64,000 bases of DNA from an uncultured Actinomycetota bacterium (lineage in GTDB: Bacteria > Actinomycetota > Actinomycetes > Actinomycetales > CAWJMD01): NCBI GenBank assembly GCA_963835085.1, contig CAWIED010000001.1, positions 78,270 to 142,269 of the forward strand, given 5' to 3'. Below the pieces are notes generated by a model. The model was not told the DNA's origin. It saw nothing but the letters and a program-made list of their open reading frames with translations, and made no database searches. Position numbers and translations under genes: made by a program. Below, piece by piece: positions 1-64,000 of the stretch. How positions within the stretch are numbered: position 1 is the stretch's first letter; each line of letters begins with the position of its first letter.

Positions 1-156
1 GCCATCGTGCTGGTCACCGTGCTGCTGATCCTCGACATGACCCGTCGGATCAGGCGGCTGCGCTTTCGGCAGCGGGCCGAGGAAGCGCGCCGGGCCGAGG
101 CCGCAGCGATCGCGGCAGACTCCGACCCGGGCGAGGCCGGCCCCCCACAAGACTGA
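1..156 (+). CDS. 3' end of a CDS entering from upstream; product unknown (hydrophobic helix followed by Arg/Ala-rich tail)
   Basis: Frame 1 is open from base 1 to TGA at 154-156 (AIVLVTVLLILDMTRRIRRLRFRQRAEEARRAEAAAIAADSDPGEAGPPQD*). Third-position GC is high. Too short for a family call. Confidence 0.35.
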   Translation, partial: AIVLVTVLLILDMTRRIRRLRFRQRAEEARRAEAAAIAADSDPGEAGPPQD

Positions 157-244
157 GGCAGCGCCTCGTCGGCGAGGGGCGCCTGGACGGGTCAGCCCCC
201 TGCCAGGGCCCCGTGCGAGTGCACGGGCACCAGAAGCCCGCGAG

Positions 245-670
245 TCAGCTGACGCAGAACTCGTTGCCCTCGGGATCCGCCATCGTGACCCACGCCAATG
301 GCCCCTGGCGGCCCCGGTGCAGTTCGGTGGCCCCTCGCTCGCGCAGCCGCGACACCACGTCTTCCATGGTGTCGGAGCCGATCCGGACGTCGAGATGCAC
401 CCGGTTCTTGACGGTCTTGGGCTCAGGGACGAACTGAAAGAGCAGTCGCGGTGCGCCGGCATCGGGAGACCTGACGGCCGCCCCCGCCTTCCAGACCAGC
501 ACCCCGTTGACGTGTGTGGTGTCGGCCTCGTCGGCCTGGCCCTCTTCGATCATGCGACGGATGAAGTCTTCGTTGCTCGGCTCCACCTGCCAACCGAGCG
601 TGTCGGCCCACCAGGCCGCTGCGGTGTGCGGGTCTGCGGAATCGACCGTGATCTGAACCGGATATGCCAT
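245..670 (-). CDS. VOC / glyoxalase-bleomycin resistance family protein
   Basis: 141-aa ORF. The pattern (VDSADPHTAAAWWADTLGW ... NRVHLDVRI ... WVTMADPEGNEFCV) is typical of small actinobacterial glyoxalase-like VOC proteins. Confidence 0.8.
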   Translation of the reverse strand: MAYPVQITVDSADPHTAAAWWADTLGWQVEPSNEDFIRRMIEEGQADEADTTHVNGVLVWKAGAAVRSPDAGAPRLLFQFVPEPKTVKNRVHLDVRIGSDTMEDVVSRLRERGATELHRGRQGPLAWVTMADPEGNEFCVS

Positions 671-888
671 ACCTTCGAAGAGTAGCCTCCCGGCTCGAGA
701 CGTGGCTCATCGAGATCTGGCTCCGTCGCGATCGTGCTCGATCGCGAGCTAGCTCCATCGCGGTCTGGTCCAATCGGGCGTCGCGCGGGAAATGCCGGGA
801 CCTGATCGCCCGATCCGGGGAGATGTGCTGACGTTCGCGTGGCCGTGGGTGACCTCGTGTGCCGGTCGGATGATTCGTCGCTGTTGCG

Positions 889-2040
889 ATGCGGTGGTTT
901 GACGGGCGTCGTCACGATTGCTCCATGGAACTCAGCCGGGAGGTGGCCGAGCTCGTCGACGCGGACGATCTCTCGATCGTCCACCGCAAGAGCCTGGCGG
1001 TTCCGTCGGCCGTTCTGGTCGTCGTCCTGCTCATCCTGTCGATCGGATCGATCCTCGTCGTGTTCGCGATGCAGGAATCCCAGCGACAGGCCCAACGCAC
1101 GACTGTCGTGATCACGAACTACCTCGATGTGCAGGGTGCCCTCGGTGTGCTGGCCGTGGCCGAGACGGAGGCCAACCTGGCGCCGGGGCCGGCCACTTCG
1201 GCCGCACTCGACCGGGCCGATGAGAATCTCGCCGGCACCATCGCCAAGGTGCAGGCCACGCTCGATCCGGTGGATACCCGGACGGCGCCCGAGCTGGCGA
1301 CCTTGTACGACGAGTACACCCGCGTCGCGGTGGCACCGGATTCCGGCATCGCCGCCTCGGACTCCGTCATCAAGCAGATGATGACGGCCACCGAGCAGGC
1401 GATCGCGAGTCGGCGTGGCACCAACACCCGGGCGCGGCTGCATCAGCAGCACCTCACGACGATCCTGACGTGGTTGATCCCGTCGACGTCGCTGGCCGGA
1501 ATGGTCTCCCTCTTCGCATGTTGGCGGGTGCTGCTGCGCAGCCATGACCAGTTGGCGGTGCGGGCGGCGTTGGGCGAGTACGGGGCGCTCCGCGATCCGC
1601 TGACGGGCCTGCACAACCGGCGTTCGTTCGATGCGCAGATCGAGGCCGTCGAGAGTGCGCAGGAGCGAGTGGCAGTGGTGGTCATCGACCTCGACCATTT
1701 CAAGGAGGTCAATGACAACTACGGCCACGCGCGCGGCGACTACGTGCTCATCGAGGTTGCTCGCGCGCTACGGGGGCAGGTGCGGCCGCAGGACGTAGTG
1801 GCCCGGATCGGTGGGGACGAGTTCGTCGTCATCCTGCACGATGCGGCCGACGCACGGATCGTGGCAGATCGGCTCCGGCTGGCGGTGTTGGACGTTGCGG
1901 TGCTCACCAACACTCGGGTGTCGGCCAGTGTGGGGGTGGCTGAGGTGGAAGGACGAACGGCGTCCTCAGCCCTTGCGCTGGCCGACAGAGCTGTCTATCG
2001 GGCCAAACGCGCGGGCCGGGACGCCGTTTTCGTGGCTTAG
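889..2040 (+). CDS. Membrane-anchored GGDEF-domain diguanylate cyclase
   Basis: C-terminal GGDEF domain (LTGLHNRRSF ... VVVIDLDHFKEVNDNYGHARGDYVL ... RIGGDEFVVIL ... ADRAVYRAKRAGRD). Two hydrophobic helices lie in the N-terminal half. The start could be the internal ATG near 925. Confidence 0.85.
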   Translation: MRWFDGRRHDCSMELSREVAELVDADDLSIVHRKSLAVPSAVLVVVLLILSIGSILVVFAMQESQRQAQRTTVVITNYLDVQGALGVLAVAETEANLAPGPATSAALDRADENLAGTIAKVQATLDPVDTRTAPELATLYDEYTRVAVAPDSGIAASDSVIKQMMTATEQAIASRRGTNTRARLHQQHLTTILTWLIPSTSLAGMVSLFACWRVLLRSHDQLAVRAALGEYGALRDPLTGLHNRRSFDAQIEAVESAQERVAVVVIDLDHFKEVNDNYGHARGDYVLIEVARALRGQVRPQDVVARIGGDEFVVILHDAADARIVADRLRLAVLDVAVLTNTRVSASVGVAEVEGRTASSALALADRAVYRAKRAGRDAVFVA

Positions 2041-2052
2041 CCGCCTACGACG

Positions 2053-3192
2053 TTACGTGGTCTGCCGGTCGGTGACGACCTTGAGCAGTGCCGGGTAGAG
2101 CGGGTGATCCTCCTCGATGCCGGTGACTGTGCGCACCACTGCCTCAGCAGGCTCCTCGGCGAGGATGCGCTGCAGCTGCACCGCCTCCTCGTCTTCGACC
2201 GGGTCGAACCGCAGCCCGGCCGCCACGGCGTCGAGCAGCGCCTCGCTCGACATCTCCCGCTCCGCGAGCTGAGAGGCGGGCGACATGAACCGCTCGTTGC
2301 GGCTCAGCTTGCGCAACGGTGCTCGTCCCACTCGAAGCGGGGTGTCGGGCAACGCGGGATTGGCGAACCGTTTGAGGATCTTGGCCACATAAGCGCTCTG
2401 CGTCTCGTCGTCAATGCCGTGCTTGACGACGATGAGCGACTTGGTCTCCTCCAGCACCGCCGCCACGCGAGCCGCCACGCTTGGATCAGCCAGGGCGTCG
2501 GCGATGCTGGCTGCACCGATGGAGTAGCCATACCACGCGATGCTGGCGTGGCCGGTGTTGACGGTGAAGAGCTTGCGCTCGATGTAGGGCTCGAGGTTCT
2601 CGACCCAGGTGACACCGGCGATCTCCGGCTCATGGCCGCCGAAGGGCGGCCGCTCGATGGCCCACTCGAAATAGTTCTCCACCGTGACGTCGAGACCTGC
2701 ACCGGCAGCCTGGTTGGGCACGATGCGGTCGACGGCGGTGTTGGCGAAGATGGCTCGCTCGTGCAGGTCGTCGCCGGAGTAGTTCTTCTCGACTTCGGCC
2801 TGCAGGATGTCCGTGGCGTTGATGGCGTTCTCGCACGCCATCACCGCCACCTTGGACTCCCCTGCCGGGCGGGCCGCGATGCCCGCGGCGATGGCGGGCG
2901 CCACGAACTTGAGGATGTGTGCGCCGACGGCGGTGGTGATCACGTCAGCTGTCGCGCACGCCTGAGTGACGGCCTCGGCCTCGGAGGCGGAGTTGAGAGC
3001 GGAGAACCCGCGGACCGTGGTGGTCCGCGGGTTCTCACCCACCTCGTGCACGTCGTAGGAATCGGCCGCCTTGAGGCTGTTGATCAGAGCCTCTGCCACG
3101 TCTGCGAACACCAGCTCATAGCCGGCGTTGCTCAGCAGCAGACCAACGAAGCCTCGTCCGATATTGCCGGCACCGAAGTGGACCGCTTTCAT
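2053..3192 (-). CDS. mtlD: Mannitol-1-phosphate 5-dehydrogenase
   Basis: N-terminal Rossmann motif MKAVHFGAGNIGRGFVG and length 379 aa. It begins 1 nt downstream of the PTS mannitol gene (operon arrangement). Confidence 0.9.
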   Translation of the reverse strand: MKAVHFGAGNIGRGFVGLLLSNAGYELVFADVAEALINSLKAADSYDVHEVGENPRTTTVRGFSALNSASEAEAVTQACATADVITTAVGAHILKFVAPAIAAGIAARPAGESKVAVMACENAINATDILQAEVEKNYSGDDLHERAIFANTAVDRIVPNQAAGAGLDVTVENYFEWAIERPPFGGHEPEIAGVTWVENLEPYIERKLFTVNTGHASIAWYGYSIGAASIADALADPSVAARVAAVLEETKSLIVVKHGIDDETQSAYVAKILKRFANPALPDTPLRVGRAPLRKLSRNERFMSPASQLAEREMSSEALLDAVAAGLRFDPVEDEEAVQLQRILAEEPAEAVVRTVTGIEEDHPLYPALLKVVTDRQTT

Positions 3193-3193
3193 A

Positions 3194-5326
3194 TCAGCTG
3201 TTCACCTTTCCAAGGGCCGCCTCGATGTCTTGCACCGACGTGGCATTTTCGAGACCAGCAACCTGGTTCTTGTCAAGGAAGACGTCGGCGATCTTACCGA
3301 GCAGGGCCATGTGATCGTTGCCTGCGCCGGCGATACCGATGACGAATTTGACTTCCTGACCGTTCCAGTCGATGCCATTGGGGTAACGCACGAAGCTGAT
3401 CGCCGAGTGCTTGATCAGCGACTTCGCCTCGTTCGTCCCATGCGGGATCGCGAGCAGGTTGCCCATGTAGGTCGAGACCGAGGTCTCCCGTTGGTGCATG
3501 GCGTCGATGTAGGCCTCGGGTACAGCCCCGGAGGCGACGAGCAGCCTGCCCGCCTCCGAAATGGCGCCCGCCTTGTCGGTGGCCGTGCCGTTGACGACGA
3601 TCGAGCGGGGGCTGAGCACTTCGGCGCCACCCGCCGGAGTATCGGTGCGTTCTGCGACGGCGGTGGCAGTCGCAGCCCCACCGACCTCCGCAGTGGCACC
3701 GGCGGGGGCAGTCGGGCCGCCGGCCTGGCCTCCGTTCGTCTTGTGCAGGAGTTCAACGATCTCGTCGTAGCGCGGGCTGTTCATGAAGTTGTCGACGGAG
3801 ACATGAATCGCCGAGCCCGTCTTCTGCTTGGCCCGCTCGGTGAGGTCTTTGTGCGTGACCACGAGGTCGAAGGTGTCGGTCAGGTTCGAGATGGCCTTGT
3901 TGATCACCGTCACGTCTTTGTAGCCCGCGGCCTGCACCTTCTTGCGCAGCACCGAGGCGCCCATGGCAGACGAGCCCATGCCTGCGTCGCAGGCGAAGAC
4001 GATGTCCTTGATGGGGCCGCTCGCGGCAGCGTCGGCCACGCCCGCGCCGCCACCCGCGCCGAGGAGTTGACCGGCCACCGACGACTTCTTGCCCTTCATC
4101 GCCTCCATGCTGGCCGTGGCGGCGGCCAGGTCGCCGTCACCGTCGTCCTTGGCGATGCGGAGCAGGAAGGAGGCGACGACGAACGACACGGTCGCAGCGC
4201 CTATGACGGAGAGGATGACGCCGACATACGAGTCGGAGGAGGTTTGCAACAGGATCGCGATGATCGAACCGGGGGCGGCCGGGGCGCGCAAGCCAGAACC
4301 GAACAACACGTTGATGAAGATGCCGGTCATGCCGCCGAGGATGGTGGCGGCGATGAGCACGGGCCGCATCAGCACGTAGGGGAAGTAGATCTCGTGGATG
4401 CCACCGAAGAAGTGGATGATCGCCGCACCGGGCGCCGAGGCCTTGGCCTCGCCGCGGCCGAAGAACATGTAGGCGAGCAGCAGGCCCAGACCGGGGCCGG
4501 GGTTGGCCTCGAGCAGGAACAGCACCGACTTGCCCGCGGTCTGCGCCTGGGCGGTACCCAGCGGGGTGAGGATGCCGTGGTTGACGGCGTTGTTGAGGAA
4601 CAGCACCTTGGCCGGCTCGATCAGGATCGAGGTGAGGGGCAACAGGTTGTGGTGCACGAGGAATTCGACGGCGGTGGACGCGAGCTTGCTGAACGCCTCA
4701 ACCAGCGGACCCATGACGAAGAAGCCGAAGACGGCCAAAATCATGGCCCAGATACCGGCCGAGAAGTTGTTGATGAGCATCTCGAAGCCGGGACGGATCT
4801 TGTGCGACCAGAGTGCGTCGAGCTTCTTCATCGACCAGCCACCGAGCGGGCCCATCGCCATGGCACCCATGAACATGGGGATGTCGGTGCCGGTGATGAC
4901 ACCCATGGCGGCGATGGCGCCGACCACGCCACCGCGCACGTCGTAGACCATCTTGCCGCCGGTGTAGGCGATCAGGATCGGCAGCAGGTAGGTGATCATC
5001 GGGCCGACGATGCCGCCGTAGGCCGAGCACGACTGCAGCCCGTTGGCCAGATCGACGGCCTTGCCGGCCGCGTTGGTCACAGTGGTGGCGCAACTTGCGG
5101 AGTTGACTCCCCAGCCGCCGAGCCGGGCCACCCAGGTCAGCGACGCGTCAGTGACGCCGAAGTGCCGGGAGATGGCGGCGATCCAGCCCTGTTCGATGAA
5201 GAGGGCGGTGATCAGGCCCCACGCGATGAAGGCCGCGATGTTGGGCATGACCATGTTCGACAAGAAGGTGCCGAACTTTTGAACATGTACTCGGGCACCG
5301 GCCCGAGGTGCTGTCTCTGTGGACAT
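3194..5326 (-). CDS. mtlA: PTS mannitol transporter, fused EIIC-EIIB-EIIA
   Basis: EIIC membrane core (FGTFLSNMVMPNIAAFIAWGL...). EIIB block (IVFACDAGMGSSAMGAS). C-terminal EIIA (LAIPHGTNEAK). The start was moved to the ATG at 5324-5326 (MSTETAP...) because the upstream 56 codons of the ORF look non-coding. Confidence 0.9.
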   Translation of the reverse strand: MSTETAPRAGARVHVQKFGTFLSNMVMPNIAAFIAWGLITALFIEQGWIAAISRHFGVTDASLTWVARLGGWGVNSASCATTVTNAAGKAVDLANGLQSCSAYGGIVGPMITYLLPILIAYTGGKMVYDVRGGVVGAIAAMGVITGTDIPMFMGAMAMGPLGGWSMKKLDALWSHKIRPGFEMLINNFSAGIWAMILAVFGFFVMGPLVEAFSKLASTAVEFLVHHNLLPLTSILIEPAKVLFLNNAVNHGILTPLGTAQAQTAGKSVLFLLEANPGPGLGLLLAYMFFGRGEAKASAPGAAIIHFFGGIHEIYFPYVLMRPVLIAATILGGMTGIFINVLFGSGLRAPAAPGSIIAILLQTSSDSYVGVILSVIGAATVSFVVASFLLRIAKDDGDGDLAAATASMEAMKGKKSSVAGQLLGAGGGAGVADAAASGPIKDIVFACDAGMGSSAMGASVLRKKVQAAGYKDVTVINKAISNLTDTFDLVVTHKDLTERAKQKTGSAIHVSVDNFMNSPRYDEIVELLHKTNGGQAGGPTAPAGATAEVGGAATATAVAERTDTPAGGAEVLSPRSIVVNGTATDKAGAISEAGRLLVASGAVPEAYIDAMHQRETSVSTYMGNLLAIPHGTNEAKSLIKHSAISFVRYPNGIDWNGQEVKFVIGIAGAGNDHMALLGKIADVFLDKNQVAGLENATSVQDIEAALGKVNS

Positions 5327-5585
5327 GTGACTCCTTGTGTCCGTGCCCGAGTCAACCGATTTATACGTCCCGAGTATCCGATCCACCGATCGACGTGCTG
5401 TTGTGGTCCGAAGCTGTGGCGAATGCAGTTTAGGTGTCCTCGCCGTGACCTGGATCACAGCGGGGAGATCGATACCGAAGCGGTATGCAGGCAAAGTGCC
5501 AGCGCCTTGACGAGTGTCAAGACCCTCTATCCGGGCTTGAGACTAGCAGGTTACGCGCGTCGACAGGGGAAGCGAACGGGACGGA

Positions 5586-6977
5586 TCAGCTGGTCGTCGA
5601 GGCCAGGATCGCCCGGACCGAACTGCTCACGTCCTGGGGAGTTGTGGTGGCGTTGGAGACGGCCAGCCGGAGATAACGTCGGCCACGCCAGGTGGTCGCT
5701 CCCAGCCAGCAGGTGCCGTCGGCTTGCACGCGATGCATCGCCGCGTCCGTCCGGGCATCGTCGCCGAAGCGCACGAGCACCTGATTGAGCATCACGTCGT
5801 TGCCGATGCTCGCGCCGCCGGCGCCGAGTTCGTCGGCGAACTGGCGGGCTAGATCGCAGCAGCGTTCGACAAGCTCGCCGACGCCTCGTCGTCCCAGTTC
5901 ACGCAGGCCGGCCCACGTGGCGAAGCCGCGCGCCCGGCGCGACGACTCCAGGGTCAGGTCGCTGCCCTGGGCGGTGCCCTGGCGCGAGCCGGTCAGATAG
6001 GAGGCCGTGTACGAGACCGCGCGAGCCTGAATCTCAGGGTGCGCGCAGATTGCGAAACCGCTGTCGTAGGGCAGGTTGAGCCATTTATGGCCGTCGCAGG
6101 CCCACGAGTCAGCGAGTTCGACGCCCTGCACGAGATGGCGCAACCGCGGGCTCGCCGCTGCCCACAGGCCGAAGGCGCCGTCGACGTGCACCCAGGCGCC
6201 GTGCTGGCGAGCGACTGCCGTGGCGGCGGCGAGGTCGTCGATGGCGCCGGTGTTCACGTTGCCGGCCTGCAGGCAGACGATCGTCGGGCCTGCCGGGCCA
6301 CTGCTCAGCACCCGGGCGAGGTCGGCCACGTCCAGGGCACCGTTGGCGTCGGTGCCCACCGGCTCGAGGCAGCGTTCTCCCAGCCCGAGCAGCCTGAGCG
6401 CCCGGTCGATGGTCGCGTGCCGTTCGGAACTGGCGACCACCCGGATTCTCGGGGCCCCGAACACTCCGTCTCGGTCGACGTCCCAGCCGGCCAGGTCGAG
6501 CACATGGTGTCTGGCCGCGGCCAGTCCCACCGTGTTCGCGGCCTGGCCTCCGGTGACGAAACCGACGGCTGCCGTGGGAGGCAGGCCGAGCAGGTCGAGA
6601 ATCCAGCCGCCGGCCACCTCCTCGGCGGCAATGGCCGCGGGAGAAAGGGTGTCGTTGAAGGCGCACTGGTCCCAGCCGGCCGCGAGCAGGTCGGCTGCCG
6701 TGGCTGCCGCGAGGGCGCCACCGGTGACGAACCCGAAGAACCTGGGTCCGGCGCTGCTCATCAGGCCGGGCTCGGCGGCAGCCACGAGCTCGGCGATGAC
6801 GTCGCCCGCCGGGGTGGGGCCCTCGTCGAGCGGGCGTCCCAACGCCTTGGTGAGACTGGCTCTGTCGGCGGCCGGCGCCACAGGCCGGCCGGTCAGCGAG
6901 GTCCGATAGTCGGCGGCCGTCCTAGCGGCGGCGGCAAACAGTTCGGTGAAGTCTGGCGGTGGTGAAGCCTCGGTCAC
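5586..6977 (-). CDS. Pyridoxal-phosphate-dependent (group II) amino-acid decarboxylase family protein
   Basis: 463 aa. PLP-lysine context DGHKWLNLPYDSGF and the overall layout fit aromatic-amino-acid / diaminobutyrate decarboxylase-like enzymes. Confidence 0.85.
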   Translation of the reverse strand: MTEASPPPDFTELFAAAARTAADYRTSLTGRPVAPAADRASLTKALGRPLDEGPTPAGDVIAELVAAAEPGLMSSAGPRFFGFVTGGALAAATAADLLAAGWDQCAFNDTLSPAAIAAEEVAGGWILDLLGLPPTAAVGFVTGGQAANTVGLAAARHHVLDLAGWDVDRDGVFGAPRIRVVASSERHATIDRALRLLGLGERCLEPVGTDANGALDVADLARVLSSGPAGPTIVCLQAGNVNTGAIDDLAAATAVARQHGAWVHVDGAFGLWAAASPRLRHLVQGVELADSWACDGHKWLNLPYDSGFAICAHPEIQARAVSYTASYLTGSRQGTAQGSDLTLESSRRARGFATWAGLRELGRRGVGELVERCCDLARQFADELGAGGASIGNDVMLNQVLVRFGDDARTDAAMHRVQADGTCWLGATTWRGRRYLRLAVSNATTTPQDVSSSVRAILASTTS

Positions 6978-8488
6978 CCGGCGATGCTAGCGACGCACGT
7001 CCCGCTGCCCGTAGCGTGGGTCTGGTGAGCAATGGGGGCACGCACGAGCTGCTGCTGCGGCACGCCCGACTCTGGGCGGAGAAGAAGAAGCGCAGGGTAG
7101 ACGGTGACCTGCTCCGGACGATTCTCGACATCCGCTTCGAGTTGGAGGATCGGGCCGCAACCTCCTGGCCGGCGGGATCCGCCGAAGACCTCCTGCTGCG
7201 GCTATGGCCGTCGAGAGTGGTTGGCGAACTGCCCGATCCAGACGTGCTGCACGACTCGCTCGACACCTATTGGCGCTTCCTGCGTGCCACCGGACGGCTG
7301 GCCTCTGGCTCGGCGGAGCCGGCGACATTGCTGAAGGAGGCACGACGCGCCATCCCCAGGATGGCCGAAGCTGCTGCCAACCCCGCGAACTGGTCACAAG
7401 GCCGCGTCTTGGAAGACTTCGGTCGCAGCATCGGTGTCGAACTCGGGGCCTCCGCCACGCTGGAAGAACTGCAGGTCAAGCTCGACTTGATCGCCGGCGA
7501 ATGGAACGCGCTGCCCCGGCACGAGCGCGATCGGCGTTCGCCGAGGTTCGACGTCGGTCTGGACGACAGAGATGCCAGCGACAGGAATTCCGGCGAACTG
7601 GATTTCGACGACCCGGATTTCCACGACCTCGGTGAGCACGGTATCGACTGGTACAGCGATGGCTGGCCCGAGGAGGACGAGTGGATCGGGCTCGATGAGT
7701 TCGGCGCGGGGGGCTACGAGACCGACCTCCCCGCAGACCGGGCAGCGGTGATCGAGGACGCCAGAGCTTCGCGTTATCTGCGGCAGTGCCAACGCCTGGT
7801 CGACTGGGTGGGCACCGGTCGGGAAGTGACGGCGATCGGGGTGCTGCGTCCCCCGGTGGCGCGCGAGGCGTACACCCACCTCGATCTCTTCGCCTGGGAC
7901 CGAGCGCGCGAATCCGACATCGCAGACCTCGACGGTGAGGCGCTCGCCCTGCTGGCCCGCACGTACCGCGATTCGTGGCGCAGCGCCTCCGAGTGCCTCG
8001 CTCTACAGCGGCTCTGGGTCCCGGCGGTGGCGGCGGGGTGCATCGAGGTGGGCGCCACCAAGGCCGTGCGCGGCCGGCCGCTGTCGCAGGACGAAGCCGA
8101 CTTCCTCAAAGCGATCATGATCATGCTCGTGCGATTGGCGGCGGCGCTGGACCAGGCTGCCGTGGTCTCGTTGATGACCACCCTGCACGCGCTGATCGGG
8201 CAGGAGTGGCTGCCGCAAACTGCCCTCCGCGCGCGCTGGCTCGGGCTGAAGCTGCCGAAGGCGCAGCCAGCTCCAGACAACACAGATTCAGACAACCCAA
8301 ATCCAAACAACACCGTGTGGACGATGGTCTACGGTCGCCAGTTCGACTCCGCCATCGAGATGTTCGACGACACCAACTGCTGGCAGCGTCGCGGTGACGA
8401 ACTGAGGATCACCCACCTGGGCCGCGACCTGAGCTTCATACTGGCCCAGGCTCTGGCCGCCGGGGTGTTCGACGAGAAGGCGCTGTGA
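6959..8488 (+). CDS. Hypothetical protein (acidic central region), conserved-looking but unassigned
   Basis: Long ORF with protein-like composition and high GC3. No motif recognised. The start is uncertain: GTG at 7016 or 7025 would avoid the 19-nt overlap with the divergent decarboxylase start. Confidence 0.5.
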   Translation: MVKPRSPGDASDARPAARSVGLVSNGGTHELLLRHARLWAEKKKRRVDGDLLRTILDIRFELEDRAATSWPAGSAEDLLLRLWPSRVVGELPDPDVLHDSLDTYWRFLRATGRLASGSAEPATLLKEARRAIPRMAEAAANPANWSQGRVLEDFGRSIGVELGASATLEELQVKLDLIAGEWNALPRHERDRRSPRFDVGLDDRDASDRNSGELDFDDPDFHDLGEHGIDWYSDGWPEEDEWIGLDEFGAGGYETDLPADRAAVIEDARASRYLRQCQRLVDWVGTGREVTAIGVLRPPVAREAYTHLDLFAWDRARESDIADLDGEALALLARTYRDSWRSASECLALQRLWVPAVAAGCIEVGATKAVRGRPLSQDEADFLKAIMIMLVRLAAALDQAAVVSLMTTLHALIGQEWLPQTALRARWLGLKLPKAQPAPDNTDSDNPNPNNTVWTMVYGRQFDSAIEMFDDTNCWQRRGDELRITHLGRDLSFILAQALAAGVFDEKAL

Positions 8489-9162
8489 GCTTGTCCTCGC
8501 CAGGCGGCCGAGGCCGCAAGGCGGGCAGTACCGAACGGCCTGCGGTGCTGTTCGTCGATGCCGCGGAGTGGTCGGCTTGGCTGGCCGAGAACCACGACAC
8601 CGCAACGGAGTTGTGGATGCTCCTGCACAAGAAGCACGTACAGCACCAGGGCATGGTGTGGCACGACGCGGTGGTGGAGGCCCTGCGCTGGGGATGGATC
8701 GATTCGCAGGTGCAACGGGTGGACGACGACACGGTGCGCCAGCGCTGGACGCCGCGACGACCGGGCAGCCGGTGGAGCGGGGTCAATCTCGACACCGTGC
8801 AGCAGCTGATCGCCCAGGGCCGGATGATGCCTTCGGGCCTGGCCGTGTACGAGCAGCGCAGGGCAGAGCGCGAACGTGGCTACTCCCACGACCAGCCTCA
8901 CCAGACGTTGCCGCCGGAGTATCTGGCGTTGCTCGACGACTGTGCCGCAGCCCAGGCGTTCTGGAGCAAGGCGAGCGCGGGGTACCGGCGGGTGGCGACT
9001 CATTGGGTGGTGTCGGCGGCCAAGGATGAGACCCGGCTGCGCCGGATGCAGACTCTGGTGGACGACTGCGCACAGGGTCAGCTGATCAAGCCGGAACGCT
9101 ATGGAACAGTGCCGGCGTGGGTTGTGAAGGCCCGGATCGAGCTGGGATTCGAATCGTCGTGA
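8485..9162 (+). CDS. YdeI/OmpD-associated family protein
   Basis: Pattern AEWSAWLAENH...ELWMLLHKK...VVEALRWGWIDSQ...RWTPRRPGSRWS...Y RRVATHWVVSAAKDETRLRRM is typical of the YdeI family. Its GTG start overlaps the upstream stop (GTGA). Confidence 0.75.
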   Translation: MSLSSPGGRGRKAGSTERPAVLFVDAAEWSAWLAENHDTATELWMLLHKKHVQHQGMVWHDAVVEALRWGWIDSQVQRVDDDTVRQRWTPRRPGSRWSGVNLDTVQQLIAQGRMMPSGLAVYEQRRAERERGYSHDQPHQTLPPEYLALLDDCAAAQAFWSKASAGYRRVATHWVVSAAKDETRLRRMQTLVDDCAQGQLIKPERYGTVPAWVVKARIELGFESS

Positions 9163-9665
9163 GCAGGTTGCTCATCGTCCACCATTCGCCGACGGCGGCA
9201 GTCCGCGCGCTCACCGAGGCGGTGGCAGCGGGTGCGCACGATGACGCTATCGAGGGTGTGGACGTGCTGCTGCGGCCCGCGCTGGAGACCACGGCGGACG
9301 ACGTGCTGGCCGCCGACGCGCTCGTGCTCGGCACCCCGGCGAACTTCGGGTACATGAGCGGTGCCTTGAAGCACTTCTTCGACAGCACCTTCCTGCGCAT
9401 CGGCGGCGCGCTGGCCGCAGACGGGTCGGGGGCCCCGCCCGGGGGTTCGGGCTCGGGAAGTGCTGCGGGCCGGACGCCGTTCGCGCTCTACGTGCATGGT
9501 CGGTACGACACGACCGGCGCTGTTCGCTCGGTGCTGTCGATCACCGGCGCGCTGCCCTGGCGTCAGGCGTTCGACGTACTGGAGGTCGTCGGCGAGGTGG
9601 GCGAGCAGGAGCGGGAGCGCGCGTATGAGCTGGGCGCGACGCTGGCTGCCCTCGTCAGCCGTTGA
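9159..9665 (+). CDS. Flavodoxin-like fold / NAD(P)H-dependent FMN reductase family protein
   Basis: LLIVHHSPTAA...LVLGTPANFGYMSGALKHFFDSTF pattern. The GTG at 9159 overlaps the YdeI stop (GTGA), implying translational coupling. Confidence 0.7.
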   Translation: MSRLLIVHHSPTAAVRALTEAVAAGAHDDAIEGVDVLLRPALETTADDVLAADALVLGTPANFGYMSGALKHFFDSTFLRIGGALAADGSGAPPGGSGSGSAAGRTPFALYVHGRYDTTGAVRSVLSITGALPWRQAFDVLEVVGEVGEQERERAYELGATLAALVSR

Positions 9666-9685
9666 CAGCCCGGTACCTTGCGGAC

Positions 9686-10069
9686 ATGTCGGTGATTGCC
9701 TGGGTGCTGGTAGCTGCGGCCGGACTGCTACACGTCTATATCTTCATGCTTGAGACGCTGTGGATCGGACGGGCATCCACCCGTGCGCTGTTCGGTATCC
9801 GTAGCCAGGATCTCGAGATCGTGCGGCCGTGGGCGTTCAATCAGGGCTTCTACAACCTCTTTCTCGGGGTTGGCGCGTTGGGTGGAGTTGTCTTGAAGGT
9901 GTTCGGTCCAACGACCGCAGCCGTCACTCTCGGAGGCTTCTGCTGCGCGAGCATGTTCGCCGCCGCCTTGGTGTTGGGGAGCAGTGACCGCAGCAAGCTC
10001 GCAGCCGCCATCAAGCAGGGGAGTGTGCCGGGCCTGGCTCTGCTTGCCCTGCTCGTCCTGGGAGTCTGA
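9686..10069 (+). CDS. DUF1304-like small membrane protein
   Basis: MSVIAWVLVAAAGLLHVYIFMLETL...WAFNQGFYNLFLGVGALGG, with four hydrophobic helices. An alternative TTG start lies at 9662. Confidence 0.7.
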   Translation: MSVIAWVLVAAAGLLHVYIFMLETLWIGRASTRALFGIRSQDLEIVRPWAFNQGFYNLFLGVGALGGVVLKVFGPTTAAVTLGGFCCASMFAAALVLGSSDRSKLAAAIKQGSVPGLALLALLVLGV

Positions 10070-10173
10070 GGCCCACGGTCTCTGTGCGGGCTGTTCAGGA
10101 AGGTTCTCCCTGGACGATCTGCCTGCCGCGAGGGACTCGCCCTGCTGCGTCGTCAACCTGCCGAGTGTGGTGA

Positions 10174-10431
10174 CTATTGCGGCGGGTCTTCTGGGGAGGT
10201 GCTTGTCTTACCGTCGAGCCAATTGATGAAGGCTGGGTCGGCACTGGTGAGGCGTTGCTGCTCCTCGCCGCCGTCGCAGCGGCAGAGCGACATCGTGACC
10301 TGATCGCCCATGCGGGCTACGACGCGCCAGGTGCCGCCGAAGAGTTCCCACCGGGTGATCACGTCGAGCGGGCTGGAGAATTCGTCGAATGCCTCGGCGG
10401 CAGAGGGTTGGGGGTCGGGGCGGCGGGTCAT
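10174..10431 (-). CDS. Small hypothetical protein (85 aa) coupled to the upstream HTH regulator
   Basis: Its ATG overlaps the regulator stop (ATGA at 10428-10431). Composition is protein-like. No family recognised. Confidence 0.5.
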   Translation of the reverse strand: MTRRPDPQPSAAEAFDEFSSPLDVITRWELFGGTWRVVARMGDQVTMSLCRCDGGEEQQRLTSADPAFINWLDGKTSTSPEDPPQ

Positions 10432-11159
10432 CGGGTTGTGGTTTCAGGACTCTTGGTGAGGGTGACACAGCAGCGACCAGGCCCGGGGTCGAGGTGTGCA
10501 TTCAGGCCGCATTCGGGGTGGCTGTCGAGCAGGCCGGTGATGAGGTCGAGGTTGAGACCGCACACGAGCTCCGTGTGCGTTTCGGCGAGCTGGTGAAAGG
10601 GGCAGTTGCGCAGTGTGATCCGAGCCAGGCCTTCGGCGGGCGGCTCGGTGACGGGCTCGTAGCCGTTGGCGGCGAGAAGCTCGCCGACGGCGTCAGCCGG
10701 GTCGCGCGACAGGATGGAGTCCGAGGCGGAGTGGGCGATCCGCCTGCCGCTTCGGTGGGCGGCCGCAGTCACTGCGTCGCCGATCGGAACGCCGCTCTGC
10801 TGGGCGGTGGTGACGGCCTCGGCAAGGATGCGGGCGGCAAGGTCGTAGTGGCGTTCGGGAAGGCTGACCACGATCTCGCCCTGAGCGCGGCGATAGCGCT
10901 TCGTCGGGCGTCCGGCGCCGGGGCCGGTGCGGCCGGCCGGACGCTGATAGTCGGTGTCGAGCAGTCCGTCCTCGGCCAGTCTGTCGAGGTGGAACTTGGC
11001 GACATGGCGAGCGATGCCCACTCCTTCGGCGGCCTGCTCGCGGGTGATCGGGGTGTGCTGCTCGGCGACGAAGCGATACAGCAGGCGCCGGATCGGTTCG
11101 CCGAGCACGGTCAGTCGCGTCAGCTGCGTGTCGGCATCGGGACTCGGTCGGATGGCCAC
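10428..11159 (-). CDS. Winged-helix (ArsR-like) transcriptional regulator with C-terminal Cys-containing domain
   Basis: N-terminal wHTH (LGEPIRRLLYRFVAEQHTPITREQAAEGVGIARHVAKFHLDRLAEDGLL). C-terminal CPFHQLAETHTELVCGLN block. Confidence 0.8.
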   Translation of the reverse strand: MAIRPSPDADTQLTRLTVLGEPIRRLLYRFVAEQHTPITREQAAEGVGIARHVAKFHLDRLAEDGLLDTDYQRPAGRTGPGAGRPTKRYRRAQGEIVVSLPERHYDLAARILAEAVTTAQQSGVPIGDAVTAAAHRSGRRIAHSASDSILSRDPADAVGELLAANGYEPVTEPPAEGLARITLRNCPFHQLAETHTELVCGLNLDLITGLLDSHPECGLNAHLDPGPGRCCVTLTKSPETTTR

Positions 11160-11203
11160 TCACCTACTCCTTCAGCACGGTGTACTTCTAAAGGGTAACC
11201 CTG

Positions 11204-11253
11204 TTGACGATAGAAGGAAGGTGTTCTAACGTACAGAAAACCACTTGTTAGAA
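11204..11253 (+). promoter_or_regulatory. Candidate promoter plus inverted-repeat operator in the AT-richer regulator/folE divergent gap
   Basis: TTGACG (11204-11209), 17-nt spacer, then TAACGT (11227-11232). The inverted repeat TTCTAAC (11224-11230) / GTTAGAA (11247-11253) overlaps the -10. Sequence pattern only. Confidence 0.35.
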
Positions 11254-11360
11254 AGGTGTGACATGACTGTGGACGACACGCCATCGTCGCTCGCGCGCGT
11301 CTCGAGGGTGGCAGCCGCTGCCTGGTCGGCGTCGTTCACCGTGCTGTCATCGGCTCGGTC

Positions 11361-12041
11361 ATGACACCCCGGGCGGCGATCGCCGAAGCTGCTATCACTC
11401 CCGAACCCGAGGCCGGCATCGTCCAGGGTGGCGGGCTCGAGACGTCCCTGCCCGGGCTGCGGATCGCGAGCCTCCGTCCGCCCATCGACAAGACCGCTGT
11501 CCGGGCTGCGGTGCGTGCGCTGCTCGTGGCCCTCGGGCATGATCCGGATTCGGAACACTTGGGCCGCACGCCAGACCGGGTTGCTGACGCCTATGCCGAA
11601 CTGTTGACCCCACCGCACTTCGAGCTGACGACGTTCGCCAATGACAGCGACTACGACGAGCTGGTTCTGGTTCGCGACATTCCCTTTACGTCACTGTGTG
11701 AACATCATCTGCTCCCGTTTCACGGGGTCGCGCACGTCGGCTATCTGCCGGGCGAGCGGATAGTGGGACTGTCGAAGCTCGCCCGGGTGGTAGACCGGTT
11801 TGCCCGCAACCTGCAGGTGCAGGAACGACTGACCCGCCAAGTGGCGGAGTGTCTTCAGGCTGAGTTGCAGCCAAAGGGTGTGGGCGTCGTTCTGGTGGCC
11901 GAACATCAGTGCATGACCATGCGTGGCGTGCGCGCCCACGACTCCGACACCTTCACTGCGGCATTGCACGGTCAGTTGCGCACTGACCCCGAGGCCCGCA
12001 GGGAGTTCATGGAGTTGACCCGCCGCGGGCTGCTTAGGTGA
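11361..12041 (+). CDS. folE: GTP cyclohydrolase I (type 1)
   Basis: Signature LCEHHLLPFHGVAHVGYLP and QVQERLT, followed by HQCMTMRGV. Confidence 0.9.
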   Translation: MTPRAAIAEAAITPEPEAGIVQGGGLETSLPGLRIASLRPPIDKTAVRAAVRALLVALGHDPDSEHLGRTPDRVADAYAELLTPPHFELTTFANDSDYDELVLVRDIPFTSLCEHHLLPFHGVAHVGYLPGERIVGLSKLARVVDRFARNLQVQERLTRQVAECLQAELQPKGVGVVLVAEHQCMTMRGVRAHDSDTFTAALHGQLRTDPEARREFMELTRRGLLR

Positions 12042-12490
12042 CCGGCGATATTGCGATTCGGGTCGCGATCGCGGCCACACTGCTATGGCTGGGCATGGTG
12101 CTGGCCATCTCGTTCCTGGAGGCGCCGTTGAAGTTCCGCGCTCCTGGTCTGGAGTTGCGCGTGGGGCTGGCAATCGGACGGATCGTGTTCCGCGCCCTCA
12201 ACATCGCCGAGGTCTGCTGGGCCCTCGCGATCGCGATCTGCCTCATCCTCGGCCCGCAACCGGGAGTGGTCACCGCCCTCGCCGTTGTCACCGGAACGCT
12301 GCTCCTGGTTCAGTTGGCGTTTGTGCGGCCTCGGCTCAACCGGCGCTCGGACGAGGTGCTCAACCCGGTGCGGGCCGACGCGTCGGACCCGAACGTGCCA
12401 CGTTCGCGCGCCCATCACGCCTACATCGTGCTGGAGGTGCTGAAGGTCATGGCGCTGGCCGGACTGGGGTTCTCTCTGCTGGCCGGTTGA
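12038..12490 (+). CDS. Hypothetical integral membrane protein (four predicted helices)
   Basis: The GTG overlaps the folE stop (GTGA). Four hydrophobic segments. Possibly DUF4149-like, but I am not certain. Confidence 0.6.
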   Translation: MTGDIAIRVAIAATLLWLGMVLAISFLEAPLKFRAPGLELRVGLAIGRIVFRALNIAEVCWALAIAICLILGPQPGVVTALAVVTGTLLLVQLAFVRPRLNRRSDEVLNPVRADASDPNVPRSRAHHAYIVLEVLKVMALAGLGFSLLAG

Positions 12491-12565
12491 GTCCGAGCAT
12501 GGCCCGGGCAGGAGGCGCTCGCTGGGCGCGAGCGTAGAATTCGAGCCAACAGGCACGGTGCTCCC

Positions 12566-13150
12566 GTGTTCTGGCAAAGGGATGAGGCGTGCTCGGTGGC
12601 GATGCTGAGGATTGCGCTCGCAGCAATGTGGGTCGTGTTCTGGATCTATTGGTTGGTATCAGCCCGCGGTGTGAAGGCCGGAACGCATGGCTTCACAGGT
12701 TGGCCATTCCGGGTGATAGCGGTGGCGGCCATCATCGTGGTTTCCCGGCTCGACCGGGGGCATGACCTGGTCGGTCACAACCTGGTCGTTCACAACCTGG
12801 TGGAAGGCGTCATCGGTGTCCTCCTCGTCATGGCTGGGCTCGGCCTGGCTGTGTGGGCCCGCCTGTACCTCGGCCGCAATTGGGGAATGCCGATGTCACA
12901 GAAGAAGGAACCGGAACTCGTGACCTCCGGGCCGTACCGATTCGTGCGTCATCCCATCTACACCGGCATTCTGCTCGGCTTGGTGGGCAGTGCGCTCACG
13001 GTGAGTCTGGGCGGTCTTGTGGTGGCTGTGGTGGCTGGGTTGTATTTCTACTTCGCAGCGCGGGTCGAGGAGAAGAACCTTGCTGCAAGCATGCCCGCGT
13101 ACGGGGAGTATCGAGCCCATACCAAGATGATCATTCCGTTCGTTCTCTGA
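12566..13150 (+). CDS. Isoprenylcysteine carboxyl methyltransferase (ICMT)-family membrane methyltransferase
   Basis: LVTSGPYRFVRHPIYTGILLGLVGSAL and C-terminal EEKNL...YGEY motifs. Multiple TM helices. Confidence 0.8.
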   Translation: MFWQRDEACSVAMLRIALAAMWVVFWIYWLVSARGVKAGTHGFTGWPFRVIAVAAIIVVSRLDRGHDLVGHNLVVHNLVEGVIGVLLVMAGLGLAVWARLYLGRNWGMPMSQKKEPELVTSGPYRFVRHPIYTGILLGLVGSALTVSLGGLVVAVVAGLYFYFAARVEEKNLAASMPAYGEYRAHTKMIIPFVL

Positions 13151-13184
13151 GGGGGCCCCTAAGCACGTTTCGATCGGTTCGACA

Positions 13185-14132
13185 TCACTGTGCGGTAGAT
13201 GGCTGTTCCCAGGTTGGAAGCCAGATATCAGCGGTGGTTGCGACCGTTCGTCGGGCCGCAAGATAGTCCCGAAGCTTGACGAGCGCCGGATGCGGGTTGT
13301 CGTCACGCCAGATCAGTGACATCGGGTAGACCGGAGTCGGATTGCGCAGGGGTATGCGCCGCAGGTCGTAGCTGTCTGGCCACAGGTATCGTGACCGTTC
13401 GCCGACCAGGGTGGCCAGGTGGCAGGAGTCGGCGATCTCAGCCAGGAGAGCCTCGTAGCCGAACACGGGGCCAATCACGTCGATCGTGAGGTCGAATGCG
13501 GCGGCGAGTTCGTCGTAATACGCGGACACCTCAGTGCCGGGTGTCAGGCCCGGCATCCAGATCCGATGTCCGGCAAGTTCTTCGGGCGTGATGGCCTGGG
13601 CGTTGGCCAGCGGGTGGTGGGGCCCCACGAGCAACTGATGCGGCTCGTCGATCACGCGGGCCGTCCTGATCGCGCCAGGCAGCTGTTGCTGCGCGGGAAC
13701 ACCATGGAACGTGGCGTCGATCGTTCCGGCGGCGACAGCGGCCGCCGCAGCATCGACGTCGAGACTCAGCAGGGTCACCACATCCAGTTCGACGTCCGGA
13801 TGTGCGCGGTAGAAGTCCTGGAGGAGCACCGCTGAGGCCACCCGCCGACTCACGACATCGACCCGCAGTGCGCGCCGGCCGGGACGCACGGACGCGTCGG
13901 CCCGCTCCGCCACCCGCAGGAGTTCACGGGCATGGGGCAGGAATGCCTGGCCGTCGATCGTGAGCTGGGCGCCGCGGGCCGTGCGGGTGAACAGCCGCAC
14001 CGCCAGGTCTTTCTCCAGTGCGGCGACGCGCTTGGAGACGGCCTGTTGGGTGATCGACAGCGCCGTCGCAGCCTCCTGGAACTGACCTGCGTCTGCAGCG
14101 GCGACGAAGGTGCGCACGCCATCGAGGTCCAT
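13185..14132 (-). CDS. LysR-family transcriptional regulator
   Basis: N-terminal HTH (MDLDGVRTFVAAADAGQFQEAATALSITQQAVSKRVAALEKDL) plus a substrate-binding domain, 315 aa in total. Confidence 0.9.
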   Translation of the reverse strand: MDLDGVRTFVAAADAGQFQEAATALSITQQAVSKRVAALEKDLAVRLFTRTARGAQLTIDGQAFLPHARELLRVAERADASVRPGRRALRVDVVSRRVASAVLLQDFYRAHPDVELDVVTLLSLDVDAAAAAVAAGTIDATFHGVPAQQQLPGAIRTARVIDEPHQLLVGPHHPLANAQAITPEELAGHRIWMPGLTPGTEVSAYYDELAAAFDLTIDVIGPVFGYEALLAEIADSCHLATLVGERSRYLWPDSYDLRRIPLRNPTPVYPMSLIWRDDNPHPALVKLRDYLAARRTVATTADIWLPTWEQPSTAQ

Positions 14133-14259
14133 CCGTTGACCCTATCGAGACAACCTATGGTTGTGGCTCACCGGTTTCACCGTTGTTTGATCTGCGTTCA
14201 CAACCTCGCTTTCATCGGTGTGATCAACGGGTGGTTGTTCAGGCGGAGGTGCGAGGCCG

Positions 14260-15544
14260 GTGGCGCGACGATCTTTGGGGCGGCAGTTCGGATGGCTGTG
14301 GACGGCTTACGCGGTCAGCGCCTACGGCTCCGGGCTGGGGTTCGGGGCTTTCCCCCTGATTGCCGTGCTGGTGTTGCATGCCGGCGCCGCGCAGGTGTCC
14401 GCGCTGTCGGCGATAGGTCCGGCAGTGGGTGCGTTGATGGCGATGCCACTCGGTCCATGGGTGGAGTTTCAGCGCAAGCGACCAGTCATGATCGCGATGG
14501 ACATGGCCCGTTTCGTGGTCATGATGAGCGTGCCTGTGGCCTATGCCTTCGGTCGACTGAGTTTCGTCCAGCTACTTCTCGTGTCGGCTTCGGTCGCTGC
14601 GGCCAAGATCGCGTTCAATGCCGCCAGCGGCGCTTATCTCAAGACTCTCGTCCGGCCGGAGGACCTGCTCGTGGCCAACGCGCGGTTCGAGTCCACGACC
14701 TGGGGCTCCATCGCTATCGGACCTCCGCTGGGCGGCGCGGCGATCGGGCTGTTCGGGCCGGTGACGACCGTGGTGGCCGACGCGCTCAGCTATCTGTTCT
14801 CCGCGCTGGGGATCAGCCGCCATTCGTGGCCGAGAAGACCCACCGCAGCGAACCGGCCCGGGGCGGGCCTGGTTCGGCGAGTCGCTCGATGGCTGGCGGC
14901 ACATCCTGACCCATCCGGGCCTGCGAGCGCTCTACCTCAACAACCTGCTCGTCTCCGGACTGATCATGGCTACCGAGCCGCTGTTGGCCGTGCTCCTGCT
15001 TCGCCAGCTCGGGTTCCCGCCGTGGCAGTACGGCCTCGCCTTCGCGGTGCCCTGCATCGGCGGATTGGTCGGCTCACGCGTGGCCCGCCGCGTCGTCGCG
15101 CGACACGGTCAACACAAGGTCTTCCGCACGGTCGGCACGCTGCGTGCTGTCTGGCTGATCGGCCTGGCCTTCGTCCGCCCCGGCCTGGTCGGCCTGGCGA
15201 CCGTGATGGCTGTGGAACTCGCGATCATCGTCTGCATGAGTCTGTACAGCCCGGTGCTGGCCACCTACCGACTTGACCACACTCCGAAAGACCGCATGGC
15301 TCGGACGCTTTCGGCCTGGTCCATCGGGCAGCAAGTCTCCATCGCGATCTTCACCGTCCTTGGCGGGCTGCTCGCCGGCCTCACCAGCCCACGCACGGCC
15401 ATCGCGGCGGCGGGCCTGCTCATCCTCGCCAGTCCACTGTTGCTACCTCGCCGCCAGGGCCCGGCGCCCGTGGGTGATCGTGAACTTGCTGGTGCGGCTC
15501 ACGAGTCGCTCCGACACGAGACGCCGCCAGGGTCTGACCGCTGA
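14260..15544 (+). pseudogene. MFS transporter (EntS/enterobactin-exporter-like) interrupted by a +1 frameshift
   Basis: The N-terminal six-helix half is in the frame of 14260 and the C-terminal half (DGWRHILTHPGLRALYLNN... onward) in the frame of 14966. The junction is at about 14813-14821, where atcagcCgccattcg has one nucleotide too many. Confidence 0.8.
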
Positions 15545-15608
15545 ATCGGCTGGTTCGGGATCAGGGAGCAACCGACAGCAACTGTCCTTTCCGTTAGGCC
15601 GTGGCCGA

Positions 15609-16426
15609 TCAACGCAGCAAGGCGCTGGTCGCCAGAGTGGTGTACTGCATCGTGAAGCCGCCGCCTATAGAGTCGATAACGCGCCCGACTGCGTCCAGAA
15701 TCTCGCCCAGTCGGTCGGGTTCGAGCTGAGTGAGGCCGCCGGTGGTTGGCAGCAGGTCCAGCCATTGCTCGCGGGTATAAGTCTGTTCCCAGTCGAACCT
15801 CCATTGCTCAGGCTCCTCGAACAGGCCGGTCTGCCGAATGGTGTCGGCGAGCTGGGCATAGATCGCTTGGTACATCTCCAGGCGCCGGCGAGCAGGCTGG
15901 TTGCTGAACGGCGAATCGGGCACCACTCGTCGGAAGCGGCGGCGAACGCTTCTGCCACCTCGGCCGGCGGCTCGAATACGTGTCCGAAGATCGCCAGCCG
16001 CCCAGCCGGACGCAGCACCTCGCTGGCCTTTGCTAGGCCGGCGGCGGGGTCTACCCAATGCCAGGACTGCGCAGCGATGACCGCGTCGAACTTCCGACCG
16101 GCGGGCTTCCAGGTCTCGAACCTCGCCACGTCGACCGGCAGCCCGCCGGTTCGGGCGAACTGGGCCATCCGCGAGTCGGGTTCGACGCCGAGCACGCCGC
16201 AGCCGGCAGCCTGGAACTGGCGCGCGGCAATGCCGGTGCCGCAGCCGACATCGAGCAGATCGCGTCCCGGGCTTCCGGCGATGATCCGCGCCACGAGCGC
16301 TTCGGGGTAGCGCGGCCGAGCCTGGTCATAGCGCTGCGCGTCGATGCCGAACGACTCGGCCATCTGCCGGGCCTTATGCAGTTCGGCCGAGGAAGGTTCG
16401 GAATGCTCGGGCGGTAAGGTGGGCAT
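15609..16426 (-). pseudogene. Class I SAM-dependent methyltransferase interrupted by a -1 frameshift
   Basis: SAM motif LLDVGCGTGIAARQF in the 16426 frame. A conserved-looking C-terminus (FRRVVPDSPFSNQPARRRLEMYQAIY...FTMQYTT) lies in the 15609 frame. The junction is at GCCGCCGC/TTCC (plus-strand 15932-15945). Confidence 0.8.
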
Positions 16427-16501
16427 GTGCCCACCTTAGTGGGCACTTGCCCAGCCGGCGCACGAAACGTCAGCCGGATCGACCGATGAGGAGGCCGTGA
16501 G

Positions 16502-17098
16502 GTGCCGACCGGAATCCATCTGCGTGACGCGCGGCAGCAACTGTTCGATGCCGCCGAGCGCGTGCTGTTGCGAGACGGCGCCAACGCGTTGACCAGCCGG
16601 GCCGTGACCGATGAGGCCGGCTGTGCCAAGGGGGTTCTGCACCGGCACTTCGCCGACTTCGACGCGTTTCTTGCCGAACTCGTGCTCGATCGGGCCGCGC
16701 GGCTCGAGGTGCACACAGCCGAACTGCGCGAGTCCGCGGGAATCGGCACAGTGGTCGACAACCTCACCGCTGCGCTCAGCGCTGTCTTCGCGCCGGTTCC
16801 GGCCGCGATCATCCTGCTCATCACCTTCCGCGACGAGTTGCGCGCCCGGCTGCGACACGCCGCTCCCGGAGGCGGGATTGCGATCCTCGGCCAGGCAACG
16901 ACTGCGATTTCGGACTATCTCCGCCAAGAGCGAGAGCTAGGACGTATCGCGGCCAACACCGACATCGACTCACTCACTCTTTCCCTGGTCGGCGGCGGTC
17001 ATCTCCTGGTGGCGGATCGTGAATACGATGCCCCCACCGTCGCGGTCATCACCAAGTTCGTGACTGCTGTGCTGGCCAACGCCACGGAGCCCGGCTAG
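16502..17098 (+). CDS. TetR/AcrR-family transcriptional regulator
   Basis: N-terminal HTH (RQQLFDAAERVLLRDGANALTSRAVTDEAGCAKGVLHRHF), 198 aa. Confidence 0.85.
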   Translation: MPTGIHLRDARQQLFDAAERVLLRDGANALTSRAVTDEAGCAKGVLHRHFADFDAFLAELVLDRAARLEVHTAELRESAGIGTVVDNLTAALSAVFAPVPAAIILLITFRDELRARLRHAAPGGGIAILGQATTAISDYLRQERELGRIAANTDIDSLTLSLVGGGHLLVADREYDAPTVAVITKFVTAVLANATEPG

Positions 17099-17204
17099 TC
17101 CTTTGATGACACGTCTTGCGGCTCCGCGGCCCCGCCCGATAGTGGCTTCGCGGCCCTGTCCGATAGGGGACGTGGATCGTCCTATCGACTCCCGAGAAAG
17201 CCGA

Positions 17205-18257
17205 TCACCGACCGTTCTTGAGGTGCTTGCACATGGATTCGATGGCGTCGAGATAGGACGTGGCCGTGCCGTAGCCGCCGATGTTATAGGCGTTGAACAC
17301 GAACACATTGCCGGCTTTGACGGCCGGCAGGGCTTTCCAGCCCGGCTGGTCCATCAGTTGTTGTCCGCCGGGGCTGACCAGGCTGCCTTTCTCCGCGCCG
17401 TAGCCGTTGTCGTCGAACACGATCACCTGCGCGTCTGACAGGTCGGACAGCCGTTCCATCGAGACGGTCTCCAACCCACCGGTAGCCGCATTGGCGGCCT
17501 TCTGGGCGGACCCGAAGCTGGCGCCCAGGGCTTGGAGTGCCGCCGGACCAGGACGCTGGGTGCCCTCCAGGGTGAAGTCGGAGGCGCTGTCGGGCCACAC
17601 CACGTACCACTTGGCGGTGCTCAACTGGGCGCTGTAGGCAGACTTGAGCGCGGCGATGCGTTGCGCATACGCGTTAGCCAGCGAGTTGAACGCATCGATC
17701 CGGTTGACCGCGTAAGCGGTCTGCTGCGTGCTCGTCTGCCAGGTCACAATGCTGGAGGTGCTGTCGTAGGGAAACACCGATGCGATCTTGGACAGTTGCG
17801 GCAGGGTGGGGTCGCTGCTCCAAGCGAAGACCAGGTCGGGCTTGAGCTTGGCCACCACCTCCAGATCTATCTCCCCGGAGGAGTTGGACACCTTCGGCAG
17901 CTTGGTCACTTGAGCCTTGTACTTGCTCGGGACAGCATTCTCGGCATTGGTCCAGGTGCCGACCACCGGAACGCCCAGTTCGAGGCAAGGCTCCAAAGCG
18001 TTGGCCAAGGCGATCACTCGCCTGGGCCGGGAAGGCGCCGTGATCGTCGTACCGATAGGCGTTTCGACTGTGCGCGTACTCGCTGCAGAAGACGTGTCAT
18101 CCGGGCCCGATCCGCAGCCAGATAGCCCGACCAGTGCCGCCCCCAGGCCGCCCGTGAGGAGACCGCGCCGGGTCAGCTCGTCGACGATGCGAGCGAACTC
18201 TGCGTCGATCTCCCCCGGCGTCGTGACGCGAGGCTCGGTGGGGGCGGTAAGCGCCAT
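17205..18257 (-). CDS. Iron-siderophore ABC transporter substrate-binding lipoprotein
   Basis: Tat-like signal plus lipobox (RRGLLTGGLGAALVGLSGCGSG). Periplasmic-binding-protein type 2 layout. An IdeR-like box lies 34 nt upstream. Confidence 0.85.
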   Translation of the reverse strand: MALTAPTEPRVTTPGEIDAEFARIVDELTRRGLLTGGLGAALVGLSGCGSGPDDTSSAASTRTVETPIGTTITAPSRPRRVIALANALEPCLELGVPVVGTWTNAENAVPSKYKAQVTKLPKVSNSSGEIDLEVVAKLKPDLVFAWSSDPTLPQLSKIASVFPYDSTSSIVTWQTSTQQTAYAVNRIDAFNSLANAYAQRIAALKSAYSAQLSTAKWYVVWPDSASDFTLEGTQRPGPAALQALGASFGSAQKAANAATGGLETVSMERLSDLSDAQVIVFDDNGYGAEKGSLVSPGGQQLMDQPGWKALPAVKAGNVFVFNAYNIGGYGTATSYLDAIESMCKHLKNGR

Positions 18258-18290
18258 GTGCAGACTCCCGGAGCAGTGATCAAGCAGGTC

Positions 18291-18309
18291 ATAGGTTAGG
18301 CAACCCTAA
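18291..18309. promoter_or_regulatory. IdeR/DtxR-type iron box upstream of the siderophore-binding protein gene
   Basis: ATAGGTTAGGCAACCCTAA against the consensus TTAGGTTAGGCTAACCTAA gives 15 of 18 half-site positions. It is 34 nt upstream of the start at 18257. Confidence 0.65.
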
Positions 18310-18382
18310 CATTCGGGGCTGTTGATCCTGAAGCGGTTCGAGCCTGGACGACAACCCGGAGTCAGACCGGGGGGGCAGGCCC

Positions 18383-18500
18383 GGTCAGACACGGCCGATG
18401 TCCGGAATCCGGCGCCAGTGCCGGCCGGTGAGCCTCGGCTGAGCACAAACCCGTGGCTGCTGCACTGAAGCGAGCCGGATTCCGGACATCCAAATACTGA
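18383..18500 (+). repeat. Long-stem repeat element, GGCTGAGCAC-core family, copy A
   Basis: Perfect arms ATGTCCGGAATCCGGC (18399-18413) and GCCGGATTCCGGACAT (18474-18489) enclose 60 nt containing CGGCTGAGCACAAA. It aligns along its whole length, including flanks, with copy B at 56155-56279. Confidence 0.75.
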
Positions 18501-18519
18501 GAGCAGCGAGCGCTGGCCC

Positions 18520-19832
<1,313 letters not shown>

Positions 19833-20046
19833 GCAATCCCAGGCGGATCAAGGCTGGTCAGCGTGACATCCGAGCGGTAGCCATCCAGCGGCGACGGGGT
19901 AGCAAGATGTAAGCAGAATGCTGGGACGTTGTACGCGGTGCGGGATCGGCTCGTCAGAGATTGGATGACCCCGACGTGGGTAACAGCAAATAGGTGCGAC
20001 GGCTCCGTCGCGTTGAACGCGTCGCGGTGCCGATGGAGGAGGCGTC

Positions 20047-21693
20047 ATGGCGAAGGCGGGTGCTCGCACGTCGGAGTCGGACCGGCTCGCGCCCTACCGG
20101 GCGAAACGTGACTTCGCCAAGACCCAAGAGCCCGCTGGCGGCGCCCAGAGGATCCGCAGCGCGGCCGAGGCGGAACAAGGCGCCGAGGCGCCGTCGGCGC
20201 GATTCGTGGTCCAGCGGCACCGGGCCCGGCGGCTGCACTACGACTTCCGCCTCGAAATGGGCGGCGTCCTGGTGAGCTGGGCCGTCCCCAAGGGTCCGAC
20301 CCTGGACCCGAAGGTGCGGCGCGCTGCGTTCCGAGTCGAGGACCACCCGCTGGACTACTTCGACTTCGAGGGCGTGATCCCGGCCGGCCAGTACGGCGGT
20401 GGGGACGTGATCGTCTGGGACGCCGGCACCTGGCACCTCCACCCGTCGACCGACCCGGCCGCTGCGCTCGCGGCCGGCGAGCTGCACCTGGACCTGTTCG
20501 GCGAGAAGCTGCGCGGGCGGTTCATCCTGGTGCGGACCAGGACCGACTCCTCCGGGAAGGAGGAGTGGCTGATCCTGCACAAGCACGACGAGTACGCAGT
20601 CGATGGCTGGAGCCCCGAGGACCATCCGCGCTCCGTGCTCTCCGGACGCACGAACGACGAGGTGAAGGCCGACCCGGAGCGGATGTGGCGCTCGGACCTG
20701 CCCGCGTCGCTGGCGTCCGTACTGCTCAAACCGGTCCGCCCCAAGGCACTCGGCAATGACGAACTCGCCGCGCTCGACGCGTTGGGCTCTGCCGGGACAT
20801 GGTCGGTGTTCGGTCGCGAGCTGCGCATCACCAACCTGGACAAGGAACTGTTCCCGGCGCGGCGTGGGGAGCAGCCGGCGACCAAGCGCGACCTGCTGCG
20901 TTACACCGCCCAGCTCGCTCCCACCGTGCTGCCCTATCTGCAGCGGCGGGCGTTGAACATGCACCGCTTCCCCGGTGGCGCCGGCACCAAAGGCTTCTGG
21001 CACAAAGAGCTGCCCGATCACGCGCCGGACTGGGTGCCACGCTGGGACAACCCGGACGCCGACCCTGGCGAGACCCGCACCTATCTCGTCGTCGACGAAC
21101 CCGCGGCCCTGGTGTGGGCCGCGAACTTCGGCGCATTGGAATGGCACGCCTGGACCTCACCGGTCAGCCATCCCGACCAGCCGAGCTATGCCCTAGTCGA
21201 TCTCGACCCCGGTAAGCACACCAGCTGGGACGACCTGCTCGTCCTAGCCAGGCTGCATCGCACCGCCCTGGAACACGTCGGCGTTCACGGCCGCCCCAAA
21301 GTCACCGGCCAGCGCGGCATTCAGATCTGGATTCCCATCGCACCCGGGCCGTCATTCGACGACACCCGGGCCTGGGTCGAGCAACTGTCCAAGACGGTCG
21401 GAGCTGTCGTGCCTGACCTGGTCAGCTGGAAATGGCAAGTCCGCGACCGTGCGGGCCTCGCCCGGCTCGACTACACGCAGAACGCCATCAACAAGACCCT
21501 CATCGCCCCCTACAGCCCCCGCGCCGCCCCCGGAGCACCGGTATCGACGCCGATCGACTGGGACGAACTTGACGATCCGGGGCTGCGGCCCGACGGCTAC
21601 ACCATGCGCACCATCGTTCCGCGGCTGGCTGAGCGGGGCGACCTGTTCGCCGACGTCCTGCGGCACGACCAGTCCCTGCCACCGTTGCACTAG
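20047..21693 (+). CDS. ligD: NHEJ protein LigD, phosphoesterase plus polymerase/primase domains only (no ligase domain)
   Basis: PE domain: YRAKRDFAKTQEP, FVVQRHRARRLHYDFRLE, VSWAVPKGPTLDP, EDHPLDYFDFEG. Pol domain: ITNLDKELFP, KRDLLRYT, LNMHRFPGG, GIQIWIPI, DYTQNA. The ORF ends without an adenylation domain. Confidence 0.85.
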   Translation: MAKAGARTSESDRLAPYRAKRDFAKTQEPAGGAQRIRSAAEAEQGAEAPSARFVVQRHRARRLHYDFRLEMGGVLVSWAVPKGPTLDPKVRRAAFRVEDHPLDYFDFEGVIPAGQYGGGDVIVWDAGTWHLHPSTDPAAALAAGELHLDLFGEKLRGRFILVRTRTDSSGKEEWLILHKHDEYAVDGWSPEDHPRSVLSGRTNDEVKADPERMWRSDLPASLASVLLKPVRPKALGNDELAALDALGSAGTWSVFGRELRITNLDKELFPARRGEQPATKRDLLRYTAQLAPTVLPYLQRRALNMHRFPGGAGTKGFWHKELPDHAPDWVPRWDNPDADPGETRTYLVVDEPAALVWAANFGALEWHAWTSPVSHPDQPSYALVDLDPGKHTSWDDLLVLARLHRTALEHVGVHGRPKVTGQRGIQIWIPIAPGPSFDDTRAWVEQLSKTVGAVVPDLVSWKWQVRDRAGLARLDYTQNAINKTLIAPYSPRAAPGAPVSTPIDWDELDDPGLRPDGYTMRTIVPRLAERGDLFADVLRHDQSLPPLH

Positions 21694-21948
21694 CGCACGC
21701 GCAGATCGGACAGCTCTGCAGGCCGCGACGATGGACGACTGTATGTGACATGGGTCACGTTTGTCCGACAATTAGGCCCAATGGGTCATGCGCTAACCAC
21801 TGAGTGTAACCGACCCTTGTGCATTGCGCCCGGTTGTTGATATTTAAATCGGTCATGTATGGGGTGGGCCATGTATACATGGTGTTGAAGCGATCTACGT
21901 CGAGATGTGAAACAACCGCAGTGCCTGGCTGGGCGGTGAACAGCGGCC

Positions 21949-23337
21949 ATGCGATTGGGTGAAGCTCGGCGTGCGGGCGTGGGTATCCTGCTCGAGGTTG
22001 GGGTTGCCACAGCTGTCGTAGTGAGTGACGCGATCGTCGCGGGCCCGAATCTCAGGCAAGTCGGCATTGCGTTGTTCGTAGCCTGGATGGTGGGCCGCAG
22101 CCGGTGGTCGTGCCCTCCAGGGCCGGCGCAGTTGCTGCCGATGGTCGGTCGCATATGGATCCCGACCTTCCACGTGCTGTTGGCCTTGGCCCTGGTCGGG
22201 CTCTTGATGTCCGTGGGGATGCGTGGCCTTCGGCTTGGAATGATGCTGTGCATATTCCTCGTCGGCAGTGGCATCGCGACATTGGGGGCGAGCCGCGGGG
22301 GTGACGGTTCGGGCCGGATTCTGGTCGTAGGCGACCGAGTGTTCAGCGATGCGATTGTTGCTGAGCTAGCCCAACGGGGTAACCGGGACTACGTAGTGAT
22401 CGGATGTTGCGATCCCGAGGCCCTTGCCCCGACGGCGGACATCTGGGACGAGGGCGTCGACCTGTTGCTGCTGGCGCCCGGTGCGAGCAGGATCGACGTC
22501 TTCCGCAGGCTTGAGCGTCGAATACTGGAATCGGACGTCCGGGTCCTGGAGCTGAGTGGCTTCTACGAGGCAGTGTTTGGCTACGTGCCGCTTGGTTCGA
22601 TAAACGCCGCGTGGTTTCAATGCATCATGCATCCCCGGCATCGACGGGGAATCTCCGCGGGCAAGCGCATCATCGACGTCGTTATCGCGCTCGGCCTGCT
22701 GGTGCCCGTCGGACTGGTGGTGCTCGTGAGTGCTCCCTTGATCAGACTCGACGGCGGCCCGGTGTTCTACTCACAGACCCGAGTGGGGGAGTGCAACAAG
22801 CACTTCCGCATTTGGAAACTCCGGACCATGACCGGTGGCCCCGCTGGGAATGAGCAGAGCTGGTCGAGCGCCGGTGACCAGCGCGTCACCAGGATTGGGC
22901 GCATCTTGCGTCGCACTCATCTCGACGAAACACCACAGATCTGGAACGTGCTTCGTGGAGAGATGAGCCTGGTCGGCCCGCGCCCGGAGCAACCCGCCAT
23001 CGCCCAGGCGCTTGACGCACAGATCGGCTTCTACTCCCGCCGGCACCTCACCCGGCCGGGAATCACCGGCTGGTCGCAGGTGCTCAATGGCTATTCGGGC
23101 TCCGTCGACGGCGCCCGGGTCAAAGCTGCGTTCGACCTGTTCTACGTGCGGCACGAGTCGGTGCATCTCGATCTGTTGATCCTGCTGGAGACGCTGCGGA
23201 CCTTCGTCGCCGATAAACAGTGGCAGGTTCCCAACCGCGAGTCGTTGGCACTCTTTCCGTTCAGTGCTGAGACTCATTCCAGCACTGCAGATCTCCCTTC
23301 GGCGCGCCGTGCCAGTGCCCCCGAGTCGGCGGCGTGA
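21949..23337 (+). CDS. Polyprenyl-phosphate glycosyl-1-phosphate transferase (WbaP/EpsB-like priming sugar transferase)
   Basis: C-terminal bacterial sugar transferase domain (KRIIDVVIALGLL...DGGPVFYSQTRVG...FRIWKLRTM...DETPQIWNVLRGEMSLVGPRPE). N-terminal TM segments. Start uncertain. Confidence 0.8.
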   Translation: MRLGEARRAGVGILLEVGVATAVVVSDAIVAGPNLRQVGIALFVAWMVGRSRWSCPPGPAQLLPMVGRIWIPTFHVLLALALVGLLMSVGMRGLRLGMMLCIFLVGSGIATLGASRGGDGSGRILVVGDRVFSDAIVAELAQRGNRDYVVIGCCDPEALAPTADIWDEGVDLLLLAPGASRIDVFRRLERRILESDVRVLELSGFYEAVFGYVPLGSINAAWFQCIMHPRHRRGISAGKRIIDVVIALGLLVPVGLVVLVSAPLIRLDGGPVFYSQTRVGECNKHFRIWKLRTMTGGPAGNEQSWSSAGDQRVTRIGRILRRTHLDETPQIWNVLRGEMSLVGPRPEQPAIAQALDAQIGFYSRRHLTRPGITGWSQVLNGYSGSVDGARVKAAFDLFYVRHESVHLDLLILLETLRTFVADKQWQVPNRESLALFPFSAETHSSTADLPSARRASAPESAA

Positions 23338-24561
23338 GCCCGGATCCGCCGCGCGTCGGCGTGTTCCTCGATGCCGGCTGCAGTCAGCGCGACGCCCAGG
23401 TCTACGCACATCGTGACGTTGCCGCGTTTCTGCAGTTCGTACTCGCTGTGACCGAACAGGTCGGCTCGACGACATTGCTGTGCCGGCGGCTCGACGAGGC
23501 AGACGGTGTCGGTGTACCGGTCGGCGCTGTCACGGATCTCGTGACTTTGCCCCACTACGCCGGCGTACGAGACGTGCTCGGCATGGTTCGAGCCATCCCC
23601 GCGACCGCTCGGCGAGTTGCCCGATCGGTCCGCGGCATAGACGTCCTCTGGGTATTCGGGCCATCGCCGATGTCCGTGCTGGTCGCCGCGATCGCCAAGG
23701 TCCCGAGGAGTACGCGTCGTGTTCGGAGTACGGCAGGACACCCTCCAATACTTCAGGTTCCGCCTGAAGGATGGACGTGCTCGCGCGGCGGTGATGTTCG
23801 CCGTCCGCGTCTTGGAGGGCTCTTTTAGGCTGCTTGCCCGCGGCAGCGACGTGACGGCGGTGGGAACACCCGCAGTCGAGCGCTACCGCCGCCATGCGCG
23901 ATCCGTGTTGCCCATGAAAGTAACGCTGTCCCAAGGCATTCGGTCGCCGCGCCCAATTGATGATCGCTCTGTCTCCCGGGTCGGCCTGGCAGCGGCCGGG
24001 CGTCCTGAGGCCGCCCCGGCTCAGCTCCTGACGGTCGGCCGACTCGATCCCGAGAAGAACCCGCTACTGCTGCTGAAAGTCTGCCGGCTGCTCATCGGAG
24101 ACCCTACGGTGCCGGACTTCAACTGGACGTGGATCGGCGATGGCGACTTCCGGGAGCCGCTACGGGCTGGAGCCCGTGACCTGGGGCTTGCCAAGGTCGT
24201 GGAGACGCCAGGCTTCGTGGTTCCCGGTGAGCCGCTGGCCGCCCGGTACGCGGCGGCCGACCTCTACGTCCACATCGCACTCACGGAGGGCCTGCCCCAG
24301 GTGCTCTACGAGGCTGCCGCCGCCGGGCTGCCGATCATCGCCACCGACGTGGGCGGCGTGCGAGAGGCGCTCGCCAACGGTGAGGCCGGCGTCCTGGTGC
24401 CGCCCGCCGACGCAGCAGCCTTGGCCGGTGCTATTGCGGTCCTGCTTCGGGATCCGCACCAACGCCAGGCTTGGGCTGAACGCGCCGTCCGTGAATTGGG
24501 TGAGGTCGACCTGAAGACTGAATCCCGACGGGTAGCCGACTTTCTGGTGGGGCAGTCATGA
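23334..24561 (+). pseudogene. GT4-family (GT-B fold) glycosyltransferase interrupted by a +1 frameshift
   Basis: The N-terminal half is in the 23334 frame. The C-terminal half carries GT4 motifs (LLTVGRLDPEKN, ETPGFV, ADLYVHIALTEGLPQVLYEAAAAGLPIIATDVGG) in the 23719 frame. The junction is at the CCC run 23702-23704. The start and stop overlap neighbouring genes (GTGA / ATGA). Confidence 0.75.
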
Positions 24562-25604
24562 AGGGTGTCCCGGCCTCCGTGGCCATCTTCGTGCCGGTGC
24601 TCAACGAGGAGGCCTTTGTCGACGTCGTGACGTCAAGCCTTCAGGCACAGACGTATTCGGCCACACTCACCTTCTACGTCATTGACGGTGGGTCGAGCGA
24701 CCAGACGGTGGCACTCTTCGAGTCGGTCAGACAAAAAGATCCACGCTTTATCCTGTTGCGCAATCCGCGGCGGGTCACTCCAGCCGCGCTCAACATCGCC
24801 TTACGCGAGGCCGATGCTGCCGGAACCGAATTCGTCGTTCGATTCGATGCCCACACCCGGTACCCACCGGACTATGTCGAACGTGCTGTGCGTCGGCTGC
24901 AACAAGGTGAGGTCGTGTCTGTCAGCGGGCCCCAGATCGCAATTCCCGGCGACACCGACTGGTCTCGGGCCTCGGCCGTCGCGCTCAGCACGCGGCTAGG
25001 CATCGGCGGCTCGGAATACCGGCTTCGAGGCGACCGTGAGATCGAGGTGGACTCCGGCTTCTGCGGCATCTGGCGTCGAGAGCTGCTCGTGGCGGCCGGC
25101 GGCTGGGACGAGGAGACCTACCCGAACGAAGACGCGGAACTCGCCGCCCGGCTGCGCAAGGCCGGTGGACTCATCGTCTGTCTTCCCGAGCTCGCAGCCC
25201 AGTACGCCCCGCGCCCGACGTGCAAGGGCACGGCCTTGCAGTATCACCGGTACGGCATATTCCGGGCTCGTACTGTGAACCGCCATCCCGAGAGCCTTCG
25301 GTTGGCGCATCTCATAGTTCCGCTGACAGTCGTCGCGCTGTTCGGGAACGTGGTACCGGCACGAGCGCTTCGCCGGTTGGCGCATGTGACAACCGCGGCC
25401 TACGGCCTTGCGTTGGCGGCGACAACGTTGGCGAAGGCACGTGAGGCCGGACGTGCCGCGCCCTTGCTGCCCGTGGTACTGGTCACGATGCACACGTCCT
25501 GGGGCACCGGGTTCCTGCGTGGCTGTCTTCGTTTCGGCCCGCCGGTGCGAGGAATCGCCATGGTCGTGCGGCGTGCAGTGCGTGGGCGTGGGCGTGGCAC
25601 ATGA
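24558..25604 (+). CDS. GT2-family glycosyltransferase with C-terminal membrane segments
   Basis: VAIFVPVLNEEAFV...VIDGGSSDQT... is the GT-A signature. Its ATG overlaps the upstream stop. Confidence 0.85.
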   Translation: MKGVPASVAIFVPVLNEEAFVDVVTSSLQAQTYSATLTFYVIDGGSSDQTVALFESVRQKDPRFILLRNPRRVTPAALNIALREADAAGTEFVVRFDAHTRYPPDYVERAVRRLQQGEVVSVSGPQIAIPGDTDWSRASAVALSTRLGIGGSEYRLRGDREIEVDSGFCGIWRRELLVAAGGWDEETYPNEDAELAARLRKAGGLIVCLPELAAQYAPRPTCKGTALQYHRYGIFRARTVNRHPESLRLAHLIVPLTVVALFGNVVPARALRRLAHVTTAAYGLALAATTLAKAREAGRAAPLLPVVLVTMHTSWGTGFLRGCLRFGPPVRGIAMVVRRAVRGRGRGT

Positions 25605-25679
25605 TGACGCGGTTGGCGTGTGCGCGCAGTGATTGTAAAGACAACCGTCACCCCTGGAAATAACCGGAGATCTCGACGA

Positions 25680-26405
25680 ATGACTGAAGGTCCACAGACT
25701 GAGCCTGCCCGCCCGCCCTGGAAAGTCCGGCTCCCCGCGCGGACGCTGGTGCTGCTTCCCCTCATCCTTGGCATTGTGGGACTGCTCGGCGGATTGGTGC
25801 TCGTCCAGGTTCGCCCACCGCAGTCCACGGCGCGCATCGTCTTGCAGATACAACCGCTATCCGTGGATTCCAAGCTGGGTAGCGCGCACCTGGGGATCTT
25901 GATCGATTGGGGTACTCCGCAACGCTCGGTGCAGACTGCGCTGGCTCTCCTCAGTGGTGATCCGACCGTCGAGCAAACCGCGGAAGAACTCGGTTGGAGC
26001 GAGGCGAAGGCGCGCAGCGACATCATGGTCGAACCGCTCGGCGACGCGAACATCATCGCGGTCACCGCGCGGGCAGGCTCTGCCGAGCAGGCCCGTCACG
26101 CAGCGGAGACCTACGCTCGGGTCGCACTGCAGGCCTACAACGCACCCATCCAGCGCGCTGCCCGGGAGCAGCTCGCCGGTCTTGGGGCGGGGGGAGATCC
26201 CGACCTGCACCAGGACCTGCAGGCGGTGGCTGATCAGGGCGATCCTGGTATCACCGAGATCCAGGCGGCCGCCAGCAGTTCCGATCCGGCTCCTATCGGG
26301 CTCCTGTATCCCGCGGCAGGTGCCGCCGCAGGCGTACTCGCGGGCTTCGCACTTTCGCTGCTGTTCGACCTGCGGCGGGGATCCGGCCGTGGCACTCCTG
26401 TCTAG
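25680..26405 (+). CDS. Wzz-like polysaccharide chain-length determinant (two terminal TM helices, no kinase domain)
   Basis: N-terminal TM (LVLLPLILGIVGLLGGLVLV), a soluble middle region and a C-terminal TM (AAGAAAGVLAGFALSLLF). The call rests on topology and context, not on a motif match. Start taken at ATG 25680. Confidence 0.5.
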   Translation: MTEGPQTEPARPPWKVRLPARTLVLLPLILGIVGLLGGLVLVQVRPPQSTARIVLQIQPLSVDSKLGSAHLGILIDWGTPQRSVQTALALLSGDPTVEQTAEELGWSEAKARSDIMVEPLGDANIIAVTARAGSAEQARHAAETYARVALQAYNAPIQRAAREQLAGLGAGGDPDLHQDLQAVADQGDPGITEIQAAASSSDPAPIGLLYPAAGAAAGVLAGFALSLLFDLRRGSGRGTPV

Positions 26406-27702
26406 GCTCGCCAGGATCCGCCCCAGCGTCGTTCCGGCGATCTGGTGGGTGGGCCTGCTCATCCCTTACAACCCCGCTGGGCACCTGCTGCAGAAGGGTG
26501 GCTTTGTCGTCGTCGCACTCCTGGCCATCGTTCGGCTATGCCTGCACCCTGACCTGGTGTGGGCTCGGTTGTGGACGCATCGGCGCCTGCTCGGCTCTCT
26601 GGCAGCACTCCTCGCCTGGCTGACCGCCTCGATCACCTGGTCGGCAACACCGAAGACCAGCCTGGGCGACCTGTTGGTCTGGTACTTGTGCGGCATCGTC
26701 TACGTCACCGCCGTCATCACGGTTGTCGATCATCGCGACCTGCGCATCCTGGCTGTCGGCTGGTCGGTCGGAGCCGTATTGCTCGCACTGACCGGCATCC
26801 CAGACCTGTTCACCTCCGTTGACCCAGACGATCCACTCAGCTCGGCCGCCGGCCGGATGGCCGGTGCGGCGGGGGACCCCAACATCTTGGGTGCGGGTTG
26901 TCTGGCCGGCATCTGGCTGCTGGTGGGCATCAGTGGCTGGCTGCGCCATACGTACGGCCGCACGGTGACCGTCGTGACGCTCCTGCCGTCCTTTGCTCTG
27001 CTTGCCCTCGGCGTCGTGATGTCGGAGTCGCGCGGGGCCCTGGTGGCGGTCGTCGTCTCTGTCGTGATGGCTCTGTACGTCTTTCGCCGGCACTTGCGGC
27101 CGGCTTACCTGGTGCTGGGTGCAGCCGTGCTCGTCATCGCCTACCGGGTGGCCGTGGACAGCGGGCGGGTTCGCCTCCTCGACTTCTCTGACGGGGGCCA
27201 GGGCCGCAGCGATCTATGGCGCGCGGCACTTCAGATGGCTCTTCACCATCCCGTCTTCGGCGTCGGAGTCGGCGGCTTCGGGCCGTCCGCCAAGCAATAC
27301 CTGCTGGAGATTGGCCAGATCACCGACTCCAACGCCCTCACGATGGGGCTCGAGGCACACAACACGTATTTACAGGCGGCAGCCGAAGCAGGTCTTGTCG
27401 GAGCGGTTCTGCTGTTGATCTTCCTTGGCCTTACCGGGCGCCAGTTGGTCATGACCATGCGACAGAGGCGCGACATTGGCCAAGCCGATCAGGTGCGGCT
27501 GCTTCAAGGGCTGCTCCTAGCGTTGATCACGCTGGCTGTCTGCGCCTTCTTCGTTTCTATGGGCAAGGAGTATCGAACGTGGGCGCTGCTTGCACTGGTC
27601 CCTGTCGCCACCCAACTATCTGCCGAACATCGACCGTCCCGACCGGAGAGCGAGGGGGAAAGTCTTGATGCCTGCCATGACCGTCATCATCCCGTGCTAT
27701 AA
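26389..27702 (+). CDS. O-antigen ligase/polymerase (Wzy_C-domain) family membrane protein
   Basis: About 10 TM helices. Characteristic loop ...MSESRGALVAVV... and RSDLWRAALQMALHHPVFGVGVGGF...LEAHNTYLQAAAEAGLVG. The start is assumed at GTG 26389. The longer ORF from 25954 overlaps the Wzz-like gene in another frame. Confidence 0.75.
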   Translation: MALLSRLARIRPSVVPAIWWVGLLIPYNPAGHLLQKGGFVVVALLAIVRLCLHPDLVWARLWTHRRLLGSLAALLAWLTASITWSATPKTSLGDLLVWYLCGIVYVTAVITVVDHRDLRILAVGWSVGAVLLALTGIPDLFTSVDPDDPLSSAAGRMAGAAGDPNILGAGCLAGIWLLVGISGWLRHTYGRTVTVVTLLPSFALLALGVVMSESRGALVAVVVSVVMALYVFRRHLRPAYLVLGAAVLVIAYRVAVDSGRVRLLDFSDGGQGRSDLWRAALQMALHHPVFGVGVGGFGPSAKQYLLEIGQITDSNALTMGLEAHNTYLQAAAEAGLVGAVLLLIFLGLTGRQLVMTMRQRRDIGQADQVRLLQGLLLALITLAVCAFFVSMGKEYRTWALLALVPVATQLSAEHRPSRPESEGESLDACHDRHHPVL

Positions 27703-28546
27703 CGACGGCGCCACTCTGCCGGAAACCTTGGCGAGCGTTCGCGACCAGGGTGCCGCCGAGATCATCGTCGTAGACGATGGATCGACCGACGCGGCGACCA
27801 TTCGGCTGATGGACGAACTCCGCTGCGATCCAGCTATCCGGGTGATCCACCGCGAGAACGGAGGGTTGGCTGCAGCCCGGATGTCAGGTGTGCACGCGGC
27901 CACCAGCGAACTCATCGCTCCTGTGGACGCGGACGACGTCGTCGCGCCTGGTGCTCTGCGCCGCCTTGCGGAGGCCTTCGACATCGACGCTGAGCTCAGT
28001 GTTGCCTTTGGAGACATCGAGCTTTTCGGCACGATATCCGGCCGGCTCAGCTGTGATTGGGGTTGGGATCCATGGCTGATCTGCCATGTCAATCTGGTGC
28101 CCGGCGCGGCCTCGGTGATCCGTCGGAGTCACCTCATCGCTGACGGAGGCTGGGTGATCCGCGGCGGCTATGAGGACTGGGACCTGTGGATGTCCATGCT
28201 TGAGGCCGGACGGTCTGCCCGCTACGTGCCGGGTACCGTGCTCTACTACCGACAAGGCGCAGGGCGGATGCTGAGTGCCTCGCGCACAAGGCATGCTGAC
28301 TTGTTCGGTCAGGCCCACGACCGTCACCCTGCGTTGTTCGCAGCTCAGGCCCGACACCGCAGGCTCAGCCGGGCTCCCTGGCGGATGCGAATCGGTATCC
28401 GGTTAGTCGATGCCATGCCGGTGTCCAATGATCTGCGGCACCGGATCAAGCTGTTCTTGGCCTGGCCGACCCGAGGCGTGTCGGTACGAGCGCAGCGCCT
28501 GCGCACTCGGGTGAGCCGGCGGTCGCGATCCTGGGCCACGCCGTGA
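27668..28546 (+). CDS. GT2-family glycosyltransferase
   Basis: MTVIIPCYNDGATLPETLASVRDQ...IIVVDDGSTD...APVDADD is the GT-A signature. Confidence 0.85.
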   Translation: MPAMTVIIPCYNDGATLPETLASVRDQGAAEIIVVDDGSTDAATIRLMDELRCDPAIRVIHRENGGLAAARMSGVHAATSELIAPVDADDVVAPGALRRLAEAFDIDAELSVAFGDIELFGTISGRLSCDWGWDPWLICHVNLVPGAASVIRRSHLIADGGWVIRGGYEDWDLWMSMLEAGRSARYVPGTVLYYRQGAGRMLSASRTRHADLFGQAHDRHPALFAAQARHRRLSRAPWRMRIGIRLVDAMPVSNDLRHRIKLFLAWPTRGVSVRAQRLRTRVSRRSRSWATP

Positions 28547-29817
28547 AACGGCCGGCCGGCGTACTCGGCCTCGCCTCGATGGCCCTGGTCAGCCAACTCG
28601 GCGCGTCGGGCTTCGGGCTGCTCAATGCGGTCCTGATCGGGCGGATGCTCGGCCCAGAAGGGCGGGGGCAGGTCGCCTTCCTCACCACAGTGGGCGGCAT
28701 GGTCGGCTTCATCGCGACTCTGTCAGTGCAGGAGCTCTTGGCGTTGGAGTTCGGCCGGACGCACACGGCATTGCCACGGCTACTCGGAGCTTCGGTGGTG
28801 CTCGCCTGCATGCTGGGTGGTCTCGGCTCGGTCGTTGCCTATCTTGCGGTCACGAAAGTGCCCGGACTGCGGGCAGACGTGGACGGTGTGGGCCTGATGT
28901 GGACGATGGTAGCGATCCCACTTATTGTCCTTTATACCTATTTGTCGACACTGTTGCGCTCGCATGGCGCCCATACGCTCGCCAACCTCGCGCTACTAAT
29001 GATCACCGGTGTCAACCTGGCGACCAATGCGGCCTTGGCCGCGGCAGGGATCTTGAATGCGCGTACGGCGATCCTGAGTTGGACGATCGGGCAGTTGGCC
29101 GCGGCCGTCGCGGTCACCGGCTACTTCCTGAAGACCTCGGCCTGGGCCGTGCCCAGCCGGAGTCTGCTGGCACGATCGGTATCTTTCGGCAGTCGTGCCC
29201 ATGTCGGCGGTGTCATCACGACGGGCACGTATCGGGTCGACTCTTGGCTGCTCGGCTCGCTCGGTTCGGATCGGGCGCTTGGCCTGTACAGCGTCGCGGT
29301 GAGCTGGTTCGAGATGATGTTCCTGCTGCCGCAGGCGCTTGTGCTCGTATTGCGGCCGAAGTTCGCACAGCAGACACCGCAGGAGGCGGCCCGGCAGGCC
29401 GCCCGTGCCGTTCGGGTGGCCTTCGTGGCGAACGTGATTGTGGGCATAGGCCTCTTCCTTGCCGCCCCCATTCTGTGTGGGTGGATCTTCGGGCCTGAGT
29501 TCGAGGAGTCTGCTGCACTGCTGCGGTTGCTCATTCCTGGTGCCTTCGGCATCGCGGCGCTCAAGATCTTCGGTATCACGCTGATCATGCAGCGGCATCC
29601 CTTGAAAGAGTCGCTTGCGTCAGGGCTGAGTTTCGTCGTCGCTTTGATCGCCTGCGTTGTGCTCATTCCACGGTTTGGAGCCACGGGTGCGGCTCTGTCG
29701 TCAACGTTGTCCTACCTCGTGGGAGGAGGCGCCGCAGCGATCGTCGCCTTTGTCGTCCTGCGTGTGCCATGGACTGAGTTGCGGTTCCGCCGCAGCGACC
29801 TGGCCGGGCGGCTTTGA
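28543..29817 (+). CDS. Wzx-like oligosaccharide flippase (MOP superfamily)
   Basis: 424 aa with about 12 TM helices. Typical polysaccharide-biosynthesis-protein layout. Its GTG overlaps the upstream stop (GTGA). Confidence 0.8.
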   Translation: MKRPAGVLGLASMALVSQLGASGFGLLNAVLIGRMLGPEGRGQVAFLTTVGGMVGFIATLSVQELLALEFGRTHTALPRLLGASVVLACMLGGLGSVVAYLAVTKVPGLRADVDGVGLMWTMVAIPLIVLYTYLSTLLRSHGAHTLANLALLMITGVNLATNAALAAAGILNARTAILSWTIGQLAAAVAVTGYFLKTSAWAVPSRSLLARSVSFGSRAHVGGVITTGTYRVDSWLLGSLGSDRALGLYSVAVSWFEMMFLLPQALVLVLRPKFAQQTPQEAARQAARAVRVAFVANVIVGIGLFLAAPILCGWIFGPEFEESAALLRLLIPGAFGIAALKIFGITLIMQRHPLKESLASGLSFVVALIACVVLIPRFGATGAALSSTLSYLVGGGAAAIVAFVVLRVPWTELRFRRSDLAGRL

Positions 29818-30044
29818 CGGCGCGCTGGACGCAGCGCACCGCGGACGCCGCGGCGACGGGCTCTAGCGGCAATGCCGTTCGATCAAGGTTCGTGGTGGGT
29901 GTCCAACACCCACGCCCAGGCGAGCCCCGGCTCTCGGCGTTGCGTTTGGCGAGGAAGGCGCAGCCCTTGGAGGAAGGTGAAAGTCTTGCGGACTCTCTGA
30001 TGCGATCTTCAACGCAAGACGCCTGACCCGGAGCCGACCGCGGG

Positions 30045-30660
30045 GGATACGCCGGGGACGGCATCACCGGATGATCTCGATCTCGGCTCCGGCGCTGAAC
30101 CTGGTGCCAAGTGCGGTAACTTCACCGCGGACGGCACCACCGAATGTCCTCGACCTCGGTTCCGCCGCTGAACCTGGTGCCAAGCGCGGCGAATACACCG
30201 CGGACGGCATCACCGGATGATCTCGATCTCGGTTCCGGCGCTGAACCTGGTGCCAAGTGCGGTAACTTCACCGCGGACGGCACCACCGAATGTCCTCGAT
30301 CTCGGTTCCGGCGCTGAACCTGGTGCCAAGTGCGGTAACTTCACCGCGGACGGCACCACCGAATGTCCTCGATCTCGGTTCCGGCGCTGAACCTGGTGCC
30401 AAGCGCGGTAACTTCACCGCGGACGGCACCACCCAACGACCTCAATCCCGGTTCCGGCGCTCAACCGGGTGCCAACCGGGGCGAATACACCGCGGACGGC
30501 ACCACCGAATGTCCCCGACCCCGGTTCTGGCGCTCAACCGGGTGCCAAGCGCGGTAACTTCACCGCGGACGGCACCACTCAACGACCTCAACCCCGGTTC
30601 CGGCACTCAACCGGGTGCCAACCGGGGCGAATACACCGCGGACGGCACCACCCAACGACT
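30045..30660. repeat. Tandem array, 73-bp unit, about 8.4 copies
   Basis: Period of 73 nt (for example identical ORF starts at 30290 and 30363). The unit is approximately CACCGCGGACGGCACCACCGAATGTCCTCGATCTCGGTTCCGGCGCTGAACCTGGTGCCAAGYGCGGTAACTT. Distal units diverge (CAACGACCTCAA..., ...AACCGGGGCGAATA). Confidence 0.9.
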
Positions 30661-30725
30661 CTGGACCGTGCCGGGTCGAGTCCGGCTTCTGCAGGGCTGT
30701 GACGGGGTCGGTTTTCTGACGCCGT

Positions 30726-30754
30726 GGCGATGCCCCACCGGACGGGGCATCGCC
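30726..30754. other. Perfect 11-bp stem hairpin abutting the IS21-derivative insertion point
   Basis: GGCGATGCCCC (30726-30736), loop ACCGGAC, GGGGCATCGCC (30744-30754). Confidence 0.7.
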
Positions 30755-30761
30755 GTAGTAG

Positions 30762-31361
30762 TGTCAAGGGCCAGTGAGAACTGCCCAGTGGCGGACATGA
30801 AACCTGCCCGCTGACGGTCACGAGATCTGCCCGGTGGTGGCCATGGGATCTGCCCAGGGGGGCTGCGGCCACCACCGACCAGGTGCGCTCCGAACCCTTG
30901 TAGCCCATCGCGACGAGCTTCTCGTGGGCCTTGTCGGCGCGGACCTTGCCCTTGGACCGCTCGACCCACTCCTCGACCTTGGGCAGGTACTCATCGATCA
31001 ACTGCGGCCGCGCGGCCACCTGGTCGAGCTCCCAGCCAGCGGCGCGGCGGTCCACGTAGTGCTTCACCGTGTGGTGAGAGCAGCCGGCCAGCTCCCCGGC
31101 ATCACGCAACGACCCGGTCAGGTCGTAGGCATCCAGAATTTTCATGATCTCCTCGGCAGACTTCAACTCATCCCTTCCTCGGGAGCGGTAGCGACTTCAA
31201 GCACCGCTCATCGCACCCGAGGAAGGGGCCTCAACCGCGGACCGCGGCAAGGCAGACGACGTCGTGTCGGGCAGATCCCATGGCCGTCAGTGGGCAGTTC
31301 TCATGTCCGCCAGCGGGCAGTTTCGTGGCCGTCTCCGGGCAGTTTCTCGTGGCCGCCGACA
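30762..31361 (-). mobile_element. Internally deleted IS21-family element (about 600 bp) with both multi-repeat terminal inverted repeats intact
   Basis: Left end TGTCAAGGGCCAGTGAGAACTGCCC...GGCCATGGGATCTGCCC (30762-30855). The right end is the inverted counterpart (31269-31361, ending ...CCGACA). Each end carries four copies of an approximately 22-bp (A/T)CTGCCC-containing subrepeat, as in IS21-type ends. Only a 5' istA fragment lies inside. Confidence 0.7.
30882..31166 (-). pseudogene. istA: IS21-family transposase IstA, N-terminal HTH fragment only (about 95 codons)
   Basis: KSAEEIMKILDAYDLTGSLRDAGELAGCSHHTVKHYVDRRAAG...KVRADKAHEKLVAMGYKGSERT, then similarity stops. TTG start preceded by GGAAGGGA. 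The DDE domain and istB are absent. Confidence 0.7.
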
Positions 31362-31697
31362 CCGTAGCGCAGGAAAAGCCCCGGCCTGTGACTGTCGAAA
31401 CCGCCCTTTGCGGAAGACCCGGGCAAACTGTGGCTTACCGTCGCCCGGCGCTGTCCGCCGTCGCTCAGCTACATCCACCTATCGCCCGGCTCTGCTCCGC
31501 CCTTGGGCTACGCATCGCTGAACTGGCCCAGCTGTTGCCGGCCTGCCAGGCGCCGCCAGCGGGCTACCAGTCTGTCGCTGGGCCATCTGGGTAACGGGGC
31601 GCCTTAACCCAGCCCTACCCCCACCGAACCTGGCTCGCGACACTCCGCCCACAGGGCTTGACACCCACATCTGACGACCAACCGAACGGCATTGGCT

Positions 31698-32777
31698 CTA
31701 GCGGCTCCAGCCGGTAGTGCACCGGTTGTCGATGACCTTCAGTGCAGGAGCGGGGGTCTGCGGCCCTAGCTCCATCACCTGGAATCGGTCGACCGGGATG
31801 TCCTTCAGCAGCTGGTAGGGCGTGCGCACCTGCCCGGCGTAGGCATTGTCGGAGAAGCTGTTCGCGTCGATCGCATACAGCCCAACAGCACCACCGGTGT
31901 CCACTAGGTACATGCCGTAATCCTGCAGCGCGGTGGCGATCGTTCGTTCCTGCGGCGTGAGATTGAGCGTGTCCAGATCGAGGCTCGGGTCGAGCCGAAC
32001 CCGGGCACCGGTCGGGATGGCGCCGTTGCCGGCCGTCTTGCCGTCCGAGGCCGTGGCTGGCCAGACCGGGCCGCCAGTGCGGGTATAGGGGAAATTGAAG
32101 GCGAGCGCGTGGTCAATCCGCCCAGCCGCCAGCTCTTGCGGCCAGATCGCTCCGGCGATGGGCGAGATGCCAGAGGCTCGACTGGATAGGCCGTTTGCGT
32201 AGGCGTAAGAGCCCACGGGCTGTGCGTTCATCCATGCCGCCGTCCAGCCTTTGGCGGTCTGCTTCGCCCCGTATAGGTCGTAGCGGCATTTGCTTGCGGT
32301 GTCGACGATCGTCAGGTGCGCGTCGGCCGAGCGGTCCGGGGTTGCGGACGGGGGCATCGGGACGCCCCTCCACGTGGTCGTCTTGTTGTGGACAAAGGTC
32401 GGGTCGAGGTTCGCGCCTGGCGGCCTGCCTTGCACGGTGAGGGTGACCCGTGGAGTGCCGACCTGCGCCTGGTAGACGGGCACGGTCCATTGGCTCGTCG
32501 AGATGCTGAAGCCTTTGGCCTCCGCCGCCCGTGCGATTCCAGCGGCCATCTCGGCCGAATCGGGGTCCACCCCGGCGTCAGCGGCGATCCGGCTATCGAA
32601 GGGGCTGGTGGGCGAAGACGCCAGACCGGACACCAACGTGCGGGAAGACGCCCCGAGTAGCCCGGACTGTGCGGAACTCGACCCGGTGGCAGAGCACGCA
32701 GCTGGAAGCAGCGAGGCCGCCGAGGACAAGGTGATGGCGACCGCGAGCGTCGCACCAGTACGACGAAGCAGGGGCAT
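31698..32777 (-). CDS. Secreted lipoprotein of unknown function
   Basis: Signal peptide with lipobox (LAVAITLSSAASLLPAAC). 359 aa with protein-like composition. No family recognised. Confidence 0.65.
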   Translation of the reverse strand: MPLLRRTGATLAVAITLSSAASLLPAACSATGSSSAQSGLLGASSRTLVSGLASSPTSPFDSRIAADAGVDPDSAEMAAGIARAAEAKGFSISTSQWTVPVYQAQVGTPRVTLTVQGRPPGANLDPTFVHNKTTTWRGVPMPPSATPDRSADAHLTIVDTASKCRYDLYGAKQTAKGWTAAWMNAQPVGSYAYANGLSSRASGISPIAGAIWPQELAAGRIDHALAFNFPYTRTGGPVWPATASDGKTAGNGAIPTGARVRLDPSLDLDTLNLTPQERTIATALQDYGMYLVDTGGAVGLYAIDANSFSDNAYAGQVRTPYQLLKDIPVDRFQVMELGPQTPAPALKVIDNRCTTGWSR

Positions 32778-33212
32778 GTGGCGTCTCTTTCAGGGCAGGA
32801 ATCAACTTCTGTCCCTGGTCGGGACGACGGCTGGGTGCCTCTAGCGGCTATCACCGGGACGCCGATCAGAATTACCTATGGTGTCGGCGCGCGTTCGTTA
32901 AGGTGCAAATGTTGAGCTTTGAACTTGAGTCTGCGACCTTGGATAGTCCAATATGACTGTTAGGTATCGCCCTCACTTTTTGTCTGGTCGTCACCGGCGC
33001 ATCGCCATTATGCCGAGATGTGGTTTGTGTCGGGGTAGGAGGAGAAACCGATCAGGCGTGACAGCACAGGTGTCGAGGTCGTGGGCATGCTTTCTCCCGC
33101 ACGGCGATCGTGTCCGCCGTCAACGGCCGGAAGGCGGCGACGAGTCCGGCGGCGCCGCCTCCGCCAACCGCACCATCCGTCTACCGCAAAATGAACGAGC
33201 AGTTCCATCACG

Positions 33213-34031
33213 TCACGCGCCCTTCAGCGGGCCGTCGGCGAGGAGGAAATCAACGATGAGCACGGCGACGGCGGCGAACATGTCAGCACCGGTCGAGGTG
33301 CCACAGCCGATTGCTCGGGCCGCCTCGATCAGCGGGGGCACCGCCGGCTTGGTGACCGCGTCCGCGACGAAGATGTTCGGGTTCAGCTGCTGCACGTCCA
33401 CCGGGAACGGGTCGTCGGCCTGCATGCCCATCGGGGTGGCATGGGAGATGATGTCGAACCCGGTCGGATCGTCGGAGCCGGCGACGACCCGGTCGCCGAA
33501 CCGCGTCCGCAGCCTCTCGATGAGGCCGTCCCGCCGCACCTGGTCGGCGTCGTGGAGTGCCAGCTCGGCGGCTCCGGCCTCCAAAAGCGCCAGAGCGATG
33601 GCGCTGCCTGCCCCGCCGGCGCCGACCTGCAGCACTCTCTGACCAGCCGGGTCACCACCGGCCGCCAGAATCGCGGCGACATAGGCGGCGCCGTCGACCT
33701 GGTCGCCGTGCCAGGTGCCGTCCGCATTGCGGCGGGCCACGTTGACTGACCCTAGGAACCGAGCTCGGTCGGTGAGGCTGGCGCAATGGGTGGCGAGTCG
33801 GAACTTGTGCGGCACTGTCGCGATGATTCCGCCGACGCTGGCGGACGGACTGAGTCCCCAGACCAGCGAATCGAGATCGGCGGGCGGTATCTGCAGCGGG
33901 ACGACCACGGCGTTGCGACCGCGGGCGGCGAATGCCCTGGTGATGCCGCCCGGGGATTTCACCTGGGCGATCGGGTCGCCGATGATGGGCACGACAAGAG
34001 TTTCTCCGGACAGGGCGGGGTAGGGGTTCAC
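33213..34031 (-). CDS. Shikimate/quinate 5-dehydrogenase family protein
   Basis: VVPIIGDPIAQVKSPGG...ATVPHK... plus the Rossmann motif VLQVGAGGAGSAIA. The GTG at 34031 overlaps the upstream stop (GTGA). The longer ORF to 34223 runs inside the upstream gene. Confidence 0.8.
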   Translation of the reverse strand: MNPYPALSGETLVVPIIGDPIAQVKSPGGITRAFAARGRNAVVVPLQIPPADLDSLVWGLSPSASVGGIIATVPHKFRLATHCASLTDRARFLGSVNVARRNADGTWHGDQVDGAAYVAAILAAGGDPAGQRVLQVGAGGAGSAIALALLEAGAAELALHDADQVRRDGLIERLRTRFGDRVVAGSDDPTGFDIISHATPMGMQADDPFPVDVQQLNPNIFVADAVTKPAVPPLIEAARAIGCGTSTGADMFAAVAVLIVDFLLADGPLKGA

Positions 34032-35857
34032 GAGTTCTCCGCAGCGGTGTCGAGGTAGGCGCGCTGCGGAAGCGGTGATCCGTCGGCGTTGGCTGCGTGC
34101 CGGGCGGCGACGTAGCCGAAGGTGAGGCCGGCGCCAACCTGACAGCCGGCGCCGGGGTATTCGGAGGCACTCATCGAAGCGGCGTCGTTGCCGCAGGCAT
34201 ACAGGCCCGGAATCGGGTCGCACCCCGCATCCAGTACCTGCGCGTCGGCGTTGGTGCGCAGGCCGAGCGCGGTACCGAGCGGGGTTGGGACAACCGCCAG
34301 CGCGTAGAACGGCGCCGTCTCGATCGGTCCGAGGTTGGCGTTCGGCCGGTGGTTCGGGTCGCCGTACTGCAGGCCGAACGGGCTGGTGCCCTTGCCGTAC
34401 TCGGTGTCCACGCCGGTGCGGGCGAACCTGTTGTGGTCAGAGACTGTGCGCTCCAAACCGTCCGGGTCGACGTTGATCCTGCTGGCAAGATCGCGGATGC
34501 TGGCGGCGCAGTGCAGGTATCCGGACTCGAGGTATCTGCGAAGGTACCTCTTGGGCAACTTCGGCCGGACCATGCCGAGGCCGTACCGGTCCAATGTCCG
34601 GGAGTCGACCACCAGCCAGGCGGGCACGGTCGGGGTTGTCGTGTTCGACTCATACATGGCGCGGGTGAAGCGGTGGTAGGAGACCGATTCATCCACGAAC
34701 CGCCGGCCGTCAGCGTTGACCGCGACGGTGCCCGGCTTGGCACGATCCCAGATGTGTGGAAACACGGCGATGGAACCGTCCTTGCGCCGCCCGATCGAGC
34801 TCGGGAACCAGAACGCGTTGTCGTCGCGGGGTGCGCTGAGTGTGCCGCCCACCGCCAGGGCCAGCGACAGGGTGTCACCAGTGGAACCTTCACCGGCGCG
34901 GGTGTATTGCGGAGTGGGGTCGGGCAGGTACTTGGCCCGCCATTGCATGCTGGCAGAGAATCCGCCTCCGGCCAGCACGACGCCGCATCGGGCGCGGACT
35001 CGCAGTTCGCGTCCCTGGTAAGCGACCATGGCACCGACGACCTTTCCTTCGCCGTCGGTGAGGAGGCGGGGAGTGGTTGCGTTGAACCAGACTCGCCCGT
35101 CATGTTCCAGCAGCTTGTGAAACAGGTTGGCCACGAGGGCATTTCCCATGGCGAGCCGAGTGCCGCGCGGGTAGCTCAAGAGGTCCATCGCCCAGCGGGC
35201 GCCCAGCTGCAGTGCAAGCAGGGCTGGCTTGGGCGATCCGTGAAGCAGCGTCAGGAGCTGGTTCACCTCGGCCCGGCGGACCATCATCGTGCCGCCGAAC
35301 AGGGCGAACTCGGGAACAGGTCGGCGGACACGGCCGAAGTTCTCCTTGCCCAACTGGCGCCCGTCGAACGTCTGCGGCTCCAGGGCGCGGCCGCCCAGGC
35401 TCGCACCAGGAATCTCCGGGTGATAGTCGACGACCGTCTTGGAATGCCAGAACCGAACCCCGAGACTGTCCAGATAGTCGATCGCCTTGGAACCGTTGGC
35501 CAGATAAGACTGGCGTACTTTGCGAGGAGCCTTGTCGCCCACCAGAGCGTCCAAGTAGCCACTGGCGACCTCGGCATCATCGATGATGCCGGTGGCCCGC
35601 TGGAACTGGTTGTTCGGTATCCAGCAGGTGCCCGCGGAATAGGCGGTCGTTCCCCCGAGGAATTCGGTCTTCTCCAGGACGAGGACCGACAGGCCTTCGT
35701 TCGCACCGGTGACCGCCGCTGACAGTCCGCCGGCTCCCGTGCCCAGGATGAGCAGATCTACCTGCTCATCCCAGTCGTCGAGCGCCAAGTCCTGATCTCC
35801 GGAGTCGGCGGGGTGGGGTCGGGAGGGGGTGGGGACTTCATCTCCGAGTGGGGGCAT
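34028..35857 (-). CDS. FAD-dependent oxidoreductase (fumarate reductase / 3-ketosteroid dehydrogenase flavoprotein-like)
   Basis: Dinucleotide fold VDLLILGTGAGGLSAAVTGANEGLSVLVLEKTEFLGGTTAYSAG. C-terminal GLYACGNDA motif. 609 aa. Confidence 0.85.
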   Translation of the reverse strand: MPPLGDEVPTPSRPHPADSGDQDLALDDWDEQVDLLILGTGAGGLSAAVTGANEGLSVLVLEKTEFLGGTTAYSAGTCWIPNNQFQRATGIIDDAEVASGYLDALVGDKAPRKVRQSYLANGSKAIDYLDSLGVRFWHSKTVVDYHPEIPGASLGGRALEPQTFDGRQLGKENFGRVRRPVPEFALFGGTMMVRRAEVNQLLTLLHGSPKPALLALQLGARWAMDLLSYPRGTRLAMGNALVANLFHKLLEHDGRVWFNATTPRLLTDGEGKVVGAMVAYQGRELRVRARCGVVLAGGGFSASMQWRAKYLPDPTPQYTRAGEGSTGDTLSLALAVGGTLSAPRDDNAFWFPSSIGRRKDGSIAVFPHIWDRAKPGTVAVNADGRRFVDESVSYHRFTRAMYESNTTTPTVPAWLVVDSRTLDRYGLGMVRPKLPKRYLRRYLESGYLHCAASIRDLASRINVDPDGLERTVSDHNRFARTGVDTEYGKGTSPFGLQYGDPNHRPNANLGPIETAPFYALAVVPTPLGTALGLRTNADAQVLDAGCDPIPGLYACGNDAASMSASEYPGAGCQVGAGLTFGYVAARHAANADGSPLPQRAYLDTAAENS

Positions 35858-36222
35858 TCATTGAGGTTCGCACGGGCTTGTATGTCACGTCCAACACTGA
35901 ATTGGTCATACTCCAAGTGCACAGCAAGCATAATCTCAGCTCAATCGGTCGCAATTTGCGATCCCGTTGGATCGCCGCGAGCGAAAGCCCAGGTTGCACG
36001 GCCCCGGAAACTTTCCGGCCCCGTTGCCCAGGTGACGACTACGCTGAGACCCGACCGCGAACGGTATGCGCGATAGCACCTTTCCACTCCTCTCGAATGC
36101 ATGCGGCTTCACTCATCGTTCACAGACACCCCGTCAGCACCTTTCGCGAGGTCGCCAGCAGGGCACGGTTGAGCGTCGCCGATTGTCGCTGCCTAGTCAG
36201 GGGCCGCGAGGGTGCCGGAAAG

Positions 36223-36813
36223 TCAGTCCGGCCGGGATAGCCCATCGAGATGGCGCGTGAGTGTGTCGGGCAAGTGATCTGAATCAACGGCGTCTCCGCG
36301 CCACAGCATCTGCATCGCGATTCCGTCGAGCAGCGCCCGCAGTCGCTGTGCCTCATAGTCGGGGTCGCGGTCTGAGTTGATTTCGCCCGCCTCAGCGAGG
36401 ACGTCGATGGCGATCCTGCATCCCCGTTCCACCGCTTCGTTGAGGCGGCGTGAGGAGGGTCGGAGTTCGGCGTCGGTGAGGGCGAGCACCCCAAGCTGGA
36501 CCTGCGCGACGAGTTCGAGCCGGCGCTCTCGATCGAGCGGGAGAAGCTGCGCCAGAAGCGCTTCAACCAGGGCTCGGCCATCCAGGTCCAGGGCCCTGAT
36601 TCTGGCGGTGACTCGCTCCTCGATAAGAGAGAAGCAATGCTCCCGGAGTGCGTGCTGCGTGGGGAATGCGCGCCGGAGCGAGGCCGTGGCGATGCCCGCC
36701 TCCTCGGCGACCCCGCGCACCGACAGACCCGTGAGCCCCTCGCGTTCGAGCACACGAAGCGACGCATCGGCGATCTCCGTAGCGCGTGCGTTGGTGTCGA
36801 TTCGACGGGGCAT
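36223..36813 (-). CDS. TetR-family transcriptional regulator
   Basis: HTH LTGLSVRGVAEEAGIATASLRRAF. Start taken at the ATG at 36811-36813, because the ORF extension to 37425 overlaps the upstream membrane-protein gene. Confidence 0.8.
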   Translation of the reverse strand: MPRRIDTNARATEIADASLRVLEREGLTGLSVRGVAEEAGIATASLRRAFPTQHALREHCFSLIEERVTARIRALDLDGRALVEALLAQLLPLDRERRLELVAQVQLGVLALTDAELRPSSRRLNEAVERGCRIAIDVLAEAGEINSDRDPDYEAQRLRALLDGIAMQMLWRGDAVDSDHLPDTLTRHLDGLSRPD

Positions 36814-36818
36814 GACGC

Positions 36819-37373
36819 TCAGCCCAGGGAGGTCGCGCTTGACTGTGCGGCGGGCGTCTTCGGCCAGATCGTATAGCTGAGCGCCCAGAGAAAGTCGATT
36901 GCGAAGATAATCCCGAGCACGCGGAAGAATTCGGAAAGCGCGGCGGTGCGCGCAGGATCGTCGACCAGCAGGATCAACCCGCCGAGAATCGCGCTTGCGA
37001 TCGCAACAGCGAGAAGCGTCAGGAGCGCGTCGCGCCAGCATTTGAGGGTATACGCAGGGCCAATGAGACGCTCTGGCTTCGGCCCGCCCGTAAAGCGATG
37101 AGCGAAACGCACGTCCACCCACGCCACCATGCGCCGCCCGTAGGCGATGGATATCCCGATGTAGATCGCCGCAAGCCCGTGCTGCCAAGACGCCGTGCCG
37201 CCTCGGAGAAGGTCGATGGCGACCAGGGTCAGCAGCACCGCGTCGATCACAGGCGCCGAGATGAGGAGCGCCGCGCCCAGGCGTGGGCGACGAAGGAGAT
37301 ACCGAGCGCTCAAGCCCGCGAGGAGCGCCACCCAGAACCCGACCTCGCAGGCAACGATCGCTACCAGAACCAT
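36819..37373 (-). CDS. Hypothetical integral membrane protein
   Basis: 184 aa with five hydrophobic helices. It ends 5 nt upstream of the TetR start (operon). Confidence 0.6.
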   Translation of the reverse strand: MVLVAIVACEVGFWVALLAGLSARYLLRRPRLGAALLISAPVIDAVLLTLVAIDLLRGGTASWQHGLAAIYIGISIAYGRRMVAWVDVRFAHRFTGGPKPERLIGPAYTLKCWRDALLTLLAVAIASAILGGLILLVDDPARTAALSEFFRVLGIIFAIDFLWALSYTIWPKTPAAQSSATSLG

Positions 37374-37448
37374 GGATTCGCCTACCTTGATCTCGCTCGA
37401 ATGTTATTAGCACAACTGTACTCACATCCTGTGCTCACTCACAGACCC

Positions 37449-37733
37449 ATGTCTTCCAATGCGGCGACCGCACTCGACGTGGCCACCGACATCCGTCTGG
37501 CTGCTGGGCTGGACAACTCGGCGACCGTGATCTGGAGCTGGCCGAACTCGACGGCTTCCAGGTCGCCGACGTTGCCGCGCTCGCGCCGTGCTTCCCCGCA
37601 GCGTCGGCGCGGCGGATCGGGTGGATGCTGGAACGATTCGCCGGGCGCGACGGAGCGTTGGCCCGAACTGTTCACCCAACTCGACGAGGCGCAACGCGTT
37701 TCCGTGCTGCAAGCCCTCGCCTCCGCTGGCTGA
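37449..37733 (+). CDS. Small ORF immediately upstream of the Fic gene (possible partner/antitoxin), reading frame apparently damaged
   Basis: The N-terminal (MSSNAATALDVATDIRLAAGL) and C-terminal (RWPELFTQLDEAQRVSVLQALASAG) parts look coding in this frame. The middle (about 37514-37640) looks coding only in the -1 frame (LGDRDLELAELDGFQVADVAALAPCFPAASARRIGWMLERFAGRDG). Confidence 0.3.
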   Translation: MSSNAATALDVATDIRLAAGLDNSATVIWSWPNSTASRSPTLPRSRRASPQRRRGGSGGCWNDSPGATERWPELFTQLDEAQRVSVLQALASAG

Positions 37734-37740
37734 CCCTTCT

Positions 37741-38360
37741 ATGGGTGCGTTCGACAGCTGGGAGTCGTACTTCTACCCGCCGCCGCACGCCGATACGCTG
37801 CGCAACCTCCCTGGCATCCTCGACCCGCGAGAGCTCGCCCAGTTCGAGTACACCGCTGTCGCCGCCCGGCAACGACTCCTCGCGATGGATCCGTCGCTCG
37901 CGAACGGTTTATTCGATGCCGCGCACGTGCGGAGACTGCACCGCTATCTGTTCCAGGACATGTACGAGTGGGCCGGCGACTGCCGGACGCAGAACATGGC
38001 CGCCCGCGACTTCGCCGACGTGACCACCGGCGAGATCGACGCCTACCTCACGGACGTACACCGCGTCGTCTCGGCAACCGACTGGCGAAGGCTCGGGTAT
38101 GAGGCATTCGCCGAACGGGCCGCGCTGGTGTTCGCGCTGCTAAACAATCGCACCCGTTCCGAGAGGGCAACGGGCGGACGGCCAAAGCGTTCATAAGCCA
38201 GTTCGCCGAGCGCTCACCATTCCGCCTCGACTATGGGCGCGTGAGCCCGGAGGTGTGGAACAACGCGGCAGAACTCAGCCGCCCGGATCGCGGCGACTAC
38301 GATGTCGTACCGGACACTCTCGTGCCGGTCTTCCAGCATTTCGTTCTCCCACGCCAGTAA
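37741..38360 (+). pseudogene. fic: Fic/DOC-family protein (AMPylase-type) interrupted by a -1 frameshift just before the catalytic motif
   Basis: The N-terminal part (FDSWESYFYPP...LRNLPGILDPRELAQFEY...HVRRLHRYLFQDMYEWAG) is in the 37741 frame. The Fic motif HPFREGNGRTAKAF and the C-terminus are in the frame ending at TAA 38358-38360. The junction is at 38143-38150. Confidence 0.75.
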
Positions 38361-38549
38361 GGCTCAGGGCAAGAGTCCTGCCGTCCACAATGTCCCGAAA
38401 CATCTCAACTCAGTCGTCTGTGCCCCGAGCCCTACCGCCACTCCACACGTCGTTGCACGACGAGCGGAGCCTCCGGCGGCAGAGCCTTCCTGACGGGGAA
38501 CGGTAGGGATGTGAAGGCCGCTCCATCCGGACCGGCCCTTCGCATCTCG

Positions 38550-38621
38550 TGCCCCCGAGAGGATTCGAACCTCCGACACACGGTTTAGGAAACCGTTGCT
38601 CTTCCCCTGAGCTACGAGGGC
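38550..38621 (-). tRNA. tRNA-Arg (anticodon CCT)
   Basis: Hand-folded cloverleaf: GCCCTCG TA GCTC AGGGGAA GAGC A ACGGT TTCCTAA ACCGT GTGTC GGAGG TTCGAAT CCTCT CGGGGGC A. U33 and A37 are present. CCA is not encoded. Confidence 0.85.
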
Positions 38622-38736
38622 GGGCGCCCCTCAGGCGTCCGGCAGACATTGTGGCGCACCCGGGCGTCCTAGACCGCATCGGGGCCACAACCGCTTGGCA
38701 CTAGGGCGCCGAGCGGCCCTCATGGCACCTGCCTAG

Positions 38737-39695
38737 GGCCTGTCCTGTAAGTGGTTTTCGGCGTGGTCGCTTTCACCCCTGGTCGGGTTGTGTTAATCCG
38801 GTCGGGTGGCTGGTGTGGGTCGTGGTGAGCTGACGGACAAGGCGTGGGCGGTGATCGAGCCGTTGCTGCCCGCAAACGGTGGGGGCCGGCGGTGGCGGGA
38901 GCACCGGCAGGTGATCAACGGCATCTTGTGGAAGCTGCGCACCGGCGCCCCGTGGCGGGACCTGCCGGAGCGGTACGGGCCGTGGAAGACCGCGCACGAG
39001 CGACTGCGGAAGTGGACGATCGACGGGACCTGGGACAAGATCCTGCAGGCTGCGATCGTCAAAGACGACGCCGTCGGGGACGTGGAGTGGATCATCTCGA
39101 TCGACTCGAGCGTCGTCCGGGCCCACCAGCACGCTGCCGGGGCCCGGAAAAAGGGGGATCCTCACGAGGTGAGATCGAGGCCCTCCAGGTGGACGGAGAG
39201 TGCATCGGCAGATCCCGAGGAGGACTGAGCACCAAGCTGCATCTCGCCGTCGACGGGCGCGGCCTGCCGGTCAGCATGATCCTCACCCCGGGCCAGGACG
39301 GTGACAATCCGCAACTGCTGCCCCTGCTCGACCAGATCCGCGTCCCGAGGGTTGGCCCCGGCAGGCCCCGGTCGAAGCCGGAGGCAGTGCTGGCCGACAA
39401 GGCCTATTCCCACCCCTCGACAAGAGCCGCGTTGCGACAGCGGCGCATCCGATTCACCAGCCCCGAGCGGACCGACCAGATCTACCGGCGGAAAGCCAAG
39501 GGCGCACACGGCGGCAGGCCTCCCATGGTGGACCTGACCGGGTACAAGAGACGCAACGTCGTGGAGAGGTGCTTCAACAAGCTCAAACAGTTCCGCGACT
39601 TCGCCACCCGCTACGCCAAACGCGCCGCCTACTTCAAAGCTGAGATCACCCTCGCCGCCACCATCCTCTGGCTCCGATAACTTACAGGACAGGCC
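38737..39695 (+). mobile_element. IS5-family (IS427-group) insertion sequence, apparently complete
   Basis: 16-bp perfect terminal inverted repeats GGCCTGTCCTGTAAGT (38737-38752) / ACTTACAGGACAGGCC (39680-39695). CTAG lies on both flanks (38733-38736, 39696-39699). It contains a two-frame transposase. Confidence 0.85.
38806..39680 (+). CDS. IS5/IS427-group transposase, orfA-orfB joined by a programmed -1 frameshift
   Basis: orfA is (V)GRGELTDKAWAVIEPLLP...NGILWKLRTGAPWRDLPERYGPW. The orfB DDE part is LSTKLHLAVDGRGLP...VLADKAYSH...NVVERCFNKLKQFRDFATRY in the -1 frame. The slippery A5G run at 39148-39153 lies in the overlap. The start may be the GTG at 38815. Confidence 0.85.
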
Positions 39696-39763
39696 CTAGA
39701 AGCGACACCAGAAGGCCGGCCCCAGCCGAGCAAATACCTCGGCTGGGGCCGGCCAGTCAGCAG

Positions 39764-41428
39764 CTATTGCCTGGGCAGCACATGCTCCCCGGTCTTGTCC
39801 GTCGCGAGGCACAGCGAGCAGACGTGGCCTTCACCCGTCCCGGAGGCCGTCACGTCCGGGCGCTCGAAGGTCTCCGAGCACACCTGGCAGTCGATCTCGG
39901 CCGCCGAGGGGTTGCCGTGCTCGTCGAAGGGCGCCAGGTCGATGCCGTCGTCGGTGCGGCGCAGGTAGTACTTGCCCTTGGTCGCCACCGCCAGCACGGG
40001 CGGCAGCACGGCGGCCAGCACCACCGCGATGATCGGCGAGAACGGCTGCAGGGCAGCGCCCATGCCGCCGAAGAAGGCGACGATGGAAAGGCCGCCGGCC
40101 GCCAGCACCGACACGAAGCCCACCGGGTTGACGTCGTAGAGCATTCCCCGGCGGAACTCCGGCACCAGCGGCGAGATCTTCAACAGGTACTTGTTGATGG
40201 CGATGTCGGAGGCGACCGCCACGATCCAGGCCATCCCCATGTTCGCGTAGAACCCGAGAATGGTGTTGAGGAAGTCGAACATGTTCGCCTCCATCAGCAC
40301 GAGCGCGACGCCCACGTTGAAGAACACGAAGACCAGCCGGCCCGGATAGCGCTTGGTGACGCGGGTGAACGAGTTGGTCCACGCCAGCGAACCGGAGTAC
40401 GCATTCGTGACGTTGATCTTGATCTGGCTCAACACCACGAGTGCCACCGACAGCGTCATGGCCAGCCACATCGGCATCATTTGGGAGTACGCACCGAGGA
40501 ACTGGTGCACGGGTTCGTTGGCGATCCCGGCACCGTCGGCCACGTGGCCGATCAGGTACACGGCCAGGAACAGCCCGATGATCTGCTTCAGCGCACCGAA
40601 CACCACCCAGCCCGGGCCCGCCGTGATGACGGCCGCCCACCAACGCCGGGAGTTCTCGGGCGTCCGCGGGGGCATGAAGCGCAGGTAGTCGATCTGCTCG
40701 GCGATCTGCGCGATCAACGACAGGCAGACGCCCGCCGCCAACATGGCCGCCGAGAATGACGTGCCGGCGCTGTCGCCCTTGAACGCCAGGAAGGTCGACA
40801 CCGAGTCGGGGTGCGCGATGATCAGGTACGCCAGCGGAGCACCCATCAGCACGAGCCACAGGGGAGTCGTCCACACCTGCATGGTCGACAGCGCCTTCAT
40901 GCCGTACACGACCAGGGGAATGACCAGCACGCTCGAGGCGAGATAGCCCAGCCAGAGCGGGATCCCGAGGCCGAGCTTGAGGCCCTGGGCCATGATCGAG
41001 CCCTCGAGCGCGAAGAAGATGAACGTAAACGTCGCGAAGATTACGTTGGTGAGCACCGAGCCGTAGTAGCCGAAGCCCGAGCCGCGGGTGATCAGGTCGA
41101 GGTCGAGGTTGTACCGCGCCGCGTAGTACGCCAGCGGAATCCCGGTCACGAAGATGACGACCGCCGCAATGGCGATGCCGAGCAGGGCGTTCGTGGTGCC
41201 GTGCGCGATGCCGATGTTCGCGCCGATGGCGAAGTCGGCCAGGTAGGCGATGCCGCCCAGCGCGGAGGTCGCGACGACGGCGGGAGCCCAGCGGCGGTAG
41301 TGCCTGGGTGCGAACCGGAGGGTGTAATCCTCCAGCGTCTCTTTGTTCGCCTTGCCAGCAGCGCCGTGGTCGGCTACCAGCTCGACGGCAGGAGCCGATG
41401 GCTCTTGCGGCGGAATCAGCGTGGTCAC
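39764..41428 (-). CDS. NCS1-like (purine-cytosine permease family) transporter with C-terminal Cys4 zinc-ribbon-like tail
   Basis: 12 TM helices. The N-terminal region YTLRFAPRHYRRW...LGIAIAAVVIF resembles CodB-type permeases. The tail is CQVCSETFERPDV...GHVCSLC. It lies adjacent to the urease cluster on the same strand. Confidence 0.75.
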   Translation of the reverse strand: MTTLIPPQEPSAPAVELVADHGAAGKANKETLEDYTLRFAPRHYRRWAPAVVATSALGGIAYLADFAIGANIGIAHGTTNALLGIAIAAVVIFVTGIPLAYYAARYNLDLDLITRGSGFGYYGSVLTNVIFATFTFIFFALEGSIMAQGLKLGLGIPLWLGYLASSVLVIPLVVYGMKALSTMQVWTTPLWLVLMGAPLAYLIIAHPDSVSTFLAFKGDSAGTSFSAAMLAAGVCLSLIAQIAEQIDYLRFMPPRTPENSRRWWAAVITAGPGWVVFGALKQIIGLFLAVYLIGHVADGAGIANEPVHQFLGAYSQMMPMWLAMTLSVALVVLSQIKINVTNAYSGSLAWTNSFTRVTKRYPGRLVFVFFNVGVALVLMEANMFDFLNTILGFYANMGMAWIVAVASDIAINKYLLKISPLVPEFRRGMLYDVNPVGFVSVLAAGGLSIVAFFGGMGAALQPFSPIIAVVLAAVLPPVLAVATKGKYYLRRTDDGIDLAPFDEHGNPSAAEIDCQVCSETFERPDVTASGTGEGHVCSLCLATDKTGEHVLPRQ

Positions 41429-41498
41429 GTGGCGAGTACCTTCCGAGAGGGGGCGTTTCCTCCCGACGCTACGAGCGCCGCGTTTCGCCTTACGTCAC

Positions 41499-42227
41499 CT
41501 ACTGTTTCGTGGTTGTTAAGTCCAGACCAGTCAGGAATGCGTCCCATACAGCCTTGCCCGGCGCGCGGTGCGCCTCGTCGGAGAGCGAGCGCGCCACAGC
41601 TCCTGGGCCGGCCAGTTCGAACACCGGCTGGACAGCCGCGGGCGGGGTGCCGGGCCGCCATCCCAGGGCACTCACCGTGTCGAGCACCCGAGAAGCGCCG
41701 AGGACGCCGGGCGTCACGATGTCGAGATCGAGATCCTCAGCCAGCAGGTCGACACCGTCGAGGCGCACCCGGGTGCGGCAGAACAACGAACCGGAACGCT
41801 CCCCGTGGCGCCCCAGCACCAACACATCGCGCAGCAGGGCGCGGGCCGCGAGGGCCAGGTCGGCGTGCAGGTCGCGCCGGACGATCGCGCCTTCGGCCAC
41901 GACGAAAGGCTCTGCAGGCCAAGTGAGCACGGCACCCTCGTCCAGCTCGACGCGCACCGACCACGCACAGCCGCGACCGCGCCCGTTGTAGGCGACGGTG
42001 CCGGCGACGTCTATCAGGTCGAGGCGGGCGCCCGCACCGACGCGCACCTCCAATCGCACGCTGTCGCCCCCGAGCAGCAGTGCTCCCGTGGCCACGAGGG
42101 CGACCCGCGCCCTGCCCGGCCCCACCGACACCAGTCGCGGGGCGAGTAGCCCCGACGAGAGCCGAACCCGAGCAGGGCCTCCCGGAGCGCCCAGGCTGAT
42201 GTCGACCGAGGCCGGTCGATCAGTCAT
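41499..42227 (-). CDS. ureD: Urease accessory protein UreD
   Basis: Last gene of the ure cluster, with UreD-like length and pattern. Start chosen at ATG 42225-42227, 5 nt after the ureG stop. Upstream in-frame starts exist up to 42275. Confidence 0.8.
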
Positions 42228-42981
42228 GCGGGTGGTGGTGATCCTGCGGGTGCGCGTGGTCATGAGCAGGCCCATGCGGGTCGGCGTGGAAGTGCGGTGC
42301 CATGGGTCCTGGGTCGTGTGGAGTGTGCCGTCCCGACTGGTAGGTCTGCACGAGGTCGAGCACCCAGCCGCAGAGCGCGGCTACCGACTCGGGATCGGTG
42401 CGCGACAGGCCCACCACGGCGCGCTCGCCGCGCGCCTGTCGGCCCTGAAGGGTCATCAGCTCGACGTCGACTCCCACGTAGGGGCCCAGATCGGTCTTGT
42501 TGATCACGAGCAGATCAGCCCGCGCGATGCCCGGCCCGCCTTTGCGGACGACATCGCCGCCGCCGGCCACGTCGAGCACGAACAGCTGGGCATCGACGAG
42601 GGCGGGGGAGAAGGTGGCGGTGAGGTTGTCGCCGCCCGACTCCAGCAGCACGAGGTCGAGCGGGGCGAAGTCTGCCTCGAGGTCTTCGACGGTGAGCAGG
42701 TTGGCGGTGATGTCGTCGCGGATCGCGGTGTGCGGGCAGGCACCGGTCTGCACCGCCCGGATCCGCTGCGGGTCGAGCACCCCCGCCGAGCGCAGCAGCT
42801 GGGCGTCTTCGTCGGTGTAGATGTCGTTGGTCACGACGGCGAGCGACAGCCTGCTGCTCAACTCACGGCAGAGCAACGCGATGATGGACGACTTCCCGGT
42901 TCCGACCGGCCCTGCGACACCCAGTCTGAGCGGTCGGTCGGGTAGGTCGGCGGATGCGGCGGAGGGCGCGACTGAGGTCAC
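42220..42981 (-). CDS. ureG: Urease accessory GTPase UreG with His-rich C-terminal tail
   Basis: P-loop [16 protein letters not shown] and NKTDL motifs. C-terminal tail [24 protein letters not shown]. Confidence 0.9.
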
Positions 42982-43017
42982 AGCCTCACGATAGTGCCGG
43001 GCCAGGCGCGGTCTGCC

Positions 43018-43695
43018 TCAGGCCGTGAACAACCGTCGCGACGAGGTGGCGTGGGCGTGCTGCCACGCCTCCAGGGCAGGGGCCGCGGTGGCCGGCAGGT
43101 CGTCGGGGTCAGTGAGGCCGGCTACGTCGGCTGCCACGAGGGCGATGTCGTCCGCACACCCGAGCGCCCACGACAGCGGCGCCACCGGGTCGAGCGGCAG
43201 CAGCTTGAGCGCTGCGGCACAACAGGTTTGCACGTCGTCATAGCAGGCAAGCCGGGCCAGCCGCTCGCCGTTCAGGCCTAAGGGAAAGGCGAGGGCGGCC
43301 AGCGCCAGCGGCCGGTAGGCCGGCTCCCCGAGCGCCAATACCGCCGTCGCGGCCGGGCTGTCGGGCCAGAGCCTGGTCAGCAGCCGGGTATAACCGCGCC
43401 CCACCAGCGCGGCGGCCGCTCGAACGTGCTGGGACGGTGTCCGCGCCGCCCAGGCCGCCTGCACCGGCGCCAACGACAGCCCGGCCTGCAACGCGTGCGC
43501 GGCGACGACGGCGGTTGCGGCGTCCACCATGGTCTGGGTGCGCAGGCGCGTTCGGAGGAACGCCGGGATCTGCTCGACTGTCAGGCCTGCGGCCAGGGCG
43601 GGCTCGAGCCCCGCCGACTGGGTGTGCCCGCCGCTGGGCAGCCGGGCGTCCGCCAACAGCATGAGTGCGAAGTCGACGGTGGCGGCCGGCGTCAC
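43018..43695 (-). CDS. ureF: Urease accessory protein UreF
   Basis: LLADARLPSGGHTQSAGLE is the N-terminal UreF signature. Position between ureC and ureG. Confidence 0.85.
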   Translation of the reverse strand: MTPAATVDFALMLLADARLPSGGHTQSAGLEPALAAGLTVEQIPAFLRTRLRTQTMVDAATAVVAAHALQAGLSLAPVQAAWAARTPSQHVRAAAALVGRGYTRLLTRLWPDSPAATAVLALGEPAYRPLALAALAFPLGLNGERLARLACYDDVQTCCAAALKLLPLDPVAPLSWALGCADDIALVAADVAGLTDPDDLPATAAPALEAWQHAHATSSRRLFTA

Positions 43696-43704
43696 AGGAC
43701 CGCC

Positions 43705-45417
43705 TCAGAACAGCGAATAGCGTTGTGCCAGAGGTAGTTCAGTGGCGGGTTGAGGCACGATCAGGGTGCCGTCGATGCTGATCGCGAAGGTCTCCGGGTC
43801 GACGACGATCTCGGGGCAGGCGGTGTTGTTGCGCATGGAGGCCTTGGTGACCTCGCGGGTTGGCTCCACCGCCACCAGCTGGCGTCGTAGCCCGAGTCGC
43901 TCGGCAAGCCCGCTGTCGAGGGCCAGGGGCGAGACGAAGCTGATCGACAGGTCGGCCCCGGAGCCTCCGGAGCCCACCAGAGTGGGCCGCATGAGCACCG
44001 GCTGCGGCGTCGGGATCGAGGCGTTCGGGTCGCCGAGGGCGCCATAGACGATCGCCCCCGCCTTGAGCACAACTTCGGGACGTACGCCGAAGAAGCGCGG
44101 GTCCCACAGCGTGAGGTCGGCCAGCTTGCCGGGTTCGACGGAGCCAATGTGCCGGTCGAGGCCGTGCGCGATCGCCGGATTGATCGTGTACTTCGCCACG
44201 TACCGCCGAGCCCGCTCGTTGTCGGCGGGCAGTCCGGCACCGGCGAGTGCCCCGAGCCGATGTTTCATCACATGCGCCACCTGCCACGTGCGAGTGATCA
44301 CCTCGCCGATGCGGCCCATCGCTTGGGCGTCGGAGGAGGTGATCGACAGCGCTCCTAGGTCGTGCAGGATGTCTTCTGCCGCAATGGTTGTCGCGCGGAT
44401 CCGAGACTCGGCGAAGGCCAGGTCCTCCGGTACGGCGGGGTTCAGGTGGTGGCACACCAGGAGCATGTCGAGATGTTCGGCCACTGTGTTGACGGTGTGC
44501 GGCAGGGTCGGGTTGGTCGAGCCCGGCAGCACGTTGGGGTGGGATGCGATCGTGATGATGTCGGGCGCGTGGCCGCCGCCGGCGCCCTCGGTGTGAAAAG
44601 CGTGGATGCTGCGGCCGCCGATGGCCCGCAGGGTCGAATCGACGTAGCCGGCCTCGTTGAGACTGTCGGAATGTAGCGCGACCTGCAGCCCGTATTCGTC
44701 GGCGGCCACCAAGGCGGCATCGATGGCCGCGGGGGTCGCGCCCCAGTCTTCGTGCACCTTGTAGCCGCCAGCTCCGGCAATCGCCTGCTCCCGCAAGCCA
44801 TCTCGGCTGACCGTGTTGCCCTTGCCCATGAGCAGCAGGTTGACGGGAAGGTGGTCGAGACCGCGATGCACGGTCTGCAGGTGCCAGGGACCGGGTGTGA
44901 CAGTGGTGGCCTTCGAACCCTCGGACGGCCCGGTGCCCCCACCGCCAAGCGTAGTGAGCCCGGCGGCCAGCGCCTCATAGATCTGCGAGGTGGACAGGAA
45001 GTGCACGTGCATGTCGACCCCGCCCGCCGTGAGGATCTTGCCCTCACCGGCGATGACGTCTGTGCCGGGCCCGATCTCGAGATCGGGGTGCACGCCGTCT
45101 GCCACATCGGGGTTGCCGGCGCGGCCCAGGGCCACGATGCGCCCGTCGCGGATGCCCACGTCGGCGCGCACGATGCCCCAGTGGTCGAGCACCACCACGT
45201 TGGTGATCACGGTGTCGGGCGCGCCCTGGGCCGAGGTGCGCAGACCCTGCGCCATCGACTCCCGGATCGACTTGCCACCACCGAAGACGGCCTCCTCACC
45301 GCCGACGGTCAGGTCGTTCTCGATCTCGATCCACAGGTCGGTGTCGCCGAGCCGCAACTGATCGCCGGTGGTGGGGCCGTAGAGCGCCGCATAGGCCTCA
45401 CGAGACAGTTCCACCAT
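43705..45417 (-). CDS. ureC: Urease alpha subunit
   Basis: 570 aa. Active-site blocks [13 protein letters not shown]..., [19 protein letters not shown] and CHHL. Confidence 0.95.
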
Positions 45418-45419
45418 GA

Positions 45420-46040
45420 TCAGATCTCCTCGCCGGCAGGGGATTTCAACTGCAGACCGGCCACGTGCCGTCGTCCTTGCAGGGTGACGGCCGCCACCGT
45501 GCGCGAGACCCCGGGCTCAAAGCGGATCGAGGTGCCCGAGGCGATGTCGAGCCGGTAGCCAGCCGCGGCTGCGCGGTCGAACGACAGCGCGGCATTGGAA
45601 TCGGGCAGGTGCAGATGGGAACCGATCTGCACGGGACGGTCACCGGTGTTGACGATGGTCAGCTCGATTCGCTCACCGTCCGGACGCTCGTTGAGGGTGA
45701 TGGTGCCTGGGGCGACCCGCAGGTGCGCGGGCGCGCTGGCCGCGATCGGGTGATGCAGGGTGACCAGCTTGCGTCCGTCCGGAAACGTGGCCTCCACCTG
45801 CACCTCGGTGACGAGTTCGGCCACGCCGTCCATTACGTCGTCGGGGCCGAGCACGTCGCAGCCCTCGACCATCAGGTCGCTGACCAAGGCGCCCTCGCGC
45901 GCCCGCTCGATCACCCAGGTGGACAGCAGGGCGACCGTTTCGGGATGATTGAGCTTGACGCCGCGGCTCAGGCGGTCGCGCGCCACCATGCCGGCCACGG
46001 CCAGCAGCAGCTTCTCCGTATCGGCTCCGGACAGGTGCAT
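45420..46040 (-). CDS. ureAB: Fused urease gamma-beta subunit
   Basis: The N-terminal 100 aa are UreA-like ([34 protein letters not shown]...). The C-terminal about 105 aa are UreB-like ([15 protein letters not shown]...LSFDR...[17 protein letters not shown]). It is a single ORF with no internal stop. Confidence 0.9.
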
Positions 46041-46083
46041 GTCCGCAGCCTAGTGACCTCCGTGTGTCGCGAGTGTTTCGCCG

Positions 46084-46878
46084 TCAGGCGCTGGCGCCGG
46101 CCGCGGACTCCTCAGCCTCCATCTGAGCGTTGAAGTCGCGCTTGCCGGCCTGCCAGAGATCTTCGGTCTGTCCCGTGCGCCAGTACCCGGAGATCGAGAC
46201 GTGCTCACGTGGCACGCTGTTCTCCACGAAGAAGAAGCGGCGCAGGTCTTTGATCATGCCGGCGTTGCCGTGCACGAAGACCCGCAGATCGCCCTCCGGC
46301 ACGCCTGCGGCCCGAACAGCCTCCGTCAGCGCATCGCCATAGCTGGCGTTGGAGTCGTCGCGGTGCACCCAGGTGACGTCGACGTTCTCGCCGCCGGGCA
46401 CGTTCAGGTGGGCGGCGGAGTTGGCCACCTCGACGAACACCTTGGCCTGTGCGCGCTCAGGCAGGACCTCCAGGGCCGCGGCGATCGCGGGGAAGGCGGC
46501 CTCGTCGCCGGCGAGCAGGTGCACGTCGGCTTCCGGATCGGGTGCCCAGGCCCCGCCCGGGCCGAAGAAGCTGATGGTGTCGCCCGGCTTGGCCGCTGCC
46601 GCCCACGGACCGGCCAGGCCGGCGTCGCCATGCACGACGAAATCGATGGCCAGCTCGTTGCTCTCGCGGTCGAAGGAGCGAATTGTGTAGGTGCGCGTGA
46701 CGGGCGGGAAGCTCAGCTTGACGTAGTGATCGGTGAAGGCGAGCTCGGGCAGCGCGCGCAGGTCGTTGCCGGTCAGCACGACCCGCACGAGATCAGGCGA
46801 CAGCCACTCGGTGCGCACTACGACCGCGGTGCGTTGCGTTCGGGGCTTACGGGGTCGGTCGACGACTGGTTCTGACAT
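46084..46878 (-). CDS. Siderophore-interacting protein (SIP, FAD-binding_9 family) / ferric-siderophore reductase
   Basis: RTYTIRSFD FAD-binding motif. GPGG...LLAGDEAAFPAIAA NAD-binding block. C-terminal GYWRTG. Confidence 0.85.
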   Translation of the reverse strand: MSEPVVDRPRKPRTQRTAVVVRTEWLSPDLVRVVLTGNDLRALPELAFTDHYVKLSFPPVTRTYTIRSFDRESNELAIDFVVHGDAGLAGPWAAAAKPGDTISFFGPGGAWAPDPEADVHLLAGDEAAFPAIAAALEVLPERAQAKVFVEVANSAAHLNVPGGENVDVTWVHRDDSNASYGDALTEAVRAAGVPEGDLRVFVHGNAGMIKDLRRFFFVENSVPREHVSISGYWRTGQTEDLWQAGKRDFNAQMEAEESAAGASA

Positions 46879-46883
46879 GCTAG

Positions 46884-46902
46884 TAAGGCTAGCCTAACTG
46901 TG
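46884..46902. promoter_or_regulatory. Weak IdeR/DtxR-like box directly upstream of the SIP gene
   Basis: TAAGGCTAGCCTAACTGTG gives about 12 of 18 half-site matches to TTAGGTTAGGCTAACCTAA. It starts 6 nt upstream of the start codon at 46878. Context is functionally consistent but the match is poor. Confidence 0.35.
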
Positions 46903-46971
46903 ACGTGCAGGTCCTCCGGCCTGACGGCGCCATACCCGGACAGCCACGGCTGTCCGGGTTGAGCGCGCCCG

Positions 46972-47760
46972 TCACATGTGCATGCCGCCGTTGACCCCCC
47001 AGACCTGACCTGTGATGTACGAGGAGTCGTCGGAGGCCAGGAACGAGATGACTCGCGAGATCTCTTCGGGCCGGCCGAGCCGGGCCATCGGAATGTTGCC
47101 CTTGATCTTGTCCAGAACCTTCTCCGGCACCGCCTGCACCATCTCGGTGCCGATATAGCCCGGGGTCACCGCGTTGATCGTGATGGAGGCGCCGTCTTCA
47201 GTCATCTTGCCGGCGCGGCTGAGTTGGTAGAGCGCCTCCTTGGCCATCGTCTTGGTAAGGGCGAACAGACCCGACTTGGACGCCGCGTAGTTGGCCTGGC
47301 CGAGGTTGCCCATCTCGCCGATCACCGACGAGACGTTGATAATGCGCCCATTGCCCTGCTCCACCATGTGCGCGAGCGCTGCCTGGGAGAGGAAGAAAGC
47401 GCCGGAGAGGTTCACCGCGATGACCTTGTTCCAGTCGTCGTCGGTCATCTTGGCGACGATGCGGTCGATGGTGATGCCGGCGTTGTTGACGAGGATGTCG
47501 ATGCGGCCGTGCTGCTCGACGACCTCGGCGATCACGCGACGACAGTCTTCGGCCTCGCCGACGTTGCCCCGGTGCAGGGTGACCTGAGCATCGGGGTAGT
47601 TCTTGTCCATCTGGGTTTTGAACTCATCAGCGCGCTGGGAGTTGCCGCCGTAGCCGGCGGCGACGACCGCGCCGGCCTTGGCAAGGTCCTCGCTGATCGC
47701 GGCGCCGATGCCGCGGGTGCCGCCGGTAACGAAAGCAACGCGACCCTTGAGGTCAGACAT
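46972..47760 (-). CDS. SDR-family oxidoreductase (acetoacetyl-CoA / 3-oxoacyl-ACP reductase-like)
   Basis: TGGTRGIG cofactor motif, NNAG, and the catalytic YAASK. Confidence 0.85.
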   Translation of the reverse strand: MSDLKGRVAFVTGGTRGIGAAISEDLAKAGAVVAAGYGGNSQRADEFKTQMDKNYPDAQVTLHRGNVGEAEDCRRVIAEVVEQHGRIDILVNNAGITIDRIVAKMTDDDWNKVIAVNLSGAFFLSQAALAHMVEQGNGRIINVSSVIGEMGNLGQANYAASKSGLFALTKTMAKEALYQLSRAGKMTEDGASITINAVTPGYIGTEMVQAVPEKVLDKIKGNIPMARLGRPEEISRVISFLASDDSSYITGQVWGVNGGMHM

Positions 47761-48164
47761 AAGAGGCTCCTTCGCCCTGTTGGTGTGTGACGCACACCAC
47801 CCTAGCCACCCTGCTTGTGCGTTCGGAGGATCGGACGTTGCTCGCTGGACGGAAAGGACGGCCGCGGTCTCCCTAGCTTCAGGGGCTGTCCGCCTCGGTG
47901 GTGGACGCCATGCCGACAGTGGCAGCCTGACCGGTGGTGAGCCCGGCTATGCCGAGAGCTGCCCCAGTACTCCGAGGGATGCTCCCAAAGTGCGCGCCAC
48001 AGTTGGGGCGGCGGTCGATCGGTGTGGACTCATGAACGAGTACTCCTCTGAGACAAGTGAATTCGACACGATTGAGCTGTCAGGACCCGCGCCCTCTTCC
48101 ACTCTGGGACGACGGCCAGGTGCGACGATCGCCAACGGCCAAGACGCCTATGAACACTGTGACT

Positions 48165-48183
48165 TAGGTTAGCCTAACTTTAC
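48165..48183. promoter_or_regulatory. Strong IdeR/DtxR-type iron box with no adjacent annotated gene
   Basis: TTAGGTTAGCCTAACTTTA gives 16 of 18 half-site positions of TTAGGTTAGGCTAACCTAA. It lies in a 670-bp gene-free interval (47761-48431). Confidence 0.6.
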
Positions 48184-48296
48184 TGATGGAGCCCAGTGGC
48201 GTGAGGGGATGCCCTCCGAGTTGGGATCTCTTGAAAGGACTGGGTGGCTTCGTCGGTGGATGCGCACCTGGTCGCCTCGGCTTCCAGCCATGGTGT

Positions 48297-48383
48297 GTCC
48301 CTTATCCGACACGGTTGCTGTGGCGGACTGGGATCTCGTGCTCAGCCGAGATCGCCGGTCTGCAATCGTGTCGGATAAAGGAC
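48297..48383 (-). repeat. Long-stem repeat element, GGCTGAGCAC-core family, copy C (core on minus strand)
   Basis: Arms GTCCCTTATCCGACACG (48297-48313) / CGTGTCGGATAAAGGAC (48367-48383). The 53-nt interior is the reverse complement of the copy D interior (GTGCTCAGCC at 48339-48348). Confidence 0.75.
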
Positions 48384-48431
48384 AGCGGCCGGGCCTGCCC
48401 CCGGGTAGGGCCAGCCCAGGCCCGGCGCGCC

Positions 48432-50852
48432 CTAAGCGGCCCCCGCCAACAGCAGTTCGCTGAGCGCTGAGAGCAAAGCCGGCTCCAGGTTCATCCCGTG
48501 CAGCGAGAGCACGACCGAGCTGTAGCGCTCGCCCGATTCGACCGCCTGCCACACCTTGGCCTTGACGCCGAATTCGATCTGGGCGTCGTCGAGGAGCCGG
48601 TAGATCCGCTCGGCAATATCGGCGCCGGCCAGCGCGCGGTCACCGTCCACCTGGATCGTGGTGGGGGTGCCCGTCGGCAGAGCACCCACATCCACCGTGA
48701 TGCTGCCCGGGATCGGGCCCGGGCGCAGGTCGAGCGCGCGCCCGGCGACGTGAACGGACGCGACCCCGGCGAAGCCCACCAGCACCAGGCTCCATCGGCG
48801 CCCGTCTGCGACCGTGCCGAGTTCGCCCTCGGCCGCGCCGATCGTCACTACCCCCGGCCCGTGCTCGTAGCTCAACGTTGTTGACGCCCAACGATCGTCG
48901 TCGGCGTCCTCCCAGAGCGTGAACGTCCCGTCAGCCCCGGCGACGATCCAGACCTGCAGCGAGTCGGGCACACCCGTGGCGCACGACACGTCGGGCTCGG
49001 GCACCAGCGGCAGCACGGTTCCGGCCCGGGCGAGCACGGGCAGCTCGGCCAGCGTGCGGTGCATCGGCACCCGGCTGCCCTCACCCGACGTGCCACCGGA
49101 GTAGGCGACGCCCGTGAACAGGTCTACCCACTCTCCCGGGGGCAGCCAGGCGTCCACCCGGGCCAGACGGGTGCGGCGGTCGGCGGGGGACACGATGGGC
49201 GCCACCAACAAATCCCCGCCGAACATGAACTGCCCGTCGACCTCGTACGCCTGCTGCTGCCAGGGGTGCTCGTAATACATCGGCTCCACCAGCGGCACCC
49301 CGTCGACGTGTGCCCGGCGCACCATGGTGGCCAGATAGGGCACCAGTTGATGCCGCAGCCGGAGGAACCGCCCCATCGCCTCCCGGGCGGGAGCGCCGAA
49401 CCGCCACGGCTCCTTCGAGTTGAAGATGTCGTGCGTGGAATGCAGCCGCAGAATCGGCGAGAAGACGCCCAGCTGAACCCATCTCGTGGCGAGCTCATCG
49501 TCTTTGACGCCGAACATGTGGCCACCGACGTCGTGGCTCCACCAGCCGTACCCGACGTTGGAGGCTCGCGCGGTGAACTCCGGCTGGAACGCCAGCGACT
49601 TCCACGACACCACGGTGTCGCCGGAGAACCCCACGGGATAGCGGTGCGATCCCAGCCCGGCATAGCGGGAGAACGTCATCGGACGGGCACCCAGGGGTCC
49701 GCCGGCACGCGCCGAGTCGAGGAAGTGCAGGTGGTTCAGCAGCCACAACGGGTCAAGGCCCGGCACCCGCGAATACGGACCCTGCTGCCAGTCGATCCAC
49801 CAGAAGTCGACGCCCTCGGCCTCCCGTGGATTGTGCACGTCGCGCAGGTACGTCGCCAGGAACTGCGGATCGGCCGGGTCGAACAGCACTGGCAGTAGGG
49901 ACGCAGGGTCGATGCCCATCGCCTCGGCCACCGCCGGATAGCACTCCTCGTGAGCGCGGATGCCGTCGGCCGGGTGCACGTTGAGTGTCACCTTCAGTCC
50001 GCGTTCGTGCAGTGCCCGCAAGAATGCGGGCGGGTCGGCGAACAGGTCGCGGTTCCAGGTGTAGCCGGTCCAGCCGCTGCCGAACTGGGACGGGATGTCG
50101 ACCAGGTGCCAGTCCATGTCCAACACCGCCACGGAGAACGGAAGCCGTTCTGCGGCAAAGCGATCGAGCAGCTCCAGATACTCCGTGTCGGTGTAGGCGT
50201 GGTATCGGCTCCACCAGTTGCCAAGGGCCCAACGGGGCAGCAGCGGCTGCGAACCGGTCAGCCGGTAGAGCGCTGCCAGGCCGGCGCGATAGTCGCGGCC
50301 ATAGACGAACACGTACAGGTCGATGCTGCCCGGCTCGCGTGGCGTGAACCAGCCGTCATCGGTGAGCAGCACGGTGGCCGAGTCGTCATAGCAGGCCACT
50401 CCGTTGCGGCTCAGCACGCCAGCTTCCAGCGGTACCGGGCCGTCGATGCGGTCGAGGGTGCGCGCCGTCCCGCCCAGGTTGTCTTCGCCCTGCGAGCCAA
50501 ACCGCCAGACCGAGTGGTAGCTGGAGATGCCACCGCGGGCCTGCACCGAGAGTCCGTGCGAGCTGAACGGCCCCCGGTCGTAGGTGAGATGAAACCGGTC
50601 GGTGATCACCTCCACGAGCTGGTCACTCGCGCGCGTGGTGAATCTCACGGGCGGATTGTCCCGATGCAGCACTGCCTGTGAAGCCCTGTCCTCGAACCTG
50701 CCCGATGGGCTCCACTGCAGCCGTACCAGGCCGTCGTCCAGCACCGAGATGCGCCAGTTGTCACCGCTGCGAACGTTCTCCGGCGCCGCTATCGGGGTCG
50801 TCTCCAGGCGCAGGTGGGCAGGTAGTAGGCCATCGGTGTGCGGAGACGTCAC
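48432..50852 (-). CDS. Glycoside hydrolase family 31 (alpha-glucosidase/alpha-xylosidase-like)
   Basis: 806 aa. Catalytic-region blocks VDFWWIDWQQGP and GYGWWSHDVGGH. Confidence 0.9.
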   Translation of the reverse strand: MTSPHTDGLLPAHLRLETTPIAAPENVRSGDNWRISVLDDGLVRLQWSPSGRFEDRASQAVLHRDNPPVRFTTRASDQLVEVITDRFHLTYDRGPFSSHGLSVQARGGISSYHSVWRFGSQGEDNLGGTARTLDRIDGPVPLEAGVLSRNGVACYDDSATVLLTDDGWFTPREPGSIDLYVFVYGRDYRAGLAALYRLTGSQPLLPRWALGNWWSRYHAYTDTEYLELLDRFAAERLPFSVAVLDMDWHLVDIPSQFGSGWTGYTWNRDLFADPPAFLRALHERGLKVTLNVHPADGIRAHEECYPAVAEAMGIDPASLLPVLFDPADPQFLATYLRDVHNPREAEGVDFWWIDWQQGPYSRVPGLDPLWLLNHLHFLDSARAGGPLGARPMTFSRYAGLGSHRYPVGFSGDTVVSWKSLAFQPEFTARASNVGYGWWSHDVGGHMFGVKDDELATRWVQLGVFSPILRLHSTHDIFNSKEPWRFGAPAREAMGRFLRLRHQLVPYLATMVRRAHVDGVPLVEPMYYEHPWQQQAYEVDGQFMFGGDLLVAPIVSPADRRTRLARVDAWLPPGEWVDLFTGVAYSGGTSGEGSRVPMHRTLAELPVLARAGTVLPLVPEPDVSCATGVPDSLQVWIVAGADGTFTLWEDADDDRWASTTLSYEHGPGVVTIGAAEGELGTVADGRRWSLVLVGFAGVASVHVAGRALDLRPGPIPGSITVDVGALPTGTPTTIQVDGDRALAGADIAERIYRLLDDAQIEFGVKAKVWQAVESGERYSSVVLSLHGMNLEPALLSALSELLLAGAA

Positions 50853-50856
50853 GGCG

Positions 50857-53800
50857 ATGATCCTAAGGGCGGCTCAAGGCGTTAGCGTTTTGCACGTGCA
50901 ACCTCCAGAGCGCCCCTCGTCCGCCCTGCTCCAACGTGCCATCGCGCGCTGGGAGGTCGAGCTCAGCGACCTGGCGGGCCACGACGATCTGGTGTATCTC
51001 GACCCGTCGTCGGGCCGCCTGCTCGATCTGTCCGTCGCCCACCCGAGCGGTCTGGCGGGGTTTCTCGCCGGCCGGCTCACCCGGCTGTCAGACCTCTTCC
51101 GTGCGCCGGAGTCGCTATACGTCGCCCGCGTTCGTGCCCGGGCGGTCTCGCTCGCGGCAAGCCGGCTCGAAGACACCTACGGTCTGCCCGGTGCGCACCT
51201 CGCGACGGGCACCTTCGACTGGCCAGACGCTCCCGGCGGCCGGCCGGTGCGCGCGCCCATCCTGCTCCGCCCGGTGCGGCTGGTGGCTCGCGGCGCGGGG
51301 GCCGGTGTCGACTACGACCTCGACCCCGCCGACGAGGCGCGGCTCAACCCCGCGCTAGTGGAGCTGCTGAGGGCTGAGGGCATCGTGGTCGACGATCGTC
51401 CTGTCACCGACGCCGACCACGGAGTGGCCGCCCGTAAGGTGCTCGACCGCATCACGAGCGCGGTGGTCGGCCTCGACGTGAAGCTCAACGACCGCATCCT
51501 CGTGGGAGTCTTCGCCGACATCGCCCCCGGCATGCTCACCACCTTGCGTGCGCAGGCGCCCGATCTGGGCGTGCACCGGACGATTCAGGCGGTGCTGCGC
51601 CGTCCGTCCACTGTCGGCCAGTCCTCCGCGCGTCACGCCCCCGCGTCCACGGCTGGCATCGACGCGGCCGTTGTCCCGGAATCGGTTGAGCGTCAATCTG
51701 TTTCGGAGAAATCTGGCCCCGCTCAAGCGGACGGTGACCGGAGTGGTCTGAAATGGCACGTCGCCAACCAGGCTCAGCGTCCGGCGACGCAGGCCCAGCC
51801 GGCGGCATTGGCCGGGCAGCCGACCGGCCCGGCCCGCCGGGGCGCGCGTGCCGCTCTGCTCGACCCGGCCCAGCTGGCCGTGCTCGACGCGGTGGAATCG
51901 GGCCTGGACACCCGGGTGGAGGCAGCCGTCGGCAGTGGCGTCACCGCCACCGCGGCGGCCATCGTCGAGGCTGTTCTGGGCAAGGGGAACCGGCTGCTCG
52001 TGGTGGCGCCCGCCCTCGATGAGCTGGAGGAGCTCGCCGCGCGGCTGAAGGGCGACGTGGGCGAAGCGGCTCGGGGAGCCACCGAGGCTGCCGCCGCGCA
52101 CGCCCGGTTGCACCGGGTGCATCCCACCTGGGGCCTGAGCCGGATGCAGGCGATGGAGCGGCTGGTGAGCCTGGGCGCACCGGCGACGGCCGCACCGGCG
52201 GCCGGGCGGCTGAGCGCGCTGACGCTAGTGAGCCTCAGCCACGACCGCAGCCGGGCGGCCACCTTGTTGGGCCAGGCGTCGAAGGTGGGCGTCTTCACGC
52301 CCGTGGCCGTGAACAGCCCGTGGGCGGGGGCGGCTCTGCCCGATGACGAGGCCACCCGCCGGGCCAGGGCGGTGGTGGAGCAGTTGCTGCACCATGACTT
52401 GCCGACGGCACGCACGATCATGAGCGGCGTCGCTGCCGCGGTGGCTCTGCCAGAGGGTCTCAGCCTTACCGAGTGGACGGCCCAGGTCGAGGTGCTCACC
52501 TCGGTGCGCGGCACCTTGGATCTCATGTTGCCCGAGGTGTATCAGCGGGCGGGGGAGGAGATGGTCAAGGGCACGGCTTCCAGCAACTGGCGGGCCACCA
52601 ACAACGTGACTATGTCGATGCTCGAACGGCGTCGGTGGCGGCGTGAGGCGTCCGCGCTGGTTCGCCCGGGTCTGCAGGCCGCGGATCTGCACGCGACTCT
52701 GCTGCGGGCCCGGCTCGAGAAGGATCTCTGGGCCCGGTTGGGGGGCGCGGGGAAGCCAGGTGTCGCAGCGGATCTCGACGCAGCGACGGCTGCGGTGGCC
52801 AAGGTGCGCGATTGCGTCACCCGGCTCGACCCCGTGCTGGCCGGTTCGGCGGTGGGCGCAGGCCTGGCCGACCTCTCCCTGCAGGAGTTGACCGAGCGGC
52901 TGCAGGCGCTGTCCGCTGCCGGCTCCGATCTGCACGATCTGCCCGCCCGCGCCCGGCTCGCCGAGGAGCTGTCGAACCTGGGTCTGGACCCGTTGGTGGA
53001 ACAGCTGCGGGCTGAGCCGAGCCGTCGTCCGGTGTGGGAGTCATTGGAGATCGCCTGGCTGCGTGGGGTTTTGGCGGAGCTGGAAGCTACGCCCGACCCC
53101 ATCGGCGTGGCCGCTGCCGAGGCGCCGGTCGGGTTCGGGGTCAACCTCGGAGGGCTCACCACGGCCACCAGTCTCGGGCTGGGACGGCTCGACCCCGCGG
53201 CCAGGTTCGATGTCGTGCTGTTGCTTGACGCCAACCGGATCGGACTCGCTGAGGCGGTGCTGGCCATCGCTCGGGGCGACCAGAGTGTGCTGATCGGCGA
53301 TCCGGCAGGTCTGGCGCCCGCCGGGCTCGACCTCGGCGATCAGAGCGAGGTGGGTCCGCGCCGGGTCTCGGTGCTGGCCGCCACCGATCGGCGGCTGGCC
53401 ACCTTCCGTCTCGATCGGGTGCATCGTCAACCGGCCGCGCTCGCGGCCCTGGTGCCGCAGGTGGGTGGCACCTCGAGCGTGGTGCCTGCCTGGTCGGTGG
53501 CCTCGGCGGAGGCCTTCGAACCCGATGCCGAGGCCCTTTCCGCGGTGACCGGAGAGGTGGAGATCAGCCTCGAACACGTGCCAGGCAGCACGGTGCCGCT
53601 CAGTGACAACGAGGCCGACCTGGTGCCCGCGCAGGAGGTGGAGGCCGTCGTGGCCCTCATCGCCGAGCATGCGCGCTCGCGGCCGGGGGAGTCGCTGGCC
53701 GTGCTCACCGTGTCCCGGCCGATGGCCCACGACGTGGCCGATGTGCTGCGCCAGGCCCTGCGTCGATCTCCCGAGCTGGCCGGCTGGCTCACCAGCGGCC

Positions 53801-54405
53801 CAGCGGAGCGGTTCGTGGTTACCGACCTGCTGCGCAGCGACGAGGTGGTGCGCGATCACGTGGTTCTTGCCCTCGGCCTGGCCCGCGACCCGCACGGACG
53901 CTTCGGGCACCGGTTCGGCGTGCTCGACACCGAAGCGGGCGCAGGTCTCATCGGCCTCGGGGTGGGGCGCGCGCGGCGTCGGCTCACCGTGGTGTCCGGC
54001 ATCTGGGCCGAGGACATCGAGGCCGAGCAGCTCGGCACCGCCGGCGGCAGGCGCGTCCACCGGTTGCTACAGGTGGCCTCGGGTGCGGCGCGGGTGCGCG
54101 AGGTTGCTCAGCCACCGGCCACACCCGATCCCGTGCTCGGCATGCTCGTCTCTGAGCTGGAAGCCCAGGGGTATCCGGCGAGGCTCACCAGCAGGCCCGA
54201 TCGCGAGCCCGATCTCGCCCTGGTGATCGGCGGACGGCGGGTGGCTGTGCTGTGGGACGGCAACCCCGACCCGGCGCTCGGCGTGCGTGGCACGCTGGCG
54301 GCCGCACTGACCCGGTTCGGGTGGACCGTGCGCCGGATCCGGGCCGAGGACGTCGCGGATAATCCGAAGCGAGTGGCTGCCCAGATCACGCGCCGGCCGG
54401 CCTGA
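50857..54405 (+). CDS. DUF4011-like / Upf1-type SF1 helicase homologue with degenerate ATPase motifs and a C-terminal Vsr/DUF559-like endonuclease-fold domain
   Basis: The N-terminal module (LLDLS...GAHLATGTFDW...APILLRPVRL...LNPALVELLRAEGI) resembles DUF4011. The Walker A position reads AAVGSGVTATAAAIV, the motif II position LLLDANRIG and the motif III position VLIGDPAGLAP. The C-terminus (LALVIGGRRVAVLWDG...RFGWTVRRIRAEDV) resembles DUF559. The start is uncertain (ATG 50857, TTG 50890 or GTG 50896). Confidence 0.65.
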   Translation: MILRAAQGVSVLHVQPPERPSSALLQRAIARWEVELSDLAGHDDLVYLDPSSGRLLDLSVAHPSGLAGFLAGRLTRLSDLFRAPESLYVARVRARAVSLAASRLEDTYGLPGAHLATGTFDWPDAPGGRPVRAPILLRPVRLVARGAGAGVDYDLDPADEARLNPALVELLRAEGIVVDDRPVTDADHGVAARKVLDRITSAVVGLDVKLNDRILVGVFADIAPGMLTTLRAQAPDLGVHRTIQAVLRRPSTVGQSSARHAPASTAGIDAAVVPESVERQSVSEKSGPAQADGDRSGLKWHVANQAQRPATQAQPAALAGQPTGPARRGARAALLDPAQLAVLDAVESGLDTRVEAAVGSGVTATAAAIVEAVLGKGNRLLVVAPALDELEELAARLKGDVGEAARGATEAAAAHARLHRVHPTWGLSRMQAMERLVSLGAPATAAPAAGRLSALTLVSLSHDRSRAATLLGQASKVGVFTPVAVNSPWAGAALPDDEATRRARAVVEQLLHHDLPTARTIMSGVAAAVALPEGLSLTEWTAQVEVLTSVRGTLDLMLPEVYQRAGEEMVKGTASSNWRATNNVTMSMLERRRWRREASALVRPGLQAADLHATLLRARLEKDLWARLGGAGKPGVAADLDAATAAVAKVRDCVTRLDPVLAGSAVGAGLADLSLQELTERLQALSAAGSDLHDLPARARLAEELSNLGLDPLVEQLRAEPSRRPVWESLEIAWLRGVLAELEATPDPIGVAAAEAPVGFGVNLGGLTTATSLGLGRLDPAARFDVVLLLDANRIGLAEAVLAIARGDQSVLIGDPAGLAPAGLDLGDQSEVGPRRVSVLAATDRRLATFRLDRVHRQPAALAALVPQVGGTSSVVPAWSVASAEAFEPDAEALSAVTGEVEISLEHVPGSTVPLSDNEADLVPAQEVEAVVALIAEHARSRPGESLAVLTVSRPMAHDVADVLRQALRRSPELAGWLTSGPAERFVVTDLLRSDEVVRDHVVLALGLARDPHGRFGHRFGVLDTEAGAGLIGLGVGRARRRLTVVSGIWAEDIEAEQLGTAGGRRVHRLLQVASGAARVREVAQPPATPDPVLGMLVSELEAQGYPARLTSRPDREPDLALVIGGRRVAVLWDGNPDPALGVRGTLAAALTRFGWTVRRIRAEDVADNPKRVAAQITRRPA

Positions 54406-54412
54406 TCGGGGG

Positions 54413-55849
54413 TTGGCGGTGTCGCAGCAGTATCCGCCGAGGTGGCGCCGGCTCCTCGGCCAGGAGACCATCACCGAGCCTTTGCCGGTCATCGCCCGGC
54501 TGCGCAACACCCCGTACCGCAATCCGCAGCGGGCTGAAGCCGAGGACGACGGCATGCGGCTGGCGCTCGAGCTCGTGGCCGACGTGGGTGAGTCGATGCT
54601 GCGTGCCGGCGCCGGAACGGCCGAGGTCAGCACGAGCATGCTCGCCACCGGGGTGGCGCTAGGCCTGGACGAGCAGTATCTGTGGACCGATCTGACGCTG
54701 GGCTCGATGGTCGTGTCGTACTCCAGGCCCGGCGACTGGCCGCTCACGTTGCTGCGGGTCAGCCGTGACCCCGGCCGCGACTACGCCCGGCTCTCGGCCA
54801 TGCATGAACTCGTGCTCGATCTTGTGGACGGTCAGCTCGATCTCGCCAGAGCAAGGCGTCGCCTGGACGAGATCGAAGCCGCTCCGCGGCCCTACCGGCG
54901 CTCCTGGGTCACCTTGTCGGTCGGCGTGCTGGCTGCACTCGTCTCCGTGGTGCTCGGCGGTAATGAGGTGATCGCGGCGAGCAGCTTCGTCATGTCGTGC
55001 CTGGTCGATCAGGTGGGTCGGTGGGCCGTGCACCGCGGCTGGGCGTCGTTCTTCGTCACGTTCACCGGCGCGGGCATCGCGGCGGCTTCGGCCGTGGCGC
55101 TGGCCGAGGCCTCGCAGCGCTGGCCGATCGGCATCACTGATCCGCAGAAGTCGTCGCTCGTGATCGCCGGCGGCATCGTGGTGCTGCTGGCCGGGGTCGG
55201 TCTGGTGGCCGCGGGCCAGGACGGCATCAACGGATACCCGGTCACGGCCGTCGGCCGCATCTTCACTGTGCTGCTCACCACTGCCGCGATCTTGTCCGGA
55301 GTGGGTGTGGTGCTGTCGTTGGCCGCGTCCATCGGGCTGGCGGGAAGCATCTTCACCAACCCTCTTGCTGGCCGGGTGGACGGGCTGTGGTGGGCACCTG
55401 CCCTGGCCGCCATCGGGTCGGTGATGGCGGCCATCGGCGGCCGGGCCCCGGCCAGACTGCTGTTCGCCACCGGGCTTTGCGGCATGATCGGGTACGCCAC
55501 GTACATCGTCGGTGGCGCGGCAGGCCTGCCTGCGCCGGTGGCCACCGCGGTCGGGTGCGTGCTCATCGGCTCCCTCGGCCGGGTCTGGGCCTTGCGTCGC
55601 CGGGCCTCGCCGCTGGCGGTCGTCATTCCTTCGACCACCATGTTGCTGCCGGGCATGTCGATCTTCCAGGGGCTGCAGTTCCTCACCGCAGGCGACTCCG
55701 CGGCCGGCATCATCACCCTGCTCTCGGCAGCCGCCACCGCGCTCGCCATCGGGGCGGGCTGCGTGTTGGGCGACGCCATCGCCGCCCCGCTGCAGCAAGG
55801 AATGGACAACGTCGACGCGCTGCGGAATCGGCTGACGCAAGACATCTGA
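54413..55849 (+). CDS. Threonine/serine exporter (ThrE) family membrane protein
   Basis: An N-terminal soluble-plus-TM DUF1212-like half (LELVADVGESMLRAGAGTAEVSTSM) followed by a second five-helix half. TTG start. Confidence 0.8.
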   Translation: MAVSQQYPPRWRRLLGQETITEPLPVIARLRNTPYRNPQRAEAEDDGMRLALELVADVGESMLRAGAGTAEVSTSMLATGVALGLDEQYLWTDLTLGSMVVSYSRPGDWPLTLLRVSRDPGRDYARLSAMHELVLDLVDGQLDLARARRRLDEIEAAPRPYRRSWVTLSVGVLAALVSVVLGGNEVIAASSFVMSCLVDQVGRWAVHRGWASFFVTFTGAGIAAASAVALAEASQRWPIGITDPQKSSLVIAGGIVVLLAGVGLVAAGQDGINGYPVTAVGRIFTVLLTTAAILSGVGVVLSLAASIGLAGSIFTNPLAGRVDGLWWAPALAAIGSVMAAIGGRAPARLLFATGLCGMIGYATYIVGGAAGLPAPVATAVGCVLIGSLGRVWALRRRASPLAVVIPSTTMLLPGMSIFQGLQFLTAGDSAAGIITLLSAAATALAIGAGCVLGDAIAAPLQQGMDNVDALRNRLTQDI

Positions 55850-56154
55850 GCTGGACCGCCTGTGGCGTGGGCGTCGCCGTGCGTGGTGCCAGCTGCGCGT
55901 TATCCGCTGCCTTTGGCACCCCAGGAGTTGCAACTCAGCAGAGGACGCCTCTACGTGGTGCCAACCGCGCCAACGAACGGGCTCTCTCAAGATGCCAGGC
56001 CTGGCGTTGACGTATCCGCGTCCCCGGCCACTTCACCTCGATGATCTATTCCAAGACCTGTCCGTGGCCGTAGGTGATGAGTGCGCGGCGGATCGGTCGA
56101 TTCGTACGATCTTCGACACCAGCTGACTCCGGGTGAAACGGGAGGACCCGTCGT

Positions 56155-56279
56155 GGTCAGACGCGGTCGGTGTCCGGAATCCGGCGCCAGTGCCGGTCGA
56201 CGAACATCGGCTGAGCACAAAACTCCAGGCTTGGTGCACCGCTCGAGCCGGATTCCGGACATCCATGCACTAAGAACAG
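56155..56279 (+). repeat. Long-stem repeat element, GGCTGAGCAC-core family, copy B
   Basis: Arms GTCCGGAATCCGGC (56172-56185) / GCCGGATTCCGGAC (56247-56260). Core CGGCTGAGCACAAAA. The flanks GGTCAGACGCGGTCGG and ATCCATGCACTAAGAACAG are collinear with copy A. Confidence 0.75.
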
Positions 56280-56607
56280 GGATCCGATCACCCAGCGCCT
56301 GTCCTCACCGCCGCCCGGACGCACCGGATGGATGACCTCGTGCACCCACCCATCCCAACGGGCGACCCACGCGTCCATCCGTCACGTTCCTCGCCCACTC
56401 GTCACCAACCTGGTGACATCCCGGCGAACAACGTCACAGCTCAACGACCCACGGCTGCCAGCCCTGACACCCCGGCAATCGGCACGCCACACAACACCGA
56501 CCCCTTGGAACAGATCATCTGGCGCGGCCTTGCCCGGAGTGAGGCGGCTCAGGCCGCCACATCGTGCACAGTCTCAGGTGTCAACACCATTTTATCCAAC
56601 GCCTTAT

Positions 56608-56979
56608 CTAGCGCGGACTGACCACCGTAAGCAGCACGGCTGAATCTTCCATAGCAGTCAGCGAGTGCCGTTCGGGCGGGATGGCGACGTAATCGCCGGC
56701 GATCCCGTCCCAGCTGTCGTCGATGGTGGCCAACCGAACCCGACCCCGGATCACCTGCAGCGTCGCCTCGCCCGGACTCTCATGATCGGCCAGTTCATGA
56801 CCGCCCAGCAGCACCAGCAGCACTTGTCGGAGCGCGTGCGAACGGCCTCCGTAGAGGGCGCGGGCCGCTCTGCCACTACCGGCTGTCCGGGCGGTGGCGA
56901 GCTGCTCCTCGATCAGAGCGGGCAGGGAGAACGACTCCATGTGCTGTCCTTTCGGTTCGCCACGGCCGGGGCCGGGCAC
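56608..56979 (-). CDS. Cupin-domain protein
   Basis: 123 aa with a beta-barrel pattern (GEATLQVIRGRVRLAT...GDYVAIPPERHSLTA). Confidence 0.7.
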   Translation of the reverse strand: MPGPGRGEPKGQHMESFSLPALIEEQLATARTAGSGRAARALYGGRSHALRQVLLVLLGGHELADHESPGEATLQVIRGRVRLATIDDSWDGIAGDYVAIPPERHSLTAMEDSAVLLTVVSPR

Positions 56980-57141
56980 TTAGCCGGATTGCGAGGTGGC
57001 TGCGGCAGGCACGTGCACATGACACTCAGCTTGTGGCGATGGTTGCCGCACGACCATCGAGATCACCCGCCTCATCCATCAGTTTACACAAGTGATACCT
57101 GTATAAATATGAGGAAGATCCGACGAGCGTCTGGACGAACC

Positions 57142-57934
57142 ATGACCGCCGCACATACCCGCCTCGACGAGCGCGCACAAGGGCACTGGGTGCTGGCGGA
57201 GCTGGGCAAGCGGGTGCTGCGTCCAGGCGGTATCGAGCTGACCCGGAACCTGCTCTGGCACGCCGACATTCATGACTGCGACGTGGTTGAGCTGGCCCCG
57301 GGATTGGGACGCACGGCCACCGAGATCTTCAAACTCGGTCCCCGCTCGTACCGCGGGCGTCGACCGCGACCCGGCCTGCGTCGCGGCTGTGAGGTTGCTC
57401 GTCGGCGGCCGCGGCATCGTCGTCCGGGCGGATGCCGCCGCCACCGGATTGCCCGAGGCGAGCGCAGACGTCGTGATCGGCGAAGCTATGCTCACTATGC
57501 AGGGGGAGCGTGCAAAGAACGCGATCGTCGCCGAGGCCGCCCGGCTGCTCCGGCCAGGGGGTCGCTATGCGATCCACGAGCTGGCCCTGGCCCCCGACGA
57601 CCTCCCGGACGAGGTGAAGACCGGCATTCGTCAAGGGTTGGCACGCGCGATCAAAGTCAACGCCCGCCCGCTGACCAAACGGGAGTGGGTCGACCTGCTG
57701 ACCGCACGCGGCCTAGTGGTCGATCACGTGGAGACCGCGCCCATGGCCTTGTTGCAGCCACGCCGGATTCTCGCCGACGAAGGTGTATGGGGCGCGCTCC
57801 GGTTCGCCCGCAACCTGATCATCAAGCCGGCCGCCCGGCGTCGAGTGCAGGCCATGCGGGCCACCTTCCGCGCTCACCGTCAGCATCTGGTGGCCATCGC
57901 CGTCGTCGCCCGTAAGCCGGAGCCGGCTCATTGA
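57142..57934 (+). pseudogene. Class I SAM-dependent methyltransferase interrupted by a +1 frameshift
   Basis: The N-terminus (MTAAHTRLDERAQGHW...VLRPGGIELTR...DVVELAPGLGRTATEIFKLGP) is in the 57142 frame. The remainder ((T)AGVDRDPACV...LLRPGGRYAIHELAL...) is in the 57272 frame. The junction is at the CCCC run 57340-57343. Confidence 0.75.
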
Positions 57935-59343
57935 CTCTGTTGCTCTGCGGCGTACACATCGCCGCCGGAGCAGAGGCGCTGGCCCTGGCCCTGGTCACCA
58001 CGATCGAGACCGGCATGGGATCGGTGCTGGGCCACATCGCGATCATCATCGCCCTGGGCGCGATGGTCGGGCGGATCATCGAACTCTCCGGTGGCGCCCA
58101 GGCACTGGCGACCACCCTGATGGAGAAGTTCGGCAGTCGCCGGACGCCGCTGGCACTCACCGCCGCCGGCTTCCTGCTCGGCATCCCGGTGTTTTTCGAG
58201 GTAGGCGTGATCATCCTGATGCCGCTGGCGTACGGGGTCGCGAAGGCTGCCAAGAAGCCGCTGCTGCTCTACGCACTGCCGATGTGTTCGGCGATGCTAG
58301 TCGTGCACGCCTTCATACCGCCGCACCCGGGCCCAGTGGCCATTGCCGGCATCTTCGGCGCTGACATCGGCCGGATCCTGATGTGGGGCCTTCCGCTGAC
58401 CGCGATCGTGGCCTTTGCCTGCTACCTGGTCGCTAGTCGGATGAACAAGAAGATCTACCCGATGAGCGACGACGTCCGGGCTGAGGTATACGGAATCGAT
58501 GTGACCGACGAGGACATCGTCGACTGGGTGGCGAATCCGGAATCAGCGCACACCGGCAGTCCGTCCGGCCATCACCTGGACGCGAAGGGCGGTGAGCACG
58601 CCGGGTTGAGCGCGGCCGAGGAACTGGCATCGGTCGACGTCCTGACCCGACGGTTGCCGGCCGGTCCGGCGCCCAGCTTCGGGATGATCGCGTCGCTCAT
58701 CATCCTGCCGATCGTGCTGATCCTGCTGGGTACCTTGGCGACCAGCTTCCTGGCCGAGGGCAATGCCGTCCGCTTGGTGCTGATGGTGCTGGGTGCGCCG
58801 TTCGTCGCCCTGCTGCTCGATGCGCTGCTGTGCGGGTATCTGCTCGGCATCCGGCGCGGCTGGAGCCTGCAGGACGTCGGCGACGTGATGGGTTCGGCGA
58901 TCCCGCCGGTCGCCATGGTGATCCTGATCGCCGGTGCGGGCGGTGTGTTCGGCAAGGTCCTGGTGGCGACCCACATCGGCGATGCGGTGGCTGACGTGCT
59001 GCAAGCCACCGGCCTGCCGATCCTGGTCCTCGCCTTCCTCTTCACCGGGCTGCTGCGGGCGGTGCAGGGATCCGCCACGGTCGCCCTGGTCACCACGGCA
59101 GGGGTGATCGCGCCGCTGATCGCGGCCGCCCAGTACAACCCGAACCAGTTGGCGCTGGTCTGCCTGGCGATGGGTGCGGGCGCACTGGCCCTCTCGCACA
59201 TCAATGACGCCGGCTACTGGATCGTGGTCAAGCTCTCCGGCCTCTCGGTGGGTGACGGCCTGAAGACCTGGACCACGCTCACCACCATCGGCGGTGTGCT
59301 GGGCCTCGTCCTGGTGGCGGCCGCCTGGCCGCTGGTCAGCTAG
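57931..59343 (+). CDS. GntP-family (gluconate:H+ symporter-like) permease
   Basis: IETGMGSVLGHIAIIIALGAMVGR, FFEVGVIILMPL, HAFIPPHPGP and INDAGYW blocks. The TTG start overlaps the upstream stop. The N-terminus is about 20 aa shorter than canonical GntT-type proteins. Confidence 0.8.
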   Translation: MTLLLCGVHIAAGAEALALALVTTIETGMGSVLGHIAIIIALGAMVGRIIELSGGAQALATTLMEKFGSRRTPLALTAAGFLLGIPVFFEVGVIILMPLAYGVAKAAKKPLLLYALPMCSAMLVVHAFIPPHPGPVAIAGIFGADIGRILMWGLPLTAIVAFACYLVASRMNKKIYPMSDDVRAEVYGIDVTDEDIVDWVANPESAHTGSPSGHHLDAKGGEHAGLSAAEELASVDVLTRRLPAGPAPSFGMIASLIILPIVLILLGTLATSFLAEGNAVRLVLMVLGAPFVALLLDALLCGYLLGIRRGWSLQDVGDVMGSAIPPVAMVILIAGAGGVFGKVLVATHIGDAVADVLQATGLPILVLAFLFTGLLRAVQGSATVALVTTAGVIAPLIAAAQYNPNQLALVCLAMGAGALALSHINDAGYWIVVKLSGLSVGDGLKTWTTLTTIGGVLGLVLVAAAWPLVS

Positions 59344-59377
59344 CGACGTCCAGACCGGCTACGGATGGCCAAGAGCT

Positions 59378-59405
59378 GCGCCCTCCCACTCGTGTGGGAG
59401 GGCGC
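59378..59405 (+). terminator. Candidate intrinsic terminator hairpin downstream of the GntP gene
   Basis: Perfect 12-bp stem GCGCCCTCCCAC / GTGGGAGGGCGC with loop TCGT, 35 nt after the stop. No U-tract follows, which is common in high-GC actinobacteria. Confidence 0.5.
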
Positions 59406-59797
59406 GGTCTCGCCCTATCCTGACGCCGGCGACTGAACCGAGGATCGTGAGGCGAGAGTCTTGATGAGGCGGCGGGATAGGCCTGAGGTGCCAATGACAA
59501 GCCAACTGAAGCAGGGCTCCGTTCTTCGAACTCGACGCTGCTTATCCGACTTTGAGGAACTCGCCCCGAACAACAGATCTCTTCAATGAGGGAAGACATG
59601 GAGGCTGTACTGCAGGTCTGGGTCGAGCTTTCCGAGTGACTTACGGTATCCGGAGGAAGAGTGGGTCAGCGCAAGATTCACAAAGTGGACGGACGGAGAA
59701 GTTTCATTCCCGGCCGGCCTCGCTTACGCGCTGGGAGCTGCGCGAGGCGAGGCGTCACAGTTGCTAGCTGAAATTTTCCACCCGGCTCAATCTTTGA

Positions 59798-60013
59798 TCA
59801 GGATTCTGCGGACGAACCGGCGTCCGAGAGGGGCGTGAGGGTTGCATCGGTGCTGCCAGTGAGCAACCAGTGGAGTCCATGCCAGGCCTTGTCGAGATCG
59901 ACGGACATCGCGTCGTCTTCTGCTTCGAGCAAGTCGTCCAGGCCGTCCGGATCTTCCAGAAGTCCGCGTGCGGTGGCAGCGTCGCATCGAAAGCCCATCC
60001 ACGTCATTCCCAT
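59798..60013 (-). pseudogene. YfbM/DUF1877-like protein, N-terminal fragment only
   Basis: MGMTWMGF...SVDLDKAWHGLHWLLTGS matches the N-terminal about 70 aa pattern of YfbM-type proteins (MGM..., DIDK.W..LH..LTG). Full-length members are about 160 aa. The downstream 59410-59797 is AT-richer with no continuation that I could find in any frame. Confidence 0.45.
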
Positions 60014-60190
60014 CGGGTCATAGTAGGGCCTAACGGCGTTGCTCTGCTCGGATTCGCATGCCTCTTTTCACGTGCCGACCGACTCGCCACCATAGGGATG
60101 CATATTTGGTAGAGGGGATAAGTCCAGTGTTGCCGGCGATAGTGCAAGGCAGTCGCCAAAGCGCGCCAAGTACCGGCCAAGCGGAGCCTG

Positions 60191-60874
60191 CTACTCCGGC
60201 ACGCGCCAGTCGACGGGGTCTGCCCCGAGCTCGGCGAGTAAGTCGTTGGTTCGGCTGAAGGGCCTGGAGCCGAAGAACCCGCTGGAGGCGGACAACGGGC
60301 TGGGGTGGGGACTCATCACCGTGGGCACCTCCTCACCCAGCAAGCCCACCAGGCTCTGGGCATCGCGTCCCCACAGGATCGCCACCAGCGGCTCGTCACG
60401 GGCCACCAGGGCGCGCACGGCGGCCGCAGTCACTTCTTCCCAGCCGCGGCCCCGGTGCGAGCCGGGCTTGCCCGGCGTCACCGTGAGCACTCTGTTAAGC
60501 AGCAGCACGCCCTGGGCCGACCAGGCCGACAGGTCGCCGTGCGAGGGAGTCGGCACACCGAGATCGGTGCCGAGCTCGGTGTAGATGTTCTGCAGGCTGC
60601 GCGGCAGCGGCCGCACCGACCTATCGACGGCGAACGACAAACCAATCGGGTGACCCGGGGTGGGGTACGGATCTTGACCCACGATGAGCACGCGCACCTC
60701 GTCCAGCGGCTGGGAGAAGGCGCGCAGCACATTGGGTCCCGCGGGGAGGTACCCGCGGCCCGCCGCCACCTCGGCGCGCAGCATCTCTCCGAGCTGCGCC
60801 ACGAGCCCGGAGACCGGCTCAAGGGCCGGGGCCCAACTCGGATGCACCAGCTCTGTGATCGGACGCGCACTCAT
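60191..60874 (-). CDS. ung: Uracil-DNA glycosylase (family 1)
   Basis: [22 protein letters not shown] (water-activating loop), LLLNRVLTV, and the HPSPLSA leucine-loop motif. Confidence 0.9.
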
Positions 60875-60931
60875 GGCCGACGTCCTCGCGAGGAGAATGA
60901 CATGCCTGTCATTCTGTCCTAGGCTCGGCTC

Positions 60932-61243
60932 ATGGACGCGCTCCGCATCGACAGTGTCGACGACTCAGTCGGCGATGCCGGCTCCGAGCACGACGAGTTG
61001 AGCGAGCGCGATCGTCGGATTCTGGAGTTCGAGAAGACCTGGTGGCGTTACGCAGGCTCGAAGGAGCAGGCCGCCCGCGAGCTCTTCGAGTTGTCGGCTA
61101 CGCGCTACTACCAGGTGCTCAACGCTTTGATCGATTCGCCGGCCGCTTTGCGTGCCGAGCCCATGTTGGTTAAGCGACTGCGTAGGATGCGGACGTCCCG
61201 GCAGCAGGCGCGATCCGCCCGTCGGCTGGGAGCCAACGCCTGA
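60932..61243 (+). CDS. DUF3263-domain protein
   Basis: [51 protein letters not shown] is the typical DUF3263 pattern. Confidence 0.8.
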
Positions 61244-61259
61244 GGGGAGCTCGCAGCAG

Positions 61260-61928
61260 ATGACCGCCAACGACGATTCGAACACGAAGGCGGACGAGGC
61301 GCCGAGCGGTGAGCACCTGAACGAGCTGACCTCAGTGGGCACCGAGGTCGACGACGAGAAGCACAGCTACCCTCGCGACGAGTTCGATGTCGACGTGGTG
61401 CCCGGCCAGCGTCGTGGGGCGCACCGGGTGGCCACTGCTCCGCTGGTGGCCGCCCTGCCATGGATTCTCGCGGGGCTGTTCGCGCTGGCTGTCATCGTCA
61501 CCATTGTCACGGCCTACAGCGGCTTCGGCTCCACGGCCGAAGCTCCCATCGTCGCGTCGCATTCGGCCTCCAGTAAACCCACCGCTACGGCCTCGGCCAC
61601 GGGTACCGCCACTGCCTCCGCCTCTCCTACTGCCACCGTTCCCCCCGATGTCGACAAGGGCGTGCAGTTGCTCGTGCTCAACGGCACCTACACGAACTCG
61701 CTCACGCGCAAGGCCACCAAGAAACTTCGCGACGACGGTTGGATCGTCACCGACACGGCCAACAACGACGACCGCAGGGTTGCCGAGACGTTCGTGGTCT
61801 ACAAGGACCCCACCCTGAAAGACACTGCCGACGCGCTCGCGACCTTCCTGGGGGGCGGCACCACCAACCTCGACACCACGCTGCCCGAAGACATGCGCGT
61901 GGTGCTCGGCCAGAACTTCAAGGGCTGA
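61260..61928 (+). CDS. LytR_C-domain membrane-anchored protein
   Basis: A single TM (LPWILAGLFALAVIVTIV), a Thr/Ala/Ser linker, and a C-terminal LytR_C-like block (VQLLVLNGTYTNSLTRKATKKLRDDGWIV...VVLGQNF). Start taken at ATG 61260. Confidence 0.75.
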   Translation: MTANDDSNTKADEAPSGEHLNELTSVGTEVDDEKHSYPRDEFDVDVVPGQRRGAHRVATAPLVAALPWILAGLFALAVIVTIVTAYSGFGSTAEAPIVASHSASSKPTATASATGTATASASPTATVPPDVDKGVQLLVLNGTYTNSLTRKATKKLRDDGWIVTDTANNDDRRVAETFVVYKDPTLKDTADALATFLGGGTTNLDTTLPEDMRVVLGQNFKG

Positions 61929-61936
61929 GTGCCTCG

Positions 61937-61981
61937 TTGATGAAACAGATTTTGATGAAACAGATTTTGATGACACAGATT
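61937..61981. repeat. Three tandem 15-bp direct repeats in the 76-nt gap upstream of the oxidoreductase gene
   Basis: TTGATGAAACAGATT / TTGATGAAACAGATT / TTGATGACACAGATT. The region is strikingly AT-rich for this genome. Confidence 0.85.
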
Positions 61982-62004
61982 CGCCCAATGGGCCACGTCG
62001 ACTG

Positions 62005-63471
62005 ATGGCACAACTCGACGCCGTCGTCATCGGCTCCGGTCCCAACGGGCTGGCTGCGGCGGTCGTGCTTGCCCGGGCCGGGCTGCAGGTGCAGGTGCTC
62101 GAGGCCGAAGCAACCCTCGGTGGGGGAGCGCGCACCCTCGATCTCGGGCTGGCACCAGGCATCGTGCATGACGTGTGCTCGGCAGTACATCCGATGGCGG
62201 TTGCCTCGCCCTTTCTGCGGGCTTTCGACCTCCCCGCGCGCGGGGTGCAGCTGCACACTCCGGAGCTTGCCTACGCCCAGCCGCTGGACGGTGGCCGCGC
62301 CGGGTTGGCCTGGACCGACATCGAACGCACCTGTGCCGGACTCGGTGTCGACGGGCCGGCCTGGCGCTCCCTGCTCGGGCCGCTGGCCAGTCACCGAGCG
62401 GGCCTGGTGGAGGTCGCGCTCGGCGACCGTCGGGGCCTGCCGCGCGACCTGGGCACGGCGCTGCGCTTCTCACGGGCTGTGCTGGAGCAGGGAACCCCAT
62501 TGTGGAACAAGCGGTTTCGCACGGAGGAAGCAGCCGCGCTGCTCACCGGCGTGGCGATGCACGCGATCGCGCCGCTGCCCGGCCTCGCACCTGCCGGAGC
62601 CGGTCTGCTGCTCGCCGGGCTCGCCCACGCAGACGGCTGGCCACTCCCCGTGGGTGGCAGCCAGGCGATCACAGACGCGCTGGTGGCCGACATTCGAGCG
62701 CACGGTGGGCAGGTGCTCACCGAACAGCGGGTCACGACCTTCGCCGAGCTGCCCTCGGCCCGCTGCTACCTCTTCGACACCACCCCGCGCGCGGTCGCTG
62801 ACATTCTCGGCGGCCTGCTCCCCAGCCGGTGGGCAACGGCGATGCGGCGCTTCCGCTACGGCAACGCCGCGGCCAAGGTCGACTTCGTGCTCTCGGGCCC
62901 GGTGCCGTGGACGCATGCCGACGTGAGGCGGGCGGGCACCATCCACGTCGGCGGTTCGCGGGCGGAGATGGTGGCGGCCGAGGCCGCAGTGCACGCCGGG
63001 CGGCACGCGGAGCGTCCTGCGGTGCTCGTCAGCGACCCTGCAGTGTTCGACCCAGGGCGGCTCAGCTCGTCAGCCGGCAGCCAGCTGCGTCCGTTGTGGA
63101 CGTATGCCCACGTACCCGCCGGCTCCACCCGCGACGTGACGGCCGATGTCTGCGCCCAACTCGAACGGTTCGCGCCAGGATTCCGCGACCTGGTGGTTGC
63201 CAGCCGCTGTATCCCGGCAGCGCAGTTGAGCCAGCACAACGCCAACTACATCGGCGGTGACATCGCTGCCGGCGCGGTGAATCTGTGGCAGGTGATCGCT
63301 CGTCCGACGCTGCCGCCCAACCCGTACCGCGTGGGATTGGACGGCGTCTACATCTGCTCGGCATCGGCCAGCCCTGGCCCGGGTGTGCACGGGTTGTGCG
63401 GGGCCTATGCCGCGCGCCGGGCGCTGGCCGAGCGCTTCGGCATCAACCGGCTGCCGAGCCTCGTGCCGTAA
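62005..63471 (+). CDS. Phytoene desaturase (CrtI)-family NAD(P)/FAD-dependent oxidoreductase
   Basis: N-terminal dinucleotide fold DAVVIGSGPNGLAAAVVLARAGLQVQVLEA..TLGGGART. 488 aa. Confidence 0.85.
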   Translation: MAQLDAVVIGSGPNGLAAAVVLARAGLQVQVLEAEATLGGGARTLDLGLAPGIVHDVCSAVHPMAVASPFLRAFDLPARGVQLHTPELAYAQPLDGGRAGLAWTDIERTCAGLGVDGPAWRSLLGPLASHRAGLVEVALGDRRGLPRDLGTALRFSRAVLEQGTPLWNKRFRTEEAAALLTGVAMHAIAPLPGLAPAGAGLLLAGLAHADGWPLPVGGSQAITDALVADIRAHGGQVLTEQRVTTFAELPSARCYLFDTTPRAVADILGGLLPSRWATAMRRFRYGNAAAKVDFVLSGPVPWTHADVRRAGTIHVGGSRAEMVAAEAAVHAGRHAERPAVLVSDPAVFDPGRLSSSAGSQLRPLWTYAHVPAGSTRDVTADVCAQLERFAPGFRDLVVASRCIPAAQLSQHNANYIGGDIAAGAVNLWQVIARPTLPPNPYRVGLDGVYICSASASPGPGVHGLCGAYAARRALAERFGINRLPSLVP

Positions 63472-63562
63472 CCCTGGTCGGACAAATCGGAATCTGCGGA
63501 CGCCTACCGCCAGGTGTGAGCGTCCGCACCCTGCATCAGTACCCGGCAGCCGAGCTTCCTGT

Positions 63563-63649
63563 GTCCCTTATCCGACACGAATTCAAACTGGCGAAGCTGG
63601 CTGAGCACGAAATCCAAGCCCGCCGTCAGAATCGTGTCGGATAAAGGAC
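63563..63649 (+). repeat. Long-stem repeat element, GGCTGAGCAC-core family, copy D
   Basis: Arms GTCCCTTATCCGACACG (63563-63579) / CGTGTCGGATAAAGGAC (63633-63649). Core GGCTGAGCACGAAATCC at 63599-63615. It lies in the convergent gap between the oxidoreductase and the AEC transporter genes. Confidence 0.75.
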
Positions 63650-63681
63650 ATCAGCCGAGCTAGACCCGGGTGGGAGCCGCC

Positions 63682-64000
63682 CTAAGCCGTCAGGAAGATG
63701 ACGGCGAGGGCCAGGGGGAGGCTCACGATGATGGACAGAGACACCGTGTTGACGGTGAGCTTGACGTCCAGGTTCTCCATGGTTGCGAAAGCGACGATGA
63801 AGAAGGGCGTGGGCGCCACGGCCATGAGCAGCAGAACTGTGCGGTCGGCACCGGTCAGGCCGAAGACCAGGATGACGGCGACGGCCACGGCCATGGCCGA
63901 CGCGAGCCGTCCCGCGTAGATCAGGGCGGCCTTCGCGACGCCTTTGCCCGGGGGCTCGAACTGGATGCCGACGGCGATGGCCATCAGGATTCCGGTTGCT
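63682..64000 (-). CDS. AEC-family (auxin efflux carrier-like) transporter, C-terminal part; gene continues beyond the window
   Basis: Hydrophobic C-terminal helices (...LLLMAVAPTPFFIVAFATMENLDVKLTVNTVSLSIIVSLPLALAVIFL). The frame stays open to the window edge upstream of the listed Met. Confidence 0.7.
   Translation of the reverse strand, partial: ATGILMAIAVGIQFEPPGKGVAKAALIYAGRLASAMAVAVAVILVFGLTGADRTVLLLMAVAPTPFFIVAFATMENLDVKLTVNTVSLSIIVSLPLALAVIFLTA

Follow-up and report, generated by a model that had tools for sequence, protein, structure and literature searches.

Are the four long hairpins scattered through this DNA the copies of a mobile element, an RNA structure maintained by the host, or a site bound by a protein? 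Small palindromic repeats shape bacterial genomes in a number of ways, by breaking assemblies, marking insertion hot spots, or altering the ends of mRNAs, and they also serve for the typing of strains. Most of the families described come from the Proteobacteria and Firmicutes, and no small palindromic repeat family described from the present actinobacterial lineage was found. What the family would mean also depends on the answer: if it is mobile, a specific partner enzyme would be indicated by the conserved motifs of its foot and tip, while a host RNA element would be a multi-copy regulator. The whole stretch of DNA that was analyzed, 64 kb in length, is referred to here as the window.

Copies and Extent of the Repeat

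The original prediction of four copies of a hairpin repeat of approximately 90 nt was borne out at every locus (Table 1), although the coordinates given for it were inset by 1 nt at each end in comparison with the full TGTCC...GGACA spans. A covariance model of the four copies, with a structure limited to the 15-bp outer stem, was used to scan the 64-kb window unfiltered. The four copies scored 94.9 to 100.6 bits, whereas the best other match in the 64 kb reached 18.6 bits, which leaves a gap of around 80 bits between the family and the rest of the window.

The arms lead to the same result. With an 18- or 19-mer as the query and three mismatches at most, the arm of each subfamily was found only at both arms of its own two copies, that is, four observed matches against the 0.29 and 0.01 expected from shuffling. 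No single arm was found elsewhere in the 64-kb window, and the arms thus occur only as inverted doublets. The exact 10-mer core, GGCTGAGCAC, occurs once more in the window, at 3610, inside a PTS gene, and this extra occurrence is taken as chance.

Table 1. Positions of the hairpin copies, their parts, and the IdeR/DtxR-type boxes within the window.
Feature	Position	Strand	Remarks
Copy A, hairpin	18399..18488	+	Subfamily 1; 90 nt; perfect outer stem of 17 bp; 94.9 bits
Copy A, core GGCTGAGCAC	18437..18446	+	Invariant
Copy A, 5' tail "F" GGTCAGACACGGCCGA	18383..18398	+	One-sided; common to B, similar to the tail of D
14-mer GGGGGCAGGCCCGG beside A	18371-18384		Common to A and C
Copy A, right extension TCCAAATACTGAGAGCAGCGA	18489..18509	+	Common to B only
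Copy B, full unit	56155..56282	+	Subfamily 1; hairpin 98.9 bits
Copy B, tail	56155-56170
Copy B, hairpin	56171-56261
Copy B, core	56209-56218
Copy B, right extension	56262-56282
Copy C, hairpin	48296..48384	-	Subfamily 2; 89 nt; 100.6 bits
Copy C, core	48338-48347	-
Copy C, tail side ACCCGGGGGCAGGCCCGGCCGC (minus strand)	48385..48406	-	Includes the 14-mer common to A
Copy D, hairpin	63562..63650	-	Subfamily 2; 89 nt; 97.4 bits
Copy D, core	63599-63608	+	Interior and core inverted relative to C
Copy D, tail side CACCCGGGTCTAGCTCGGCTGA (minus strand)	63651..63672	-	Similar to the tail of A
10-bp direct repeat CAGCCGAGCT flanking D	63547-63556 and 63652-63661	+	Possible target duplication
Strong IdeR/DtxR-type box near A	18291-18309		3 mismatches to the 19-mer TTAGGTTAGGCTAACCTAA; 0 expected by shuffles; upstream of the Peripla_BP_2 gene
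Strong IdeR/DtxR-type box near C	48164-48182		2 mismatches to the 19-mer TTAGGTTAGGCTAACCTAA; 0 expected by shuffles; in the extra ~500 nt beside C
Weaker IdeR/DtxR-type box	46879-46902		Directly upstream of the siderophore-interacting-protein gene

Structure of the Unit and Its Two Subfamilies

Each unit is made up of inverted end blocks of 15–18 nt, a spacer of approximately 55 nt, a tip motif of 10–12 nt, (TC)GGCTGAGCAC, and a tail of 16–22 nt, and the copies fall into two subfamilies, A/B and C/D. The arm sequences read TGTCCGGAATCCGGC and TGTCCCTTATCCGACACG, and the blocks TGTCC-NNN-ATCCG and CGGAT-NNN-GGACA are invariant in all four copies, as predicted. The interior had been given as 53–60 nt, but the distance from ATCCG to CGGAT is in fact 63–65 nt, and a length of 53–57 nt applies inside the full stems of 17–18 bp. 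The 10-mer of the core is likewise invariant, on the minus strand in C as the prediction had it, although its proposed continuation, (A/G)A(A/G)A, does not hold in A, where the core is followed by AAAC.

Copies A and B, with an overall identity of approximately 84%, share an identical run of 26 nt that starts at the first T of TGTCC, and can be aligned over approximately 128 nt, which comprise 16 nt on the left (GGTCAGACRCGGYCGR), the hairpin, and some 21 nt on the right, so that the shared units extend beyond the hairpin to 18383-18509 and 56155-56282. Copies C and D have identical arms of 18 nt, with a C.A mispair at position 6 in both when the plus strand is read (G.T in the minus strand), while their interiors are approximately 75% identical only after one of them is reverse-complemented. 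Copy C forms a nearly continuous hairpin of approximately 40 bp, with GCTGAGC at its tip. The single arms can also form small stem-loops of their own, GTGTC-N8-GACAC in C/D and CCGG-AAT-CCGG in A/B.

The one-sided tail lies on the same side as the GGCTGAGCAC reading of the core in copies A, B, and C, whereas the tail-like sequence of D and the GGCTGAGCAC reading of its core are on opposite sides. In the simplest interpretation, the interior appears to have been flipped between the arms in one lineage, and this is drawn mainly from the same-side mispair of the C/D arms and the reverse-complemented interiors. The flanks lend statistically weak support to a flip in D, where the 10-bp direct repeat makes both sides tail-like.

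Sequence Constraint and Folding

The four copies have diverged unevenly along their length. Between A and B, all 40 positions of the arms and core are identical, against 35 of the 52 positions of the spacer (Fisher p=1.8e-5), and a similar pattern is found between C and D, with 38 of 40 and 32 of 52 identical positions, respectively (Fisher p=1.5e-4), the two differences in the arms and core being a swapped mispair. Between the subfamilies, the identity of the spacer is 40–52%, in comparison with 22 of 30 positions in the arms and 10 of 10 in the core. None of these sequences appears to encode a protein, as had been claimed, given that no ORF is conserved across the four copies and that no frame combines being open in every copy with similarity across the subfamilies.

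In the outer stem, 98.3% of the cells pair, and four pairs have changed on both sides. All four of these changes, within a stem of 15 bp, represent one and the same contrast, that of A/B with C/D, and the covariation is based on four sequences in two pairs, a sample without statistical power. Long DNA palindromes and elements of the REPIN type likewise show compensatory changes (PMC3116915), and, because only a single contrast is available, the changes in the outer stem cannot separate selection on an RNA from a self-correcting DNA palindrome. The original prediction had deduced selection on a fold from this pattern, and the constraint on the arms and core is upheld by the Fisher tests, while selection for an RNA fold is not established by the one contrast. 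The paired change of the arm triplet that it described, from GGA:TCC to CTT:AAA, does separate the subfamilies, but CTT:AAA includes one C.A mispair. The supposed covariation of the next helix (ATTC:GAAT versus TTGC:GCAA) is an indel-laden difference between interiors that are reverse-complementary to one another rather than clean covariation.

All the copies fold as long hairpins, with RNA z-scores of -3.7 to -9.6 (no shuffled sequence folds as well), and also do so as DNA. In the predicted folds, the core of A and B forms the 3' half of an internal stem (GUGCCGGYCGR ... UCGGCUGAGCAC), that of C occupies the apical loop of a near-perfect hairpin of 40 bp, and that of D pairs downstream. The more stable strand is the plus strand in A, B, and C, and the minus strand in D, which fits the orientation of neither the tail nor the core. 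Neither the folding of the interior nor the part that the core plays in it is the same in the two subfamilies, and the best-folding strand is inconsistent. What is constrained is therefore the sequence at the ends and tip, together with pairing overall, rather than one RNA fold.

Genomic Neighborhood and Comparison with Relatives

Gene calls and the Pfam context confirm that all the copies are intergenic and place them in four unrelated gene contexts. Copy A occupies a divergent promoter region. On one side is the gene of a siderophore-type periplasmic binding protein (17205-18257, minus strand), and on the other a broken leuA-like gene, the decay of which had been recognized correctly: this gene is split over at least two frames, 18520-19485 (the HMGL-like part) and 19470-19832 (the LeuA_dimer part). 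A third frame with high GC3 is found in the split gene at 19151-19465. An MFS transporter near A is also apparently frameshifted (14260-15276 and 14966-15544), and LigD is encoded at 20047-21693. The hairpin of copy B starts 305 nt past the ThrE stop codon, and copy C starts 25 nt past that of a GH31 gene, upstream of an SDR gene. Copy D lies between the convergent FAD oxidoreductase and Mem_trans genes, with its tail approximately 10 nt, and its hairpin 31 nt, past the Mem_trans stop.

The window is part of one contig of 3,617,947 bp. The nearest relative is an "Actinomycetales bacterium" MAG, with amino-acid identities of 69% for the GH31 protein and 71% for the oxidoreductase. Among the named protein matches that follow, Micrococcales (Cellulomonas, Georgenia, Beutenbergia) and Jiangellales predominate, which makes the reference to the Micrococcales in the original prediction reasonable. 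This MAG is syntenic over positions 46972-63455 of the window, and the covariance model recovered no copy in the syntenic region, where the sites of B, C, and D are all empty. The element is also absent from three further relatives, at 67–68% identity. The gap between the SDR and GH31 genes is 163 nt in the nearest relative and 671 nt here, with copy C inside the insertion of approximately 500 nt, while the ThrE-UDG gap is 13 nt in the relative and 4.3 kb here, with B near its left edge. Synteny stops directly after D, although the nearest relative continues with syntenic genes past the oxidoreductase. The sites of B, C, and D thus differ from the nearest relative as insertions would, in a comparison with proteins that are only around 70% identical, at which distance ordinary intergenic turnover could also yield empty sites.

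The 4.3-kb segment (55850-60190) contains copy B, a weak cupin-like ORF, a methyltransferase, a GntP permease, and a DUF1877 fragment. At the DNA level, its GntP gene has 88% identity to a gene of a Micropruina MAG (L052), and horizontal acquisition of the segment is likely. The region upstream of the SDR gene contains a motif (GGCTAGGGTGGTGTGCGTCAC, window 47790-47830) that is conserved in the relative of approximately 70% identity (L057, 12490-12515) as GGTTAGGTGGTGTACGTCAC, and that may represent an operator or promoter element.

Search for Known Families and Further Copies

A scan of the whole window with Rfam release 15 recovered only a tRNA at threshold, and scans of A, C, and D by E-value returned only low-scoring models of generic hairpins, at 10–21 bits in comparison with thresholds of 40–90. 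These scans agree with the claim that the element matches no known riboswitch or small RNA family. None of the DnaA box, the SigH/R promoter, parS, or the CRP-type sites fits the element when compared by eye with the consensus.

The searches for further copies covered a number of collections. No match was obtained by blastn of A and D against plasmids, and the pattern of arms plus core was absent from the JGI metagenome contigs and the viral contigs, as were the IUPAC-merged arms without the core from the JGI metagenome contigs. In the genome contigs, the arms-only pattern recovered at least 51 chance palindromes from unrelated phyla, with the core in none of the matches listed. A six-frame pseudo-protein of the four copies found nothing at E<=10 among 5.8 billion proteins, and the covariance model detected no copy either in approximately 100 kb of the relatives' syntenic DNA (L055-L063) or in the Micropruina locus.

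Indirect evidence for more copies comes from the short-read contigs of the same strain in ERR11523670. Contigs of this set stop at window 18428, which is precisely 30 nt inside hairpin A, and at window 56167, precisely 30 nt left of the first subfamily-specific base of B (56197), while one contig crosses D uninterrupted. This collection was built with k=31, with every 31-mer unique by construction (PMC12424806). As A and B share only 26 nt, they cannot cause the breaks themselves, and the contig ends, together with the uniqueness of the 31-mers, imply that at least one further sequence carries the arm of subfamily 1 with different neighbors. Both breaks would be explained by one further copy with the sequence TCGG, the 26-mer, and CCGG, in that order. 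Fold-back artefacts at the hairpin were considered as a cause of the contig ends and rejected, given that the breaks would then be expected at other positions. A match to a known family, or a lack of additional copies together with that of supported covariation, a transcript, and insertion polymorphism, had been named in advance as counting against the element: Rfam provides no such match, and no extra copy turned up in the collections searched, but the contig ends imply that one exists.

Other Repeats in the Window

The window contains other types of repeat. A tandem array of 73-nt units (8.3 copies, 86% matches) spans positions 30052-30659, and two short arrays of a 23-nt unit (TGAGATCTGCCCGGTGGCGGACA), at 30775-30855 and 31268-31355, are inverted relative to each other, approximately 430 nt apart. 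These arrays (30052-31355) sit just past a polysaccharide-synthesis cluster, and the ORFs that overlap them (30290-30814 and 30834-31367) have no Pfam match. An insertion sequence of the IS5 family is present at 38733-39699, with a DDE_Tnp_1 domain in overlapping frames (38806-39228 and 38844-39680) and perfect inverted ends of 20 nt (CTAGGGCCTGTCCTGTAAGT). It lies approximately 110 nt from a tRNA gene (38550-38621, minus strand), and is followed by a perfect 17-bp hairpin at 39714-39754.

A Palindromic Element, Probably of the REPIN/MITE Type

The reading that we favor, with a probability of roughly 55%, is that of a palindromic element of the REPIN/MITE type, restricted to the lineage and non-autonomous, and either mobile or formerly mobile, which would constitute a new family in that class. 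This reading follows from the invariant inverted ends, the drifting spacer that still pairs, the one-sided tail, and the intergenic sites that are empty in the relative, while the identical arms of C and D, with their same-side mispair and reverse-complemented interiors, are as expected for a DNA palindrome. Among the three identities that the original prediction left side by side, the mobile hairpin of the REP/MITE kind fits best, and the small RNA and the protein site fit less well. The copies seen directly are the four within the 64 kb.

We infer, in this case, that mobilization would involve a single-stranded or cruciform intermediate, the element being handled as a DNA hairpin or cruciform, and an enzyme encoded in trans, by a gene outside the window, which would recognize the arms and the apical motif. 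New copies would land in intergenic DNA, mostly just past stop codons, without a regular target duplication, and would then probably be co-transcribed and tolerated, while recombination or template switching between the arms could flip the interior.

No mobilizing gene, such as a Y1/HUH transposase or RAYT, is found among the approximately 70 ORFs of the window that were scanned, in which the only transposase is that of the IS5-family element. The derivation of the family from this insertion sequence was rejected, given that its 20-nt inverted ends are unlike the arms and have only TGTCC in common with them. No target duplication is present at A, B, or C, and the direct repeat at D is located 5 nt (left) and 1 nt (right) from the ends of the hairpin, and does not abut it on the left. 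The G.T wobbles of B, C, and D all fall on the same, tail-side strand, which hints at tolerance at the level of the RNA and is counted against the reading as mobile DNA.

Alternative Explanations

The alternative that survives best, although it is unlikely, is a cis-acting RNA hairpin of the 3' untranslated regions, which would function as a terminator without a U-tract or as a block to exonucleases that stabilizes the mRNA, and would be selected by the host and spread by duplication. Copies B, C, and D do follow stop codons, at the distances given above, with the tail-side strand as the sense strand, but D lies between convergent genes, as B perhaps does too, which makes the orientation uninformative, and A is found in a divergent promoter region rather than 3' of a gene. 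The hairpins are very stable as RNA, with no shuffled sequence as good, and the only non-Watson-Crick pairs of the stems (the closing pair of B and position 6 of C and D) are G.U on the tail-side strand and A.C on the other. Against this, the interior fold is not kept between the subfamilies, and the choice of the more stable strand tracks neither the tail nor the core. An intrinsic terminator consists of a GC-rich hairpin and a U-tract, and the hairpin is present at every copy, while no U-tract or T-run follows it and no copy matches the terminator consensus. A generic hairpin function would also leave the invariant 10-mer unexplained.

A second alternative, and an improbable one, is a site in duplex DNA for a recombinase or an architectural protein, similar to an att or attC site, which would mark the joints of acquired DNA, with the arms and the near-palindromic GCTNAGC center as the bound sequences. 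This possibility draws on the position of B near the left edge of the 4.3-kb insertion with its Micropruina-like GntP gene, of D at the break in synteny, and of C within the insertion of some 500 nt, as well as on the apparent flip of the D interior between identical arms, for which the evidence of the flanks is nevertheless weak. The other end of the 4.3-kb insertion has neither a partner copy nor a single arm, no integrase or recombinase gene is located near any copy, and the R-box motifs of integrons are absent. A and B are also too divergent, at approximately 84% identity, for a fresh attL/attR pair, and, together with the lack of integrase or prophage genes between them, this identity led to the rejection of A and B as the attL and attR of an island of 37.8 kb.

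A trans-acting family of small RNAs, possibly regulated by iron, with the invariant 10-mer as its seed, is more doubtful still. The two strong IdeR/DtxR-type boxes, the only ones in the 64 kb, are found close to copies A and C, at distances of 90 and 113 nt, respectively, and the 10-mer of the core is conserved amid drifting sequence. The box near A, however, is 33 nt upstream of the siderophore-type binding-protein gene, and is explained as its operator, while B and D have no box within six mismatches. No iron gene adjoins the box near C, and the siderophore-interacting-protein gene (46084-46878) has a weaker box of its own. The orientation of the element relative to the box is also opposite in A and C, so that the transcripts would have complementary cores, and no promoter or terminator consensus is found at any of the four copies, nor is there an Rfam match. 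It can be recorded separately that two of the four hairpins (A and C) share an intergenic region with a strong iron box, and that a urease operon (UreD, UreG, UreF, alpha, and a fused gamma-beta; 41499-46040, minus strand) adjoins the siderophore-interacting-protein gene.

Finally, a chance resemblance among the ordinary hairpins of a GC-rich genome, which at 67% G+C is rich in hairpins and commonly yields weak model matches of 8–18 bits, is refuted by the 80-bit gap and the arm matches expected from the shuffles, with the identical 26-mer of A and B as a further point against it, and retains a negligible probability.

Comparison with Known Systems

The REPINs, which are doublets of REP sequences that form hairpins (Bertels & Rainey 2011, PMC3116915), provide the closest parallel for the element as a palindromic unit of the REPIN/MITE type. 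In these, two conserved inverted ends enclose a less conserved spacer that compensates, and the putative intermediate of transposition bears a 5' tail (PMC3116915). The present family shares the hairpin doublet, with conserved inverted ends and a pairing spacer in which the changes are compensatory, and, like the REPINs, its copies are found between genes, with no target duplication and with a 5' tail on one side, while each of its arms can also fold by itself into a small stem-loop. It differs in the absence of a GTAG or CGTC tag at the foot of the hairpin, the criterion applied in PMC3733652, and of a RAYT gene, the cognate Y1 transposase gene that the repeats flank, among the approximately 70 ORFs of the window that were scanned. 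REPs and REPINs reach tens to hundreds of copies per genome, and the 64 kb here contain four, with at least one more implied by the contig ends. The survey of Di Nocera et al. lists several phyla, and never mentions the Actinobacteria (PMC3733652).

The bacterial MITEs and the ERIC-type elements, such as Correia/NEMIS, ERIC, and RUP, have been reviewed elsewhere (PMC3184786, PMC2229807). The units described here resemble them as non-coding sequences of approximately 100 nt, dispersed in intergenic DNA, which have terminal inverted repeats, in this case perfect or near-perfect arms of 15–18 nt, and fold into one long hairpin, the comparison with ERIC being one of architecture. Elements of this type are often co-transcribed and specific to a species. 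The differences from the MITEs are the lack of a regular target-site duplication abutting the ends, and of a parent insertion sequence with matching ends within the window. In addition, the invariant motif at the tip of the hairpin is not a described feature of either the REPINs or the MITEs.

Two other systems are worth comparing. The attC sites of integrons are imperfect palindromes, 57–141 nt long, that follow acquired genes at their 3' ends and act as folded single strands, and their outer blocks are conserved while the center varies. The present family has TGTCC/GGACA ends in place of the RYYYAAC/GTTRRRY boxes, its center is conserved rather than variable, and the window contains no integrase or cassette array. 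The hairpin origins and nick sites of HUH endonucleases, found in rolling-circle plasmids, ssDNA viruses, and the ends of IS91 and Helitron elements, combine an invariant tip motif with a paired stem that varies. The short invariant motif at the tip of the present hairpins, on a stem that varies and yet pairs, is a lead in this direction and nothing more, given that the stem is much longer (approximately 35–40 bp), that the motif is paired in A and B and looped only in C, and that no Rep or relaxase gene is found nearby. It is a long shot, then, that the family might represent a new type of hairpin-mobile DNA of the actinobacteria, distinct from REP/RAYT, IS200/IS605, and the DDE-MITEs, in which an enzyme, of the HUH type or another, would recognize the invariant foot and apical motif, with a flip/flop interior like that of the rolling-hairpin replicons.

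On present evidence, the family is a modest addition to the known class of dispersed palindromic repeats, rather than a new principle, and what sets it apart within this class is its invariant tip motif and the possible flip of its interior.
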